64,000 bases of DNA from Bacteroidales bacterium (GTDB lineage: Bacteria > Bacteroidota > Bacteroidia > Bacteroidales > JAAAOM01): the NCBI GenBank assembly GCA_963665085.2, contig CAXXXS010000001.1, positions 609,155 to 673,154 on the forward strand. The letters are read 5' to 3'. Below the pieces are notes generated by a model. The model ran no database searches and was not told the DNA's origin. It saw nothing but the letters and a program-made list of their open reading frames with translations. Shown in pieces: positions 1 to 64,000 of this stretch. Position numbers and translations under genes: made by a program. Numbering within the stretch: position 1 is the stretch's first letter; each line of letters begins with the position of its first letter.

Positions 1-2
1 TT

Positions 3-1280
3 AAGTTTGAAGGTAAAGAATCAAAAAATCCTTTGGCTTTTAAATTTTATGATGAGAACAAAATCATCGGTGGTAAAACAATGAAGGAATACTTTCGGTT
101 TGCAATTGCTTACTGGCATTCTTTCTGTGGAGATGGTGGCGATCCTTTTGGTGCAGCAACAATTAAACATCCATGGAGCACAAAAGCTGATGCTACAGAA
201 AGAGCAAAAGACAAGATGGATGCAGCTTTCGAATTTATCACAAAAATTGGAGCCCCATATTACTGTTTTCATGATGTTGATATTATTGATGAAGGAAGCT
301 CTATCTCAGAGTATGAAAGTCGTATGCAAACAATTGTTGATTACGCAAAAGAAAAACAAAAAGCATCGGGCGTAAAACTTCTTTGGGGAACTGCTAATGT
401 ATTTTCTAACCCAAGATATATGAATGGCGCTTCTACAAACCCGGATTTTAATGTTATCACCTATGCAGCTACACAGGTAAAAAATGCATTGGACGCAACC
501 ATAGCCCTTGGCGGTGAGAATTATGTTTTCTGGGGAGGTCGTGAAGGATACATGTCCTTATTAAACACAGATATGGGACGTGAACTTGACCATCTAGCAA
601 AATTCCTTCATATGGCTAAAGATTATGCCAGGAAGCAAGGATTTACAGGACCATTTTTAATTGAGCCAAAACCTATGGAGCCAACAAAACATCAATATGA
701 TTTTGACACGGCAACAGTAATCGGATTCTTAAGAAAATATGGTTTAGAAAAAGATTTCAAAATGAATATTGAAGTAAACCATGCTACATTGGCTGGTCAT
801 ACTTTCCAACACGAGCTACAGGTAGCTGCAGACGAAGGTATGTTTGGTAGTATTGACGCAAACCGCGGAGATTACCAAAATGGATGGGACACAGACCAAT
901 TCCCGGTTAACATCTACGAATTGGTTGAAGCAATGCTTGTAATTAAAGAAGTAGGCGGATTTACAACCGGAGGTGTTAACTTCGATGCAAAAATCAGAAG
1001 AAACTCAACCGATCCTGAAGATCTGTTTATTGCTCATATTTCAGGTATGGATGCATTTGCAAGGGCATTACTTGTTACAAATGATATTCTGGAAAAATCT
1101 GATTATCTAAAAATGAGAAAAGAGCGTTATGCCTCTTTTGATAGTGGTGACGGAAAAGCTTTTGAAGAAGGTAAACTTACTTTGGAACAAATGCGTGAAT
1201 TGGCTATTAAAAATGGAGAGCCAAAACAAATAAGCGGAAAACAAGAATTATATGAGTCTATTATAATCCAGTATATTTAA
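3..1280 (+). CDS. xylA: Xylose isomerase, 5'-truncated by the window edge
   Basis: The frame is open from nt 3 ([20 protein letters not shown]...), so the ORF-track TTG at 33 is not the real start. XylA hallmarks are present: [51 protein letters not shown]. Confidence 0.95.
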
Positions 1281-1306
1281 TAGAAGAACTAATCAAATAT
1301 AACAAG

Positions 1307-1382
1307 GCTGTCCAAAAAGTCTTTTGATATATAACCTGACAGAGTCACTAGACCTGTCAGAGTTACTTTTTGGTCAGCTTTT
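1307..1382. terminator. Nested-hairpin bidirectional terminator between convergent xylA and the glycosyltransferase gene
   Basis: Outer arms are GCTGTCCAAAAAGT (1307-1320) and ACTTTTTGGTCAGC (1365-1378); 13 of 14 positions pair. Inner arms are CTGACAG (1336-1342) and CTGTCAG (1354-1360). A TTTT run follows. Confidence 0.6.
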
Positions 1383-1393
1383 ATTATTTCTGT

Positions 1394-2497
1394 CTATAAT
1401 TTATTAAAAACAGAAATCAATTTTTCTTTCTCATTCTCCCAGGTTAATTCCTGCTTTGCCTTTTCCAGGTTCATTTTCCAGCCTTTAATTTGTTCTTCAT
1501 CACCGATCATTTCTATTAATACAGCAGCTAAATATTTAGGCGTTCTTTCCTTAAGAATCTTCCCAATACCATAGTCTTCTATGATTCTTCTCATCTCGGG
1601 GAAATCTGATACCAGAACAGGAATTTTTGCATTTATATAATCAAAAAGTTTATTGGGAAGCGCATAATAATAATTCAAGCCTAGGTTTTCTTCAATAGAA
1701 ATACCTACGTCAGCCATCTTCGTGTAATATCCAAGTTGTTCAAAAGGAACCCGACCTAAAAATATTATGTTATTTCTTGAGTTAACTTTTTTTGCTTGTT
1801 GTTCCAGTTTTTCTTTAACATCTCCTCCTCCAATTACTACCAAGTTTGCCTCAACGTCTTGCATGGCCTCTATTATTAATTCCAATCCTCTTCCTATATT
1901 TACAGTGCCCTGGTATAGAATAATTTTACCGTCGGGAAGAGCAACAGGTGTTTTTGGTGTTGAAATTTCCTGCTTAGCAAAAGGTATATTTCTTACAACT
2001 TCAAATTTTACATTATATTTTTTTTGATAAAAATCTGCTATTGACTGACAAACTGTATAACAATTTTCAAGTTTAGGAATAAAATAATCTTCTATTTTTT
2101 GCCATACAGCCTTTACTTTTTTTCTATTTGTGAGTTCAGGCACTTCACTAAACAATTCATGACTATCAAATACCAGAGGTTTCTTTCGAATCCTGGCCGC
2201 AAAGAAATTAGCTGGGAGTACATCAACATCATTTGCCAGAAAAATATCAGCCTTCACAAATAAAAAATAAAAGAAAAGACGAATATTGTAAAATGCATAA
2301 AAAAGAGCGGACCTGTTAAAAATCAATCTAAATCTTTTTGTTTTATAAATTCTATGATTAACCGGCAAACTGGATTTTAATTTTCTCCCAACTAACAATA
2401 CGTCATATCCTTCTTCTGTTAAAGTCCGGGCAACTTTATTAACTCGTTGGTCGGTAATTAAATCATTTATAACGGAAATAATTATTCGTTTATCCAT
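1394..2497 (-). CDS. Glycosyltransferase, GT-B fold (GT4/GT1-like)
   Basis: 367 aa. The C-terminal half has the typical GT4 layout (GRVPFEQLGYYTKMADVGISIEE ... LPNKLFDYINAKIPVLVSDFPEM). The substrate cannot be assigned. Confidence 0.8.
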   Translation of the reverse strand: MDKRIIISVINDLITDQRVNKVARTLTEEGYDVLLVGRKLKSSLPVNHRIYKTKRFRLIFNRSALFYAFYNIRLFFYFLFVKADIFLANDVDVLPANFFAARIRKKPLVFDSHELFSEVPELTNRKKVKAVWQKIEDYFIPKLENCYTVCQSIADFYQKKYNVKFEVVRNIPFAKQEISTPKTPVALPDGKIILYQGTVNIGRGLELIIEAMQDVEANLVVIGGGDVKEKLEQQAKKVNSRNNIIFLGRVPFEQLGYYTKMADVGISIEENLGLNYYYALPNKLFDYINAKIPVLVSDFPEMRRIIEDYGIGKILKERTPKYLAAVLIEMIGDEEQIKGWKMNLEKAKQELTWENEKEKLISVFNKL

Positions 2498-2552
2498 AAA
2501 TTATTTGCTACTTAACAAATATTTTTAGCTTTGTACACATTAACAAGAGCAA

Positions 2553-3572
2553 ATGTACCAAAGAAAAGAAAACTTATCCCTAAAGCTTTTAAATACCTTT
2601 CATATTGATGCTTCAGCAAAAGAAGCTTTAATAATAAATTCAATAGATGATGCAAAAGAAATTGTGGCATCAGGGATTTTAAAAAACAAAGAACATTTTG
2701 TACTCGCTGGAGGCAGCAATATTTTATTTACATCTGATTATGATGGTACTTTGTTATTACCCCAGATTAAGGGAATTGAAATAGAAGAAGAAGACAAGAG
2801 CTATTACTGGATCAAGGCATATGCCGGAGAAAATTGGGATGATTTTGTAAATACAACTGTTGAAAATGGTTGGGGAGGACTTGAAAATCTATCCTCAATT
2901 CCTGGTACCGTTGGTGCCAGTCCAATACAAAATATTGGGGCTTACGGCGTTGAGGTCAAAGACAGAATAAGCCAGGTTGAGTACCTTGATTTAGAAACAG
3001 GGGATATCTTCAAGCTAAGCAAACCCAGGTGTGATTTCGAATATCGCTCCAGCATCTTTAAAAAAGAACTCAAGGGAAAAATAATAATACTATCAGTTAT
3101 TTTCAGGCTAATGAAAAAACCAGTAGTCAACTACAAATACAAAAGTATCGCAGACAGATTTGATGGCAAATACTTAGATGATGTATCTATTAAGGACATA
3201 CGTGACGTTGTTATTGAAATAAGAAACAGCAAATTACCTGACCCCGACAAAATTGGAAATGGAGGAAGTTTCTTTAAAAATCCAATCGTGAAAAAAGAAA
3301 ATTTTAAAGAGATAAGTGCTGATACTCCAGATTTCCCTTTTTATGAAATAAATTCAGATTATGTAAAAATACCTGCCGCCTATCTAATTGAGAAATGTGG
3401 ATTGAAAGGTTACCGTGATAATGATGCCGGTGTTCATGAAAATCATCCTTTAGTACTGGTAAATTATGGTAATGCAACAGGCAAAGAAATTTTTGATTTA
3501 TCAGAAAAAATACGAAGGAAAGTTTTAGAGAGATATAACATTGAGCTGGAAAGAGAAATTAATGTTGTTTAG
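2553..3572 (+). CDS. murB: UDP-N-acetylenolpyruvoylglucosamine reductase
   Basis: 339 aa. It has the FAD-binding PCMH-type N-terminus (LNTFHIDASAKE ... LAGGSNILF) and MurB C-terminal motifs (GSFFKNP, AAYLIEKCGLKGYR). Confidence 0.93.
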   Translation: MYQRKENLSLKLLNTFHIDASAKEALIINSIDDAKEIVASGILKNKEHFVLAGGSNILFTSDYDGTLLLPQIKGIEIEEEDKSYYWIKAYAGENWDDFVNTTVENGWGGLENLSSIPGTVGASPIQNIGAYGVEVKDRISQVEYLDLETGDIFKLSKPRCDFEYRSSIFKKELKGKIIILSVIFRLMKKPVVNYKYKSIADRFDGKYLDDVSIKDIRDVVIEIRNSKLPDPDKIGNGGSFFKNPIVKKENFKEISADTPDFPFYEINSDYVKIPAAYLIEKCGLKGYRDNDAGVHENHPLVLVNYGNATGKEIFDLSEKIRRKVLERYNIELEREINVV

Positions 3573-3578
3573 TTTATC

Positions 3579-5423
3579 TCATTTTTTATAGAAATCTATT
3601 ATCGAGTTAAGTTCTTTCTCTATCTCAGCAGCCCCTTCTCCAAGGATAAAACCAATTTTCTGGACCAATTCGAGGTTCTTATCAATAACATCTGAAACCC
3701 TATTCATTACTTCTGCTTTTTGTACCTCCGGAGAACTCATATCCCTGAGGATTGCAGCTACAACCTCACCTTTTTTTATTGAAAACAAAGAAATATTAAT
3801 AATCTTATCTTCAATATTCATATCGCGGTTATCAATATCCTCTCCGTTATTCAGAACAAATGAGAAAAGGTTGTGAATATCATACGGCAATAATTTAGTA
3901 AGATCTGCCCCCTGTAAACCAGGTATTACTTCATTTATCTCTTCAGCATCTTCTCCAACAATTCTAATAAATGTTTGATTTGTAAGTAATACTTTTAAGT
4001 CCTTATCGACGATTATAATCCCTGCCCTCAGTTTTTGCAAAACAGATTTCATCAACCCGGAAGTTGATTCATATGTGTTTTTTTCTTTAACAAAGGTATT
4101 TTCTGTTTCGTTAATAACACTCTTTAACTTTTTAATTTCATTTTCAGATTGCTCCTGTTGTTGTTCCAGGTTCTTAAGATTCTTATATATGTAAGAAATA
4201 CATAAAATAGGTTTTGTCAATCCCTGGGCTACTGCTATTGCAAACTCCCTACATGATTTATATCCGCAAGAGGAACACCCGTTTCTATTACCACACTTAC
4301 CAAGTATTTCTAATTGTTTACTAATTTCTTCTTCAGAAGGCAATTCAATTCTTTGATCATCGGGTTGGAATGTTGTAGAAAGATCAAACAGCAGATATTT
4401 TTGCAACTGTTGATTCCATTCAAACCGGAAGAAATTTTTCAACCTCTTGTTTGCATATTGAATAACCAGTGTTTCACGAAGTGTTTTTGTGGCATTTTTG
4501 GTCATCCCCGGGCCTGATAAAGAACTTCCGTAGGTTATATTAAAATGCTTTTTAATATCTTCAATTCGGGACTCAAATTCATTAATTGCATCAATCATTG
4601 CCTGTTTTCCTTCAATTGAAAACACTTCTTTATTAAGAAGGTTCTCACTCATCTCTGCCGCTTGCAATAAACCATTATTGATTGGAAATAACGAACCTTT
4701 GTATCCCAAAGGAGGATCAAATTCTGAATATTCAAGTGTCCCCTCAGAAATATTAAACTTTTTAAATAACTCTCTTAGTTCAGTAAATGTAATTGCAGCA
4801 TCAATTCTAACTCTTTCTTTATACCTGAGAGCTTCATTCTTTCTTGCAATCTCGGGACCTATATAAACAAGATTTGCCTTGTCCCCATAAATTTCCCGAA
4901 CCATTATTGATGTTGCAACCATTGGAGACACAAAAGGGGCAAGATTATTTGCCAGGTTCGGCTTATATTTCTCAATATAATTTACAACCACCGGATCTGT
5001 TGATGTTATGTAGTACCGACCTTTAAAATTATTGAGCAAATCCAGATATTTGTAGGCTATTAAATCTACACCAAATGATACTTCATGAACATGATCAAAC
5101 CCAAGCTCTTTTATCATTTGAACAAATTTCCGGTAATCTGTAATATCGCTAAACTCTGCAGAGATACTTGGCGAAACAACTGCAACATTTTTCTTATCTG
5201 ATGCCAAAAGAGTTTCAACCTCATTAATAGAGCTTCGATAATAAATAACATTCTCAGGACATTGTGTCACACAATTTCCACAACCAATACATCTACTGTC
5301 ATTAACTTCGGGAAGATCATTATCATCCAGAAGAATTGCATTGACAGGGCAAGACCTTACACACGCAAAACAAGCACTACATTTTTCTTTTTCTATAGAA
5401 ACGAGCGGTTCTATATTATTCAT
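3579..5423 (-). CDS. [FeFe]-hydrogenase-like sensory protein: 2x[4Fe-4S] ferredoxin domain, degenerate H-domain without H-cluster cysteines, Fe-S motif, PAS-like domain
   Basis: Two CxxCxxCxxxCP motifs are present (CSACFACVRSCP, CIGCGNCVTQCP). The central region is collinear with the HydA H-domain, but the signature positions read ITSTDPVVV (for TSCCPxW) and YIGPEIARKNE (for MPCxxKxxE). Next comes CSSCGYKSCREFA (RnfB/CdhD-type putative Fe-S motif), then a coiled segment and a PAS-like C-terminus (GIIIVDKDLKVLLTNQTFIRIVG...). Confidence 0.8.
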   Translation of the reverse strand: MNNIEPLVSIEKEKCSACFACVRSCPVNAILLDDNDLPEVNDSRCIGCGNCVTQCPENVIYYRSSINEVETLLASDKKNVAVVSPSISAEFSDITDYRKFVQMIKELGFDHVHEVSFGVDLIAYKYLDLLNNFKGRYYITSTDPVVVNYIEKYKPNLANNLAPFVSPMVATSIMVREIYGDKANLVYIGPEIARKNEALRYKERVRIDAAITFTELRELFKKFNISEGTLEYSEFDPPLGYKGSLFPINNGLLQAAEMSENLLNKEVFSIEGKQAMIDAINEFESRIEDIKKHFNITYGSSLSGPGMTKNATKTLRETLVIQYANKRLKNFFRFEWNQQLQKYLLFDLSTTFQPDDQRIELPSEEEISKQLEILGKCGNRNGCSSCGYKSCREFAIAVAQGLTKPILCISYIYKNLKNLEQQQEQSENEIKKLKSVINETENTFVKEKNTYESTSGLMKSVLQKLRAGIIIVDKDLKVLLTNQTFIRIVGEDAEEINEVIPGLQGADLTKLLPYDIHNLFSFVLNNGEDIDNRDMNIEDKIINISLFSIKKGEVVAAILRDMSSPEVQKAEVMNRVSDVIDKNLELVQKIGFILGEGAAEIEKELNSIIDFYKK

Positions 5424-5432
5424 CCCAACGTT

Positions 5433-5687
5433 TTAGTTTGTTTTCTTTAATCCCTTATCCAGTATTTCAACTATATTTTCCTGAGAAATATTTTCAAATA
5501 TTACATCGTTGATTTTTAGGTTTGGCCCATTACTGCAATTACCTAAACAATGATTTCCTAAAAATTCAACTTTTTCTTTTAACTTATTTTTAATAAGATA
5601 TTCATTAATTAAAGCATACATCTTTTTATTTCCTCGTGCAAAACAGGAACTACCCATACATAACATTATTTCATCTTTTCCTTGCAT
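5433..5687 (-). CDS. Thioredoxin-like [2Fe-2S] ferredoxin (NuoE/HydC-like)
   Basis: 84 aa with a Cx4C ... Cx3C pattern (CMGSSC ... CLGNC). It lies 9 nt upstream of the hydrogenase-like gene on the same strand. Confidence 0.8.
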   Translation of the reverse strand: MQGKDEIMLCMGSSCFARGNKKMYALINEYLIKNKLKEKVEFLGNHCLGNCSNGPNLKINDVIFENISQENIVEILDKGLKKTN

Positions 5688-5834
5688 GATGTCCCAATAT
5701 CAAAGCATAAGTAAAATTAAGTATTTTTATTTTTGATGTTTATTAAAACACCTGCTCACTGAAAAACAAATCTGACAGTGATTTTTCTTTTTAGAATTTT
5801 AGTTATCGATAAAAATACAACATAAAAAGTTTTT

Positions 5835-5852
5835 TTGTTATTTTAATAACAA
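5835..5852. promoter_or_regulatory. Candidate Rex operator in the divergent ferredoxin/rex promoter region
   Basis: The site is TTGTTAT-TTTA-ATAACAA, a perfect 7-bp inverted repeat with a 4-nt spacer. This is the same 18-bp geometry as the canonical Rex box TTGTGAA-N4-TTCACAA. It lies 78 nt upstream of the rex ATG and 148 nt from the ferredoxin start. A TAttTTTG -7-like box is at 5879-5886. Confidence 0.55.
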
Positions 5853-5929
5853 TATTTTTATGAATTCCTTGTAATACTTATTTTTGTATAGTAGAAATTA
5901 CATCCTACTTTTTAAGGATAGCCAAAAAG

Positions 5930-6565
5930 ATGCAGAAAAGAACATTACCTGAAAAAACTGTTGAGCGGTTAAGCGAATATAGAAGGACTTTATTAGATTG
6001 CATGACTCGGGGAAAAACACACATCTATTCTCATGAGCTCGCCTCTCTGCACCACATTACCGCTGTACAGGTTCGAAGAGACATCATGTTTTTAGGCTAT
6101 ACTAGTTCTGGTCGAAAAGGTTATTCAATCAAAGATCTGATTAAATTTATTGGTAAAAAAATTGACTCAAAGATCACTTTGAATGTAGGTGTAATTGGTA
6201 TGGGTAACTACGGGAAAGCAATCTCAACTTATTTTAAAGGAAAAAGACCTACATTAGAAATTGTTGCTGCGTTTGATATTGATCCTAAAAAATCAGGCAA
6301 AAACATTGCTGGAGTAGATTGTTACTCGATGGATGATTTACAAAAAATTATCGTTGACAAAGACATTTCTATTGCAATCTTAACAGTTCCACCTAAATCT
6401 GCTGAAGAAATCAGTCTTAAACTTGTTAATAGTGGAATCAAAGGAATTTTAAATTTTACTTCTGTTCTTCTAAATGTCCCTAACAATATCTATCTGGAAG
6501 AATACGATATGATTACTTCGATTGAAAAAGTTGCCTACTATGTAAAAAATCAAAATATAGAGTAA
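5930..6565 (+). CDS. rex: Redox-sensing transcriptional repressor Rex
   Basis: 211 aa. It has an N-terminal winged helix (SHELASLHHITAVQVRRDIMFLGY) and a Rossmann GxGxxG motif (VIGMGNYG). Length and layout are typical of Rex. Confidence 0.9.
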   Translation: MQKRTLPEKTVERLSEYRRTLLDCMTRGKTHIYSHELASLHHITAVQVRRDIMFLGYTSSGRKGYSIKDLIKFIGKKIDSKITLNVGVIGMGNYGKAISTYFKGKRPTLEIVAAFDIDPKKSGKNIAGVDCYSMDDLQKIIVDKDISIAILTVPPKSAEEISLKLVNSGIKGILNFTSVLLNVPNNIYLEEYDMITSIEKVAYYVKNQNIE

Positions 6566-6611
6566 CTCTTTTTCTTTTTCAACCTTTTAGGTTTTATCCT
6601 GTTAAAGGGCT

Positions 6612-7277
6612 ATGATTACACAAAAGAAATATGAATTACATAAAGCCTATATTTTAAAGAATAAAGAAATTACACCCGGTACTTTCCTCCTATCCTTTAA
6701 AAGAACATTTAATTTCTCACCCGGGCAAGTGATGGCATTAACTACAAAGGAGAACATACCTGCCCGACTTTATAGCATCGCAAGTGGAAATTCTGATGAA
6801 ACGATTGACATTCTTTACGATGTGAAAAACGAAGGAGAACTAACGCCCAGATTATCCATCCTTGAAAAAGATGACATGATCTTGTTTTCCTCTCCCTTTG
6901 GAAAATTTATTGATAACAACGAACCTTCATACTGGATTTCAACAGGTACAGGAATCGCTCCTTTTATCTCAATGATTAAATCAGGATTAATAAAAAATAA
7001 AAAACTTATCCATGGGGCAAGAAATCAATATTTTTTCTATTTCGAAGATTTTTTAAAATCCAAACTAGGTTCAAATTACATTCCGTGTTGCTCGCAGTGT
7101 GAGGATAACCGGTTTTTCAAGGGTCGGTTAACCGAGTATCTAAAACAAAAAGAAAATTTAAGCATCAACGAAAAATTCTATCTTTGCGGAAGTGCCGAAA
7201 TGATCGTTGATGTGAGAGATATTTTAATTGACAAGGGAGTTCCTTTCAATAACATTATCTCAGAAATATATTTTTAA
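6612..7277 (+). CDS. Ferredoxin-NADP reductase-like FAD/NAD(P)-binding oxidoreductase
   Basis: 221 aa. It has the FNR-family FAD motif RLYSIAS, the NAD(P)H motif GTGIAPF and the late LCGS motif. It lies directly downstream of rex. Confidence 0.75.
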   Translation: MITQKKYELHKAYILKNKEITPGTFLLSFKRTFNFSPGQVMALTTKENIPARLYSIASGNSDETIDILYDVKNEGELTPRLSILEKDDMILFSSPFGKFIDNNEPSYWISTGTGIAPFISMIKSGLIKNKKLIHGARNQYFFYFEDFLKSKLGSNYIPCCSQCEDNRFFKGRLTEYLKQKENLSINEKFYLCGSAEMIVDVRDILIDKGVPFNNIISEIYF

Positions 7278-7284
7278 AAAGTTA

Positions 7285-8322
7285 ATGGAAAAAGAAAATT
7301 TATTTGGCAAGTCATTAAGTGAAATTAAAGTAATTACCGATAATTATAATCTCCCAGGCTTTACTGCAAAACAAATTGCTTCCTGGATGTACCAGAAAAA
7401 TGTTTCGTCGATTGATGAGATGACTAACTTATCAAAGAAAGCAAGAGAAAGTCTTTCCAATGATTTTTTTCTAAAAAAGGATAACCATACAAAATGCGAA
7501 TCGTCGAGTGATGGGACAAAAAAATATCTTTTCCCCATTAAAGACAAATTTGTAGAAGCAGCTTATATTCCCGAAGAAGACAGAAGTACTTTATGTGTTT
7601 CTTCCCAGGTTGGATGTAAAATGGGATGCTTATTTTGTTTGACAGGCAAACAGGGGTACCAGGGCAATCTCTCTTCCGGTGAAATATTGAACCAAATTTA
7701 CTCGTTACCAGAAAAAGAAAATCTTACCAATATTGTTTATATGGGAATGGGAGAACCCATGGATAATATAGATAACGTTCTCACATCGCTTGAAACCTTA
7801 ACTTCTGAATACGGACAAGCCTGGAGCCCCAAAAGAATAACCGTTTCTACAATTGGGATTATCCCTTCCATGGAAAAATTTCTAACCCAGAGCAAATGCC
7901 ATCTGGCTATAAGTTTGCATAATCCTTTTCATGAAGAAAGATTAAAAATAATGCCTATTGAAAATGTATATCCAATAAATGACATTATAACACTTCTAAA
8001 AAATCATGATTTTGGTAGACAAAGACGTGTCTCATTTGAATACATTATGTTCAAAGGATTTAATGACTCACAAAATCATATAAAAGGATTAACCCAATTA
8101 TTAAACGGATTACGTTGCCGTGTAAACCTAATCCGTTTCCATTCCATCCCAGGAACACCTTTAGAAGGATCGGATGAAAAAACAATTCAAGAATTTAAAA
8201 CGGCTCTTAACAATAAAGGTATAACTACGACAATAAGAGCTTCAAGGGGACAGGATATATCTGCAGCTTGCGGAATGTTGTCTACTAAATCGTTACTTAA
8301 AAATCAAGAAAAAAACTATTAG
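7285..8322 (+). CDS. rlmN: 23S rRNA/tRNA adenine-C2 methyltransferase, radical SAM
   Basis: The radical-SAM motif CKMGCLFC, GMGEPMDN and the C-terminal ACGML cysteine are present. I moved the start to ATG 7285 (MEKENLFGKSL...), because the ORF-track start at 7228 overlaps the previous gene. Confidence 0.92.
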   Translation: MEKENLFGKSLSEIKVITDNYNLPGFTAKQIASWMYQKNVSSIDEMTNLSKKARESLSNDFFLKKDNHTKCESSSDGTKKYLFPIKDKFVEAAYIPEEDRSTLCVSSQVGCKMGCLFCLTGKQGYQGNLSSGEILNQIYSLPEKENLTNIVYMGMGEPMDNIDNVLTSLETLTSEYGQAWSPKRITVSTIGIIPSMEKFLTQSKCHLAISLHNPFHEERLKIMPIENVYPINDIITLLKNHDFGRQRRVSFEYIMFKGFNDSQNHIKGLTQLLNGLRCRVNLIRFHSIPGTPLEGSDEKTIQEFKTALNNKGITTTIRASRGQDISAACGMLSTKSLLKNQEKNY

Positions 8323-8349
8323 TTATATTTTTCCAACTTAGTTCATTTT

Positions 8350-10857
8350 ATGTCCCAAAAAAATATAATTTTATCAATTAATTTAAAAATAATTATGCTA
8401 CTTGGGGGTAGAAGCATTTCTTTTCTTACTGTATTTTTTTTATTGTTTTCTTTTGAATTATTTGCATTTCAGACTGATTCTTTAGAGGTTAATTATGCAA
8501 CTAATGCTGATAGCGCCATTTTGCTGGTTAAACAGGCAAAAGAAAATTTCGAAAATAATCCTGATACCGCCATATACTTTGCAACACAAGCAATTTTAAA
8601 AGCAAAAAACACTGGGGATATCAATAACCTGGCTGATGCCCAGTATTATTTGGCTGAATCATATTATAACAAGAATGAATTCAAAAATGCAATTACCGAA
8701 TTTAAAGCCTCACAAAAAAATTACCTCGAATTAAATAAATTATATGACGCCAATATCATCAACAAAAGGCTTGGTCTAACATATTATTATTTAGGAAATT
8801 ACGAGCTTTCTATTAAAGCCTATCAAAATGCTATTGAATATTTTGCTGAAAACAACGATAACTTAAACCTGGCGATGTCATACCATAACCTGGGAATGGT
8901 GTATGGTGATTTAAAAGATCCCAATGGGGCGATTTCTTATTACAAAAAAGCTCAAGCAATCTATATAGTTCTGGGAGACACAGAAATGCTTGCTGCATTA
9001 TACCAAAACATTGGTGTTGCATACGCTCAATTAGAAAACGATACAAGGGCATTAGAGAATTATCAGCGTTCCAGGATCCTTTACGAACAACTAGAGAATG
9101 AAATGGGAATAGCCATTACAAAAGTTAATATTGGTAATATCTATAAAAGGAAACACGAATATCAAAATGCCATAGATAATTATTATGACGCACTGGCTTA
9201 CTTCAAAAAAGAGAATGCCAAATGGGAAATCATACAAACCTTACTTGATATCGGGGAAACATTCTATGAAACAAGTTATTTCCCCGGAGCCTTAGAAAAT
9301 TTAAAAGAAGGCCTTGAAATGGCTTCAGAATATAATTTCATGGCAAATGAGTTAGAATTTTATGAAGCTTTAGCATCAACCTACGAAAAAATGGGTGATT
9401 ATAAGAATGCCCTTATCTATTACAAAGAATCTGCCGACCTCGATGAAAAAATCTTTAGAGGCGAGAGCATGAATAAAATCAGAGAATTACAAACAAAATA
9501 TAACGTTGAAGTTAAAGAAAGGGAATTAGCAGAAAAAATAGCTGAATTAAGACAAAATGAATTACAAAAGTTAATCTATTCCATTGGTTTTGGGTTAGCG
9601 CTTCTCATTGTATTATTTCTAATCTACAACAATTACAGAAAAGAAAAAGAAAAAAAAGCCCTTGAACTTTTGATTGACCTGCGAACCAAAGAACTTAAAA
9701 CAGAAATTACTGAAAGAAAAATAGCTGAAGAATCAGATAAATTAAAATCTGCTTTCTTATCAAATATGAGTCATGAGATCAGGACTCCCATGAATGCTAT
9801 TATCTCATTCTCAAATTTCCTGAAAAATCCCGATCTGGATGAAGAGCAAAAAGATGAATACATTAACTATATTGTCTCATCAGGAAATACATTGCTCAGA
9901 CTAATTGATGATATAATCGATTCAGCAAAAATAGAATCGAACCAATTAAAAATTCAAAAATCCGTTTGCAACATTAATGCTCTTATGCGGGAATTATACT
10001 CTGTTTTCCATGAATCCAGGATTCAGTCTGAAAAACCAGAGATAAGCCTGGAATTAGAATCGCAGGTAATGTATAAAAACTATATCATACACACTGATAA
10101 AGTAAGGCTACGACAGGTATTAACAAATCTTTTAGAAAATGCCTATAAATACACGGTACAAGGAAAAATTGAATTTGGATTTTCTATATCGAAAGCTAAC
10201 TATTTAATATTCCACGTAAGAGACACGGGCATAGGAATTTCTAAAGACAAAGAAGATAAAATTTTTGAACGATTCTCAAGAATCGAGCACAATGATCATA
10301 AAATGCAAAGCGGTACAGGTTTGGGATTATCTATATCTAAAGACCTGGTTACCTTATTAGGAGGGAAATTATGGTTCTCTTCTGAAGAAGATAAAGGTTC
10401 GACGTTCTTTTTCACAATCCCATTTAATGATATTCATGAAATTGAAGACGATGGTGATTTTAATGAACCAATCACCTCAACAGGTCAATTTAACTGGTCA
10501 GAAAAACTAATATTGGTAGCTGAAGATGATGATTTGAATTACAAAATTCTTGAAACCATAATAAAAAGAAATAATGGCGAAATAATCAGGGCAGAAGATG
10601 GGAAAAGAGCTGTTGAATATACCAAAGAACACGCTTTTGATCTTGTCTTGATGGATATTCAGATGCCTGAAATGAACGGGTACGAGGCAACCCGTGAAAT
10701 AAAAAAAATGAATGTACGCTTGCCAATTATTGCCCAAACTGCTTTTGCAATGATGGATGAACGCACAAAATGTATCGATGCAGGTTGTGACGACTATATA
10801 GTTAAACCACTGAATATCGAAGAACTACAAGGAAAAATCAGTAAATTCCTGTTGTAA
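8350..10857 (+). CDS. Hybrid sensor histidine kinase with periplasmic/extracytoplasmic TPR repeats and a C-terminal receiver domain
   Basis: 835 aa. It has a signal/TM segment, many TPR-like repeats (YYNKNEFKNAI..., YHNLGMVYGDL...) and a TM helix (IYSIGFGLALLIVLFLIY). It also has HisKA (SHEIRTPMNAI), HATPase (GTGLGLSISK) and REC (LVAEDDDLN ... MDIQMPEMNG) domains. An alternative start at 8395 is possible. Confidence 0.9.
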   Translation: MSQKNIILSINLKIIMLLGGRSISFLTVFFLLFSFELFAFQTDSLEVNYATNADSAILLVKQAKENFENNPDTAIYFATQAILKAKNTGDINNLADAQYYLAESYYNKNEFKNAITEFKASQKNYLELNKLYDANIINKRLGLTYYYLGNYELSIKAYQNAIEYFAENNDNLNLAMSYHNLGMVYGDLKDPNGAISYYKKAQAIYIVLGDTEMLAALYQNIGVAYAQLENDTRALENYQRSRILYEQLENEMGIAITKVNIGNIYKRKHEYQNAIDNYYDALAYFKKENAKWEIIQTLLDIGETFYETSYFPGALENLKEGLEMASEYNFMANELEFYEALASTYEKMGDYKNALIYYKESADLDEKIFRGESMNKIRELQTKYNVEVKERELAEKIAELRQNELQKLIYSIGFGLALLIVLFLIYNNYRKEKEKKALELLIDLRTKELKTEITERKIAEESDKLKSAFLSNMSHEIRTPMNAIISFSNFLKNPDLDEEQKDEYINYIVSSGNTLLRLIDDIIDSAKIESNQLKIQKSVCNINALMRELYSVFHESRIQSEKPEISLELESQVMYKNYIIHTDKVRLRQVLTNLLENAYKYTVQGKIEFGFSISKANYLIFHVRDTGIGISKDKEDKIFERFSRIEHNDHKMQSGTGLGLSISKDLVTLLGGKLWFSSEEDKGSTFFFTIPFNDIHEIEDDGDFNEPITSTGQFNWSEKLILVAEDDDLNYKILETIIKRNNGEIIRAEDGKRAVEYTKEHAFDLVLMDIQMPEMNGYEATREIKKMNVRLPIIAQTAFAMMDERTKCIDAGCDDYIVKPLNIEELQGKISKFLL

Positions 10858-10902
10858 ATTTCCATAACATTCGTTTTGTCAGCTTATTAATTATATATAT
10901 TT

Positions 10903-10920
10903 TTGTTATCAAAATAACAG
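10903..10920. promoter_or_regulatory. Candidate Rex operator overlapping the -7 box of the TM1266-hydG promoter
   Basis: The site is TTGTTAT-CAAA-ATAACAG. It matches the half-sites at 5835-5852 at 13 of 14 positions. It overlaps a TAttTTTG Bacteroidota-type -7 box at 10898-10905, 77-94 nt upstream of the ATG at 10997. Confidence 0.55.
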
Positions 10921-10996
10921 AAACTTTTCATCTACTGCGAAATAGGTATTTCCGGTTTCAAAGTTCAAGAAACGTTCTTACCCTAAAGTAATTCTG

Positions 10997-11242
10997 ATGG
11001 AGAAGAGACTAGGTTCAACATTAATACTTATACAGGAAAAAGAAAGTATTCAAAGACTGAATACAATTCTTTCTGATTTTTCGGATATAATTCTTGGGAG
11101 ACAAGGATTGCCCTTGAAGGATCGAGGAATAAGTATAATTTCTATTTTGTTTGATGGGACACAAGACGAAATTAGTTCTCTTACCGGTCAGATAGGTAGA
11201 TTGAAAGGAGTTTCGGTAAAAACAGTTTTTGCCAAACAATAA
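10997..11242 (+). CDS. TM1266-family putative iron-only hydrogenase system regulator (small ACT-like protein)
   Basis: 81 aa. The sequence pattern MEKRLG..ILI.EKESI..LN.ILSDF.D.I.GR.GLP....GISIISI..DG..DEIS.L.G.IG.L.GVSVKT matches my recollection of this family. It sits immediately upstream of hydG, as is typical. Confidence 0.8.
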   Translation: MEKRLGSTLILIQEKESIQRLNTILSDFSDIILGRQGLPLKDRGISIISILFDGTQDEISSLTGQIGRLKGVSVKTVFAKQ

Positions 11243-11258
11243 AAAAGGTTAGAGACAA

Positions 11259-12685
11259 ATGAAATTTACGCCAGAGAAATACGCCATCGCAGATGAGCGT
11301 ATGAAACCATTTATTGATGTTGAAGAAATAGAAAATTTCTTAAAAAATTCAAATCAGACAAAACCCACGTCCGGGATATAATTCAAAAATCACTCGATAA
11401 AAACAGGCTTAACCTGGCTGATGTAGCAACGCTAATAAATGCAGATACCCCTGAACTAATTGAAGAAATAAAAGAAGGAGCAAGACAGTTAAAAGAAAAA
11501 GTCTATGGCAACCGCATTGTCCTTTTCGCCCCTCTTTATGTAGGAAACAATTGCACAAATAACTGTGCTTATTGCGGGTTTCGTGTTTCAAATGATGAAT
11601 CCGTTCGCAAAACACTAAATAATCAGGAATTAATTCATGAAGTTGAAGCACTGGAAGATAACGGACAAAAAAGATTAATCCTTGTTTATGGAGAACACCC
11701 TAATTATTCTCCGGAATTTATCGCAGATTCAGTAAAAACTGTATACCAGGTAAAAAAAGGAAATGGTGAAATACGACGTGTAAATATTAATGCAGCCCCA
11801 CTTGATATTGAAGGATTTCGTACTGTAAAAGAAGCAGGTATCGGAACTTACCAAATTTTTCAGGAAACATACCATCCCGAAGCTTATAAAAAATATCACC
11901 TGGGAGGTAAAAAAAGAAATTATGAATATCGTTTAACAGCCCTGGATAGGGCACAGGAAGCCGGTCTTGATGACATCGGATTAGGTGCATTATTTGGTTT
12001 ATACGATTGGAAGTTTGAAGTGATGTCGTTAGTAAGGCACACAAATCACCTGGAGGCTTGTTATAATGTTGGCCCACATACAATTTCTTTCCCCAGGATA
12101 CAGGAATATGCATCCTATCTGCTTGATGACTCTTTTCTTGTTAACGATAATGATCTTGCCCGGATTATTGCTATTCTTCGATTAGCAGTACCCTATACCG
12201 GACTTATCCTCACTGCCCGGGAAAATGCAGCCCTTAGAAAAGAAGTTATGCGTTTTGGTGTTTCCCAGATTGATGGCGGTACAAAACTGGAACTTGGCTC
12301 CTACTCAAAAAAAGAGGAAGAAGAACAAGACCTCAACAAAGAACAATTCCGGATAAATGACTCCCGCTCTTTAAATGATATTATTGAAGAATTACTAAAC
12401 GAAGAATATCTACCTTCGTTTTGTACTGCCTGTTACCGACTTGGAAGAACCGGTGAACACTTTATGGAATTTTCTGTCCCTGGTTTTATTAAAAGATTCT
12501 GTACTCCCAATGCTATTCTCACATTAGCAGAATACCTTGTTGATTATGCTCCTGAACAAACTGCAAAACGGGGATGGGAAATGATAGATAAAAACATCGG
12601 GATGCTGGAAGGACAGCATAATGTACAGGAATTAAAAAACCGTATTGAAAAAATTAAGGAAGGAAAAAGGGATTTATACTTCTAG
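11259..12685 (+). pseudogene. hydG: [FeFe]-hydrogenase maturase HydG (radical SAM tyrosine lyase), interrupted by a frameshift near codon 36-40
   Basis: ATG 11259 opens a 40-codon frame (MKFTPEKYAIADERMKPFIDVEEIENFLKNSNQTKPTSGI*) that stops at 11379. The -1 frame is open from 11324 to 12685 and encodes the rest of HydG. That part includes CTNNCAYC (CX3CX2C, 11552-11575), GIGTYQIFQETYH, HTISFPR, LPSFCTACYRLGRTGEHFMEF and the C-terminal RDLYF. The combined length is 1427 nt, one base short of a 476-codon (475 aa plus stop) gene. Identity confidence is high. I cannot tell whether the frameshift is biological or a sequencing error. Confidence 0.85.
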
Positions 12686-12820
12686 GGATACCGAAAGACG
12701 GAGAGGGGAAACCGAAAAGAGCAAAGTGTAGGAAGTTTGGAATAGAATCAATTTAAATTGTCTTCTCCCTTAATTTTTTTTAAATTTTATGGCTTAATTA
12801 GGGCTAAAAATAAAATTTCA

Positions 12821-13657
12821 ATGGATAGAAGACAAATACTAAAATTAAGTGCAGGAGTTGCCGTAGGAGGTGGAGCTTGCGGAGTAGCGCTTGCCAATGT
12901 TTTTAAAACAGAACCTCAACCAAAGCCAGAACCTAAAAAATTAGAATATACAGAAACAGAAAGTAGTTGGAAATACCATCAGTTGGATCCTGAAAAAACT
13001 GCTGAATTAGCCTACATTAATTATAGTAATGGGGGTTGTATGTACGCAACTTTTACAAGTATTTTATCCCAATTGGCAGATGAATACGGTGCCCCTTATG
13101 ATTCATTTCCAATACATATGATGGGATATGGCCATGGTGGAGTTGGTGGATTCGGATCCATCTGCGGAACACTCAATGGCGCAGCGTCGATAATTGGATT
13201 GTTTGTAGCTGATAAAAATACACGGGACACCTTGGTTACCGGTTTGTTTCGATGGTATGAGAAGAACCAACTTCCTGAATACAAACCTCAAACTGCATCT
13301 CTTGATTTTACCCCACCCACATCAACAGCAGAATCTATCCTTTGCCATGCATCTATTACAAAATGGGGATTAGAATCAGGCTACAAAGCACAAAGCAGTG
13401 AACGAAAAGAAAGATGCCGTCGCCTTACAGCTGATGTTGCAGCCAGGATTACAGTTGTTTTAAATGATTATATCAATAATAATTATATGACTGTCGGTCA
13501 TGATGACGAAACCGTAAGAACTTGTATGACATGCCACGGCGGTGAAGGAAAACTTGACAATACTGCCGGTCAAATGACTTGCACTACCTGCCACGACAAA
13601 TCACTTGCTCATAAAGTTTTTGCTGATGGCCATTACAAATTATTAAAAGAACAGTAA
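12821..13657 (+). CDS. Tat-signal C_GCAxxG_C_C family protein with two C-terminal CxxCH haem motifs (split-Soret cytochrome c-like)
   Basis: I placed the start at ATG 12821, which gives a twin-arginine signal (MDRRQILKLSAGVAVGGGACGVALA). Family cysteines are present (NGGCMYATF, GSICGTLNGAA, ILCHASI, ERCRRL). Two haem c motifs, CMTCH and CTTCH, lie near the C-terminus. Confidence 0.7.
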   Translation: MDRRQILKLSAGVAVGGGACGVALANVFKTEPQPKPEPKKLEYTETESSWKYHQLDPEKTAELAYINYSNGGCMYATFTSILSQLADEYGAPYDSFPIHMMGYGHGGVGGFGSICGTLNGAASIIGLFVADKNTRDTLVTGLFRWYEKNQLPEYKPQTASLDFTPPTSTAESILCHASITKWGLESGYKAQSSERKERCRRLTADVAARITVVLNDYINNNYMTVGHDDETVRTCMTCHGGEGKLDNTAGQMTCTTCHDKSLAHKVFADGHYKLLKEQ

Positions 13658-13746
13658 ACGAAGGTTATAAGATTATTAGCTAATTTTTATAAATTGAACT
13701 TCTTTTTTTGAACTAACATACTCAATATTAACTAAAAATTAAGATC

Positions 13747-14697
13747 ATGACAAACAGAAGGCAATTCTTAAAAACTTCCGGGGCTGTGGCTCTTGGTGGC
13801 TTGGTATTACCCAACATTTTACAAAGCTGCGCATCAGGTCAAAGTAAAACTTTTGCAGGCATCGGTATTCAAACTTATACTTTAAATTCTTTTATGGATG
13901 AAGATCCTAAAATAACATTTAAAAAGCTTGCTGATATCGGATATAAAAACATTGAAACTGCAACTTATGCAGATGAAACATTCTATGGCCTTAGCGCAAA
14001 AGAATTAAAAAAAGTTATTGAAGATTTAGGTATGAAATGGATTGGCCATCATGTGATGGGTGTTCCAATTACTGCGATGTATAGCCTTCCTGAAAATCCT
14101 ACTCCCGACCAAATAGAAAGGGCAGAAATGATTAAACAAATGGCAGAATCTATGAAAGCCCCTAACCTTAGGGATAACCTGCAGCAATTGGTAGATACTG
14201 TCGCTGAAGGAGGACTTAAGTATCTGATTTGCGCAGGAACTTCTATTGAAACCATGGATAATATCAAAAAAGCCGTTGATGACTTTAGTAAGGCTGGTGA
14301 GGCTTGTAAAAAAGCCGGACTTCAGTTTGCATACCATAACCATGCAACTGAGTGGGATCCAATTGAAGGTACTACTGCTTATGATGTAATTATGTCTGAA
14401 ACAGATAAAGACCTTGTAAAACTCGAACTTGACCTTGGCTGGGTAGCTACCGCTAAAAAAGATGCTGTAGAACTGTTCAAAAAACAACCAGGTCGTTTCC
14501 CTCTTTTCCATCTAAAAGATTTTAACCTGGAAACTAATACCATTGTTCCGGTTGGTGAAGGAAATGTTGATTTTAAACCAGCTTTTGATAATGCAGAACT
14601 GGCTGGAATGAAATATTTCTTCTATGAGCAGGATACTGCAAAATCCATGGAAGAAGTTACTCTCAGCTATAATAATATTAAAAAAATTATCGCATAG
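13747..14697 (+). CDS. Tat-signal sugar phosphate isomerase/epimerase (xylose isomerase-like TIM barrel)
   Basis: 316 aa with an N-terminal NRRQFLKTSGAVALGG twin-arginine signal. Motifs typical of the AP-endonuclease-2/xylose isomerase-like TIM family are present (FAYHNHATEW, LELDLGW, FHLKDF). Confidence 0.8.
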   Translation: MTNRRQFLKTSGAVALGGLVLPNILQSCASGQSKTFAGIGIQTYTLNSFMDEDPKITFKKLADIGYKNIETATYADETFYGLSAKELKKVIEDLGMKWIGHHVMGVPITAMYSLPENPTPDQIERAEMIKQMAESMKAPNLRDNLQQLVDTVAEGGLKYLICAGTSIETMDNIKKAVDDFSKAGEACKKAGLQFAYHNHATEWDPIEGTTAYDVIMSETDKDLVKLELDLGWVATAKKDAVELFKKQPGRFPLFHLKDFNLETNTIVPVGEGNVDFKPAFDNAELAGMKYFFYEQDTAKSMEEVTLSYNNIKKIIA

Positions 14698-14710
14698 TTA
14701 TCTTTAAAAT

Positions 14711-14746
14711 TAGTAGCAGGAAAAACCAATCTTTTTCCTGCTACTA
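14711..14746 (+). terminator. Stem-loop terminator after the isomerase gene
   Basis: A perfect 15-bp stem joins TAGTAGCAGGAAAAA (14711-14725) and TTTTTCCTGCTACTA (14732-14746) with the loop CCAATC. It begins 14 nt after the stop codon. There is no 3' T-run, since the stem itself supplies the T5. Confidence 0.6.
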
Positions 14747-14989
14747 AAAATTAATTCACCTTCTATACCCCTTTAAAAAAACGAACTTATTATCCATCCC
14801 AGAGACCCATATTTCTCTATATATTCGCATAAAAATTAAACTTCATTATGCTAAAAGACAGGTTAAAAGCCGCATTTGAATAACTTTAAATTTTCTTTAG
14901 AATCTATAACGTACTTTGGACAGTGGAGTTATGTGTTTTTTTTAAATGCATATACTATTTTTACAATTAAATCAAACCCCCCTTAAATA

Positions 14990-17407
14990 ATGTACAAATT
15001 ATTTATTCTTCTATGTTGCTTTTTCCCACTCATTACTACCACAGCTCAAGAAACCGCATCTATTTCAGGTAGAATCTTCGACAGTAAAACTGGAGAAGTA
15101 TTACCTTACACATCAGTAGCGATTAAAGCAAAACCTACGGGGGAACTTCTCTCAGGGGCAGTAACTAATAACGAAGGAAGATTTGAAATACTTGGGTTAT
15201 CGCCGGGAGAATATATAATTCAAATTTCATTTGTGGGCTACGAGACCTACCAGGAAGAAATTCTTGTAGGAGAGTTAAATACCATTTTCGATTTAGGCAA
15301 AATTGAAATTAACCCGGAAATCGAACAACTTGATGAAGCTACGGTAACGGCACAAAAATCAGAAATAAGTGCTGATATGGAAATGAAAACATACGATTTA
15401 AGCGACAATATTGCTCAATCTGGTGGTTCTGTAATGGATGCTATGAAAACAATGCCTGGTGTAACAGTTAGCCAGGAAGGAAAAATAATACTTCGGGGAA
15501 GTGATAAAGTTATTGTATTAATTGATGGCAAACAATCCAGCCTAACAGGATTTGGTAACCAAAAAGGGCTTGACAATATCCCAGCAGCAAATATTGATAA
15601 AATTGAAATCATCAATAATCCTTCAGCAAAATATGATGCCGCCGGGATGGCGGGGATCATCAATATTGTATATAAAAAGGAAAAAGAGACCGGATTAAAT
15701 GGAGAAATTGGATTTACCTATGGATTAGGTGCAATTGGTAAAGCAAAAAAAGATGTTCCTTCAGAACTGGGGAGTTATACTTCAAATCCCAAATATATTC
15801 CTAACCTAAATTTAAATTATAAAACTAAAAAATTAAATTTCTTTTTATTATCTGAGGCAATGTACCTAAATGGGCTACCAAATAATGAATTTACAACCCG
15901 CTATTATGATGATGGAAGGATAACAGCCTCACAAGTACCGGAGAACAGGACTCAACAACATTATATTCTAAACGGAGGAATAGATTATTCTATTGATGAT
16001 AATAATATACTTACCTTATCGGGTATTTTCGATTGGGAAAAACATAACGACACGGCACAGGTTCCATATATCAATGAGCTTACTTCGTCACGTTACAGGT
16101 ATATCAACTGGCACGAAGAAGAAATTACAGGATATATGAATTATGCTTTAAACTATGAACATAAATTTCCTCAACCCGGTCATGTTCTGGAAGCAAGTGC
16201 ACAATATACAAAAGGCTGGGAAGACGAAACCTATCATATAAACGACAGTTCCAGTCTTCGGCAGGGAAGAGATGTAACCAGTATCCTGGCAACAGAACAT
16301 ACAACCAGTTTACAGGTTGACTATACAAAACCAATGGCCAGCGGAAGAATTGAAGCGGGCTCAAAATTACAGGTACGCCGGTTACCTGTTGACTTTACTG
16401 TTCAACGTGGTGAAAATTCGGTTATTTATCCCGGACTTGGTGATTGGTCAAAATGGGGAGAAAACATTTATGCCGGTTATATCAATTATGTTTACGAAAA
16501 ACCATTATACGACATTGAAGCTGGACTTAGGGCAGAACAAACTGAAGTATTTTATGACATTGACCCGGATAACATCTATTATGATAAAAATGATGCTTAC
16601 AATTATTTTGAATTATTTCCGAATGTGAGATTAAGCTTTAAATTCAACTCAAATAATAAAATCTCTGTATTTTATAACAGAAGAGTTGACAGGCCGGGAG
16701 AACCTGAATTACGTATTTTCACAAAATCGGATGATCAGGAATTATTAAAATCTGGCAATCCCTATTTAAGGCCACAGTTTACACAGTCTGTTGAAGCTGC
16801 ATATAGATTAAAATGGCATTTGGGTTCATTTTTCCTTGCTGGCTACCATCGAATAATTAACGATCCGTTTATGCGTGTCTATACTATAGATTCAACCAAT
16901 CCTCTTTATGAGGTTATCACAAAAACTTATGCAAATACAGGAAGTGCAACAAACACTGGTATTGAAATCGTTTTCAGTCAACAGATTACTAAATTTTGGA
17001 AACTTTCGGTAAATACCAACATTTACAAAAACAATATTGATGCATTCCAGGGTAGTTTACTATTTCCTTTTGAACACACATTCCAGTTTGAAGAATCATC
17101 CGATAATACATGGGATCTAAAGGTAAACAATCAATTTAAGCTTAATAATAATACAAGCATTCAGCTTACGGGAATCTACCTGGCGCCCAAAAATATACCC
17201 CAAGGGAACCAGAAAGCACGATCATCTGTTGACTTCGGGATAAAAAAAGTAATTATGAAAGGCAAGGGAGAAGTTAATCTCTCAGCAACAGATATTTTTA
17301 ATAAGTATGGAATAAAACAAGAAATTATCGGCGACGGATTTAAAGCCATTTACGAAAATTACTACGAGACCCAGGTATTCCGTATGGGATTAAAGTATAA
17401 ATTTTAA
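14990..17407 (+). CDS. TonB-dependent receptor-like outer membrane beta-barrel protein with an N-terminal carboxypeptidase-regulatory-like domain
   Basis: 805 aa. It has a signal peptide, a CarboxypepD_reg-like segment (SISGRIFDSKTGEVLPYTSVAI...), a plug-like region (SGGSVMDAMKTMPGVTVSQEGKIILRGS) and the aromatic C-terminal strand (FRMGLKYKF). Confidence 0.85.
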   Translation: MYKLFILLCCFFPLITTTAQETASISGRIFDSKTGEVLPYTSVAIKAKPTGELLSGAVTNNEGRFEILGLSPGEYIIQISFVGYETYQEEILVGELNTIFDLGKIEINPEIEQLDEATVTAQKSEISADMEMKTYDLSDNIAQSGGSVMDAMKTMPGVTVSQEGKIILRGSDKVIVLIDGKQSSLTGFGNQKGLDNIPAANIDKIEIINNPSAKYDAAGMAGIINIVYKKEKETGLNGEIGFTYGLGAIGKAKKDVPSELGSYTSNPKYIPNLNLNYKTKKLNFFLLSEAMYLNGLPNNEFTTRYYDDGRITASQVPENRTQQHYILNGGIDYSIDDNNILTLSGIFDWEKHNDTAQVPYINELTSSRYRYINWHEEEITGYMNYALNYEHKFPQPGHVLEASAQYTKGWEDETYHINDSSSLRQGRDVTSILATEHTTSLQVDYTKPMASGRIEAGSKLQVRRLPVDFTVQRGENSVIYPGLGDWSKWGENIYAGYINYVYEKPLYDIEAGLRAEQTEVFYDIDPDNIYYDKNDAYNYFELFPNVRLSFKFNSNNKISVFYNRRVDRPGEPELRIFTKSDDQELLKSGNPYLRPQFTQSVEAAYRLKWHLGSFFLAGYHRIINDPFMRVYTIDSTNPLYEVITKTYANTGSATNTGIEIVFSQQITKFWKLSVNTNIYKNNIDAFQGSLLFPFEHTFQFEESSDNTWDLKVNNQFKLNNNTSIQLTGIYLAPKNIPQGNQKARSSVDFGIKKVIMKGKGEVNLSATDIFNKYGIKQEIIGDGFKAIYENYYETQVFRMGLKYKF

Positions 17408-17637
17408 GTCTTTTAATCCCCTAAAAAAAGTTAATAACGATTTCTTCTTTATCATATAAAAGATTACACATCCCAATTGAATAGATGAATACTTTATTTT
17501 ATCTAAGTAAAACTTATTGATACTCTATTTCAACAAATAGAAATAACTTTAATTTAAAACCAACATCAAAAATTATCCCTAATTTTGCACAATAAAAATT
17601 ACTCGGATAAATATCAAAATATTTTTTGTTCAGAAAT

Positions 17638-18756
17638 ATGGATTTTAACCTTTACAATAGCATTATTTTAGCCGGTGTCGTTCAAGGATTTATTTTTGCC
17701 ATAATTGTTCTGTCAACAAAAAAATACAAAAGCATAAGCAATTATTATCTGGTTGCATTTATCCTAAGCTTTTCCTTTTGCAACCTAATGTATTATTTAC
17801 CCATAACTGGCTTAATGGATTATCCATTGCTATTCAAAACCTTCTATTTCCCTTGGGTAGTATTAGTCCCCGTTTTCTTTTATCGTTATGTAAAAACCTT
17901 ACTATACCCAGAAGATAAGTTTTCGAAAAAACAAAATCTCCAATATTTACCATTTGTTGTTTTTTTGGTTCCAATGCTCATTTATAAGTTCATTGCATTT
18001 ACAATTGGGGTTAATAAAGAGGTTGAAGTATTATTTGAAAAATTCATTTTATTTTTTGAAGTATTCTCTTCACTATTTCCATTTTACTTTATCGTAGCAA
18101 TTTTCACGTTAATAATTAAATACAAAAAAGAACATAAGCAATTTAATATTACTGAAATAAATGAACGCCACATGTGGTTACAAATAACTATGTGGCTATT
18201 GACCCTTTTAAACATAGTATGGTTAGTTGTAATTATGCTTCAAGTTTTTTCTGATCATGAAGAATGTTATCCTGTTTGGATATCGGTTTCAGCAATTATT
18301 TACTGGATTGGCCATGCAGGAATTTACAAGTATGGGATAATACAAGAAAGAAAAAAAATACGCAGACAAACCCTTAACCAGGTTATAAATACCAGTGATA
18401 TTTCACAAGAAGAAAACCAGCATGTAAAAGCTTTTAAGAACCAAATAATTAAAGAGAAATTATTTTTGGACTCTAGTATCACGCTAGAAAGTATTGCTGC
18501 TAAAATAGATATAAGCGTAAGTCTATTATCGCGAATTATCAATGAAGAATTACAGAGCAACTTTAATGATTATGTAAATAAATTAAGAGTAGAGGAAGTT
18601 AAACGTTATTTAAACAACCCAAGTTTCTCAAATTATACGATTACTTCCATAGGACTTGAAGCCGGTTTTAATTCTAAAACAACATTTTTTACTGCCTTTA
18701 AAAAATTTACCGGAACTACTCCCGCTAACTACAAAAAAAACTTAAGTAAGGTATAA
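17638..18756 (+). CDS. AraC-family transcriptional regulator with a multi-pass membrane N-terminal domain
   Basis: The N-terminal ~220 aa form about six hydrophobic helices. The C-terminus is an AraC HTH (LLSRIINEELQSNFNDYVNKLRVEEVKRYL ... GFNSKTTFFTAFKKFTGTTPANYKK). I moved the start to ATG 17638. Confidence 0.85.
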   Translation: MDFNLYNSIILAGVVQGFIFAIIVLSTKKYKSISNYYLVAFILSFSFCNLMYYLPITGLMDYPLLFKTFYFPWVVLVPVFFYRYVKTLLYPEDKFSKKQNLQYLPFVVFLVPMLIYKFIAFTIGVNKEVEVLFEKFILFFEVFSSLFPFYFIVAIFTLIIKYKKEHKQFNITEINERHMWLQITMWLLTLLNIVWLVVIMLQVFSDHEECYPVWISVSAIIYWIGHAGIYKYGIIQERKKIRRQTLNQVINTSDISQEENQHVKAFKNQIIKEKLFLDSSITLESIAAKIDISVSLLSRIINEELQSNFNDYVNKLRVEEVKRYLNNPSFSNYTITSIGLEAGFNSKTTFFTAFKKFTGTTPANYKKNLSKV

Positions 18757-19036
18757 TTTTTTGTCCTCCATTTTTTCAGGAATAAGAAAAAACATGTATC
18801 TCTTTGGTGCTTTTCGCAAAACCCCATTAAAATGTAATTACTTTAGCACACCTTCCTTACAAGAAAAAACACAAACATCTAATTTACATTATTTTAACAC
18901 GTATTCTTTTTTAGGTTCTCAACAAAAGAAACAAGTCCTATTATTTCCAGAATGGAAAATTTGGAACTTTTAAGCATAAAAATCCCTATAGATTTGCCCG
19001 ATATTTTATATCCATGAAAAACTAAAAACATTTTTT

Positions 19037-19513
19037 ATGAAACCATCAAAAAATTTATACTTATTTATAACATTTGCTCTTGTTATGTGTTTTGCTATAA
19101 GTTGCAAAAAAGAGAAAAGTTTATCAAATGAATCAATGCTTACAGGTAAAAATTGGAAGGTAGTCGGCTATACGGTAGATCCCGGCCTAAGTATTAATGG
19201 AACAATAGTTACCAATTTATACGAACAATTCGATCCTTGTGTGAAAGATGATATCTTTAATTGTAAAACAGATAGGACTTATACCATGGAAGAAGGACTG
19301 ATAAAATGCAGTGTTGACGATCCTCAAGTATACGAATCTGGAACATGGACTTTTAATTCCGATGAAACTGTTTTAATTCTTACTACTTCAGGGGGCATAA
19401 TGACTAATTATAATTTGGAAAACCTGAGCTCAACAGAAATTGTCTTAAAAACCGAAGTATTTATTGATAATTTAAAATACATAACAACTACTACTTATAA
19501 CTTAGAAAAGTAA
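19037..19513 (+). CDS. Lipocalin-like small lipoprotein (possible cognate inhibitor of the downstream C10 protease)
   Basis: 158 aa. It has a lipoprotein signal (FAISCKKE) and the motif LTGKNWKVVGYTVDP, typical of lipocalin-like domains. It lies 19 nt upstream of the C10 protease gene. Confidence 0.55.
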   Translation: MKPSKNLYLFITFALVMCFAISCKKEKSLSNESMLTGKNWKVVGYTVDPGLSINGTIVTNLYEQFDPCVKDDIFNCKTDRTYTMEEGLIKCSVDDPQVYESGTWTFNSDETVLILTTSGGIMTNYNLENLSSTEIVLKTEVFIDNLKYITTTTYNLEK

Positions 19514-19532
19514 TCATTCATGCCTAAAAATT

Positions 19533-22166
19533 ATGAAACATCTATACCTTACTGCTATCATAATACTCCTTTCTTTTAACATTGTACTAAATGCAAAAGA
19601 AGTTCCTCTTTCTGTAGCAAAAAGTACAGCTGAGCAATATATTTCTTTGCAATTAGGCACTTATTTAAAAAGCACAAACATTGAGCTTAACTATTGTGGA
19701 AATATTTTCTCAGCAAGATTGTCTAAAAACAATTTAAAATCAGCTTCAGACACTATTGAACCCCTTTATATTTTTAATATAGAAAACGACAAAGGATATA
19801 TTATTATAGCAGGAGACGATGCTTCTATTCCGGTTTTAGGGTATTCAACCAAAGGTAGTATTAACAGTGAAACAACACCGAATAATGTTATGAAATGGCT
19901 GGAAGGATACCGTAAACAAATTCAGTACATCCAGGAAAACAACATTGAACAGACAGAAGAAATTAAAGACTTATGGAGAAACAGTTATAGTAATTTAAAG
20001 TCGGCTAACGATGTTAGTCCCTTAATCCAGACACAATGGAACCAAGCACCTTATGTAAACGCGATGTGCCCATATGATTATGATTATAACGAAAATACCG
20101 TAACGGGATGCCCTGCAACAGCTATGTCCCAAATTATGCGGTTCTGGGAATATCCATCAAGTGGAACCGGATTTCATTCCTACTCACACAGCAAATACGG
20201 AACACTGTCTGCCAATTTTGGAACAACCACATATGACTGGGCTTCAATGCCAAACACAATTAACTCTACGAACAATTCAGTGGCTACATTAATGTATCAT
20301 TGTGGGGTTGCAGTGGAGATGGAATATAATGTTTCAGCAGAAGGAGGAAGTGGTAGCTATGTAATAATTGATGCATACAACCGATATCCCGAGACACAAA
20401 CCGTAGAATACGCTTTACCCACTTATTTTGGTTATGACAATACAATTCAAGGATTAGAAAGAGCTAATTACAGTGATGATGAATGGATAAGTATAATAAA
20501 AGCTGAACTCGATGCCGGTCGGCCAGTACAATATGCTGGTTACGGACAGGGTGGACATACATGGGTTTGTGATGGCTATCAAAATGGAACGTATTTTCAT
20601 ATGAATTGGGGATGGGGAGGATATTACGACGGATATTTTTTATTGGATGCCCTTAACCCGGGAAGCGGAGGTATTGGCTCTGGAGCAGGAACCTACAACA
20701 GTGGACAACAAGCTCTTATAGGCATTCAACCTAGAGATGGTTCCGGAGGAGGGGGCGGAGGATCGTCAACAGACGAAGATATTATTTTATATTCAGATAT
20801 AACCCTTTCTGCAAATCCTGTACAATATGGTAGTGAGTTTAGTGCAAACGTCGATATTTTAAACAATACCAGTACTGACTTTAGTGGTGAATTTTGCTCC
20901 GCTATTTTTGATTATGACAATGTATTTATCGATTTTGTTGAGGTAATAACAGGAATTGATTTACCTGCTGGCTATCATTATACAAATGGAATAACTTTTA
21001 CAAAAGAATCCAGTTTAAGCTTACTTCCTGGTAATTATTATGTCTGCTTTTTTATGAGAACTAGTACTTCTAATGAATGGACACTTATTACAACACAATC
21101 TGGGGACTTTTATTCGGATCTTCAGGTTACTTATGAAAATGACATAAGCCTTTACTCCGACATATCTGTTAACACAGAAGATATTATCTCTGGTGGCTCA
21201 TTATCTGTAGATGTAAGTATTGGAAATTATTCATATTCTGATAATTTTTCTGGTCTATTTAATTTATCCATTTACGAAATGGACGGTGAAGGTAATTTTG
21301 TCGCTGAGGTAGAAGAATTGGATAATGTTTCATTAGATTCTCGTACTTATAATACATATACATTTACAACGAATGCACTTGATGCTGAACCCGGCACCTA
21401 TTTACTTGCACTTACCCATCAACCAGATGGAGGAAGCTACCAACTCTCCGGTTCAACAACAGATTACTTTAATCCCATTAAAATTATTGTTCAGCAGGCC
21501 CCACTAACAGGTGATATCTATGAAAATAACAATGATATTAATAATGCCTATCAATTAAACACCTTCTATTCTAATAATACTTCTAACCAAGATACAGAAG
21601 GGGCTAATTTCCATGTAGGTAACGATTGGGATTATTATTCAATACAACTGGAAACTGGCTATAATTATGAAATATCTGCCCGCCTACATGATGCCTATAA
21701 TAACGGCACCAGCAATAATTATACGGTAGATGCCATGTTCCTGTATTCTTTTGATGGTAATAAATGGTCTGACTCATATGATGATATTCTACCTGGAAAC
21801 ATAACTACTCAAGGGGGAAAAACTTTATATTTTGTGGTATCTCCGTTCTTCTTAGGGGAAACCGGCAATTATTTATTAGAAACAACTGTTACGAGAACAT
21901 CAAACTCAAGTACAGATATTCAAATTACAACCGAGAATAATATTAAAATCTACCCTAATCCAGCAGAAGATTTTATTAACATAACATCTGATAATCAAAC
22001 AATAACATCTGTTGCATTATATAATATTGATGGTAGGCTATTAGAAAGAAATAAACCCAATTCTAATAAAATACTTCTTAATATTGGGGAATATCCGGGA
22101 GGTGTTTACTTTATCGAAATAAAAAGTGACGAGAACGTAATAAAAAAGAAAATCATAAAAAAATGA
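19533..22166 (+). CDS. C10-family (streptopain-like) cysteine peptidase with Spi pro-domain, pre-peptidase C-terminal-like domain and T9SS C-terminal sorting domain
   Basis: 877 aa. It has a signal peptide and an N-terminal inhibitor-like pro-region (PLYIFNIENDKGYIIIAGDDASIPVLGYS). The catalytic Cys context is QTQWNQAPYVNAMCP ... TGCPATAMSQIMRFWEYP and the His context is GGHTWVCDGY. A Gly-rich linker, a PPC-like domain (GDIYENNNDINNAYQL) and a T9SS CTD (KIYPNPAEDFINI ... GVYFIEIKSD) follow. Confidence 0.88.
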   Translation: MKHLYLTAIIILLSFNIVLNAKEVPLSVAKSTAEQYISLQLGTYLKSTNIELNYCGNIFSARLSKNNLKSASDTIEPLYIFNIENDKGYIIIAGDDASIPVLGYSTKGSINSETTPNNVMKWLEGYRKQIQYIQENNIEQTEEIKDLWRNSYSNLKSANDVSPLIQTQWNQAPYVNAMCPYDYDYNENTVTGCPATAMSQIMRFWEYPSSGTGFHSYSHSKYGTLSANFGTTTYDWASMPNTINSTNNSVATLMYHCGVAVEMEYNVSAEGGSGSYVIIDAYNRYPETQTVEYALPTYFGYDNTIQGLERANYSDDEWISIIKAELDAGRPVQYAGYGQGGHTWVCDGYQNGTYFHMNWGWGGYYDGYFLLDALNPGSGGIGSGAGTYNSGQQALIGIQPRDGSGGGGGGSSTDEDIILYSDITLSANPVQYGSEFSANVDILNNTSTDFSGEFCSAIFDYDNVFIDFVEVITGIDLPAGYHYTNGITFTKESSLSLLPGNYYVCFFMRTSTSNEWTLITTQSGDFYSDLQVTYENDISLYSDISVNTEDIISGGSLSVDVSIGNYSYSDNFSGLFNLSIYEMDGEGNFVAEVEELDNVSLDSRTYNTYTFTTNALDAEPGTYLLALTHQPDGGSYQLSGSTTDYFNPIKIIVQQAPLTGDIYENNNDINNAYQLNTFYSNNTSNQDTEGANFHVGNDWDYYSIQLETGYNYEISARLHDAYNNGTSNNYTVDAMFLYSFDGNKWSDSYDDILPGNITTQGGKTLYFVVSPFFLGETGNYLLETTVTRTSNSSTDIQITTENNIKIYPNPAEDFINITSDNQTITSVALYNIDGRLLERNKPNSNKILLNIGEYPGGVYFIEIKSDENVIKKKIIKK

Positions 22167-22642
22167 GAGTCAATCTTTTAATACTTATTACATTACTGGT
22201 AACTATGTGTACCTCTAAAGTAGTTGTTCCGGAAATTGCTTATGCTAATGCCCCATTGATTTTATATAAAACAAAAGCTGATTACAGTCAATATATTCCT
22301 ATAACCCTCAATAATGAGAGGAACAAGATAATAGCATATCCCGGAATCAAGGACATATATAATAATAAGGAATTTGCAGTTCCAACCAAATTAAAAAATG
22401 GATATCTTCTGGATAATTTAGGAATTTCTCCTCTTTCAGCATATACATCAATTACTTTCCAAGAATATGCCAGCTTCAAAACGCCTCCCAGTGTTGACTA
22501 TCTAATGGAACATATTATTGACAAGAATCCTTTTTTAGAAGTATACAACTGTGGTGTGAGGAATTCCAACCTGGAGATAAAGACACTTAACAATATAATT
22601 GCAAAAAAATTTGAAAACTGTGAATTATTAAATAATAAATAA
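22163..22642 (+). CDS. Hypothetical lipoprotein, translationally coupled to the C10 protease gene
   Basis: 159 aa with a lipoprotein-type signal (LLVTMCTSK). Its ATG overlaps the protease stop (ATGA, 22163-22166). I recognise no domain. Confidence 0.55.
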   Translation: MRVNLLILITLLVTMCTSKVVVPEIAYANAPLILYKTKADYSQYIPITLNNERNKIIAYPGIKDIYNNKEFAVPTKLKNGYLLDNLGISPLSAYTSITFQEYASFKTPPSVDYLMEHIIDKNPFLEVYNCGVRNSNLEIKTLNNIIAKKFENCELLNNK

Positions 22643-22732
22643 TTAGACAACCCATATAGCTAATAATTACGTATAGAATTATTGTTATAAAGTATGAATT
22701 TTCAAAATTTAACCTCACAATTCAACAGGAAC

Positions 22733-23215
22733 ATGAATATAAAAATAATATTCACCTCCTTTTTTGCCCTATTTACAATTTCACTTTTTAGCCAGGAATT
22801 TGATTACTCCACAGAAAAACCTAAAATAAATGAATCATCATTATATGGTGGAATAGGCATTACTCCTCTTTATGGAAATTTCACCGTAAACTACGAAATT
22901 TTGCTTGTAGAACGGCCAAATTCTCTATTCAAAAAAAGAGGATTACGAGTTGGGACTGGAATTTATCAATATTATGATGATGGTAGTTTAAATCTTATTA
23001 TAAATTATTCAAGCCTTACCGGTACAAAGAATAATCATTTCGAATTAGGTCTTGGTGCTGCCTACTTACATTTTCTTACCTCAACAAATAAATATTTCTC
23101 GCCAGCCGTAAACATTGGCTACCGCTTCAAAAAGACAGAAAGAAAGTTTATATTTCGGACAGGTATAGGATTTCCAGAGTTATTATACATTGGTTTTGGG
23201 TATGCATTCAATTGA
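22733..23215 (+). CDS. Hypothetical small outer-membrane beta-barrel-like protein
   Basis: The ORF track gives 22694-23215. The likely start is ATG 22733 (MNIKIIFTSFFALFTISLFSQ signal). The protein has an alternating hydrophobic pattern and an aromatic C-terminus (IGFGYAFN). Confidence 0.5.
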   Translation: MNIKIIFTSFFALFTISLFSQEFDYSTEKPKINESSLYGGIGITPLYGNFTVNYEILLVERPNSLFKKRGLRVGTGIYQYYDDGSLNLIINYSSLTGTKNNHFELGLGAAYLHFLTSTNKYFSPAVNIGYRFKKTERKFIFRTGIGFPELLYIGFGYAFN

Positions 23216-23258
23216 ATATCTCCGGAAAACATTTAAGAACAATACAATTGATTTTTTT

Positions 23259-24779
23259 CTAAACTCCACTCCCCTTCTTTATAAATCGTTTAACTATCAT
23301 CACAATAAGAAATACCATACATACATATATCAGGATGTCACCAACTCTCGTATAAAACGTTTGCCTTGATTGAATAGGTACTTCACCGTACATAATCTTG
23401 TCATCAGAGGTAAATGTATTTAAAGACGAAAGGTTATTGCCCCTATCATCGTAAATTGCGGATAATCCCATTCCATTTGATCTAACTAACAAAAAGCCAA
23501 ATTGAATAGCCTGGAGACTGGCCATCTGTGAATGAAGTGGTGTAATTCCTGCCCAGTCGAAAGCTGGCACCAACAAGATATCTACTGATTTTTTACCAGC
23601 TTGTTTTATATAATTCTGGATATCCAAATCAGAACAAATCACACTTCCCACTATTCCATATTGAGTTTGTGCAACAGGTAATTCAAAATCTCCTTTATTT
23701 ACCATTGGAGCTTCTGCTGTTGGATGCAAAAATGATTTCTTATACTCAAATAATATTTCCTTTTCAGGAGAAACGAGAATACTTATATTATTAAATGGCT
23801 TCTTGTTTTGTTCTTCACTCTCTTCAAGAAAAGAAAGTAAAACATATACTTTTTGTTTTGCACAAATAGATTGTATTTCTGATATAAGTTCCTTTTTTTT
23901 ATCCTTATTTAATATCAAAGCTGTCTCATTCCACACTATAATTTTTGCGTTTTGCTGTGAAGCATTATAGATCCTTTTTACAAGATTATTAATTGATAGG
24001 GAGTCGGAAAATATCCTTGCTGGTACTTCGATAGTATTATCTTCAGCCAGCTTAGCAAAAGCTTCTGCTTCTTCATGCATAATCTGGTGTATATTTGTTT
24101 CACTTAAAACAGTAGCTACTTTTACTGTCTTCTCAGCAGATCCTAAAGTTTTGATTTGTAATACACCAAATAAAAGAATAAATAAAAAGATACTGCTATA
24201 AATAATTGTTCCTTTAAAAATAATACGACGTTCAGCATTATTCTCTATAATCCAGTTAACAACAGAGGCAAACCATGATACGATAAACCAAATCCCATAG
24301 ATTCCGGTTAATGATACTAATTGTATCAACACATTAAATTTATATTGTGTATGAGCAATACTTCCCCAGGTTCCTATTGCTTTACTGGCAACAAACTCTA
24401 TTAATGCAATGGATACAGGAAAAATAAGACTATAATAGAACTTGTCTTTCTTTTTGTACAAAAGTCTGTCAATGATATAAGGGATGACAGTTAATATTCC
24501 ATAACTTATTCCATTGGAGATATTAACAGCCGGCATATTCATTAAATTATTGCAAGTCTGTGAAATACCTCCAGAAATAGATATTAAAATAAAAAAAATA
24601 AACATTTCATACCATTTCGCCTTTCGTGTATACAATAGCAAAAACACAGGAGCAATCCATGCTGCAATACCGATATACCAGTTTATACCAGAAAATGTAA
24701 TTGCAACAAGTCCTATAAGTAATGAAACTATCTTTAATATTTCCTTTTTAGTCTTCATATCTTTATTTTTGAAAATCAA
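23259..24779 (-). CDS. Apolipoprotein N-acyltransferase-like protein (multi-TM N-terminus plus carbon-nitrogen hydrolase domain)
   Basis: 506 aa with about 7 N-terminal TM helices. The CN-hydrolase E-K-C triad contexts are VWNETAL, YKKSFLHP and GSVICSDL. A final C-terminal TM helix is present. This layout is typical of Lnt. Confidence 0.7.
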   Translation of the reverse strand: MIFKNKDMKTKKEILKIVSLLIGLVAITFSGINWYIGIAAWIAPVFLLLYTRKAKWYEMFIFFILISISGGISQTCNNLMNMPAVNISNGISYGILTVIPYIIDRLLYKKKDKFYYSLIFPVSIALIEFVASKAIGTWGSIAHTQYKFNVLIQLVSLTGIYGIWFIVSWFASVVNWIIENNAERRIIFKGTIIYSSIFLFILLFGVLQIKTLGSAEKTVKVATVLSETNIHQIMHEEAEAFAKLAEDNTIEVPARIFSDSLSINNLVKRIYNASQQNAKIIVWNETALILNKDKKKELISEIQSICAKQKVYVLLSFLEESEEQNKKPFNNISILVSPEKEILFEYKKSFLHPTAEAPMVNKGDFELPVAQTQYGIVGSVICSDLDIQNYIKQAGKKSVDILLVPAFDWAGITPLHSQMASLQAIQFGFLLVRSNGMGLSAIYDDRGNNLSSLNTFTSDDKIMYGEVPIQSRQTFYTRVGDILIYVCMVFLIVMIVKRFIKKGSGV

Positions 24780-24828
24780 AGGTAAAGTAGCTTAAGTATA
24801 AAAGAAATAGTGAATTATCATCAATTTT

Positions 24829-25611
24829 ATGGCAGTAAAGCTTAATCAATTAAACGAAAAGAGACTTAAAAACAAACGCTCTCACCATTGCAACGTTACC
24901 GAAGAGGATTATAAAAAAATCATGCCTAAGATAGATATTCTCAAACGTCTATCCGAAGTTGAAAGCACTACTTATGCCGTGTATGATATGCATAAAAACA
25001 ATTACCTCCTACAGAGTAATGAGCAAAAAAGACTATTTGGATTCACTGATGAGAGTAAGGATCAGGATATCGATTCAGAAATTCATTACCAAAACATACA
25101 TCCTGATGATTTATCCTTTGTGTTGGAAACTGACAATTTCGTTTATGATTTTTTCTCAAATCTGCCTGCCTGCGAGAAAAAAAATTATAAGCTTGTGTAT
25201 GATTTCAGGACCAGAAACACAGAGGGTAATTACATGAGGTACCTTCATCAAATGATTATTCTTGAACAGGATAGAGATGGGAAATCCTGGCTTACACTTA
25301 TAATTTCAAATTTACTCTCAGAAAGAGCAGGCAAAGAACAATCCCATCGTAGGATGATTAATATGAAAACAGGAAAATTACACCTGTTTAACACAATAGA
25401 TGATGTTTCAAATTCAGAAATAATACTTACTAAAAGGGAAACCGAAGTTTTAAGTATGATTGGCAGAGGTTACGACAGTATTAATATCTCAGACAAACTT
25501 CATATCAGTGTAAATACAGTAAATAATCATCGCCAGAACATTCTCAGAAAAACCTTTACTGAGAATACAACACAGGCTTTGTTGTATGCAAAAAGTTTAG
25601 GATTAGTCTAG
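24829..25611 (+). CDS. LuxR-family transcriptional regulator with a PAS-like N-terminal domain
   Basis: 260 aa. The C-terminus is a LuxR HTH (LTKRETEVLSMIGRGYDSINISDKLHISVNTVNNHRQNILRKT). The N-terminal region is PAS-like (IHPDDLSFV ... YDFRTRNTEGNYMRYLHQ). Confidence 0.85.
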   Translation: MAVKLNQLNEKRLKNKRSHHCNVTEEDYKKIMPKIDILKRLSEVESTTYAVYDMHKNNYLLQSNEQKRLFGFTDESKDQDIDSEIHYQNIHPDDLSFVLETDNFVYDFFSNLPACEKKNYKLVYDFRTRNTEGNYMRYLHQMIILEQDRDGKSWLTLIISNLLSERAGKEQSHRRMINMKTGKLHLFNTIDDVSNSEIILTKRETEVLSMIGRGYDSINISDKLHISVNTVNNHRQNILRKTFTENTTQALLYAKSLGLV

Positions 25612-25677
25612 AATGATGATAAATATAAAAAAACGGAAATATATTACTTATCACAAAGTAATAGTAATTTTTGTATG

Positions 25678-25702
25678 GATAATCGATATAATATCGATTA
25701 TC
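25678..25702. promoter_or_regulatory. Perfect 25-bp palindrome, candidate AbiEi autoregulatory operator
   Basis: The palindrome is GATAATCGATAT-A-ATATCGATTATC (12-bp arms). It ends 34 nt upstream of the abiEi ATG (25737). A second inverted repeat, TATTACTT-N6-AAGTAATA, lies at 25642-25663. Confidence 0.55.
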
Positions 25703-25736
25703 TGTGTAATATTTACTATTTTTATAAAAAAATAAA

Positions 25737-26363
25737 ATGATTCCGATTGAATATTTTGGGATAATTCCTGTAGAATTTGGAGCTATCGCAGAAATTATAG
25801 GAGATTATAAGGCTCCCAGGGATAAAATTAGTAAACTAGAAAAGACAGGCTCAGTGATCCGTTTAAAAAAAGGTTTGTTTGTTATTTCACCAGACCTTTC
25901 AAAAGAAAAACTTTCCACTGAATTAATAGCCAACCATTTGTTAGGTCCATCATATATTTCCATGGAAAGTGCACTTTCTTATTATGGACTAATCCCAGAA
26001 CGGGTTTACACAATCCGATCAGCAACTATTAAAAGGTCGAAATCGTTTACAACTCCTATTAGCACTTTTGAATACTTGACAGTACCTGAATGTTATTTTC
26101 CAATTGGAATTAAAAACGAAATCATTGACAATTCCTTTGCATTCTTGATAGGATCACCGGAAAAAGCCCTATGTGATCTGATCCTAACAACTGCTAATCT
26201 TAGGATACAATCAAAAAAAGCAATGGAGACATATCTTCATAAGGATTTAAGGATCGATTTTTCTCAGGAACCAACATGGGATCTAGAAATTATTGAAAAA
26301 TGTATTGAAAGGGGAAGAAAAAAAAATGAACTTAAAATATTATATGAAACCTTAAAATCATGA
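25737..26363 (+). CDS. abiEi: Type IV toxin-antitoxin system AbiEi-family antitoxin/transcriptional regulator
   Basis: 208 aa. Family-typical segments are present (GSVIRLKKGLFVISPD ... LIANHLLGPSYISMESALSYYGLIPE). It overlaps the downstream toxin gene by 4 nt (ATGA). Confidence 0.85.
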   Translation: MIPIEYFGIIPVEFGAIAEIIGDYKAPRDKISKLEKTGSVIRLKKGLFVISPDLSKEKLSTELIANHLLGPSYISMESALSYYGLIPERVYTIRSATIKRSKSFTTPISTFEYLTVPECYFPIGIKNEIIDNSFAFLIGSPEKALCDLILTTANLRIQSKKAMETYLHKDLRIDFSQEPTWDLEIIEKCIERGRKKNELKILYETLKS

Positions 26364-27193
26364 ATGATATATTTGAACAAATGCTAGCGCGTTATAAAAT
26401 AATCACTAAAAATGATGAACGTAATGCGATACATGAGATAATGCAACAAACTACACTTGCAGGCCTATACCGTGCAGGTTTTTTTGAGAAAGCTTCTTTT
26501 TATGGCGGGACATGCTTAAGAATTTTCCATAATTTGAATCGTTTTTCTGAAGACATGGACTTTTCTCTTCTCAAAAAAGATGAAAATTTTTTAATCGATA
26601 AATATTTTGATTCTATCCTAAATGAATTTAAAGCTATAGGGAGAACAGTTAAAATTTATAAAAAAGAAAAGTCTACAAAATCACAAGTCGAATCTGCATT
26701 CCTAAAAGATAATACTGATGTTTATAACATTCAATTTCAGAATGAGCCAACTATTAAAATAAAACTAGAGGTCGATACTGATCCTCCATTAAAATTTCAA
26801 ACAGAGCATAAACTACTCCTGCTCCCATTTTCGTTTATGACCCGCTGTTTTACACTCCCAGGACTTTTTGCAGGAAAAATGCATGCCTTTCTTTTTAGAA
26901 GATGGAGAAACAGAGTTAAAGGACGTGACTGGTATGATTTTGAGTGGTATATCCGAAATCAAATACCCTTAGATTACAATCATTTTCTCGAAAGAACATA
27001 TCAAAGTGAAGAAATAGACAAGAGCAATTTAAGCAAGGAAAAATTTAATGAATTGTTGAGAGAAAAAATTGAAAATACAAAAATGGACTTCGTAATATCT
27101 GATGTCAAACCTTTCCTAAAAAAACAAAAAGACTTGGAGATCTGGTCTACAGAATACTTTCTTCAATTAGCTGAAATGATAAAATTTACATGA
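26360..27193 (+). CDS. abiEii: AbiEii/AbiGii-family nucleotidyltransferase toxin
   Basis: 277 aa with the Pol-beta-type NTase motif context FYGGTCLRIFHNLNRFSEDMDFSL, and RDWYDFEW later in the protein. Confidence 0.85.
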   Translation: MNDIFEQMLARYKIITKNDERNAIHEIMQQTTLAGLYRAGFFEKASFYGGTCLRIFHNLNRFSEDMDFSLLKKDENFLIDKYFDSILNEFKAIGRTVKIYKKEKSTKSQVESAFLKDNTDVYNIQFQNEPTIKIKLEVDTDPPLKFQTEHKLLLLPFSFMTRCFTLPGLFAGKMHAFLFRRWRNRVKGRDWYDFEWYIRNQIPLDYNHFLERTYQSEEIDKSNLSKEKFNELLREKIENTKMDFVISDVKPFLKKQKDLEIWSTEYFLQLAEMIKFT

Positions 27194-27419
27194 CTCCTTT
27201 CAATTTTCCATAAAAAAGTAACCTCTTACTCTATAAAATTAGATAGATTTTGAAGAAACACATTCACATAGTTTAGTTGAGAATTCTGTTTATCCTAAGA
27301 TTAGGAAAATTTCGAACTTACCAGTTTTAAAGAAGGCTTTTTCTTAACAAATCACTATACATTGTATTCTCAATATTATTCATAGTATATTTACCTAAAC
27401 TAACTTTTTTAACTGAAAA

Positions 27420-28268
27420 ATGAAAACAAAATTTTTACTCTTATTTGGAGCAATTCTGATAACTACCAATAGTTTCTCTCAAGACCCGAATTTTTATATC
27501 TATATATGTTTCGGACAATCAAATATGGAAGGACAGGGAGCTATCGAATCCCAGGATCAAACAGTAGATAATCGGTTCCAAGTTTTCCAGTCGCTTGACT
27601 GCCCAAACCTTGAAAGAGAAAAAAATAACTGGTACACAGCTGTGCCACCCGTATGTCAATGTTGGTCTGGTCTTTCACCCGCTGACTATTTTGGCAGGAC
27701 AATGGTTGATGTACTTCCAGACAGCATAAAAATAGGTGTTATTAGCGTTGCAGTTGGTGGATGCGACATTCGTTTATTTGACAAAGATATTTACGAAGAA
27801 TATGATTCAACTTATGAAGAAAGTTGGTTTGCAGATAAAGTTAAGGCTTATGGAGGAAATCCTTACCAACATCTTTTGAATTTGGCAAAATTAGCTCAAC
27901 AGGATGGCGTAATAAAGGGTGTCCTTCTTCACCAGGGTGAAACAAATACTGGTGACGAAAACTGGCCAACTTATGTCAAGAAAATCTATAATGACTTGCT
28001 AAATGATCTCTCTTTGGATAAAAATTCCATTCCTCTTTTGGCAGGAGAGACTGTTTCTGTTGGAGAAAATTGTTGTTCAAGCATGAATGAAATAATTAAC
28101 CTATTACCTGATACGATTCCCAGTGCTCATGTTATATCATCAAGTGGTTGTCCTTCGAAAGACGAGGCACATTTTAATTCAGAAGGATACAGAATATTAG
28201 GTAAACGATATGCAAAAACAATGCTTTCAATAATGGGTTATGATATTTCTTCTATCAAAGAAGAATAA
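27420..28268 (+). CDS. Secreted SGNH-type carbohydrate esterase (sialate O-acetylesterase/acetylxylan esterase-like)
   Basis: 282 aa. It has a signal peptide, the catalytic-Ser motif FGQSNMEGQG, and HQGETN and DEAHF motifs characteristic of the DUF303/sialate O-acetylesterase family. Confidence 0.75.
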   Translation: MKTKFLLLFGAILITTNSFSQDPNFYIYICFGQSNMEGQGAIESQDQTVDNRFQVFQSLDCPNLEREKNNWYTAVPPVCQCWSGLSPADYFGRTMVDVLPDSIKIGVISVAVGGCDIRLFDKDIYEEYDSTYEESWFADKVKAYGGNPYQHLLNLAKLAQQDGVIKGVLLHQGETNTGDENWPTYVKKIYNDLLNDLSLDKNSIPLLAGETVSVGENCCSSMNEIINLLPDTIPSAHVISSSGCPSKDEAHFNSEGYRILGKRYAKTMLSIMGYDISSIKEE

Positions 28269-28283
28269 AACGTTGATAGACTG

Positions 28284-29366
28284 TTAATCTTTCTTCCTGC
28301 TGTAGAAATGTTTTGAATCGCCCCACTCCCCATATCCAATCTCATGATCGGTAATGGCAATACGCGCTTCCAAACAATTTTTACAGTCTTCTGCACTATC
28401 ATCAGTACAAGGTTTATTATCGTAAAGAAAATAATCATCCCTATATTGACCAGGAGTAATATTTGGCATCACAACGTTTGCGCCAACCTTTATGGCTTTC
28501 TCACGTCCCAGCTTATCGATCGACTGCATAGCTGTTGTTGCAGCCATATTAATATCAGGCATCATCAGACGGAGAATAGCAATCATTTTAAGCGTACGAT
28601 CAAAACGTTCTTCTTTAGGTAATAATTCATCTCTAAATTCATACAATGGAGTATCCTTATGTTCAATATAGGGTCCCATACCAACCATATCTATATCGAA
28701 TGATTGCATGAACAACAAATCTTCTGCTAAAATCTCAGTCGTTTGAAATGGCAAACCAACCATAACCCCGGTACCTGTCTGATATCCAACTTCCTTTAAA
28801 TCTTTAAGCGCTTGCAGACGTTTATCGAAATCATGGAGCTCATTGTTTGGATGAATTTTCGAATATAATTCCCGATTGCTGGATTCAATCCTAAGCAGGT
28901 ATCGATGAGCACCGCTCTCAAACCATCTCTGGTAAGTCTCCTTGCTTTGTTCTCCCAGAGAAAGAGTCACTCCAACTTCATTATTTGAGATACGTTTTAT
29001 TTCTCTTAACAGGTTATCTATCCGATCAACAAAAGCAATATCATCTCTTTCTCCTGATTGTAAAACTACTGAGCCATATTTATTTTGATAGGCAAATTCA
29101 ACTGCTTTTAGTATCTCTTCATCATCAATATTATAACGATTTAGATCACTTCTTCCACTACGAATTCCACAATACAAACAATTCTTTTTGCAAATATTTG
29201 AGAACTCTATCAATCCCCGGAAATAAACTTTATCTGAAATAGTATTTTTTTTTACCCTGGCTGATGATTCAAAAAGAAATTGACGATCTTCTCCTTTGCT
29301 TTCCAAAAGAAAAACCAGATTCTCCTTTGTAAAAATTCTTTCTGCAATAATTTCTTTAATGTTCAT
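28284..29366 (-). CDS. hydE: [FeFe]-hydrogenase maturase HydE (radical SAM)
   Basis: 360 aa. Motifs present are LIEFSNICKKNCLYCGIR (CX3CX2C), VVLQSGERDD and the C-terminal accessory-cluster motif CTDDSAEDCKNC (CX7CX2C). It is longer than BioB and its motifs differ from BioB. Confidence 0.85.
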   Translation of the reverse strand: MNIKEIIAERIFTKENLVFLLESKGEDRQFLFESSARVKKNTISDKVYFRGLIEFSNICKKNCLYCGIRSGRSDLNRYNIDDEEILKAVEFAYQNKYGSVVLQSGERDDIAFVDRIDNLLREIKRISNNEVGVTLSLGEQSKETYQRWFESGAHRYLLRIESSNRELYSKIHPNNELHDFDKRLQALKDLKEVGYQTGTGVMVGLPFQTTEILAEDLLFMQSFDIDMVGMGPYIEHKDTPLYEFRDELLPKEERFDRTLKMIAILRLMMPDINMAATTAMQSIDKLGREKAIKVGANVVMPNITPGQYRDDYFLYDNKPCTDDSAEDCKNCLEARIAITDHEIGYGEWGDSKHFYSRKKD

Positions 29367-29536
29367 CCTTTTAATTCCTCAAGCTCGAAATAATATTTTT
29401 TTCTCCTACTTCTTCAAGTCCTCCTCTAAGGAGGATTTAGGAGGTCATTCTTAATAAAAACAGGTTCTATTAACTAATGGCAATTACATCAATCTAAGAT
29501 CTACTGATTCTTTTTTATCTGGTCAGATATTCTCTA

Positions 29537-29860
29537 CTATAAAAGTCCAAGCTCTAATTTTGCTTCTTCACTAAGCATATCCTGATCCCATGGAGGATCA
29601 AAAACCAATTTTACTTCTGAAGAATTCACTCCGCTCACCATATCAACTGCATTTTGTACATCCATTAATACCTGATCGGCCATTGGACAGTTTGGAGCAG
29701 TAAGAGTCATGGTTACAGCAACATCGTAATTATCATTCACATCAATTTCGTAAATTAATCCAAGATCATAAACATTTACAGGAATTTCAGGATCGTAAAC
29801 ATGTTTTAATCCCATCACGATATCAGCCTCAATTTGTAATTTCTTATTTGGATCTGCCAT
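29537..29860 (-). CDS. SUF-associated DUF59/MIP18-family Fe-S assembly protein (SufT-like)
   Basis: 107 aa with DPEIPVNVYDLGLIY and the TLTAPNCPMA conserved cysteine. It is the last gene of the suf cluster. Confidence 0.85.
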   Translation of the reverse strand: MADPNKKLQIEADIVMGLKHVYDPEIPVNVYDLGLIYEIDVNDNYDVAVTMTLTAPNCPMADQVLMDVQNAVDMVSGVNSSEVKLVFDPPWDQDMLSEEAKLELGLL

Positions 29861-30035
29861 GACAGTAATTTTTTTTTGTTAAATAATCTTGCAATTACCT
29901 AGCATGAGCTCATACTTCGTCACCGGTTTATTGCAGATACTTTTGTTACAATAGAATTTAAATAATTCAGATTTTCGATATTTGATTTCTGATTTCTGAA
30001 ATCGAAAATCAACATACTAAAATCTCCAAAACAAT

Positions 30036-30458
30036 TTATTTATTTTTTGCCTGGTATGCCAGTGCATATAATTTCATTTGTTTTATCATTGACACCAACC
30101 CATTTGAACGTGTTGGCGACAAATTTTCTTTTAATCCGATTTTATCAATAAAGTACAATTCGTTATTTAGAATTTCTTCAGGACTACGGTTTGAAAGAAC
30201 CCGGATTAACAATGCAACCAAACCTTTTGTAATAATAGCATCGCTATCTGCAGTAAAAACAATTTTATCCCCATCTAGTTCAGCGTTAAGCCAAACTCTT
30301 GATTGACATCCCTGGATAAGATTCTGTGTTACTTTATATTTAGCATCAATCATGGGTACATCTTTGCTAATATCAATGAGGTAATTGTATTTTTCCATCC
30401 AATCCTCAAAAACAGAAAACTCTTCGATTATTTCGTCCTGTACTTCGTTAATTCCCAT
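30036..30458 (-). CDS. sufE: Cysteine desulfuration protein SufE
   Basis: 140 aa with the active-site context IQGCQSRVWL, downstream of sufS. Confidence 0.87.
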   Translation of the reverse strand: MGINEVQDEIIEEFSVFEDWMEKYNYLIDISKDVPMIDAKYKVTQNLIQGCQSRVWLNAELDGDKIVFTADSDAIITKGLVALLIRVLSNRSPEEILNNELYFIDKIGLKENLSPTRSNGLVSMIKQMKLYALAYQAKNK

Positions 30459-30505
30459 TTAACCAGATTTAAAAATAAAAATGCAAAGTTAATGAAAAGA
30501 GCAGG

Positions 30506-31726
30506 CTACCCAAACATTTCCTTCACTGTTATCAACCCATTAAACAGGATATCAATTTCTTCTTTTGTGTTATAAAATGATAATGATGCGCGGATTGTTC
30601 CCTCAATCCCAAAACGCTGCATGACAGGCTGTGTACAATGAGTTCCTGTACGAACTGCGATCCCAAGTTTATCGAGTACCATGCCCGTATCATATTGATG
30701 AATATTATCGATTAAAAAAGAAAGGATCGCAACCTTATGCTTTGCTGTTCCATATATTTTTAATCCTTCAATAGAAGTAAGTTTTTCTGTACCATATGCT
30801 AATAGTTCTGCTTCATAATCCCTGATATTTTCAAGACCTATTGTCTGAACATATTTTATTGCTTCTGCCAAACCAATAGCTCCAATATAATTCGTTGTTC
30901 CTGCTTCAAATTTAAAAGGTAACTCATTAAAAGTGGTTTCTTCAAGGGTAACAATATCAACCATATCTCCTCCTCCCTGGTAAGGAGGTATTTCATCAAG
31001 CCATTTTTCTTTCCCATACAACACACCAATGCCTGTTGGTCCATAAATTTTGTGACCTGCAAATACCAGAAAATCACAATCCAGATCCTGTACATTTATA
31101 GGCTCATGCTGAATTGCCTGGGCAGCATCCAACAATACAGGAACATTTTTCTGATGACAAATATCGATGATTTCCTTTGCAGGATTTACTGTCCCCAGCG
31201 AATTGGAAACATAAACCATTGACATTATTCGGGTCTTCTCTGTAATGAGTTGTTCTATCTTATCAAGCTCCAGCTCTCCCCTATCATTTATTGGAATGTA
31301 CTTTAAAGTTGCTCCCTTTCTTTTACACAAAAGCTGCCAGGGAACAATATTAGCATGGTGTTCCATCTGGGTGATCAAAACCTCATCACCTTCTTTTATA
31401 AATCTTTCACCAAACGAATAAGCAACGGTATTAATTGAACCGGTAGCACCACTGGTAAAAATAATCTCATGTTGATGTTTAGCATTTATAAACTCCTGGA
31501 TAGTTTTACGTGCATCTTCATAGTGCTGCGTCATTTTACCACTTAAACTATGCACACCACGATGTATACTACTATTCTCTTCAACATGAAGCTTGTTGAT
31601 TGTATCAATTACAACCTGAGGTTTCTGAGTTGTTGCCCCATTATCAAAGTATACCAATGGTTTATTGTAGACAGTCTTTTTTAGAATTGGAAAGTCTTCC
31701 CGTATCTTGTTTACATCAAAACTCAT
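30506..31726 (-). CDS. sufS: Cysteine desulfurase SufS (class V aminotransferase, group II)
   Basis: 406 aa. The PLP-lysine context is FAGHKIYGPTGIGVLYG and the catalytic-Cys loop is RTGTHCTQP. Confidence 0.93.
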   Translation of the reverse strand: MSFDVNKIREDFPILKKTVYNKPLVYFDNGATTQKPQVVIDTINKLHVEENSSIHRGVHSLSGKMTQHYEDARKTIQEFINAKHQHEIIFTSGATGSINTVAYSFGERFIKEGDEVLITQMEHHANIVPWQLLCKRKGATLKYIPINDRGELELDKIEQLITEKTRIMSMVYVSNSLGTVNPAKEIIDICHQKNVPVLLDAAQAIQHEPINVQDLDCDFLVFAGHKIYGPTGIGVLYGKEKWLDEIPPYQGGGDMVDIVTLEETTFNELPFKFEAGTTNYIGAIGLAEAIKYVQTIGLENIRDYEAELLAYGTEKLTSIEGLKIYGTAKHKVAILSFLIDNIHQYDTGMVLDKLGIAVRTGTHCTQPVMQRFGIEGTIRASLSFYNTKEEIDILFNGLITVKEMFG

Positions 31727-31736
31727 TGTTAAATTT

Positions 31737-33104
31737 TTATCCTGCGCAATGAACGAAACAATTATTACATCTGCTTAATTCACCTCGCAAACGTTTATCC
31801 ACCAGTTCATCAATCCTGTCTCTCAATGCTTCTGTTTTAATATTGCGAATAATCTCATTCGCAAAAGCAAATAACATTAAAAAGCGGGCTTCTTTTTCCC
31901 CAATTCCTCTTGAACGCAAATAAAACATCGCTTCTTTATCAATCTGACCAACAGTAGCGCCGTGGCTACATTTCACATCGTCGGCATAAATCTCTAACTG
32001 AGGTTTTGTATTCATCTTTGCTTCATCGGTAAGCAAAATGTTATTATTTCGCTGAAATGCCGAGGTCTTTTGAGCATCTTTTGCTACATAAATCTTTCCA
32101 TTAAATGCACCAGTTGCCTTATTGTCAAGAATTCCTTTAAAAAGCTGATTACTTGTGCAATTCGGCACAGTATGTTCTATCAATGTATAGCTATCAACAT
32201 GCTGATTGCTATCAGAAAGATATAGTCCGTTTGTATCATTATGAGCTCCTTCACCATTCAACTTTACATACACATTGTTACGAACCAATCCTCCATGCAG
32301 GGTTATTGTATTTTCCTCAACGGTACTGTTTGCTTCCTGATGAATAAATTGATTTGAGATCTGTACCGAACCATTGTGTTCATTTTGTACCCGGGTAATT
32401 GTAAGGTTAGCATTCTCTGCGATATAAATCTCCGAAACAGAATTTGTAAGAAATTTCTGTGGAGATAAAGTATGATCACAAATTATTAGTTCCAATTGTG
32501 AATTCTCATCAACAACGAATAAATTGCGGTGTTGAACCATTAATTCCTGTTCTGACAACAATAAATTCACAATCTGAATCGGTTTATCTACAACAACACC
32601 TTTAGGAACATATAGAAACAAACCATCTTGTGTGAATAGCGTATTTAAAGAAACTAATCCATCAGTTTCTGTTTTTGCATATTTACCATAATGTTTCTGA
32701 TAAATATCTGAATGTTCCTCAGCCATTTTCTGAAAACTTCCGAAAATAATCCCCTCTATATTCACAGTTGAATTGAACTTCTCGTAATAAAATCCATTTA
32801 AAAGTATGATGTTGTGTGTATCCAACGATGGCACATCACACCTGAAAATATCATTTAAGTTAAATGGTATATTCTGTGGTTCAAATATAGTGTTGTAGCC
32901 ATTTTTAAGATGAGGCTCTAAAAATGTATATTTATATTTTTCATCTTTTCGTGCAGGTAACCCTTTGGAGTTTAAATAATCCAAAGCTGCTTCTCGTCTG
33001 TTATTAACTATTGGCGAGGAGTTACCTATAATCTGCCCGCTAAAATCATTATAAAGCTGATTAAAATATGCTGTTAAATTCTCTTTACTAATTTCTGACG
33101 CCAT
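31737..33104 (-). CDS. sufD: Fe-S cluster assembly protein SufD
   Basis: 455 aa with SufB/D-family beta-helix C-terminal motifs (KPQLEIYADDVKCSHGATVGQID, ALFYLRSRGI-like). It sits between sufC and sufS. Confidence 0.9.
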   Translation of the reverse strand: MASEISKENLTAYFNQLYNDFSGQIIGNSSPIVNNRREAALDYLNSKGLPARKDEKYKYTFLEPHLKNGYNTIFEPQNIPFNLNDIFRCDVPSLDTHNIILLNGFYYEKFNSTVNIEGIIFGSFQKMAEEHSDIYQKHYGKYAKTETDGLVSLNTLFTQDGLFLYVPKGVVVDKPIQIVNLLLSEQELMVQHRNLFVVDENSQLELIICDHTLSPQKFLTNSVSEIYIAENANLTITRVQNEHNGSVQISNQFIHQEANSTVEENTITLHGGLVRNNVYVKLNGEGAHNDTNGLYLSDSNQHVDSYTLIEHTVPNCTSNQLFKGILDNKATGAFNGKIYVAKDAQKTSAFQRNNNILLTDEAKMNTKPQLEIYADDVKCSHGATVGQIDKEAMFYLRSRGIGEKEARFLMLFAFANEIIRNIKTEALRDRIDELVDKRLRGELSRCNNCFVHCAG

Positions 33105-33115
33105 AATACTAATCT

Positions 33116-33871
33116 TTATTCCTCAACCAATTCCTTTTTAATCCAATCATAACCTTTTTCTTCTAATTCTAAGGCTAGATCTTTATTTCCTGATTTAACA
33201 ATTTTCCCTTTATAAAGAACATGAACAAAATCAGGGACAATATAATCCAGTAATCTTTGATAGTGAGTTATAACAATTGTAGCGGTATCACTAGATTTCA
33301 ATTTAACAACACCATTTGCTACAATTCTTAAGGCATCAATATCAAGACCGGAATCTGTCTCGTCAAGAATTGACAGTTTAGGTTCAAGCATAGCCATTTG
33401 GAAAATCTCATTCTTTTTCTTTTCTCCTCCAGAGAATCCTTCATTTACCGAGCGATTGGTAAGCTGAGAATCAATTTCAACCAAAGCTTTTTTCTCTCGC
33501 ATCAATTTCAAAAATTCAGCAGCACTAAGCGGAGCTAAGTTTTTATATTTTCTATGTTCATTAACAGCAGTCTTTAGGAAATTAACCATGCTGACACCCG
33601 GAATTTCAACCGGATATTGAAATCCTAAAAATATACCTTCTCTGGAACGATCTTCGGGAGATAACTCTAACAAATCCTTGCCCATAAAAGTTACTTCGCC
33701 ATCGGTTACTACTGCATATTCCCTTCCTGAAAGTGCTGATGCCAATGTACTTTTCCCAGAACCATTAGGTCCCATTATAGCATGAACTTCTCCTGGTTTT
33801 ACTTCGAGATTAATTCCTTTTAATATTTCTTTCCCCTCTATTGATGCATGTAAGTTCTTTATTGTAAGCAT
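33116..33871 (-). CDS. sufC: Fe-S cluster assembly ATPase SufC
   Basis: 251 aa with Walker A GPNGSGKST, ABC signature FSGGEKKK and Walker B LSILDETDSGLD. Confidence 0.95.
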   Translation of the reverse strand: MLTIKNLHASIEGKEILKGINLEVKPGEVHAIMGPNGSGKSTLASALSGREYAVVTDGEVTFMGKDLLELSPEDRSREGIFLGFQYPVEIPGVSMVNFLKTAVNEHRKYKNLAPLSAAEFLKLMREKKALVEIDSQLTNRSVNEGFSGGEKKKNEIFQMAMLEPKLSILDETDSGLDIDALRIVANGVVKLKSSDTATIVITHYQRLLDYIVPDFVHVLYKGKIVKSGNKDLALELEEKGYDWIKKELVEE

Positions 33872-33923
33872 ATATTAAATCTTTATTGTTCTATATTAAA
33901 ATCATCCTCTGAGAGCTGGCCTG

Positions 33924-35378
33924 TTATCCAACACTTCCTTCCAGACTTATCTGTAATAATTTTTGAGCTTCAACAGCAAATTCCATGGGCAATTTGTTAA
34001 GCACTTCTTTTGCATATCCGTTAACAATTAAGCCAACTGCTGTCTCTGTATCAATCCCTCTTTGATTACAGTAAAAAATCTGGTCTTCGCCAATCTTTGA
34101 AGTAGTAGCCTCGTGTTCAACAACAGCTGTGCTGTTATCCGTTTCAATATAAGGGAATGTATGAGCTCCGCAAGTATCACCTAAGAGCAAAGAGTCGCAT
34201 TGCGTAAAGTTTCTTGCATTTTCCGCATTTTTGGTAACCTTAACCAATCCCCGATAACTATTCTCGCTTTTCCCTGCTGAGATACCTTTTGAGATAATTG
34301 TACTTCTGGTATTTTTCCCTACATGAAGCATTTTTGTTCCAGTATCTGCCTGCTGATAATTATTTGTTACAGCTACTGAATAAAATTCCCCGATAGAATT
34401 ATTTCCTCTAAGGATACAACTAGGGTATTTCCACGTAATGGCAGATCCTGTCTCAACCTGGGTCCAGGATATTTTGGAATTATCCCCTTTACAGATTCCT
34501 CGTTTCGTTACAAAATTATATACTCCACCCTTACCGTTTTTATCACCCGGATACCAGTTTTGTACGGTAGAGTACTTAACTTCTGCATTCTCCATTGCTA
34601 CAATTTCTACTATTGCAGCATGAAGTTGGTTTTCATCACGCATTGGAGCTGTACATCCTTCCAGATAACTAACGTAACTATCGTCATCAGCAACAATCAG
34701 TGTTCTTTCAAACTGCCCCGTGTTTGCTGCATTGATTCGAAAGTAAGTTGATAATTCCATCGGACATCTAACTCCTTTCGGAATATAACAGAAAGAACCA
34801 TCACTAAACACAGCTGAATTTAATGATGCAAAAAAATTATCTGTAAACGGTACTACCGATCCCATATATTTTTTTACCAAGTCAGGATGCTTCTGAACAG
34901 CTTCACTAAAGGAACAGAATATTATGCCCAGTTCAGCTAATGTATCCTGGAAAGTAGTTTTAACAGAAATGGAGTCCATTACAGCATCAACCGCAACGCC
35001 TGTTAAACGTTTTTGTTCGTCTAAAGGAATACCCAGCCTGCTAAAAGTATCTAATAACTCTGGATCTACTTCATCCAATGAGCTTAATTCTTTTTTCTTT
35101 TTAGGAGCTGCATAATATATAACATCCTGGTAATCGATTTCCGGAATATTTAAATGAGGCCAATCAGGCATTTTAAGAGTTTCCCAATGTTTGTAAGCTT
35201 TTAATCTAAATTCCAGCATCCATTCAGGCTCATTTTTTTTTGATGAAATCATGCGCACAACATCTTCACTTAATCCTTTGGGGATTGCATCTATCTCAAC
35301 GTCTGTAGTAAAGCCGTACTTATATTCTCCCTGCGTTACTTCTCCTAATATCTTATCTTGTTCTTTCTCCATATCCAA
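33924..35378 (-). CDS. sufB: Fe-S cluster assembly scaffold SufB
   Basis: 484 aa with highly conserved SufB segments ([50 protein letters not shown]). Confidence 0.95.
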
Positions 35379-35488
35379 TCAGGTTTCAATACATTATTTA
35401 GATTTAATCTAAATAACAACAAAGATACAAAATCTATCGCAAACTTATGAATCTTTGTAACAATTGAAGACGAGTAAAAGTTTATAAA

Positions 35489-36532
35489 ATGACAGATAAA
35501 AAGCAGGAGATACATAGTATTTCAGAGATTGGTGAATTTAAATTAATTGATGAATTAACAAAAGACATCAAGCTAAAAAATGAAAGTTCAGAAACTGGAA
35601 TTGGTGATGATGCAGCGATTCTTAATTACGAAGATAAAAAAGTTGTTATAACAACAGATTTACTTACTGAAGGAATTCATTTCAACCTGATTTATACTCC
35701 CATAAAGCATCTTGGGTATAAAGCTGCAGTCATTAATTTCTCTGATATTTATGCGATGAATGCAATACCTAAACAAATTGTTGTTTCATTAGCAATTTCC
35801 AACAAATTCTCCAAAGAAGCTGTAGAAGCCCTGTATGATGGAATAAAATTAGCCTGCGAAAAATATAATGTTGATTTAGTTGGAGGCGACACATCAAGTT
35901 CATTAACGGGTCTTACTATCTCAATAACAGCTATTGGAGAAGGAGACGAAGACAAATTAGTTTATCGTAGCGGAGCACAAAAAAATGATTTAATATGTGT
36001 GTCAGGAAATCTGGGTGCAGCCTATATGGGAATCCAGATACTTGAAAGAGAACGATATGTTTTTGAGAATAACCCTGAACAACAACCGGACTTGAGTAAC
36101 TACTCATACATCCTGGAAAGACAACTTAAACCGGAAGCAAGAAAGGATATCATAGAATTCCTTGACGAAAAAAATATTATCCCAACTTCAATGATCGATC
36201 TCTCTGATGGATTATCATCAGATATTCTACAGATTTGTAAAAGTAGCCAGTGCGGTTGCAGAATTTACCAGGAAAAAATACCTGTTGACACAGAAACTGC
36301 TGATACAGCGAAAGAGATGAATATTGAGCCACTGGTAGCAGCCCTAAACGGAGGAGAAGATTATGAAATGCTCTTTACTGTTCCGGTAACGTCTTATGAA
36401 CGTATAAATAGTGTCCCCGGAATTTCTGTAATCGGACATATTACAAGCGAAAAAGAAGGCTGTTATTTAATTACTGAAGCTGAACAAGCTGTAGAGATAA
36501 AAGCCCAGGGGTGGGATACCAGCGAACAATAA
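35489..36532 (+). CDS. thiL: Thiamine-monophosphate kinase
   Basis: 347 aa. AIR-synthase-related fold motifs are present: GIGDDAAIL, VGGDTS, DLSDGL. Confidence 0.9.
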   Translation: MTDKKQEIHSISEIGEFKLIDELTKDIKLKNESSETGIGDDAAILNYEDKKVVITTDLLTEGIHFNLIYTPIKHLGYKAAVINFSDIYAMNAIPKQIVVSLAISNKFSKEAVEALYDGIKLACEKYNVDLVGGDTSSSLTGLTISITAIGEGDEDKLVYRSGAQKNDLICVSGNLGAAYMGIQILERERYVFENNPEQQPDLSNYSYILERQLKPEARKDIIEFLDEKNIIPTSMIDLSDGLSSDILQICKSSQCGCRIYQEKIPVDTETADTAKEMNIEPLVAALNGGEDYEMLFTVPVTSYERINSVPGISVIGHITSEKEGCYLITEAEQAVEIKAQGWDTSEQ

Positions 36533-36592
36533 AAAAATCCTCAGGTTTTACCTGAGGATTTTATTCTATATTTTCTTTGTAAATAATAATTA

Positions 36593-37888
36593 TTATCCTA
36601 CAAAATGATAATGCGAACCATAACGCTCAAAAGCAGACTTATCAAGAGATTCCCTGTGATCAGGGTGAGCAATGGAAATTAATAATTTTGCACGATCTTG
36701 CAATGTTTTCCCATAAAGGTTAACAGCTCCATACTCTGTAACTACCCAATGCATATTTGCACGTGTTGTTACTACACCAGAACCTTCAAGTAAAGTAGGA
36801 GATATTTTTGACACACCTTTCCCGGTAACAGAAGGAAGAGCAATAATAGGCTTACCCCCTTTTGAATAACCAGCCCCACGAATAAAATCGATCTGTCCAC
36901 CAACTCCTGAATAATGTTTTGTTCCGATAGAATCAGCACAAACCTGACCAGTAATATCAACTGCCAAAGCTGAGTTAATTGCAGTCATTTTATCAAATTT
37001 ACGAATGATGCTAACACTATTTGTGTGCCTTACATCCATCATTGCTACACGAGGGTTGTCATCAACAAAATCATATAAAGCCTGGGATCCCATCAAGAAA
37101 GAAGCAACCATCTTTCCACGATCAAGAGCTTTATGTTTTCCGGTAACAATACCTTTTTCAACTAATGGAAGAATACCATCAGCAAACATTTCTGTATGAA
37201 CACCTAAATCTTTATGGTTTCCTAACTGAGCTAAAACTGCATTAGGGATACCACCAATCCCCATTTGTAAACAAGCACCGTCTTCAATTAGCTCTGCAAC
37301 ATTTTTACCAATTGCTTTATCCATTTCAGTTAATGGAGCAGGATCATGTACATACAGTGGAGAATCATCTTCAACAAACATGTCTATTTCGCTTACATGA
37401 ATCATTGCGTCTCCCCAAGCACGCGGCACATTTGGATTTATAGCTGCGATAACAGTATCAGCATTTTGAATTGCCGCTAAAGTAGCATCAACAGAAGTAC
37501 CAAGTGAAACGTAGCCATGCTTGTCTGGTTTTGATACCAAAACCATAACAACATTTACTTTTAGATAACCCTCACGGATAAGTTTTTGCGTCTCACTTAA
37601 AAAAACAGGAATATAATCTGCATAACCTGCTTGTGTTTGCTTACGTAAGTTTGCACCAACAAAAAATTGTTCAGAAACAAATATTCCTTCAAACTCAGGA
37701 TCTGCAAAATCCACTTTGTTCTCAATATGAATGTGTTGAACTTTTACATTTGAAAATTCTTTATTTCGTCCTCTCTCAACCATAGGTTTGATAAGGCAAT
37801 GAGGAGTAACTGCAACACTACTTAAATGTACCCTGTCTCCGGTCTTAATTACTTTTACGGCCTCTTCGGCTGATATTGTTTTATACAT
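36593..37888 (-). CDS. Acetyl-CoA hydrolase/transferase-family CoA-transferase (4-hydroxybutyrate/butyrate CoA-transferase-like)
   Basis: 431 aa with family motifs (LQMGIGGIPNAV, GVHTEMF, SGVGGQIDFIRGA). Substrate specificity cannot be assigned from the sequence alone. Confidence 0.85.
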   Translation of the reverse strand: MYKTISAEEAVKVIKTGDRVHLSSVAVTPHCLIKPMVERGRNKEFSNVKVQHIHIENKVDFADPEFEGIFVSEQFFVGANLRKQTQAGYADYIPVFLSETQKLIREGYLKVNVVMVLVSKPDKHGYVSLGTSVDATLAAIQNADTVIAAINPNVPRAWGDAMIHVSEIDMFVEDDSPLYVHDPAPLTEMDKAIGKNVAELIEDGACLQMGIGGIPNAVLAQLGNHKDLGVHTEMFADGILPLVEKGIVTGKHKALDRGKMVASFLMGSQALYDFVDDNPRVAMMDVRHTNSVSIIRKFDKMTAINSALAVDITGQVCADSIGTKHYSGVGGQIDFIRGAGYSKGGKPIIALPSVTGKGVSKISPTLLEGSGVVTTRANMHWVVTEYGAVNLYGKTLQDRAKLLISIAHPDHRESLDKSAFERYGSHYHFVG

Positions 37889-38101
37889 TTATCTTAATTA
37901 TTTTGATTAATACTCAATATTTCCTTCAAACAACTACCCCTTACCACATCCCAGAACTAACAAGGCTTGTGGCTTATCATTCAAAAAAGAACTAAAAGGG
38001 TTTTCGGGAAGAGTAGGTTTTACTAATACTTTTTCCCCGTAAAAAAGTTTCAGCTAAGATGCGCAAGATTTTCAAAATCTGCAAATTAATTTTGAGTATT
38101 A

Positions 38102-39202
38102 TCAAGCTTGAGGCTTTTTCTTTCCTTTAAAATTTTTTCTTTTATTTCTTGGTTTCCTTTTCTTATTCAATGTTTTATTGTCAAACCGGTTTATATCATC
38201 GACCTGACCAATAGTCATGCTATCTATTGCTTTTGTAGTTTCTATCTTTGCATCCACTAATTCTTCAACAACTTCCCCTTTTTTGTTTTTCATAATAATT
38301 TCTTTCACTCTATCCAGGGGAACCGGAGTTAAGTCAATTGGACCTTCTTTACTATACGAATACCAAAGAATTCTCTTAAAAATGTCTGTTTTGAAGTGAT
38401 GTGCTATACCTTTTCTTGTTTCCAATTCCAGTAATTCTTTCGGAAATTCTGCACGTGCATCCAGGTAAGTATCGAGTTCGTACATAAGACAACATTTTAA
38501 TTTACCACATTGTCCTGCCAATTTTTGTGCATTTACAGGTAATTCCTGGTATCGAGCAGCATTTGTACTAACCGAAGTGAAATTTGTCCGCCATGAAGAA
38601 CAACATAATTCCCTGCCACAAGAACCTATTCCGCCGATCATTCCAGCTTCTTGCCGGGCACCAATTTGTTTCATCTCAACACGAATGCTGAATTCTCTCG
38701 CATAATGTTTAATTAATTCGCGAAAGTCAACCCTGTCTTCTGCTATGTAGTAAAAAATTGCTTTTGTACCGTCTCCTTGATATTCAACATCTCCTACTTT
38801 CATCTCAAGGCCAAGATTTTTTGCTATCTGCCTCGCCCGGATCATTGTCTGCGTTTCTTTACTTCTTGAATTCTCCAATTTCTCGATATCGCTTTCCCTT
38901 GCCTTTCGATATACTTTAGGAAACTCAATATTCTTTTTATCCAACCCCTTTTTCTTTAACTGGAGTAAGGCAAGCCTTCCTGTTAAAGTAACTGTTCCTA
39001 TATCGTGTCCCGGAGATGATTCTACAGCAATAATATCACCACGTTTTAAATATATCCCAGCTTCATTTCTAAAAAATTCTTTCCTGGTATTTTTAAATTG
39101 TACCTCTATAAGATCTATCTCTTCTGAAGTATCTGGTAAATTTTCTAACCAATCGTATGATGATAATTTTGTATTATTAAATGTGCATCCTGCGCAACCC
39201 AT
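38102..39202 (-). CDS. PSP1 domain protein (RicT/YaaT-like)
   Basis: 366 aa with a PSP1 C-terminal-type region containing Cys clusters (GSCGRELCCSSW ... GQCGKLKCCLMYE). It sits immediately downstream of holB, a common arrangement. Confidence 0.85.
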   Translation of the reverse strand: MGCAGCTFNNTKLSSYDWLENLPDTSEEIDLIEVQFKNTRKEFFRNEAGIYLKRGDIIAVESSPGHDIGTVTLTGRLALLQLKKKGLDKKNIEFPKVYRKARESDIEKLENSRSKETQTMIRARQIAKNLGLEMKVGDVEYQGDGTKAIFYYIAEDRVDFRELIKHYAREFSIRVEMKQIGARQEAGMIGGIGSCGRELCCSSWRTNFTSVSTNAARYQELPVNAQKLAGQCGKLKCCLMYELDTYLDARAEFPKELLELETRKGIAHHFKTDIFKRILWYSYSKEGPIDLTPVPLDRVKEIIMKNKKGEVVEELVDAKIETTKAIDSMTIGQVDDINRFDNKTLNKKRKPRNKRKNFKGKKKPQA

Positions 39203-39332
39203 ATTCTATTCAAATTGTTAATTTCCAAAAAACTTAAATAAGATAAATAAAAATATCTTTATTATTCACCTTGTAATTATAAAATTCGCGTACGTTATTT
39301 TTATTTGATTTAAATAAGTAAAGATATGAATT

Positions 39333-40451
39333 CTATCTAATAAGCTTTACAATCTTTAAAGCCATATCGAGCAATGTAATTTTTCCGTATGCATTTCTCT
39401 CAATATCTGCCTGAGCTTGTGTTATTTCAGATGCAATCTGAAAGGCATTATTTTGATTTATGAATGGACAAAATTTCTCTGCCCAGCCATATTCAATATC
39501 GGATAGTCTAACAATATCATTCACTTTTAAATTTAACATAAAATTTTCCCTTATCATTCGCAATGCGTAAGCAAAAAAACTTTTCTGCTTCTCTCTACCA
39601 AGACCTGACAACTCATCAACCCAGGAAAAAATTTCTATTAGCTTTCGACTATAACATAGCCTCATTATTTCAACAAACTTATTAAAATTATACTCTCTGC
39701 TTTTAGAATGATTTAAAAGATTCTGAGCTTCGAGATAATTTCCATTTGCTACACGTATTATACTATCAATTTCATTTTCAGAAATATCAAGTGTATTATG
39801 CAAATACATTTTTAGATCCTCATTTTCTATTTTTGGTATTTTTATTATCTGAGTCCTAGAAAGAATTGTTTGCAAAATATTTCCAGTATCTTCAGTAACA
39901 AGTAAAAATAATGTCTTTTCAGGAGGCTCTTCGATAAGTTTAAGCAACTTGTTTGATGCTGTCAAATTCATTTTTTCCGGCATCCATATAATCATTATTT
40001 TATACTCCGACTCATAGCTCTTAAGACTAAGTTTTCTAATAATCTCATGAGACTCCCTCTCTCCTATCTGCCCTTGTTTGTTCTCAATATTAATTGATTC
40101 ATACCACTGATTGGCATTTAAGTAAGAATTTTCAATTATCGTCCCTCTCCACTCTTTTATAAAATCATCACTCACAGGTTTTGTAATGGAACTACTCGCT
40201 ACTGGATAAACAAAATGAAGATCCGGATGTTCTAATTTTGCAATTTTAGTACACGAAGGGCATTTCCCACATGAATCTTCACCTGATTTATTAACACATA
40301 AAACATACTGGGCAAAAGCAATTGCCAATGCAAGATTACCAGAACCTTCTTGTCCGACAAACAATTGTGCATGACTAATCCTGTTCTCTGAAACCATTTG
40401 AACAAGTTTCTTTTTTATTTCATTCTGTCCGATTACTTCTGCAAAGCGCAT
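39333..40451 (-). CDS. holB: DNA polymerase III subunit delta'
   Basis: 372 aa. It has an AAA+-like N-terminus (HAQLFVGQEGSGNLALA), a Zn module (CGKCPSC), Walker-B-like IIWMPEKMN and sensor motif ILSRTQ. Confidence 0.85.
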   Translation of the reverse strand: MRFAEVIGQNEIKKKLVQMVSENRISHAQLFVGQEGSGNLALAIAFAQYVLCVNKSGEDSCGKCPSCTKIAKLEHPDLHFVYPVASSSITKPVSDDFIKEWRGTIIENSYLNANQWYESINIENKQGQIGERESHEIIRKLSLKSYESEYKIMIIWMPEKMNLTASNKLLKLIEEPPEKTLFLLVTEDTGNILQTILSRTQIIKIPKIENEDLKMYLHNTLDISENEIDSIIRVANGNYLEAQNLLNHSKSREYNFNKFVEIMRLCYSRKLIEIFSWVDELSGLGREKQKSFFAYALRMIRENFMLNLKVNDIVRLSDIEYGWAEKFCPFINQNNAFQIASEITQAQADIERNAYGKITLLDMALKIVKLIR

Positions 40452-40556
40452 GAAAAAAAATATAATATTTCTTATTTATCAATATAAAGCTACAAATGTA
40501 TATAAAATACTTTTTTTACCTTTGAGGCTTAAGTTAAACAATCAAATAAATTAACA

Positions 40557-41744
40557 ATGCAAACAATTGAGAATTATAATTTTTCAGGTAAAAAAGCAAT
40601 CGTTAGAGTAGATTTTAACGTGCCTTTGGACAAAGAAACGTTAGAAGTAACAGATGACACAAGAATTCGTGGTGCTTTGCCAACTATCAAAAAGATTTTA
40701 GATGATGGTGGTTCAGCAGTATTAATGTCTCACCTTGGCCGTCCGAAAGAAGGACCAGAAGAAAAATTCTCATTAAAGCATGTAGTTTCTACACTTTCAA
40801 AATTATCTGGTGTTGATGTAAAATTTGTTGATGATTGTATCGGCGAGAAAGTTTTAGAAGCAAAAGCTGCTCTTAAACCTGGTGAAATCCTACTTTTAGA
40901 AAACCTTCGTTTCTACAAACAAGAAAATAAAGATAAAGAAGGAATGCCAGAATTTGCTAAGAAATTAGCTGAAGGTTGCGACGTTTATGTAAATGATGCA
41001 TTTGGTACAGCTCACCGTTCGCATGCATCAACTGCTGTAATAGCTCAATTTGTTGAAGACAAAATGGCTGGATTTCTACTTGAAAAAGAAATTAAATTCT
41101 TAGGAGATACTGTAGCTAATCCTGAAAAACCTTTTGTTGCGATCGTTGGTGGCGCTAAAGTTTCAGGCAAACTTGAAGTTTTAAAAACTTTTATTGAAAA
41201 AGTTGACACTATCTTAATTGGCGGTGGAATGGCTTATACATTCTACAAAGCTCAAGGTCATTCAATTGGCAACTCTTTATTAGAAGAAGAATTAATTGAC
41301 ACTGCAAAACAAATTTTAGCGGATGCTAAAGCAAAAGGTGTTAAATTCATGCTTCCTATTGATAACTTGGCTGCTGATAAATTCGATAACGATGCTACTA
41401 TTGAGACTGTAGGTGTAGATATTCCTGAAGGAAAACTAGCATTAGATATAGGACCTGAAACAGTAAAAGCTTATGCTGCTGAAATAGCAAGTGCAAAAAC
41501 AGTTGTATGGAATGGTCCAATGGGATGTTTTGAAATGCCAAATTTTGCAAAAGGAACATTTGGTGTATGCCAAGCTGTTGCTGATTCTTCTGCCGTTTCT
41601 ATTATTGGAGGCGGAGATTCTGTAGCTGCCGTTAATCAAAGTGGATTAGCAGATAAAATGAGCCACATTTCAACAGGAGGTGGAGCTTCTTTAGAATTCC
41701 TTGAAGGTAAAGAATTACCAGGAATTAAAGCTGTAAGAGGATAA
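40557..41744 (+). CDS. pgk: Phosphoglycerate kinase
   Basis: 395 aa with classic motifs RVDFNVP, MSHLGRP, NDAFGTAHR, WNGPMG and STGGGASLEFLEG. Confidence 0.97.
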   Translation: MQTIENYNFSGKKAIVRVDFNVPLDKETLEVTDDTRIRGALPTIKKILDDGGSAVLMSHLGRPKEGPEEKFSLKHVVSTLSKLSGVDVKFVDDCIGEKVLEAKAALKPGEILLLENLRFYKQENKDKEGMPEFAKKLAEGCDVYVNDAFGTAHRSHASTAVIAQFVEDKMAGFLLEKEIKFLGDTVANPEKPFVAIVGGAKVSGKLEVLKTFIEKVDTILIGGGMAYTFYKAQGHSIGNSLLEEELIDTAKQILADAKAKGVKFMLPIDNLAADKFDNDATIETVGVDIPEGKLALDIGPETVKAYAAEIASAKTVVWNGPMGCFEMPNFAKGTFGVCQAVADSSAVSIIGGGDSVAAVNQSGLADKMSHISTGGGASLEFLEGKELPGIKAVRG

Positions 41745-41765
41745 AACCTAAATAAATAAACTTTC

Positions 41766-41795
41766 AGCCGGAGTTATTTTTCTCCGGCTTTTTTA
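41766..41795 (+). terminator. Rho-independent terminator after pgk
   Basis: The stem joins AGCCGGAG (41766-41773) and CTCCGGCT (41782-41789) with an 8-nt loop. A T-run (41790-41794) follows, 22 nt after the pgk stop. Confidence 0.8.
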
Positions 41796-41846
41796 TGATT
41801 AATGGATAATCCCTATCTTTGAAAACCATGACAAAAATCATATTAA

Positions 41847-42668
41847 ATGAACAATAATAAAATAGCTATTTTAGGCGGAGGAAACCTTGGATCCGCAATT
41901 GCAGAAGGACTAATTAGTTCTGATTACACTGAAGGTAAGAACATAACTGTAACAAGAAGAAAAATACATTTAATTGAATATCTTACAAAAAAAGGGGCAC
42001 ATGTTACAAATGATAATATAGCTGCCGTTAAATCCTCTAATATCATTATTCTTGCAGTAAAACCATACCAGGTACTTAACCTTGTATCTGAAATATCATC
42101 TGCATTATCTGATAAAAAACATATATTAGTATCTGTTGTTACAGGGATTTCTATCAGGGAAATAAACAAAATAGTACCTAATATTCCTGTATACAGAGCA
42201 ATGCCAAACACCGCAATTGCAATAAGAGAATCCATGACCTGTATTGCTTCAGGAAACGGACATGATAAAAAATTAGACATTGTTTGCAACATATTTGACC
42301 ATCTCGGAAAAACGGTAATAATTAATGAAGAACTTATGGGTGCTGCTACAGTAATAGGTGCTTGTGGAGTTGCCTTTGCATTACGTTTTATGAGAGCAAT
42401 GTCTCAGGGTGGTATTGAAATCGGTTTTAATTCAGAATTGTCACAATTTATTACAGCTCAGACCATTAAAGGTGCTACGCAACTAATCCTGGAAAGTGAA
42501 AATCATCCGGAAAAAGAAATTGATAAAGTTACTACCCCCCAGGGAATAACTATCTCAGGCCTGAATGAAATGGAACATCAAGGATTCAGTTCTGCAGTAA
42601 TAAAAGGACTTCTTCAATCATTCAAAAAATTAGAAGCAATTGAAGAGAAAAAGAATAATAAAAATTAA
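41847..42668 (+). CDS. proC: Pyrroline-5-carboxylate reductase
   Basis: 273 aa with an N-terminal Rossmann motif (IAILGGGNLGSAI), AVKP, RAMPNTA, and the C-terminal dimerisation-domain motif VTTPQGITI. Confidence 0.92.
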   Translation: MNNNKIAILGGGNLGSAIAEGLISSDYTEGKNITVTRRKIHLIEYLTKKGAHVTNDNIAAVKSSNIIILAVKPYQVLNLVSEISSALSDKKHILVSVVTGISIREINKIVPNIPVYRAMPNTAIAIRESMTCIASGNGHDKKLDIVCNIFDHLGKTVIINEELMGAATVIGACGVAFALRFMRAMSQGGIEIGFNSELSQFITAQTIKGATQLILESENHPEKEIDKVTTPQGITISGLNEMEHQGFSSAVIKGLLQSFKKLEAIEEKKNNKN

Positions 42669-45600
42669 TATTTAATTAATCTTATTGATTCTGAGTAACC
42701 AGTTTCTAATTCTGTAACCCTCAAAAAATATAATCCAGAAGGAATTTCATAACCAAACTGTAGCGTTGATTCAGTTTCTTCTAGGATAGAGGAATGAAGT
42801 ACATTACCAGAGATAGATATTAATTCCATCTTTAATTCACCACTTATTCCATTTCTAGCTATTAGAAGACTATTTTTAAACGGATTTGGATAGGCACTAA
42901 CTTTGTTTAGTTTAGCACTCTTATGGTTCCCAATTCCTACTGTTGGCTCTAATTTTTTATTAATCACTGCCTGTAAAACACTATTATCATCTTCATCCTG
43001 CAAGAACAAAGCAACTTTCATATTGTCTACATTCTCAACATTGTCAACATCCCAGGTATAGCTATCTGAATATTCTTCATCTTCATCCCAGTCAGATTGT
43101 AATAAAATACCTCCTGCATCTGGCAAAAACTTCCTGAATGTATTCATAAAAATGATATTCTCCCCATCTACTTCCAGTTCAACAGAATCTTCAAGAATTA
43201 CAATGTATAGATATAAATCCCTGTCATTTGTTGATTCTAACGATTTTACCGAATAATCAACGCCAAGGGTATTATCCTCAACAACTGTATTTAATTCTAA
43301 TTCAAAGTTTGATTCTTCAAGTGATTTTACAATAATATCATTGCTTGAGATATCACTTGTCCCGTATTCATAAATATCAGTCCCATCCAACAAAGACAAT
43401 GGCACTGTTGAAGAGCCATAATATAGAAGACGGGCATTTACTTCAAGTGGGTTTATTAAATTAAAAGGATCGCTCCCCGGAAAATCTGTGTGATATTGAA
43501 TATCTATCAGATCGTTAATATTCTCTAATCTAAGTGTATTTATGAGATTGTCTTCTGTTAAACTAAGATCATCATTTGTGTTGGTAAAATGCTCTAAAAG
43601 AACCACATGATTTCGTTCCTGAAACCAAATATTATCAAAGCTTACACCACCATTCTCGTTATTAGTACCATCAGAACCATATACAATTCTAAACTGAATA
43701 TTGGTTTTTCCAGCTAATTCGTCCAATCGATGTCTTACTTCTACCCACTTAGTATCCTTAATATTAGTCCAGCCTTCATCATGTCCGCCAGGGTTACCGT
43801 TTATCTGATATGAATTGTACCAATTAAGACCATCATCGACAGTACCAACTAGATTCCATGTTTTTCCATTATCCGTTGTATATTGCAGGTTTGCGCCGTC
43901 ACGAACTTCCTCAAAATCCCTCCAAATATCAAACTTAACAAAAGGTTTCTCTATATCTTCAAAATTAAAACATGGACTTTTTATCCAAGAGGATTCTTCT
44001 CCCGTATATTCAAGTTGTGTGTACCATGCTTTATTGTTTGTTGTCTTACTAAGGCTTTCTTCTGTTGAGCCAAATAACCAACTGTTATTATTTAAAGCTT
44101 TGCTAAATTCATTTTCCCAATATGTATTAGTCACTTCAAAGTCCTGGAAATAAGGGCCATCAGCAATTTTAAAAGTAGGTTTGAGCTGAATATTATCCTC
44201 AACAGTATCTACACATCCTTGCGTAGTTTTTGCTATCAATTTCACCAGGTATTCATCAAGAAGACTGAATTTATAGTATATACTATCTCCATAAAAATAT
44301 TCTGTCCCTACATCATCAGAAAAAATCCACTCATATTCAACTATATCGTAATTACTGGTAACTGTTTGCACAAAAAGAATTGAAGTATCTGGATCTAAAC
44401 ACTCAGAGGAAAAAGTAAAACTTGAAAGAGGGCTTTTCCCAAATTCAATATCTTTTGTAGCAGTAGCCACACAATTTTCACTAGTAGTTGCAGTAAGAGA
44501 TACAGTATAATCATCTGCTGTTTCGTACGTATGAGAAGGATTTTCTATAGTACTGGTATTCTGAGAACTTCCAAAATCATTAAAATTCCATAACCAAGCA
44601 GTTATTTCATCTTCCGACTCGGTTTGGTTAATAAACCTAATTGCTAATGGGGAATTTTCATTTACACATGTATCCTGTGTTGTGAAATAAATATGCGGTA
44701 TATCATTAACAACAACCGTTTCTATGGCTTTACTAATACATCCACTTGGCGCTTCATAACTAAATGTAAGATCATTAGTCCCAACACTAGCTTTTTTGGG
44801 ATTAAAATAGAAATTAATTGCGTCTGTAGTATCTGATTCGACACCTGTACCAGAAAACACACCGTCCAGTTCACTTCCATTTAATACAATTCGTGAATCA
44901 TTTCCACAAAATTCTGTTGTATTAAGTATAAAAAAGACCTCATCCACATATTCTATACTTATAATTCTTTCCAAAGCGTCATAAGAACTTCCGCTCCAAT
45001 AGGTATACGTAATTGTATAATCGCCAACTCCAAGGACCTGGGGATTGATAGTAGCACTGTTGTCTCCATGGTTTGTTAACCCAACACCTCCTGATATTGA
45101 AAAAGTACCTACCTGCTCATAAATATTAGCCCCTGTTATAATAAAAGGATCTTCATTCGAACAAAACACATCCCTATCATCAGGAAAAAATATATTCGCA
45201 ATCGAATCAATTATTGTAACCTCAGCTGTATCTGAATAAAAACAACCCGTAGTAGGATTTTCATAGCTGTAAATTATTTCGTATGGCGTTTCGCCATATT
45301 CAACTGCCAATTCAGGATAAAATATTGAAGTACTCGTTACAACACCATCTCCTTTAAATTCTCCTCCTGAAGGACTTGCCACTAGTTGAACAGGATTAGA
45401 GTTTATTGCATATGTTGAGCTCAGCCCAACAAACTGAATTTCAACATCAGGATAATTCGATACTGTTGCTGAACCGCTGGACGTTCCAATACAACCATTA
45501 TTATCTGTAAATTCTAATATTTCATATTCTCCAGGCTCTGTAACATGGAAAGAAAAAGGTGTTGTATTAATTCCTTCTATCGTCCCAGCAGATTCATCAT

Positions 45601-46360
45601 CAATCATATATTCCATATCATAAGGAGCAGAACCAGTAAATATTACACTCAACGGCGTTGATTCTTCTGCACATTTCTCATCTCCTCCCACTAAGTATGC
45701 AGTTGATTTATCATAATGCGATAATGTAAATGTTCCAACAGCTGTACCCGTACAGTTTTGATCACTAACAGTAAGAAGTGAATATGTTCCTTCCTGAGAA
45801 ATATTTAAATAATAGGGTGAAGATTGAATCTTAGAAACTGTTACGGCAGTTCCTCCATTATAACTGTATGTTATCTTCCATGGGGCGTTACCGTTAAGAT
45901 CTATCCTTGCATTGTACGAACTTTCTTCACAAATTGATCTATTGCCAGATATTATTGCTTCCGTTAATGGTGCAATGAGACTCGTTTTTATAGTATCTGT
46001 AGAATACGTTATTGGCCCATCATTATCAGAAGCCGCAATCAAATAGAACTCTCCTGTTTTGTCGAATTCTAAAATTGTATCTTGCTCATAAATATTATTA
46101 TAGATATTTGTAAAATCACCTTCTGAATTATTAACCTGGATTGTTACACTCCATGGAGCGGTCCCCGCCAGGGATAAATTAATTTCCACAACCTCTCCAT
46201 AACAAATAGCAGTCTCTCCAGTGATAACTGCTTGTTGAGCAAACACTGAATTAGAAGTCAATAAAAGGACTATAGTGACTCCAAGATATAATATCTTATT
46301 TGCTAACCCTCGTAAATATGCAAATGGCCAGAAATTATTATTTTTGTATTTATTATTCAC
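42665..46360 (-). CDS. Large T9SS-secreted surface protein: Ig-like repeats, two PKD domains, a MAM/LamG-like jelly-roll, an Omp28/thioredoxin-like region and a T9SS C-terminal domain
   Basis: 1231 aa with a signal/TM segment (ILYLGVTIVLLLTSNSVFAQQ). PKD-like segments are present (WLWNFNDFGSSQNTSTIENPSHTYETADDYTVSLTAT; YEWIFSDDVGTE...YLVKLIAKT). There is a jelly-roll-like region (WIKSPCFNF ... GANLQYTTDNGKTWNLVG ... IQFRIVYGSDG). The T9SS CTD reads AYPNPFKNSLLI ... GLYFLRVTE. It is the last gene of the six-gene operon. Confidence 0.8.
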   Translation of the reverse strand: MNNKYKNNNFWPFAYLRGLANKILYLGVTIVLLLTSNSVFAQQAVITGETAICYGEVVEINLSLAGTAPWSVTIQVNNSEGDFTNIYNNIYEQDTILEFDKTGEFYLIAASDNDGPITYSTDTIKTSLIAPLTEAIISGNRSICEESSYNARIDLNGNAPWKITYSYNGGTAVTVSKIQSSPYYLNISQEGTYSLLTVSDQNCTGTAVGTFTLSHYDKSTAYLVGGDEKCAEESTPLSVIFTGSAPYDMEYMIDDESAGTIEGINTTPFSFHVTEPGEYEILEFTDNNGCIGTSSGSATVSNYPDVEIQFVGLSSTYAINSNPVQLVASPSGGEFKGDGVVTSTSIFYPELAVEYGETPYEIIYSYENPTTGCFYSDTAEVTIIDSIANIFFPDDRDVFCSNEDPFIITGANIYEQVGTFSISGGVGLTNHGDNSATINPQVLGVGDYTITYTYWSGSSYDALERIISIEYVDEVFFILNTTEFCGNDSRIVLNGSELDGVFSGTGVESDTTDAINFYFNPKKASVGTNDLTFSYEAPSGCISKAIETVVVNDIPHIYFTTQDTCVNENSPLAIRFINQTESEDEITAWLWNFNDFGSSQNTSTIENPSHTYETADDYTVSLTATTSENCVATATKDIEFGKSPLSSFTFSSECLDPDTSILFVQTVTSNYDIVEYEWIFSDDVGTEYFYGDSIYYKFSLLDEYLVKLIAKTTQGCVDTVEDNIQLKPTFKIADGPYFQDFEVTNTYWENEFSKALNNNSWLFGSTEESLSKTTNNKAWYTQLEYTGEESSWIKSPCFNFEDIEKPFVKFDIWRDFEEVRDGANLQYTTDNGKTWNLVGTVDDGLNWYNSYQINGNPGGHDEGWTNIKDTKWVEVRHRLDELAGKTNIQFRIVYGSDGTNNENGGVSFDNIWFQERNHVVLLEHFTNTNDDLSLTEDNLINTLRLENINDLIDIQYHTDFPGSDPFNLINPLEVNARLLYYGSSTVPLSLLDGTDIYEYGTSDISSNDIIVKSLEESNFELELNTVVEDNTLGVDYSVKSLESTNDRDLYLYIVILEDSVELEVDGENIIFMNTFRKFLPDAGGILLQSDWDEDEEYSDSYTWDVDNVENVDNMKVALFLQDEDDNSVLQAVINKKLEPTVGIGNHKSAKLNKVSAYPNPFKNSLLIARNGISGELKMELISISGNVLHSSILEETESTLQFGYEIPSGLYFLRVTELETGYSESIRLIKY

Positions 46361-47534
46361 TTGAATTCAATTTTAATAGTGCGACATCGCTACTCTCATT
46401 TTCATTATAGCCTACAAGATATAGTTCTCCATCAATTACTAATGAATTATTTACTTGTAATAGAGATGCATTTGAACTGTTATTTGCACCCAATTCTTTT
46501 TTTGCTAAAAAGTCACCATCAAAATCATAATATAATATACAAATATTACCATTTTTCTGGCCTTTAGGAAACCTGTTTGATATTACTGCAAATCCTTTAT
46601 TCTGAAAAACAATATCAACAGGTACAATGTTTCTTGTATCTACAAAATCGGTTTCCCATTCAACACTCAAAAAATTATCCAGATCAACTCCATAAATCTT
46701 CAAACCGCTAACTTCATCATCTGAATTTTTTTCGTTTGCTGCAAAGATTATCGTATTATCATACTTTTTCAGACATAATCCTTCATTAATTTTCTCAGAA
46801 CCATACGATTTATAACCTGTCTGTTTACCTGTACCCTTGAGATTAACAAGCCATATAGATCGTTCTCTACTGGATGTAACATTATAACTCTCTGAATAAC
46901 CAATAAAATAGTATGAATCGTCTACTTCAATAATATTAGAAGCTATATCATCTGCATAACTTCCTCCATTAACGTATTGAGAAACAAGTTCCCCATCCAA
47001 ATTAATTTTCAAAAAATAGGTGTCTGTTAAATCTCCAGTGCTTGTAGTATTTCCCAGTACAACAATCTCATTCCCTAAAATAATAGCATCAGAAGCACTA
47101 ACGCTATTAAGATATTCTCCGTAATAATTGCTCCACTCGATTGAATTATTTTTTAACTTTCTAATAAGTATCCTTTCATTATACCCATCATCCATTACAC
47201 TTGAAACTATGTATAAATTATTCGCTTCATCACAAAGAAGTTTTTGCCCGTACTCATCTTCATCCAAATCATCGAGGATAAAAGGTTTATTAATAAACTC
47301 TCCTTGCTTGTTTAAAAAATATAAACAAGTACTTGCCCTGCTTGTATCTGTAACCTGAAAATTCGATAAGACACAAATATTATTATTATACTCACAAATA
47401 TCTACTCCAATATCGTTTTTACCTTCTCCAAAATATTTAACAAATGCAATATCTGATTGTGTTCCTTCATCAACACATCCCGTTATAAAACTAATAACAA
47501 CAAAAACCGCAAATATGATATTTCTATAATTCAT
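46353..47534 (-). CDS. Lipoprotein with repeated beta-propeller-like units
   Basis: 393 aa with the lipobox SFITGC. Repeated units are present (LYIVSSV..., YFIGYSE..., LYLVGYNENESSDVALLKLN). It overlaps the downstream gene by 8 nt and abuts the upstream gene with 0 nt between them. Confidence 0.6.
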   Translation of the reverse strand: MNYRNIIFAVFVVISFITGCVDEGTQSDIAFVKYFGEGKNDIGVDICEYNNNICVLSNFQVTDTSRASTCLYFLNKQGEFINKPFILDDLDEDEYGQKLLCDEANNLYIVSSVMDDGYNERILIRKLKNNSIEWSNYYGEYLNSVSASDAIILGNEIVVLGNTTSTGDLTDTYFLKINLDGELVSQYVNGGSYADDIASNIIEVDDSYYFIGYSESYNVTSSRERSIWLVNLKGTGKQTGYKSYGSEKINEGLCLKKYDNTIIFAANEKNSDDEVSGLKIYGVDLDNFLSVEWETDFVDTRNIVPVDIVFQNKGFAVISNRFPKGQKNGNICILYYDFDGDFLAKKELGANNSSNASLLQVNNSLVIDGELYLVGYNENESSDVALLKLNSSE

Positions 47535-48566
47535 CTATCTGATTTTTGCTGGTTTATAAAATGTGTATCTGTATCCGATATTAATGAATACATTGTGTAA
47601 AAGAAAGTTATCATCAATATAATAGTTATCTGACCATAAAAAGTCATTATACGTTAACCTATTCTTACTCTGATAAGCAAATCCAATTTTCGAATGAACA
47701 TCTAAAAAAACAGTCCCTTTAGAAATTGGATATGAATAATTAACTCCAACAAGAAGACTCGGTTCAAAAGATCTTCTATGAGATAATATTGATTCCTCTG
47801 AACCAGTATAAGATGTACCTGAGTAGTCACTCTTGGTTGGAGTTCCTTTTGCAGATGTAATAAATTCGAAATTTGCCCCCAGATAGAACTCGGGTGAAAC
47901 AGATAATTCTGGAACAAGGTCACTTAAATCGTAACTTGCAAAAAGGGGTATATTTATTCTTGTCTGTTTTTCTGCAAAATTTATCAAAGCAGTATTCTCA
48001 ATAGATTCTTCGAATTCAAAATTGCTTTGAGATAGTTCAAAACGAATATTTGCGTTCAAATTTTTAACATACTTACTTAAACTATAGGAGGCACCCGCCA
48101 TAAAAGAAAAGCCTGTCTTCCCAAGTTTAATCCCTGTTGAACCGGGTGTTGGTGAAGCTGAATATACTTTTCTAATGTGAATTACTGACTGATTCGCCCC
48201 TAATCCACCATAAAATGAATATATTGGTACTGCTTTGTAAGACTCAAATAGATAGATAAATTCGGCAGGATCATCAGTCCTGACCTCGTAATTAGGAAAT
48301 TCTTTGAAAAAATTTAAAATTGCTATTTCAGCATCTGCCTGGTTATCATCAAATAGATATGTTAATATCAATATTTTATACGCACTAATTTTTTCTTCCC
48401 TGGAAAATCCTTCATTAAGACAAGGGACAAGTAAACTGGGGATATCTTCAATAATTCCATCCTCAAAATTTTGTCTTGCCCTTCTTAGATTATCGGAGCA
48501 ATCATTTTGTGCAAAGTTCTCAACACAAAAAAAAACTAATATTATTGTAAATAATACCCTAATCAT
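47535..48566 (-). CDS. Outer-membrane beta-barrel protein with an N-terminal helical (TPR-like) domain
   Basis: 343 aa. It has a signal peptide (FFCVENFAQ) and a ~100-aa helical region. The C-terminal ~230 aa show an alternating beta-strand pattern and an aromatic terminal strand (FINIGYRYTFY), resembling the OMP_b-brl_2/PorT-like families. Confidence 0.65.
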   Translation of the reverse strand: MIRVLFTIILVFFCVENFAQNDCSDNLRRARQNFEDGIIEDIPSLLVPCLNEGFSREEKISAYKILILTYLFDDNQADAEIAILNFFKEFPNYEVRTDDPAEFIYLFESYKAVPIYSFYGGLGANQSVIHIRKVYSASPTPGSTGIKLGKTGFSFMAGASYSLSKYVKNLNANIRFELSQSNFEFEESIENTALINFAEKQTRINIPLFASYDLSDLVPELSVSPEFYLGANFEFITSAKGTPTKSDYSGTSYTGSEESILSHRRSFEPSLLVGVNYSYPISKGTVFLDVHSKIGFAYQSKNRLTYNDFLWSDNYYIDDNFLLHNVFINIGYRYTFYKPAKIR

Positions 48567-48576
48567 TAAAGCTTAA

Positions 48577-51500
48577 TTAATTACATGTTTTTTCATACGG
48601 AATATCATCACCAACATACGTATTCCATTCATTTTGAGAAAAGTTTCTCTCAATGTGTTTACACATTTTCTCTGCCATTACAGAGATAGAAGTTGGCCAA
48701 ACATATACGTTGTTACCATCACGGCTTGATGACACTAAATATTTACTATTCGGGCTAAATTCAACCGAAAACACCCATGAATCGTGACCTGTTAGGACTA
48801 TAGCTGGATCATTATCATCGGAAAGATTCCATAAAAGAATTGTTCCATCGCGACTTGATGACGCTAAAAATTGTCCATTCGGAGAAAAATCTACATCTTC
48901 AACCCTTGATTTATGTCCTTTTAAAGTTCTTATCACATTTCCCGAGAACGGATTAATAAGTTTTACATCTCCTGTTTTGTCGCCAAACGCCAAATACCTA
49001 CCACTTTTATTGAATTTCAAAGTATATATAGAATTACCTGGCTGTTCATAAAGTGTACTTGGAGCGCCATCGGACAGACTCCACAGGACAATTTTACCAT
49101 CCTCCGTACTTCCAACAACATATGAACTACTTGTTGGCCTGGTACAGATTGACAATATCCTAAGATCATTTTCTACGATGATCTTGCCTTTTAATGTTGA
49201 TAGGTCCCAACTAATAATCGATTTATCAGCTCCGGTACTAAATAATAATTGATTATTTGGAGCAAATGCCAGCGACCAAACCTGGCCTGTATGTCCAGAA
49301 AGTTCTTTTGGAGATGCGTTGATGTTAGTTAAATCAAACAGGTATATTTTTGTCCCAGCACTTACACCTAACCATTTCCCATCATTACTAACTACTGCGC
49401 TTCTATACAACTGATTGTCATCTACAATAATAGATTTTGATTTGGGATTTGAAATATTCCAACTAATTATTTTTCCATCATTCCCGGTTGAATAGAAAAC
49501 ATCTGATGAATTAGGGCTGAAAGTGATGGCCCTAACTGCACCTACATGTTCTTTAAAGCTCATAAAAGACTCTTCTTCTGAGGCTTTTAATGCACTCATC
49601 ATCCCATAATAAATATCTGTATTAAATTCTTTGCCATCAAATTTTTTATTTATTTTATATGCCTGGTATGCAAGAAGTGCTTTTAAATTTAAATTTTGAT
49701 TGATTTGCCTGGACTGAATTGCCATTGTATTTGCAATTCCAACCATCCTTTGGTTATATTCACGTTCTTTCTCCCGTTCCGCCTCTGAAACTTGATCTTT
49801 TGTTTTTTCCAATGTTTGCTCAACTTGCTCAACCTGTTTTGCAGCTTGATCAATAGCTTGTTCAGATTCCTGTTTTGCAATATTTGCACCTTGTATAGCA
49901 AGTTCCTTTTCAACAACAGATTTTTCTGAAATAGCATCTGCTATCTTTCGTTTCTCTGATTCTTCTTCTGCAAATGATTCTGCTATTAATTGAAGTTCTT
50001 GTGCCCTAAGTGCATTCTGTTGCGCAATTTCTCTTTGCTTATCAGCCTCTTGTCTTGCTTCTTCTGCAATCTCTCTTTGTTTTGTTGCATCTAAACGTTG
50101 AAAATTTGCATAAAATACAAGTCCAAGAAAAATAAATGATGCTACCCCAAGTACTGCGGCGAATCTCCGGGTCCTAATAAGGGTCCGCTTTTGTAAGCGG
50201 ATTTTTGTCCTTTCCTCAGATTCATATTTTTTCTCGCTGGTCTCAAGAAAAACCATAGTTCTTTCAAAGGCAGGATTGTAGCGTTTTGCCCAGGCAAGAT
50301 TTGGTTTATATTTCTGTCTCCAATTCTGGGCAAGCAATAGATCCGGAGGCCTCCATAAGCCAGACTTTCCTAATTGATATAACTCAGCTGCTTCCGATAA
50401 ACGAAGATACATCCTAACAGATTCTTGTTCCTCGTTAATCCATAATTTGAGTTTATCCCAATTTCGCATGATGCTTTCATGGGAAATATCAATAACCGTA
50501 TTTGGAGTAAGTTCTACTTCTATTGCAGGAGTTAAAAATGCCCTACCCTCCATTCTAAACTTATCAATTACTTCTATTGTATCTCTAACAGAAGCTTGTG
50601 CTACTTCTGCTATTAAAGATACTTTTGCGGGATGCCTGATTCCCCGGTTATCTTCTCCCCTCTCTGTAAGGGTAGTAAACATACTCCTACATATTCTTTT
50701 CCCATCGTCTGTTAACTCATTGTATGCTTCATCAGCATGAATCGATATCGCCCTATCAATTCTTCCAACAGTTTCATAATCAACATAGGATATTGCAGCA
50801 TCTTTATTGCCATATTTAGTCCAATGTTGATAGGTTCTCATTAATGCATGCTGAATTACTGATAACGAATCTATTTCATCCGTCACGTTATTCAACAATT
50901 CATATATTAACTGCTCTTCTATTTTATATCCCGCTACAGAAACAGGACCTGTTATTACTTTTCGATAATCTTCCCTAGACATCCTTGGGATCAAATAATT
51001 ACTTTGATTAATCCTTCTTGCAAGATCCGGGAATTGAGAACATTCGCCCAAAAAATCCGAGCGCATTGTTACAATAACATAGATGGGAAGTTCGGTTTGA
51101 GAGACAGCCTCGGTCAACAACTTGATAAATGTCTCGGTCTCATTAATCACATCGAAGTTACGCGTAACCTCCCTGAACCTGAATAATTCCTCAAATTGAT
51201 CGACAATCAATAATAAATTTTGTCCCTCCCTGAGTTTTAATTGTTTTACTACTTCAATTAAACCAAGTGTACTCCGTTTAAGCAATGATAAAATAACAGG
51301 TTTTGCTGCACTCCTATAGTCATTATCGTCCTTCCTGTTAAATGCCTTATAAATGGACTCAGCCATGTTTGAAATAGGGCTACTGCCAGGCCTAAAATGT
51401 ACTATTTTCCAATTAGCACCGGCCTCTTTAATAAATCCTCCATGCAACCCAGATATTACGCCACAATACACAAGGGAAGATTTACCTTCGCCTGAAGCAC

Positions 51501-51681
51501 CAGTTACTGCAGCAAATCTATATCTTGTCAGATTCCTGATAACTTCAGCACTCTGTCCTTCCCTGCCAAAAAACAAGTAATTATCCCCAATCGAAAAAGG
51601 CCTTAATCCAGGAAATGGATTATAGACACCTTTCACAGAGGTTTCTTGTTCTGTTTTTATGTCAATCTGAGCTTGACTCAT
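48577..51681 (-). CDS. STAND-type P-loop NTPase with a predicted TM helix, a long coiled coil and a C-terminal WD40 beta-propeller
   Basis: 1034 aa. The N-terminal motif is FPGLRPFSIGDNYLFFGRE. Walker A is GASGEGKSS (aa 61-69) and Walker B is LLLIVDQFEELF. The helical module contains DISHESIMRNWDKLKLWI. A basic stretch (KIRLQKRTLIRTRR) precedes the TM helix FAAVLGVASFIFLGLVFYANF (aa ~507-527, nt ~50101-50163). A ~115-aa charged coiled coil follows, then at least 6 WD40 repeats (e.g. GHTGQVWSLAFAPNN...SWDL; GHKSRVEDVDFSPNGQFLASSSRDGTILLWNL). Confidence 0.85.
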   Translation of the reverse strand: MSQAQIDIKTEQETSVKGVYNPFPGLRPFSIGDNYLFFGREGQSAEVIRNLTRYRFAAVTGASGEGKSSLVYCGVISGLHGGFIKEAGANWKIVHFRPGSSPISNMAESIYKAFNRKDDNDYRSAAKPVILSLLKRSTLGLIEVVKQLKLREGQNLLLIVDQFEELFRFREVTRNFDVINETETFIKLLTEAVSQTELPIYVIVTMRSDFLGECSQFPDLARRINQSNYLIPRMSREDYRKVITGPVSVAGYKIEEQLIYELLNNVTDEIDSLSVIQHALMRTYQHWTKYGNKDAAISYVDYETVGRIDRAISIHADEAYNELTDDGKRICRSMFTTLTERGEDNRGIRHPAKVSLIAEVAQASVRDTIEVIDKFRMEGRAFLTPAIEVELTPNTVIDISHESIMRNWDKLKLWINEEQESVRMYLRLSEAAELYQLGKSGLWRPPDLLLAQNWRQKYKPNLAWAKRYNPAFERTMVFLETSEKKYESEERTKIRLQKRTLIRTRRFAAVLGVASFIFLGLVFYANFQRLDATKQREIAEEARQEADKQREIAQQNALRAQELQLIAESFAEEESEKRKIADAISEKSVVEKELAIQGANIAKQESEQAIDQAAKQVEQVEQTLEKTKDQVSEAEREKEREYNQRMVGIANTMAIQSRQINQNLNLKALLAYQAYKINKKFDGKEFNTDIYYGMMSALKASEEESFMSFKEHVGAVRAITFSPNSSDVFYSTGNDGKIISWNISNPKSKSIIVDDNQLYRSAVVSNDGKWLGVSAGTKIYLFDLTNINASPKELSGHTGQVWSLAFAPNNQLLFSTGADKSIISWDLSTLKGKIIVENDLRILSICTRPTSSSYVVGSTEDGKIVLWSLSDGAPSTLYEQPGNSIYTLKFNKSGRYLAFGDKTGDVKLINPFSGNVIRTLKGHKSRVEDVDFSPNGQFLASSSRDGTILLWNLSDDNDPAIVLTGHDSWVFSVEFSPNSKYLVSSSRDGNNVYVWPTSISVMAEKMCKHIERNFSQNEWNTYVGDDIPYEKTCN

Positions 51682-53086
51682 TGGTATTTAATTCATTAAA
51701 AATAGGACTCAAAGATTTATCTAAAAGTTTGTCCTGATATATAATTTTTATAACGTCGCCAATATCTCTTTTAAATATCTTACTATAATCATCTTCTTCT
51801 AGCATTACTGCTTTAACCTTAAATTGTTTCTCCCGGCCATATCCCCAGACTTTCCTCAAATCATTTAATTTTGCGTCAAGCCATCCTTCAACACCATTAT
51901 AGATTATTATAACCCCATCACAATTACTCAAATTCTCGTAGTGTTCGTTGAGTACATTTTGAGCCTCATAATTCAGCTCTAATGTTTTTATTTTATTTTC
52001 TGATAACAAAGATTTTATTCTATCTGCCTTTTCTTCAGCAGTTTTATCATATACAAGATATATTGATTTTTCATCCACTACTTTAGTGTTAGACAATTTA
52101 ACACGGGCTGCAATCTTTTGAAAAATCATTTTTTTTAAGTCCTCAAGAGGAGCTTGAATTATCTCTGTTGATTCGTCTGTCTCTTCTCTTCGTATCCTTC
52201 GAAGATATAATTCCTGTCTTTGATCTGGAATTTTAAGATATGGTGGGATCCAAATTATACGTTGAAAACTTGCTTTTCCCCTGTTTGCTGCTATGAATTC
52301 TTTTACTTGCCTATTCTGAAAATCATTAAGAGAATATGCTGTACCTTTTATATAATCTCCATAAATTCCACCCATAATGTGAATACTGAGCTGAGATTTT
52401 TGACATATATCCAGGATCTCGTTCTTTAATTCATCTGATTGTCTTGGTAGAGAGGATTTCGGAAGCACATCAAATCCTCTTTGTCTTAACTCTCTAATAA
52501 TTTTGTCTCTATATATTTCCTGATCCGGACTGGTCTCTGCAACAAAAACCTTGATAAAGTTATTCTGAGCCTGTTCTGAGTCTTTGTCGACAAATTGATG
52601 AATATCATATACAAGGTCAATTAAGTTGTCCCAGATTACAGAGTTATCCGGGATTTTTTTTGAAAAATCAATAGCCTTAAAACTTTTAATGCCAATATTC
52701 CTTTCAAAGATATTGTACGATGAAAAAGTATTTAGCCACTCTAATTTTGAATCATAAAGGGGTTTTTGGACAATTAACCGAAGTTTTTCTTCGTGTTTCC
52801 CATCCTCAAGCATTTTTTTTAATAATTCCTCATAGGATTTATTTTTAATATATTCAGGAGATATTATTGCAAATAAGATATCAAATTCATCTTTAAAACT
52901 TAAAAAAGTCTCTTCTTTCTCTATCGGGCGAAAATCTTTTATAACTATTTCGATTTTATCTTCGAAGAGCTGACTATATATTTCCTGTGTTAGATTAACA
53001 AATTCAGAAATCCATATAATAGATTTATCTGGTATATCTTTTTTAGATACAGGATAAAATGTTAATATTTTTAATGTTTTTGGCAT
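51662..53086 (-). CDS. Protein of three tandem alpha/beta modules resembling TIR-like/DUF4062 domains
   Basis: 474 aa with no TM or signal sequence. Module 2 (KVFVAETSPDQEIYRDKIIRELRQRGFDVLP ... QLSIHIMGGIYGDYI) resembles the DUF4062 pattern. Modules 1 (ILTFYPVSKKD ... FDILFAIISPEYIKN) and 3 (IYLVYDKTAEEKADRIKSLL ... CDGVIIIYNGVEGW) resemble TIR-like folds. The assignment rests on motif resemblance only. It overlaps the NTPase gene by 20 nt. Confidence 0.5.
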   Translation of the reverse strand: MPKTLKILTFYPVSKKDIPDKSIIWISEFVNLTQEIYSQLFEDKIEIVIKDFRPIEKEETFLSFKDEFDILFAIISPEYIKNKSYEELLKKMLEDGKHEEKLRLIVQKPLYDSKLEWLNTFSSYNIFERNIGIKSFKAIDFSKKIPDNSVIWDNLIDLVYDIHQFVDKDSEQAQNNFIKVFVAETSPDQEIYRDKIIRELRQRGFDVLPKSSLPRQSDELKNEILDICQKSQLSIHIMGGIYGDYIKGTAYSLNDFQNRQVKEFIAANRGKASFQRIIWIPPYLKIPDQRQELYLRRIRREETDESTEIIQAPLEDLKKMIFQKIAARVKLSNTKVVDEKSIYLVYDKTAEEKADRIKSLLSENKIKTLELNYEAQNVLNEHYENLSNCDGVIIIYNGVEGWLDAKLNDLRKVWGYGREKQFKVKAVMLEEDDYSKIFKRDIGDVIKIIYQDKLLDKSLSPIFNELNTNESSSD

Positions 53087-53092
53087 AAGTTC

Positions 53093-56000
53093 TTAACTAG
53101 CTCTTCTTTTTTTTGATGCGTAAAAATCGTTCATTATTTTTTGAAAAACAATTTCTAACTCAGGAAAATCAAATATTTGCATATTGAGATCCTCTCTTGT
53201 GATAGTAATAATTGATGTCATCATTAACGTCTTTACATCAATTTCATCTATTTCCTTATCATGTAACAGTCCAAAATCAATCACACTGTTTTTATTTAAC
53301 CTTAGAATTTTTTTTCCTTTATGTTGTATTTCTACTTCGCCTTCAGCTACAAAAAGAATTGGATAAGTCCATGGGTTTCCTTTATATGTAATTATCCTGT
53401 TTGCTTCCATTGTATCTTCCGTAAGGTAGATTGAAAGTTCTGTAAGTATTGCAGGCCTTAAACTACCGATATGTTTCAATTTTTTAAGAAAATTAACTTT
53501 ATTAATGAGTAATCTTCTCTTAAAAGTTTTATAAAATTCTACTGAATTGTCAAGGAAGAGCCTTGTTTGCTGATCTAACCGTTCGAGCGTTTCGTAATAA
53601 AGATCCGGATCTTTATTAAAAACCAGGCATGCTGCTGTTTCTTGTAAAATTCTGGATTTATGAAACAAAAATGAAATAATTACATCATTTAATTGAAAAT
53701 CATCATTATCAATTAAACTATATAAAACTTCGGCCTTTGTCCAAATACTAATTTGGCCTAGCTCAGAAGTCAGAATCTGGTTAATTATTTCATCTTTTTC
53801 TACTTTTTCAAAAGGAAAAAATTGACTTAATGACTTCATCTTTTGAAGCATTGAAGAACTTTGGAAAGCAGGTATTAAAATTGATTTTATGTTGCTATCA
53901 ATTATATTATCAACTAATTCCAAGGCAAGATGGTTCGATGTTAAGTCTTCTTTTTCAATATAATCCCTCAATTTTGCAATAATGCTCCTGTTATGAATTA
54001 GGGAGAGCATCATGTATATCCTGTCAAAACTATTTTCTATATCATTTTTAAGTGATTCCTGTACTGTTTCAGAATATTCTGTTTTTGCTAATGATACCTG
54101 CAGGGTAAGATTTTGAGTGATTGAACTAACAATTTTAATAATAATATTAAGTATCTTATACTGTGATTTTTCGTTAGGCCTATATCCTGAATCTACTAAA
54201 CTGGATGTTGCTTGTCTTGATACTTCAGGAGAAGAAAAATCAATTTTAGAAATAAGCAACATTTTAGCCTTTTCACTATTAAAATCTCCAACTAACTTAA
54301 CTACTCGTTTAAGTAATTTATCGTCTATTTTAGGTTCAAAAAATAATTTTTCTAAATACTCAATGCATTTATCACCCACTCTAATTAAAACATCATAGGC
54401 ATAAGCATAATTCTCTGCTGATGCCAGCTGATCAATCATAATGGGAGTAAGCTCATTGGCATTAAAATTTGTTGATGCAATAAATGCTGCATTTCTAACA
54501 TTTGGATCATAATCTTTTAACAACAAGATAATCTGAGACATTAGTTTTTTATCCTGAATAGCTCCTATCATATTCGCTGCTAAAATCCGGTTATCAGAAT
54601 CTCTTGAATCGACTAGTTTATAAATATTTGTATAGTCGTTCGTAGTTTTTAATTGAGTAGCAAAAATATCGGAAAGCTTTTTAAATCTTGTTTTTAAATA
54701 CGCATCTTTCAGATTCTTTGTCTGTTTTTCTATCTGGTTCTGATATTGCAACATACTTAGTTTTTCTATCCTTTCTATTGCAAACTCTTTTATTACTTCT
54801 GGGCTATTTCCTAACAAGTAATATAAATTATTTCTAAAATCCGCAGGATAATTACTTTCAGCTAATTTTAATGTATAAAGCATTTTATCAGGATCGTCAA
54901 GCATATTAAGCTTATATAAACGCTGTTTTAATCCTATTACCTGATTTAAAAAATACTTTTTAGATTTTGCTAATTCATTTAAATGGGCCCTCAATAAAAT
55001 CTGAAATTTCTTTAGTAAAAGAAATAACGATACAATTGCAGCGATACATAGGAAGAAAATGACTATTGCCACTACTACTTCCCGGTTTGATGATAGTTTT
55101 GTTATGATGTATATGATTCCTCCAGATATTGCAAGAGAAACAAAATAAAAAGTCCCCCTAAAAAGTCTTCTTAACAAATCATAAGTAGGAATCTTATTAA
55201 TTCTTAATAAGATATTTAACGAAGGAGAGTAAACACTGTCGCGAAGAACATCATTCATTATTTTTAACAGAACAAAAAACAAAAACATGAGAGAATATTT
55301 ACTAATAAAAACATTCTCTTTTATTAAAAAATTTATCGCCAGTAATAATCCAACCAGGATTAAGATAACAACTGGAATCACAAAAATATTAAATGGAGAG
55401 TCGTAACTATTTAAAATTCTTTTAATAAGGATATACTTAAAAAATAATGAGAACATGGACAAAGTCCCCAAGAATAAACCTAAAAACTTAGCATATCCGA
55501 TACCTGATTCATAATTACCCTGAAGTAACGTATAAAACGAAAAATTTATATGAACAGTGATAAAAACAAGAAGCATACAGCTAATGATCATATAAATAAA
55601 ATATGGATATTTAAAAATCATTCTAAGACTTACACTTTCATATTTTCCAGCTATTAATCTTTGTTTTGCGCCATAGTTTGCCTTAGTTGTACTTCCAATA
55701 TTCATTTGTACAAACAAGATCACCAGCACTCCACCAAAAGCAAACAAAAGGAGCTCCCCAGAGTGGGGCCGTATTAATAAATAAACAATTATTAAAAATC
55801 CAACGGCTGCTACACCCAAATAGTAAAATGTATCAAGAAAAAACTTGTACCTCTTTGACTGGTCATTCGTAAAATACAGTCCTTGAATTCCTTGAGTTAA
55901 GTAAAAACTTAAATTATTAATCGGGATTGCAAAAATAACCCCAACATAAAAAATAACCGGAGTAAAGTAAAACAAAGATAATAAGCCTACTATTAGTAAA

Positions 56001-56305
56001 ACTATTAGAAGCAATAAATAGTAATAGAAACTATAAAACCTAACTTTGGTTTGTATTTTCAATCCTGCAAAAACAGGGAATAGAATAACCCCTGCTATAC
56101 CAGAAAAAACAAAAACTAATGGAAGCTCCCTTGCAGAATAATAATGTAAAAAATTTGAGAAGATATAAATATCAAACGCTCCAATAAAAACTCCTAAAAA
56201 AAAAGCTTGCAAAATAAACTTGGAAAGGAAAGACAGTTCATTAAAGTCAATGTTAAAATGACTAAAAAGGTAGTTCTTTATTTGGTTTCCCTTGAGCGAT
56301 TTCAA
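53093..56305 (-). CDS. Polytopic membrane protein (MFS/TLC nucleotide-transporter-like, ~12 TM) fused to HEAT repeats and a C-terminal degenerate cyclic-nucleotide-binding-like domain
   Basis: 1070 aa. About 12 hydrophobic helices occupy aa ~25-430. HEAT/PBS-lyase-like repeats are present (NRILAANMIGAIQDKKLMSQIILLLKDYDPNVRNAAFIAS). The last ~138 aa (nt ~53096-53510) have a CNB beta-roll pattern (RIITYKGNPWTYPILFVAEGEVEIQHKGKKILRLNKNSVIDFGLL). They lack the canonical FGE...R[ST]A phosphate-binding cassette. Confidence 0.7.
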   Translation of the reverse strand: MKSLKGNQIKNYLFSHFNIDFNELSFLSKFILQAFFLGVFIGAFDIYIFSNFLHYYSARELPLVFVFSGIAGVILFPVFAGLKIQTKVRFYSFYYYLLLLIVLLIVGLLSLFYFTPVIFYVGVIFAIPINNLSFYLTQGIQGLYFTNDQSKRYKFFLDTFYYLGVAAVGFLIIVYLLIRPHSGELLLFAFGGVLVILFVQMNIGSTTKANYGAKQRLIAGKYESVSLRMIFKYPYFIYMIISCMLLVFITVHINFSFYTLLQGNYESGIGYAKFLGLFLGTLSMFSLFFKYILIKRILNSYDSPFNIFVIPVVILILVGLLLAINFLIKENVFISKYSLMFLFFVLLKIMNDVLRDSVYSPSLNILLRINKIPTYDLLRRLFRGTFYFVSLAISGGIIYIITKLSSNREVVVAIVIFFLCIAAIVSLFLLLKKFQILLRAHLNELAKSKKYFLNQVIGLKQRLYKLNMLDDPDKMLYTLKLAESNYPADFRNNLYYLLGNSPEVIKEFAIERIEKLSMLQYQNQIEKQTKNLKDAYLKTRFKKLSDIFATQLKTTNDYTNIYKLVDSRDSDNRILAANMIGAIQDKKLMSQIILLLKDYDPNVRNAAFIASTNFNANELTPIMIDQLASAENYAYAYDVLIRVGDKCIEYLEKLFFEPKIDDKLLKRVVKLVGDFNSEKAKMLLISKIDFSSPEVSRQATSSLVDSGYRPNEKSQYKILNIIIKIVSSITQNLTLQVSLAKTEYSETVQESLKNDIENSFDRIYMMLSLIHNRSIIAKLRDYIEKEDLTSNHLALELVDNIIDSNIKSILIPAFQSSSMLQKMKSLSQFFPFEKVEKDEIINQILTSELGQISIWTKAEVLYSLIDNDDFQLNDVIISFLFHKSRILQETAACLVFNKDPDLYYETLERLDQQTRLFLDNSVEFYKTFKRRLLINKVNFLKKLKHIGSLRPAILTELSIYLTEDTMEANRIITYKGNPWTYPILFVAEGEVEIQHKGKKILRLNKNSVIDFGLLHDKEIDEIDVKTLMMTSIITITREDLNMQIFDFPELEIVFQKIMNDFYASKKRRAS

Positions 56306-56437
56306 TTTCGGTATAATTTATTTTATGACAAATATAAAAATTGTAAATACAAATTGAACTTTATCTTTTGATTTGCAAAAGTAGTTAATCGCAATTTAAA
56401 CAATTGTTTTTTTTTGATGTTACTGTCAAAAAAATAG

Positions 56438-57208
56438 ATGTTCGACCCTTTTAGAAAAGAATTTGGAAAATTTGAGGCACGCAGAGAGTTAGTTTTTCTA
56501 ATTCTATCTGGTTTATTTGTTGGCACACTCGCCATGCTCAATATTTTAGGAATAACACGGTTACTCGACCTATCGTTTACAATATTTAACAGAGAAATCC
56601 CTTTTAGGGTCTTTGTTGGAGTCCTGCCTTATCCGATTACATTTTTATGTACTGACCTAATTAGTGAATTCTATGGTAGAAAAAGAGCCTCTATTGTAGT
56701 TTGGGTTGGGCTTATACTTAATTTATGGGTAATTTTTATTTTATGGATTGGTGGAATACTACCACCAGTCCCAGAATTTAATCCTGAAAACGGATTACCC
56801 TACCCAGGTGATCCTAATCTATTATTTTTCGAGATAAGAAGATATACATTTAGTGCAACCTTTGCATCAATGATAGCATATCTAACAGCCCAGTTTGTTG
56901 ACGTACATATTTTTCATTTCTTAAAAAACCTGTCTAAAGGAAAAATGTTATGGTTACGAAATAATGGATCAACAATAACCAGTCAATTAATAGATTCTTT
57001 AGCTGTTGTTTTAATAACCTATTTTTTTACTCACGCAATAGTAATAAACGAGGGAGAAAGTGTTTCAAAAGTTTTATTCGTATTAATTATATCTAACTAC
57101 CTTTTTAAAATGTTTGCAGCCTTAATTGATACAATCCCATTCTATTTAGGAGTTAATTTTCTATCAAAATTTCTTGACATAGATCCTACAGAAGAATTCA
57201 AAAAATAA
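56438..57208 (+). CDS. yhhQ: Queuosine-precursor transporter family protein (YhhQ/DUF165, VUT family)
   Basis: 256 aa with ~6 TM helices and family-typical segments (YPITFLCTDLISEFYG, NNGSTITSQLIDS). Confidence 0.8.
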   Translation: MFDPFRKEFGKFEARRELVFLILSGLFVGTLAMLNILGITRLLDLSFTIFNREIPFRVFVGVLPYPITFLCTDLISEFYGRKRASIVVWVGLILNLWVIFILWIGGILPPVPEFNPENGLPYPGDPNLLFFEIRRYTFSATFASMIAYLTAQFVDVHIFHFLKNLSKGKMLWLRNNGSTITSQLIDSLAVVLITYFFTHAIVINEGESVSKVLFVLIISNYLFKMFAALIDTIPFYLGVNFLSKFLDIDPTEEFKK

Positions 57209-57210
57209 TT

Positions 57211-57729
57211 TTAACAATCCTTCTTACTTTTCTCCTTTAACAACATCAATAAATCATCTGCATTAAGATTAAACCCAGATATAATATGCTTTGATTGTTC
57301 GTAATAATTTTCTCTTTCCTTCAATTTAGATTTTATAAAATCTATAAGTTCCTCCGGGCTTTTTCCCTTTATAAGGGGCCTGTCTGTTTTTGAAGAATTA
57401 AGACGACTTGAAAGAACTTCTGGAGATATTTTAAGATAAATAGAATCTGAGAATTCATTAATAAGTTTCATATTGTCCCCGAAACAAGGTGCGCCGCCTC
57501 CTGTTGCTAAAACAAATTCTTTTCTTTTAAGTACATTCATTAATGTAGTTCGCTCGATCTCCCTGAATTGTGGTTCACCGTCTTCAGCAAAAATATCCGG
57601 AATTGATTTCCCTGTAGTATCTTCGATTTCAGCATCTAAATCAACAAAGGGATGTTCTAGCCTTGAAGCTAAACGCTTCCCCAGTGTTGTTTTACCTGAC
57701 CCCATAAATCCTACAAGAACTATCTTCAT
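57211..57729 (-). CDS. aroK: Shikimate kinase
   Basis: 172 aa with Walker A GFMGSGKTTLGK, FVDLD and LATGGGAP motifs. Confidence 0.92.
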   Translation of the reverse strand: MKIVLVGFMGSGKTTLGKRLASRLEHPFVDLDAEIEDTTGKSIPDIFAEDGEPQFREIERTTLMNVLKRKEFVLATGGGAPCFGDNMKLINEFSDSIYLKISPEVLSSRLNSSKTDRPLIKGKSPEELIDFIKSKLKERENYYEQSKHIISGFNLNADDLLMLLKEKSKKDC

Positions 57730-57739
57730 AGAATTATTT

Positions 57740-60334
57740 TTAAAAATTTAATTCCATTTGGTTAGAGTCTTCCGGATCTTGATCTTCATTGCTATCATCA
57801 AATTCTGGCTCTTCCTCTTCTACTATTTTGGGGTCAATCTCTTGAATTTCTTTAACCGTAAATGTTGTCAACCTTTTTCCTTTTGCTTTGTAACCTTTTA
57901 CTGCTATAAATTCCTCTGCATCTACTATTTCCGAAGGCCTATCACTGTGTTTCCCTTTGAATGTTATTTCAAATTGAGGATATTTTTCTGATGTAATCAA
58001 GACCAACTTAGATTTAGGATGATCCCCGATAATGCTTTGTTTCTCATTGGTAGGTTCAAAGACAAAACGTTTCAAATAGAAGAACTCTACATCTGCATCG
58101 TAATAAACTACAGAATAAACTTTTGATTCATTAAATTTTTCAACCTGGGTAACATCATCCTCAAAGTGATTTGTAAGATCATAATCCATTGTTCTGTATG
58201 TACCTCTCTCGTTGATGGCGAGAATCTTATCATCTGCTTTGAATTCACCTAAATATTCCCCATTCCCATCATCTTTCAAACGATTAACCTCAGCATCGTA
58301 CCAACGTTTAAGTCCGCCTAATGTAGATATACCTTTTTCTGAAAGTTTAATTTTATGGATCGCATGTTTTGTAAGAATATTACCCATGGATCCTCTTCCT
58401 TTTATTGCCAGCTCACTAAAATCTGTTTCAAAAACAAGCTTCTTCAAACGGGATTTTGGTTTTAAATAGACTTTTACAACTTCTGCCTCTCCGTTAGGAT
58501 TGACTGTCATATAAAGAATTTTTGAACCTTTTTCACCTTTTGTAAAGTGATATTCTTTATCGCGCGTTATACCATAAATAGCGCAACGTTTCATATAAAT
58601 TGCGCCATTAAGCCCATCTCTATAAATTACATTATAAATTGTACGCTTATCATTTTTCTTAAAAACGTCAACATGAACAATATCTTTTCCTACAAAAACC
58701 TTATCGTTAACTTTTGTAATTACATATGTCCCATCTGATTTTATTGCAATAATATCATCAATATCAGAACAATCACAAATAAATTCATCTTTCTTTAAAC
58801 CTGTTCCTATAAAACCCTCTTCCCTGTTGGCATAAAGCTTTTCATTTGCAACTACAACATTTGTAGCCTCAATATTTTCAAAGTTCCTTATTTCTGTTTT
58901 TCTGTCCCTACCCTTGCCATACTTTCGTTTTATTTCTTTGAAATAATCGATGGTTACGTCTATTATGTTGGCAAGCTTATTTTTGACCTCATCCATTTGA
59001 TCTTCCAAACCTTTGATATATTCATCGGCTTTGAAAGAACTAAATTTTGAAATCCTTTTAATTGGAATATTTGAAAGTCTTACACAATCTTCTTGTGTAA
59101 CTTCACGCATTAAATTTTTTACGTAAGGTTGCAACCCATCATAAATTGCTTTGAGAATCTCCTCTTCTGTTTTACAAGTCTTGATATCTTCGTAAATCTC
59201 ATTTAAGATAAAGATCTTTTCCAACGAAGACATATGCCATGTCTCTTGTAATTCAGCAAGTTTTATCTCAAGCTCTCTTTTTAACAGGTTTAATGTCTGA
59301 TCCGTTGAGATTTTAAGCATCTCGCTTACCCCAAGAAACTTTGGTTTATCATCCTCTATAACACAACTATTAGGAGAAATAGAAATCTCACAATCGGTAA
59401 ATGCATATAAAGCATCAATAGTTTGATCAGCATACACTCCTGGCCCTAGGTGAATTAAAATCTCAACCTCACCAGCAGTATTATCATCTACCTTTTTAAT
59501 CTTTATCTTTCCCTTTTCGTTTGCTTTTAAAATAGACTCGATAAGACTGGATGTTGTTCTTCCGAAAGGAATGTCGCGAATGGCAAGTGTAGTTTTATTC
59601 TCTATATCAATTTTCGCCCTGATTTTTATACTGCCTCCCCGAATGCCATCATTGTATTTTGAAACATCAATATAACCGCCAGTCAAAAAATCAGGAAAAA
59701 GTTCGAATTCTTGATTTTTCAAATATTTAATCGATGCGTCTATTAATTCATTGAAGTTATGAGGTAATATTTTTGACGCCAAACCAACAGCAATACCTTC
59801 TACTCCCTGGGCCAAAAGCAACGGGAATTTAACAGGTAAGGTTACAGGTTCTTTATTTCTTCCATCATAGGATGATTTCCATTCCGTGGTTTTAGGATTG
59901 AAAACCACATCGAGCGCAAATTTTGACAATCTTGCTTCAATGTACCTGGGAGCAGCTGCGCTATCACCGGTAAAAACATTTCCCCAGTTACCCTGCGTGT
60001 CTACAAGAAGATCTTTCTGACCAAGTTGTACCAGTGCATCACCAATTGAAGCATCACCATGAGGGTGAAATTGCATGGTATGGCCAATAACATTTGCTAC
60101 TTTGTTGTACCTACCATCATCAAGGCGTTGCATTGAATGCAGGATACGCCTTTGAACAGGTTTTAACCCATCATACAAATGAGGAACAGCTCTTTCAAGT
60201 ATAACGTACGAAGCATAATCTAAAAACCAGGTTTCATACATCCCGGTTATTTTCATAATGTTCGCTGCTGAGGCCTCTGGATTCAGTCCGTTCTCGTCCT
60301 CTGTGTTATTTATATTTTGATTCTCGTCTGCCAT
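57740..60334 (-). CDS. parC: DNA topoisomerase IV subunit A (type IIA topoisomerase A subunit)
   Basis: 864 aa. The GyrA/ParC N-terminal motifs are present (RAVPHLYDGLKPVQRRIL, HPHGD, AAPRYIEARL with the catalytic Tyr). It lacks the length and GyrA box expected of gyrase A and is paired with the short B subunit upstream. It has an acidic C-terminal tail. Confidence 0.85.
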   Translation of the reverse strand: MADENQNINNTEDENGLNPEASAANIMKITGMYETWFLDYASYVILERAVPHLYDGLKPVQRRILHSMQRLDDGRYNKVANVIGHTMQFHPHGDASIGDALVQLGQKDLLVDTQGNWGNVFTGDSAAAPRYIEARLSKFALDVVFNPKTTEWKSSYDGRNKEPVTLPVKFPLLLAQGVEGIAVGLASKILPHNFNELIDASIKYLKNQEFELFPDFLTGGYIDVSKYNDGIRGGSIKIRAKIDIENKTTLAIRDIPFGRTTSSLIESILKANEKGKIKIKKVDDNTAGEVEILIHLGPGVYADQTIDALYAFTDCEISISPNSCVIEDDKPKFLGVSEMLKISTDQTLNLLKRELEIKLAELQETWHMSSLEKIFILNEIYEDIKTCKTEEEILKAIYDGLQPYVKNLMREVTQEDCVRLSNIPIKRISKFSSFKADEYIKGLEDQMDEVKNKLANIIDVTIDYFKEIKRKYGKGRDRKTEIRNFENIEATNVVVANEKLYANREEGFIGTGLKKDEFICDCSDIDDIIAIKSDGTYVITKVNDKVFVGKDIVHVDVFKKNDKRTIYNVIYRDGLNGAIYMKRCAIYGITRDKEYHFTKGEKGSKILYMTVNPNGEAEVVKVYLKPKSRLKKLVFETDFSELAIKGRGSMGNILTKHAIHKIKLSEKGISTLGGLKRWYDAEVNRLKDDGNGEYLGEFKADDKILAINERGTYRTMDYDLTNHFEDDVTQVEKFNESKVYSVVYYDADVEFFYLKRFVFEPTNEKQSIIGDHPKSKLVLITSEKYPQFEITFKGKHSDRPSEIVDAEEFIAVKGYKAKGKRLTTFTVKEIQEIDPKIVEEEEPEFDDSNEDQDPEDSNQMELNF

Positions 60335-60387
60335 ATTAATTCTGTAACTTTCCCAGGTTTGTTATATATCAATTAACACATCTTGCA

Positions 60388-62232
60388 CTACGCTTCAACA
60401 AGATCCTCTTCAACTCTTAAGTTATCAATTATAAAATTTTGCCTTTCTGGTGTATTTTTACCCATATAAAATTCCAACATTTCAGGAATTATATCATCCT
60501 TCTTAATTCTAACCGGATCGAGACGCATCTCTTTTCCAATAAAAAATTTAAATTCATCTGGAGAAATTTCACCCAATCCTTTAAACCTTGTTATTTCAGG
60601 ATTTACTCCTAATGATTTTATAGCTTGTTCTTTTTCCTCATCAGAATAGCAGTAGATAGTTTTCTTTTTATTTCTCACCCTGAAAATTGGTGTTTGTAAA
60701 ATATAAAGATGCCCCTCACGAATAAGATTTGGAAAAAACTGCAAAAAGAATGTTATGAGCAACAACCGAATATGCATCCCGTCAACATCAGCATCTGTAG
60801 CAATTACTACATTGTTGTAGCGTAGATCATCTAAACCTTCTTCAATATTTAATGCTGCTTGCAGAAGATTAAATTCTTCATTTTCATACACAATTTTTTT
60901 TGTCAACCCGTATGTATTTAATGGTTTACCTTTTAAACTGAATACGGCCTGGGTTGCAACACTTCTTGATTTTGTAATGGAACCACTAGCGGAATCACCC
61001 TCTGTAATAAAAATTGTACTATCAAGCTTTTGCTCATCCTTACTGTTCAAATGAACTTTACAATCCCTCAATTTTTTATTATGTAGATTGGCCTTTTTCG
61101 CCCTTTCCCGGGCAAGTTTTTTTATTCCACTGATAGCTTTACGCTCTTTCTCCGATTCCTGGATTCGTTTAAGTAAAATCTCAGCAGTATCTGAATGTTT
61201 GTGAAGGTAATTATCAAGATGAGTTTTTACGAAATCATTTATACAATTTCGTATTGATGGGGCATTGGGGCCCATATCTTTTGATCCAAGTTTTGTTTTT
61301 GTTTGCGATTCAAAAACGGGTTCTTCAACTTTTACACTTAAGGCAGCATTAATAGAAGACCTGATATCTGATGGGTCGAAATCTTTCTTATAAAATTCAC
61401 GAACGGTTTTTACAATTGCTTCTTTGAATGCAATTAAATGAGTCCCCCCCTGAATGGTATTTTGTCCGTTAACAAAAGAATGGTACTCTTCGTCGTAATG
61501 GCTGCCATGAGTCATTGCTATTTCAATATCCTCTCCCTTAAAATGCATGGGAGGATATAGAGGCTCAGAACTCATTGATTCCTCAAGTAAATCCAGTAGT
61601 CCATTCTTTGAATAAAAACTTTGTCCGTTTAAATTTATGGTTAACCCTGAATTCAAAAACACATAATTTTTAACCATGGTTTCAACATAGTCATTTATGT
61701 ATTTGAAATTACCGAATAATTCAGCATCTGGAGTAAACATTACCATTGTACCATTTGGTAACTCGGATGCTTCTTCAGGATTATCCTGTATTTTGTTTCC
61801 TTCAGAAAATTCGGCTGATTTTACTTTTCCATCACGGAATGCTTTTATCTTAAAATTTGTTGAAAGCGCATTTACAGCCTTGATACCAACGCCATTTAGA
61901 CCTACCGACTTCTTAAAAACTTTAGAATCATATTTTGCACCGGTATTCATCTTTGAAACTACATCAACCAGTTTACCTAGAGGTATACCACGGCCATAAT
62001 CCCTGATCTTTACAGTTTGTTCTGTTATTGTAATATCTATTTTTTTACCGAAACCCATCATAAATTCATCGATGGAGTTATCAAGCACTTCTTTAATAAG
62101 AATATAAATACCATCGTCTGAAGAAGAGCCATCGCCCAGTTTACCAATATACATACCAGGGCGCTTTCTAATGTGTTCCTTCCAATCGAGCGTTTTTATA
62201 CTATCCTCTGAATAATTTGCTGCTGCTGACAT
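60388..62232 (-). CDS. parE: DNA topoisomerase IV subunit B
   Basis: 614 aa with a GHKL ATPase ([17 protein letters not shown]), a TOPRIM domain ([23 protein letters not shown]) and PLKGK-like SLKGKPLN. Its short length is typical of ParE-type B subunits in Bacteroidota. Confidence 0.88.
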
Positions 62233-62410
62233 TTTCCCTAATTTTATCCAAATATAATTAAAAGAAAAGCCTATATAAGGCTTAATTTGTTAACAAGGAA
62301 ATTAACAATCATCAATATTTCTATTGAAAACGAAATTTTTAAGAAACTGTCTTTAATCTTATTAGTAGGCTCAAAAGAAGTAGATGTTAAAGTAGTATAA
62401 TGTTAATAAC

Positions 62411-64000
62411 TTACTCGATTATACCCATCTGCTTCATTAATAATGTTGCATTCATTTTTTGAGTAATGCCTTCTTTGAGTTTATAATCAAATCTTATTTC
62501 GGAATCGTCTATTTCGATCTCAAAACACATGTTTTTAACATATTCAGGAAATGCTTCTTCAATTTTACCTAACTCCAGATCATGAGTTGCAATAATTCCT
62601 GTAGCGCCCAATTTTATTAACCGTTCAAGAATAATTCGAGAACCATTTTGTTTATCGGTAGAGTTTGTCCCTTTTAAAATCTCATCGAGCAAGAAAAAAA
62701 CATGATTATCAACCTTAATCTCATCCAACAATTGTTTTAGCCGTTTTAATTCAGCATAAAAATAGGATTCATTTTTACTTAACGAATCATTGGTTCTCAT
62801 ACTTGTAAACAGTTGAAACGATGTAAACTTCATATTTTTTGCCGGAACAGGCGCCCCGATATATGCCAATAGCATGTTTATTCCCAGACAACGCAGAAAA
62901 GTACTTTTACCGGCCATATTAGCCCCTGTAATAATTACAACTTCACCTTTTTTTTGCATTCTGTAAGAATTACTAACTGCAACTTTTGGGTCTATCAAAG
63001 GATGGGCTAATTCATCCACATCTATTACTACAGAATCATCAATATCAGGGTATATATTATCCTGATTGTTATATGCGTAATTGGCAATACTATTATATGC
63101 ATCCACTTCACCAATTGCCTTAAACCATTTCTCTACATTATGTCCATGTTGAGACTTCCATTTATCGAGTTTTGCCAAACAATGATAATCCCATAAAAAA
63201 ACACCATTTAATAATATTGCCACATATATATTCAGACGTGTATCAAAAGCCTCAACCAATTTCACAAGATTTTTTAGTTCTTTGCTCGCCTTTTTATCAT
63301 CGGTAAACTTAAACACATCCAAAATTCCATTTAGATATTTACCGTCAAATGATTGTTTTTCAATTTGTAAAATTAAATTTTGATACATCTCAATGTATTC
63401 GGCAGATTTACTTATTTGTGAATGAACTGTGTTAACTTTTTTCATCGTAGAACTTATAATTCCCAGGCAGATGAGAAAGATAAGAATAGGAACATTCCAC
63501 ATAACCAGTCCGAAGCTTGCTAAAAATATCAAAACTATATTTAAAGCAGGAAGTATAAAACGAAGGTATTTTTTATAAATACTCAAACTACCAGAATCGT
63601 CATTGCCAATCCAGTTTAAAATCTTTTTTTTCTCATCCTGATTTTCTTCAAACATCTTAGCATTAGCTGAAAAATTCTGTCTGAATTCAACTTTCGACGA
63701 TAGTTCTTTTATCACTTCCTGTCGCTTTTTAAGCTGAGATGACAATAAAAAAGAATCATTCAACCAGGATGCGAGAGTTTTTTTCCCATCGAAAGTATTT
63801 GTCCTGTTCAAAAATTGGAAAAGAGAACCCTCACCAAAAACATCAAGATCTCCAGAGTAATTATGCTGTGGTTTTATAAACTCCTTTCCGGTTTCAAACG
63901 AAAACCATTTCCAGTTGCATGCATCAATCTCTTGTTGGTTAATGTTGACAAGATTTTCGTAAAACTTTTTTTGTTCCTGAAGTGCGGCATATCGTTTTAC
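62411..64000 (-). CDS. MutS-related ATPase (domain V only, membrane-anchored paralog), 5'-truncated by the window edge
   Basis: The frame stays open to nt 64000 (...DLDVFGEGSLFQFLNRTNTFDGKK...), so the TTG at 63811 is not the start. Two TM helices are present (ILPALNIVLIFLASFGLVMW, ILIFLICLGIISS). The MutS ATPase motifs are ITGANMAGKSTFLR (Walker A), FFLLDEILKGTN (Walker B) and ATHD. Confidence 0.8.
   Translation of the reverse strand, partial: VKRYAALQEQKKFYENLVNINQQEIDACNWKWFSFETGKEFIKPQHNYSGDLDVFGEGSLFQFLNRTNTFDGKKTLASWLNDSFLLSSQLKKRQEVIKELSSKVEFRQNFSANAKMFEENQDEKKKILNWIGNDDSGSLSIYKKYLRFILPALNIVLIFLASFGLVMWNVPILIFLICLGIISSTMKKVNTVHSQISKSAEYIEMYQNLILQIEKQSFDGKYLNGILDVFKFTDDKKASKELKNLVKLVEAFDTRLNIYVAILLNGVFLWDYHCLAKLDKWKSQHGHNVEKWFKAIGEVDAYNSIANYAYNNQDNIYPDIDDSVVIDVDELAHPLIDPKVAVSNSYRMQKKGEVVIITGANMAGKSTFLRCLGINMLLAYIGAPVPAKNMKFTSFQLFTSMRTNDSLSKNESYFYAELKRLKQLLDEIKVDNHVFFLLDEILKGTNSTDKQNGSRIILERLIKLGATGIIATHDLELGKIEEAFPEYVKNMCFEIEIDDSEIRFDYKLKEGITQKMNATLLMKQMGIIE

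Follow-up and report, generated by a model that had tools for sequence, protein, structure and literature searches.

The closest described relatives of the protein considered here are found in the large family of NTT-HEAT-cNBD fusions (TLC PF03219, HEAT_2 and cNMP_binding) that Major et al. (2017, Genome Biol Evol) reported. These authors proposed that its members work as regulated nucleotide transporters in which the cNBD would tune the uptake of ATP; their account is silent on an nSTAND1/DUF4062 neighbourhood, and the family is not known to have been characterised by experiment. Gene A of our window, that is, of the whole 64,000-nucleotide stretch of Bacteroidales DNA that was analysed, encodes a protein with the same three parts and the same length. 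With the plastid and chlamydial ATP/ADP translocators AtNTT1 and CpNTT1 (PDB 9j3j-9j3o), it has in common a 12-TM MFS fold (Foldseek TM 0.63-0.66), and its family has in common the motifs FWG...(K/R)(K/R) and P..K....PLD...K/R; these NTTs, however, are about 11-13% identical to window A and possess neither HEAT nor CNB extension, and window A has other residues at most of the basic and aromatic positions that its family shares with them (R143L, R148D, K364N, R374T, Q378L). The top Foldseek match by E-value for the full-length model is SLC9C1, the Na+/H+ exchanger of sperm (PDB 8pdv and others), in which, as in A, a secondary-transporter domain is followed by a long cytoplasmic extension and ends with a CNB domain. 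The transporter fold is nevertheless different, SLC9C1 binds cAMP/cGMP by a canonical cassette, and the global TM-score of about 0.1 means that the likeness lies in domain content, not in arrangement. The CNB-homology domains of KCNH channels (EAG, hERG) are another instance of this fold on a membrane protein, devoid of phosphate-binding residues and engaged in intramolecular or protein contacts; here the likeness to A is one of fold, with no sequence relationship, and the partner in A is a transporter-like domain rather than a channel.

Two further systems have to be considered. Pycsar effectors such as PycTIR (8jsk) combine, like A, a CNB-type domain with a membrane part, but A has the reverse order (12 TM, then HEAT, then CNB) and is far larger. 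The second comparison concerns the two genes that follow A, called B and C, which jointly hold the domains of the DUF4062-STAND-WD40 proteins (human TEP1, NWD1, NWD2 and NPHP3, and bacterial TEP1-like proteins). While DUF4062-NACHT-WD40 fusions carry these domains on one chain, and only TEP1 has been reported to hydrolyse NAD+/NADP+, they are split in our locus over two translationally coupled genes; C is of the nSTAND1 and not the NACHT type, B has three TIR-like domains with Gln or Leu where the catalytic Glu is expected, and the pair is associated both with the transporter-like A and with the predicted outer-membrane barrel that a further gene encodes. What is new here is a gene neighbourhood that depends on the phosphate-binding cassette (PBC) of A, the loss of membrane-domain residues in window A and the Gln/Leu at the expected catalytic position of B.

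A diverged NTT-HEAT-cNBD protein

Gene A lies on the minus strand (53093..56305, stop included) and encodes 1070 amino acids in a single open reading frame with a TTG start; an in-frame stop is located five codons upstream, and no alternative ATG or GTG start occurs. We count it as a real gene because full-length homologues of about 1050 aa align with the translation from end to end and 4,736 cluster representatives match the family profile at E<1e-30. Pfam TLC, MFS and cNMP_binding gave no match at all with the window sequence alone, even at E<=10, so the domain assignments rest on the family alignment, on profiles and on an AlphaFold (AF2) model of pLDDT 78 and pTM 0.61, the inter-domain geometry of which is uncertain. 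Against the PDB, the A2 family profile retrieved AtNTT1 and CpNTT1 (2e-24 and 7e-24), HEAT proteins and the CNB domains of PKG/PKA (about 1e-29), and the orthologue at locus L014 bears Pfam TLC, HEAT_2 and cNMP_binding together. Gene A belongs to the NTT-HEAT-cNBD fusions, among which it has diverged strongly; this agrees with the family membership proposed by the first-pass annotation, which had been made from the letters of the window.

The membrane domain (aa ~20-455; 54941..56248, minus strand) displays the roughly twelve hydrophobic helices expected from that annotation: the model places 12 long helices at aa 21-453 in a 6+6 layout, and hydropathy peaks concur. As to whether the domain is of the TLC or of the MFS type, it adopts an MFS fold and is NTT-like by profile and by Foldseek, the window model matching CpNTT1 (9j3n) at TM 0.66 and NorA at TM 0.70, and the N-terminal family profile finding strong PDB matches with NTTs only (1e-24, 4e-22). 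The membrane domain of A is thus a distant relative of the NTT/TLC nucleotide translocators. Twelve residues of this domain are near-universal in the family; window A keeps two of them, K151 and R152, the lowest count among the 70 proteins compared, while 65 other members keep between 7 and 12. Among the residues lost are basic ones whose counterparts in NTTs are likewise basic and conserved. The import or export of a nucleotide, put forward earlier as an alternative function, is therefore weakened for window A, though most family members keep these residues.

The HEAT-like repeats, which form an alpha-solenoid (aa ~470-940; 53486..54898, minus strand), were also recognised correctly at the outset, the stretch LLLKDYDPNVRNAAFIAS then quoted corresponding to aa 594-611. 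The assignment draws on a Pfam HEAT_2 match at aa 564-631 (E=4.7e-10), on matches of PDB AlphaRep/HEAT proteins with aa 524-699 and on an all-helical model. Between window A and its closest orthologue, at L007, which are 44% identical overall, the solenoid is the best-kept part (54% identity, versus 34% in the TM domain).

The C-terminal region (aa ~945-1068; 53102..53473, minus strand) does model as a CNB-like beta-roll, with eight beta-strands followed by two helices, and not as some other fold. With the model of window A itself, Foldseek retrieved the CNB domains of HCN2, CNG and PKG, Eag1 and hERG being also among the matches, and the family CNB profile reaches the Pycsar effector PycTIR at 3e-11. 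In the loop equivalent to the PBC, FGLLHDKEIDEIDVKT (aa 1011-1026; 53228..53275, minus strand), both the Glu after Gly and the Arg-Ser/Thr-Ala are absent in the two alignment registers tried, so that the missing cassette reported from the sequence is borne out. It had further been supposed that the divergent pocket could accommodate a non-canonical nucleotide. The comparison with the L007 orthologue speaks against this, as the PBC loop diverges between the two proteins while the C-terminal helix QIFDFPELEIVFQKIMNDFY (aa 1043-1062; 53120..53179, minus strand) is near-identical, a pattern more easily explained by a protein interface than by a new pocket for a small ligand. A degenerate PBC is no proof against a ligand, and a different small molecule could bind.

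Genes B to F and the conserved neighbourhood

Gene A opens a cluster of genes that all run on the minus strand, successive genes being separated by 6, -20, 10, 0 and -8 nt. It is followed, as first annotated, by a TIR-like gene: gene B (51662..53086) encodes 474 aa forming three tandem TIR-like alpha/beta domains, of which the middle one is DUF4062 (27.5 bits for a Pfam cut-off of 24.7). Window B carries DUF4062/TIR_2 matches, its orthologues also match TIR_2 and TIR in the two domains that flank DUF4062, and its AF2 model (pLDDT 79.5) resembles TIR-1 and the RPS4 TIR according to Foldseek. At the position where the catalytic Glu of DUF4062 is expected, window B has Gln257, and Gln or Leu occurs in 19 out of 19 sequences compared; this position was placed by the distance between residues, taken from KpSwz E97 and Eva01 F11/E87 (from the DUF4062 defence proteins Swarozyc and Evangelion; 2026 preprints), and further by similar motifs and by the secondary structure predicted, rather than by residue-level alignment to a characterised enzyme. 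In its N-terminal TIR-like domain, window B retains a Glu at the usual position (SYEELL), but this Glu is not conserved. Judging from these residues, the TIR-like domains of B are probably non-catalytic, although an Asp/Glu conserved two residues before the expected catalytic position (D255 in window B) could conceivably substitute for the missing Glu.

Gene C (48577..51681, minus strand), the first 20 nt of which are shared with the end of B, encodes a 1034-aa nSTAND1 P-loop NTPase (Pfam E=2.4e-89; Walker A GASGEGKS, aa 61-68) with WD40 propellers, and the TEP1 propeller model of Pfam gives a match as well. Its homologues number more than 7,900 and are uniform in length, the WD40 part is not hypervariable, and C is an orthologue-like protein. 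Next come gene D (47535..48566, minus strand; 343 aa), which is conserved in the neighbourhood, has a signal peptide, helices in its N-terminal part and a beta-barrel predicted to lie in the outer membrane, and whose orthologues carry Pfam OMP_b-brl_2, and gene E (46353..47534, minus strand), a predicted lipoprotein of 393 aa whose signal peptide ends with a Cys and which matches beta-propeller repeats weakly. Within the cluster, E is conserved least. Gene F (42665..46360, minus strand) is co-directional and overlaps E by 8 nt; its 1231-aa product is an Ig-like/PKD/Omp28 protein ending, by Pfam and NCBIfam, with a type IX secretion sorting domain.

The association of A with B and C was evaluated in a census of 96 loci, in which four of the linked loci had been retrieved through C. 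Family members with a degenerate PBC lie beside B and C in 26 of 34 informative loci; neither B nor C is present in the other eight, each of which offers at least one adequate flank. None of the 12 loci whose A protein has a canonical PBC is linked (Fisher p=3e-6, kinship ignored). The pattern G[ED]..R[ST]A of this cassette occurs in about 4 of 134 family representatives, and it is precisely the canonical members that occur outside the context. A and C adjoin in every Bacteroidota context first examined, approached from both directions, and the linkage persists through the orders A-B-C-D, A-C, A-kinase/phosphatase-B-C and (B-)C-D-..-A. A is functionally linked to B and C, within a neighbourhood conserved in several gene orders.

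The operon is syntenic across Bacteroidota, and the cluster adjoins parE-parC-aroK in genomes far apart from one another (the window, L003, L007 and L013), which suggests a core function, vertically inherited, rather than a mobile defence island.

Gene neighbourhood speaks for functional coupling only, its direction and mechanism lying outside its reach.

A membrane partner for a split switch, and its rivals

Since the neighbours of A in Bacteroidota are nearly always TIR-like and STAND genes, a conserved signalling switch probably has in A its membrane partner, which would be neither a cAMP-regulated transporter nor a defence effector of the Pycsar/Thoeris type. It is tempting to propose, as a tentative reading that we favour while giving it somewhat less than even confidence, that protein contacts couple A, probably as the output, to a split TIR-like/STAND/WD40 switch. 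The conserved module of Bacteroidota would then comprise A (NTT-like/HEAT/CNB-like) in the inner membrane, B, C and the putative outer-membrane barrel D, with B and C forming a split version of the switch that would hold the same domain set as the fused TEP1/NWD-type proteins. A cue would be sensed by the WD40 propellers, the NTPase of C would oligomerise, and the TIR-like domains may serve as adaptors docking on the HEAT solenoid and on the CNB-like domain of A, the latter being possibly akin to the ligand-free CNB-homology domains of KCNH channels; coupling would thus involve protein-protein contacts and not cAMP, cGMP or an NAD-derived second messenger. In most of the family the output may be the regulated transport of an anionic, nucleotide-like substrate, an activity that has probably changed or been lost in the derived Bacteroidales lineage of the window, where A might act mainly as a membrane anchor or scaffold. 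What favours A as output is that A-B-C reproduces the succession of effector, adaptor, NTPase and sensor seen in NLR-type proteins, but this argument is weak as the gene order is permuted in some lineages, where A comes last.

That permutation lends something to the reverse possibility, which we consider unlikely but the best of the rivals, that A is the input: a transceptor whose membrane domain would sense a cue in the periplasm or the membrane, such as substrate occupancy or membrane state, and which would relay it via its HEAT and CNB-like parts to the STAND NTPase. The targets might be, for example, D and E in the envelope, or else the kinases and PP2C phosphatases that have been inserted at some loci. 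D and E are conserved along with the cluster, L006 and L014 have HAMP-histidine kinase and HAMP-SpoIIE genes between A and B, and a pure sensor could do without the transport-type residues that the window lineage has lost; yet these residues are strongly conserved in most of the family, suggesting real transport, STAND sensors are normally C-terminal repeats and C has WD40 propellers of its own, and nothing points to a downstream target.

The first-pass annotation had pointed to Pycsar effectors and suggested that an NAD-derived signal could bind the pocket of A and gate a transporter or pore. Worked out as an anti-phage system of the Thoeris or Pycsar type, this would mean that upon infection a TIR-like enzyme makes the signal, the pocket of A binds it, and A opens and kills or arrests the cell. 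We regard this as rather improbable. It is true that B and the STAND NTPase lie directly downstream of A, that DUF4062 proteins may be NADases and defence proteins, that nSTAND1 was defined in conflict systems, and that the CNB profile reaches PycTIR and window B retains the N-terminal TIR-like Glu; as nSTAND1 NTPases and DUF4062 proteins are otherwise known from conflict and defence systems, an immune or programmed-cell-death role is possible. Against the effector reading, PADLOC detected no system matching the operon, the cluster contains no cyclase gene (PycC in Pycsar), and the locus is no typical defence island; together with the operon synteny, this argues against NAD-signal defence. The residues of B speak against the signal itself, the PBC loop is unconserved even in close orthologues, the neighbourhood is of a housekeeping kind with uniform-length relatives of C, and a cluster with an outer-membrane barrel and a lipoprotein is unlike known Thoeris and Pycsar systems.

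We find it still harder to credit a role of the cluster in regulating surface proteins connected with gliding, or type IX secretion, a reading prompted by the large adhesin-like proteins with T9SS sorting that follow it in the closest lineages. F is kept after the cluster in the closest lineages only (L007, L015, L016), while other T9SS cargo, cadherin/SprB-like, takes its place at L013 and L014, with GldN nearby at L014; but no such cargo follows the cluster at L001, L003 and L012, no T9SS machinery gene lies inside it, and the association may be synteny inherited within one order. Least credible of all is a plain regulated NTT-type nucleotide transporter (Major et al. 2017) with functionally unrelated neighbours, for which homology to NTT translocators, the stand-alone family members that keep a canonical cassette and the published suggestion on ATP uptake can be cited, but which is at odds with a window protein lacking the cassette and 10 of 12 membrane-domain residues and with a B/C linkage kept across distant lineages and several gene orders, with 6-nt gaps or overlaps.

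With regard to expression of the cluster, the Bacteroidota -7 promoter motif TAnnTTTG is unenriched across the window; as a positional hint only, TATATTTG (56329..56336, minus strand), 24-31 nt upstream of the TTG start of A, matches this motif.

Architecture and family membership of gene A

Gene A (window 53093-56305, minus strand) is a single 1070-aa frame opening on a TTG codon; a stop codon lies five codons 5' of this TTG and no in-frame ATG or GTG offers an alternative start. The AlphaFold model (mean pLDDT 78, pTM 0.61) has three parts: a membrane part of twelve long helices (aa 21-453) in a 6+6 layout, with which hydropathy concurs, an all-helical solenoid at aa ~470-940, and a C-terminal part of eight beta-strands (aa 962-1035) and two helices (aa 1037-1069), which AlphaFold and Foldseek agree to be an eight-stranded beta-roll followed by a C-helix. 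A HEAT region is present after the membrane domain, with Pfam HEAT_2 at aa 564-631 (E=4.7e-10), and AlphaRep structures also match it. HEAT_2 was all that Pfam and NCBIfam scans of gene A and its parts returned; the sequence alone gave no Pfam TLC, MFS or cNMP_binding match even at E<=10, and a phmmer search of the PDB found artificial HEAT proteins only. The domain calls therefore come from profiles and from the model.

Gene A is a real gene, since relatives at full length (~1050 aa) and profile matches exist: searched with a ten-sequence profile, a set of 1.84 billion cluster representatives yields 52,548 proteins when the threshold is E<=1e-3 and still 4,736 when it is E<=1e-30, and the best 150 matches are nearly all full length. 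That it might be a pseudogene was rejected, given the intact 1070-aa ORF, the kept length and the well conserved HEAT region and C-terminal helix. A genome search with the single protein returned one locus only (L007), at 44% identity; this nearest relative in the genome collection belongs to an uncultured Bacteroidales MAG. The sequence TATATTTG, 24-31 nt 5' of the TTG, matches the Bacteroidota -7 promoter motif, which is no more than a hint from position, since TAnnTTTG shows no enrichment over the whole window. Scans for sigma-70 promoters and terminators stayed at background level and say little for a Bacteroidota genome.

Gene A is a member of the NTT-HEAT-cNBD fusion family (TLC/NTT clade, TCDB 2.A.12-like), and family alignment, profile and fold all identify its 12-TM domain as homologous to the NTT/TLC translocators. 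Across ten aligned sequences (gene A and nine homologues), among which no stretch of 7-10 columns is conserved, Pfam detects HEAT_2 in 7, cNMP_binding (PF00027) in 4 and MFS_1 in 4. A 134-member family profile run against solved structures matches AtNTT1 (2e-24) and CpNTT1 (7e-24) over profile positions 99-442, HEAT/alphaRep proteins, and the CNB domains of PKG and PKA (~1e-29) over positions 922-1049. When the profile is restricted to the membrane domain, just two NTTs are strong (AtNTT1, 1e-24; CpNTT1, 4e-22) and the next MFS protein follows at 0.008. Foldseek with the gene A model retrieves CpNTT1 and AtNTT1 at TM 0.63-0.66, the MFS pump NorA at 0.70, and the CNB domains of HCN2, CNG channels and PKG; the gene A orthologue at locus L014 has precomputed Pfam TLC, HEAT_2 and cNMP_binding. 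The first-pass annotation had read twelve TM helices, HEAT repeats and a CNB-like domain from the sequence, a layout borne out by AlphaFold, hydropathy, HEAT_2 and Foldseek, the C-terminal region modelling as a CNB fold (AlphaFold strands; Foldseek HCN2, PKG and CNG). The membrane domain, which it left between TLC and MFS, is of NTT/TLC type by Foldseek (CpNTT1, TM 0.66) and by the TLC call of the orthologue, and it was right that TLC/MFS-HEAT-CNB fusions form a known family. These fusions are widespread and uncharacterised, and nucleotide transport has been measured for no member (Major et al. 2017, PMC5381601). The family is large: its 50%-identity clusters number in the thousands, and it extends to cyanobacteria, chlamydiae and oomycetes.

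Degenerate cassette and derived membrane domain

The stretch of gene A equivalent to the phosphate-binding cassette (PBC) of CNB domains, FGLLHDKEIDEIDVKT at aa 1011-1026, contains no canonical G-E-x-A-L...R-[ST]-A: as had been noted from the sequence alone, the Glu after the Gly and the Arg-Ser/Thr-Ala are both missing, and this holds in either plausible alignment register. Only ~4 of the 134 top family representatives carry a canonical G[ED]...R[ST]A, a fifth regular-expression match being unconvincing; the majority keep the hydrophobic-Gly-Glu/Asp part without the Arg, and 22 lack both. With so few canonical representatives, absence of the cassette is, by alignment, typical of the branch of gene A and not peculiar to the window. 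The PBC loop diverges between gene A and its orthologue at L007, and the C-terminal helix QIFDFPELEIVFQKIMNDFY is nearly identical in the two proteins. Because the HEAT region and the C-helix are conserved while the loop diverges, the pattern fits a putative protein-contact role of these two parts, and does not fit a conserved phosphate pocket for a small ligand in the CNB-like domain.

The membrane domain of gene A is derived. Gene A carries the family majority residue at just 65 of the 126 columns with at least 75% conservation, and when twelve near-universal positions of the membrane domain were scored (F137, W138, R143, R148, K151, R152, G160, G302, K364, R374, Q378 and Y434), it retained only K151 and R152, the lowest count among the 70 family members compared. 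The other members keep 4-12 of these residues: 4 at L007, 5 at both L013 and L015, 7 at L012, and 7-12 in the remaining 65 of 70, irrespective of PBC state. Against the L007 protein, its closest full-length relative (44% overall), gene A is 54% identical in the HEAT region, 42% in the CNB-like domain and 34% in the membrane domain. Several of the positions lost in gene A correspond, in the alignment, to basic residues that the NTT translocators conserve (motifs FWG...KKFY and FDPCKEMAYIPLDEDTKVKGK); they are the most conserved polar positions of the family and are not claimed as NTT substrate-binding residues. The strong conservation of membrane-domain residues in most of the family suggests that real transport of an anionic, nucleotide-like substrate takes place there, and in the Bacteroidales lineage of the window this activity has probably been altered or lost.

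Linkage of gene A to genes B and C

Genes A to F lie on the same strand with gaps of 6, -20, 10, 0 and -8 nt (A-B, B-C, C-D, D-E and E-F). The TIR-like gene that the first-pass annotation had seen in an operon headed by gene A indeed follows directly, 6 nt downstream: gene B (minus strand, 474 aa) scores 27.5 bits for DUF4062 (cut-off 24.7) and more weakly for TIR_2. Gene C (window 48577-51681, minus strand) encodes 1034 aa with an nSTAND1 domain (E=2.4e-89) and WD40 propellers. After it come gene D (minus strand, 343 aa), with a signal peptide and a predicted outer-membrane barrel; gene E (minus strand), a predicted lipoprotein of 393 aa with a weak propeller match; and gene F (window 42665-46360, minus strand), whose 1231 aa comprise Ig-like/PKD/Omp28 domains and a type IX secretion sorting domain.

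The same partner genes stand beside gene A homologues of only 22-25% identity. Among the related loci from other genomes and metagenomes, the order is A-B-C-D-E at L001, A-C adjoining parE-parC-aroK at L003, A-HAMP kinase-HAMP PP2C-B-C-D at L006 and parE-parC-aroK-A-B-C-D-E-F at L007; the contigs of L009 and L010 stop inside C, and gene B is missing in some lineages (L003, L010). The sole homologue of this first set without B/C partners, at L008, has a canonical cassette. A reverse search from C orthologues met an A-type gene upstream at every locus examined (L012, L013, L014 and L015); L016 starts within the 3' end of A.

A wider census used HMMs of A, B, D and the NTPase portion of C. Canonical-cassette members served as seeds of a metagenome scan that contributed 80 further loci, and 96 loci were classified with duplicates removed, a locus being informative if B or C was found or if the sequence on one side or both sufficed for a judgement. 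B or C lies nearby at 26 of the 34 informative loci with a degenerate cassette, at none of the 12 with a canonical one, and at 4 of 13 where A is full length and lacks the CNB domain. Fisher's exact test on the canonical and degenerate rows gives p=3e-6, a value that ignores phylogeny and includes four linked loci retrieved via C; the direction of the association is clear. Homologues keeping a canonical cassette, which had been proposed as the mark of a generic cAMP-regulated transporter if they prevailed outside this gene context, are a minority (~4 of 134) and have no B/C neighbours (0 of 12 loci).

The coupling of A to B, C and D is conserved. Linkage holds across the orders A-B-C-D(-E), A-C, A-kinase/phosphatase-B-C and (B-)C-D-...-A, and because it survives these differing arrangements it is strong evidence for functional coupling of A with B/C, beyond inherited synteny. 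In the permuted order (L050, L071-L076, L080, L082, L093 and L094), nSTAND1-WD40 and barrel genes lie 1-6 kb upstream of A, with B preceding C at L082, and several of the A proteins stop before or within the CNB region. Other A members end after HEAT (profile position ~890-913) and have no B/C (L034, L037, L039-L041, L048, L049 and L079). NTT-HEAT forms with a separately encoded cNBD gene just downstream have been reported (Major et al. 2017, PMC5381601), and the L034-type short members may be of this kind.

Gene C has an intact Walker A motif (GASGEGKS, aa 61-68), and WD40/beta-propeller families cover its C-terminal repeats (aa ~690-1030), which are less conserved than the NTPase, yet not hypervariable. 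It is much better conserved than A (36-64% identity against 22-44%), its more than 7,900 relatives have a uniform ~1025-1055 aa and are named 'WD40 repeat protein' or 'hypothetical' only, and gene C behaves like an orthologous group. Gene B supplies in trans the TIR-like/DUF4062 module on the N-terminal side of the NTPase, and the two genes overlap by 20 nt. The model of gene B (pLDDT 79.5) consists of three tandem alpha/beta domains, for which Foldseek finds the TIR domains of C. elegans TIR-1, RPS4/RRS1 and RPP1 and the multi-Rossmann N-terminal region of Tm-1; a gene B profile searched against the PDB gave nothing meaningful. In orthologues of gene B, both outer domains (N- and C-terminal) score as Pfam TIR_2 and the one between them as DUF4062.

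DUF4062 domains can be TIR-like NADases, whose catalytic Glu (E97 in KpSwz, E1008 in TEP1, E87 in Eva01) lies ~76 residues past the conserved first-strand Phe (2026 preprints). Counting 76 from Phe181 of gene B leads to residue 257, where the predicted alphaC helix begins, within the motif Y-S-L-N-D-F-Q-N (aa 251-258; window 52313-52336, minus strand), where DUF4062 NADases have their catalytic Glu-Tyr. This position, located by spacing, motif and secondary structure, holds Gln or Leu in 19 of 19 sequences and Glu in none, and the Pfam DUF4062 matches all end just before it (profile positions 68-76 of 82). The N-terminal TIR-like Glu is present in the window (SYEELL) and replaced in several orthologues. 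The pocket of gene B seems conserved, yet is probably not catalytic, and for gene B a role as adaptor is more likely than consumption of NAD; some doubt attaches to this reading because an Asp/Glu two residues before position 257 is conserved. His236, Gly239, Trp279 and other residues of gene B are invariant.

Candidate mechanism and chromosomal setting

In TEP1, NWD1, NWD2 and NPHP3, DUF4062 stands beside a NACHT ATPase, several of these proteins also having WD40 repeats, and only TEP1 among them is reported to hydrolyse NAD+/NADP+ (2026 preprints). The domain set of these eukaryotic proteins (DUF4062, STAND ATPase, WD40) is that of B and C, split over two genes. On our preferred reading, B and C would form a split TIR-like/STAND/WD40 switch, to which A would be joined by protein-protein contact through its HEAT solenoid and pseudo-CNB domain. 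That canonical members are stand-alone and degenerate ones STAND-linked suggests that a CNB domain once sensing cyclic nucleotides was turned into a protein-coupling module. We favour A as the putative output of the switch, because the A-B-C order mirrors the effector-adaptor-NTPase-sensor order of NLRs and the sensor repeats belong to C. Taken together, these elements could make up an envelope NLR-like machine with a TIR-like adaptor, a STAND-WD40 ATPase and a transporter-derived output, a reading that we put forward as an improbable one in its full extent. Such a machine would be widely conserved in Bacteroidota and vertically inherited; once activated, its HEAT/pseudo-CNB part would gate the NTT-like domain, releasing or admitting nucleotides (ATP or NAD+, for example) or permeabilising the membrane, and the lineage of the window would be a derived form whose transporter is now a pure scaffold or pore. 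If true, it would imply depletion by export instead of hydrolysis, a principle not described for STAND, TIR or cyclic-nucleotide systems, and control of a transporter-derived membrane protein by a STAND switch would be a new NLR-like output and would open to study a conserved, so far unexplored operon of a major bacterial phylum.

The reverse direction, in which A is a sensing transceptor and thus the input to the switch, is a live, though less likely, alternative to the favoured output role: the permutation of gene order and the insertion of kinase and phosphatase genes speak for it, the NLR-like order and the sensor repeats of C for the output. Some lineages place a histidine kinase with HAMP, a HAMP-SpoIIE (PP2C) phosphatase or both between A and B (L006, 13129-17696; L014, 6458-8491), and at L006 CheA-like, response-regulator, SiaC-like and DUF6272 genes lie just upstream; a connection with partner-switching or phospho-signalling is thereby hinted at.

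The protein family is known already. Our literature search, which covered papers outside the subscription journals, found no description of the A-B-C operon, and within the same scope the degenerate-cassette STAND-linked branch, the correlation of cassette and neighbourhood, the extreme divergence of gene A and the apparently non-catalytic triple TIR-like partner are not described. The tie of the degenerate-cassette Bacteroidota branch to TIR-like/STAND/WD40 proteins gives the NTT-HEAT-cNBD family its first strong functional context; at the operon level, a very large uncharacterised family becomes experimentally approachable.

The cluster may also have a conflict or cell-death role, as nSTAND1 NTPases were defined in conflict systems (literature search) and DUF4062 proteins can be defence proteins. 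Against this stand the housekeeping context, the orthologue-like behaviour of C and the results of the domain searches: no PADLOC system model matches the cluster, the sole PADLOC matches being those of one HEAT-ARM model, weakly to A and also to the WD40 region of C; Pfam/NCBIfam scans found no cyclase domain among nine neighbouring proteins, and domain scans no SLOG, Macro or other known signal-system component in the cluster. The first-pass annotation envisaged an NAD-derived signal that the divergent CNB pocket could bind; the cluster matches neither Pycsar nor Thoeris in the defining features that could be judged. Pycsar has an adjacent PycC cyclase, which the gene A cluster lacks, and an effector made of CNB plus a few TM helices or TIR, whereas in gene A the CNB part comes after twelve TM helices of transporter fold and a HEAT solenoid of 470 aa; the SLOG/Macro effectors and sporadic defence islands of Thoeris contrast with a cluster that has no such domain and a conserved parE-parC-aroK synteny. 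Thoeris also has a TIR with a catalytic Glu making an NAD-derived signal, from which gene B probably differs: the DUF4062 position inferred from spacing and motif is Gln/Leu, and the Glu of the N-terminal TIR-like domain is there in the window and variable among orthologues.

Indeed, the position of the cluster among housekeeping genes is conserved in distant genomes. Upstream of gene A comes a divergent gene for a queuosine-precursor transporter, followed by those for shikimate kinase and for the A and B subunits of topoisomerase IV, each of them a housekeeping gene. The A proteins of genomes sharing this position are only 22-44% identical, and the position is therefore old. The parE-parC-aroK-type context spans 56438-62232 in the window, 4908-9849 at L003, 4604-9631 at L007 and 125-4794 at L013; in the window, L003 and L007 the cluster adjoins the genes for shikimate kinase and for both topoisomerase IV subunits (B and A), and L013 has a subunit-B-like gene and shikimate kinase only, separated by a gene of aspartyl-tRNA-synthetase type whose domains are the anticodon-binding and the class II core domain. 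The divergent Vut_1/queuosine-precursor transporter gene is found in the window and at L015. Horizontal acquisition of the cluster was rejected in view of the conserved synteny; the GC content is slightly lower (0.29-0.30 vs ~0.33), which we do not take as evidence of acquisition because synteny is conserved and membrane-protein coding sequence is T-rich. Gene F, overlapping E by 8 nt, immediately follows the cluster in the nearest lineages too, and proteins of its type are encoded at 42665-46360 of the window (minus strand), 20061-23102 of L007, 11293-14970 of L015 and 6814-10506 of L016; at L013 and L014 a different T9SS cargo (cadherin/SprB-like, ~2200 aa) occupies its place.
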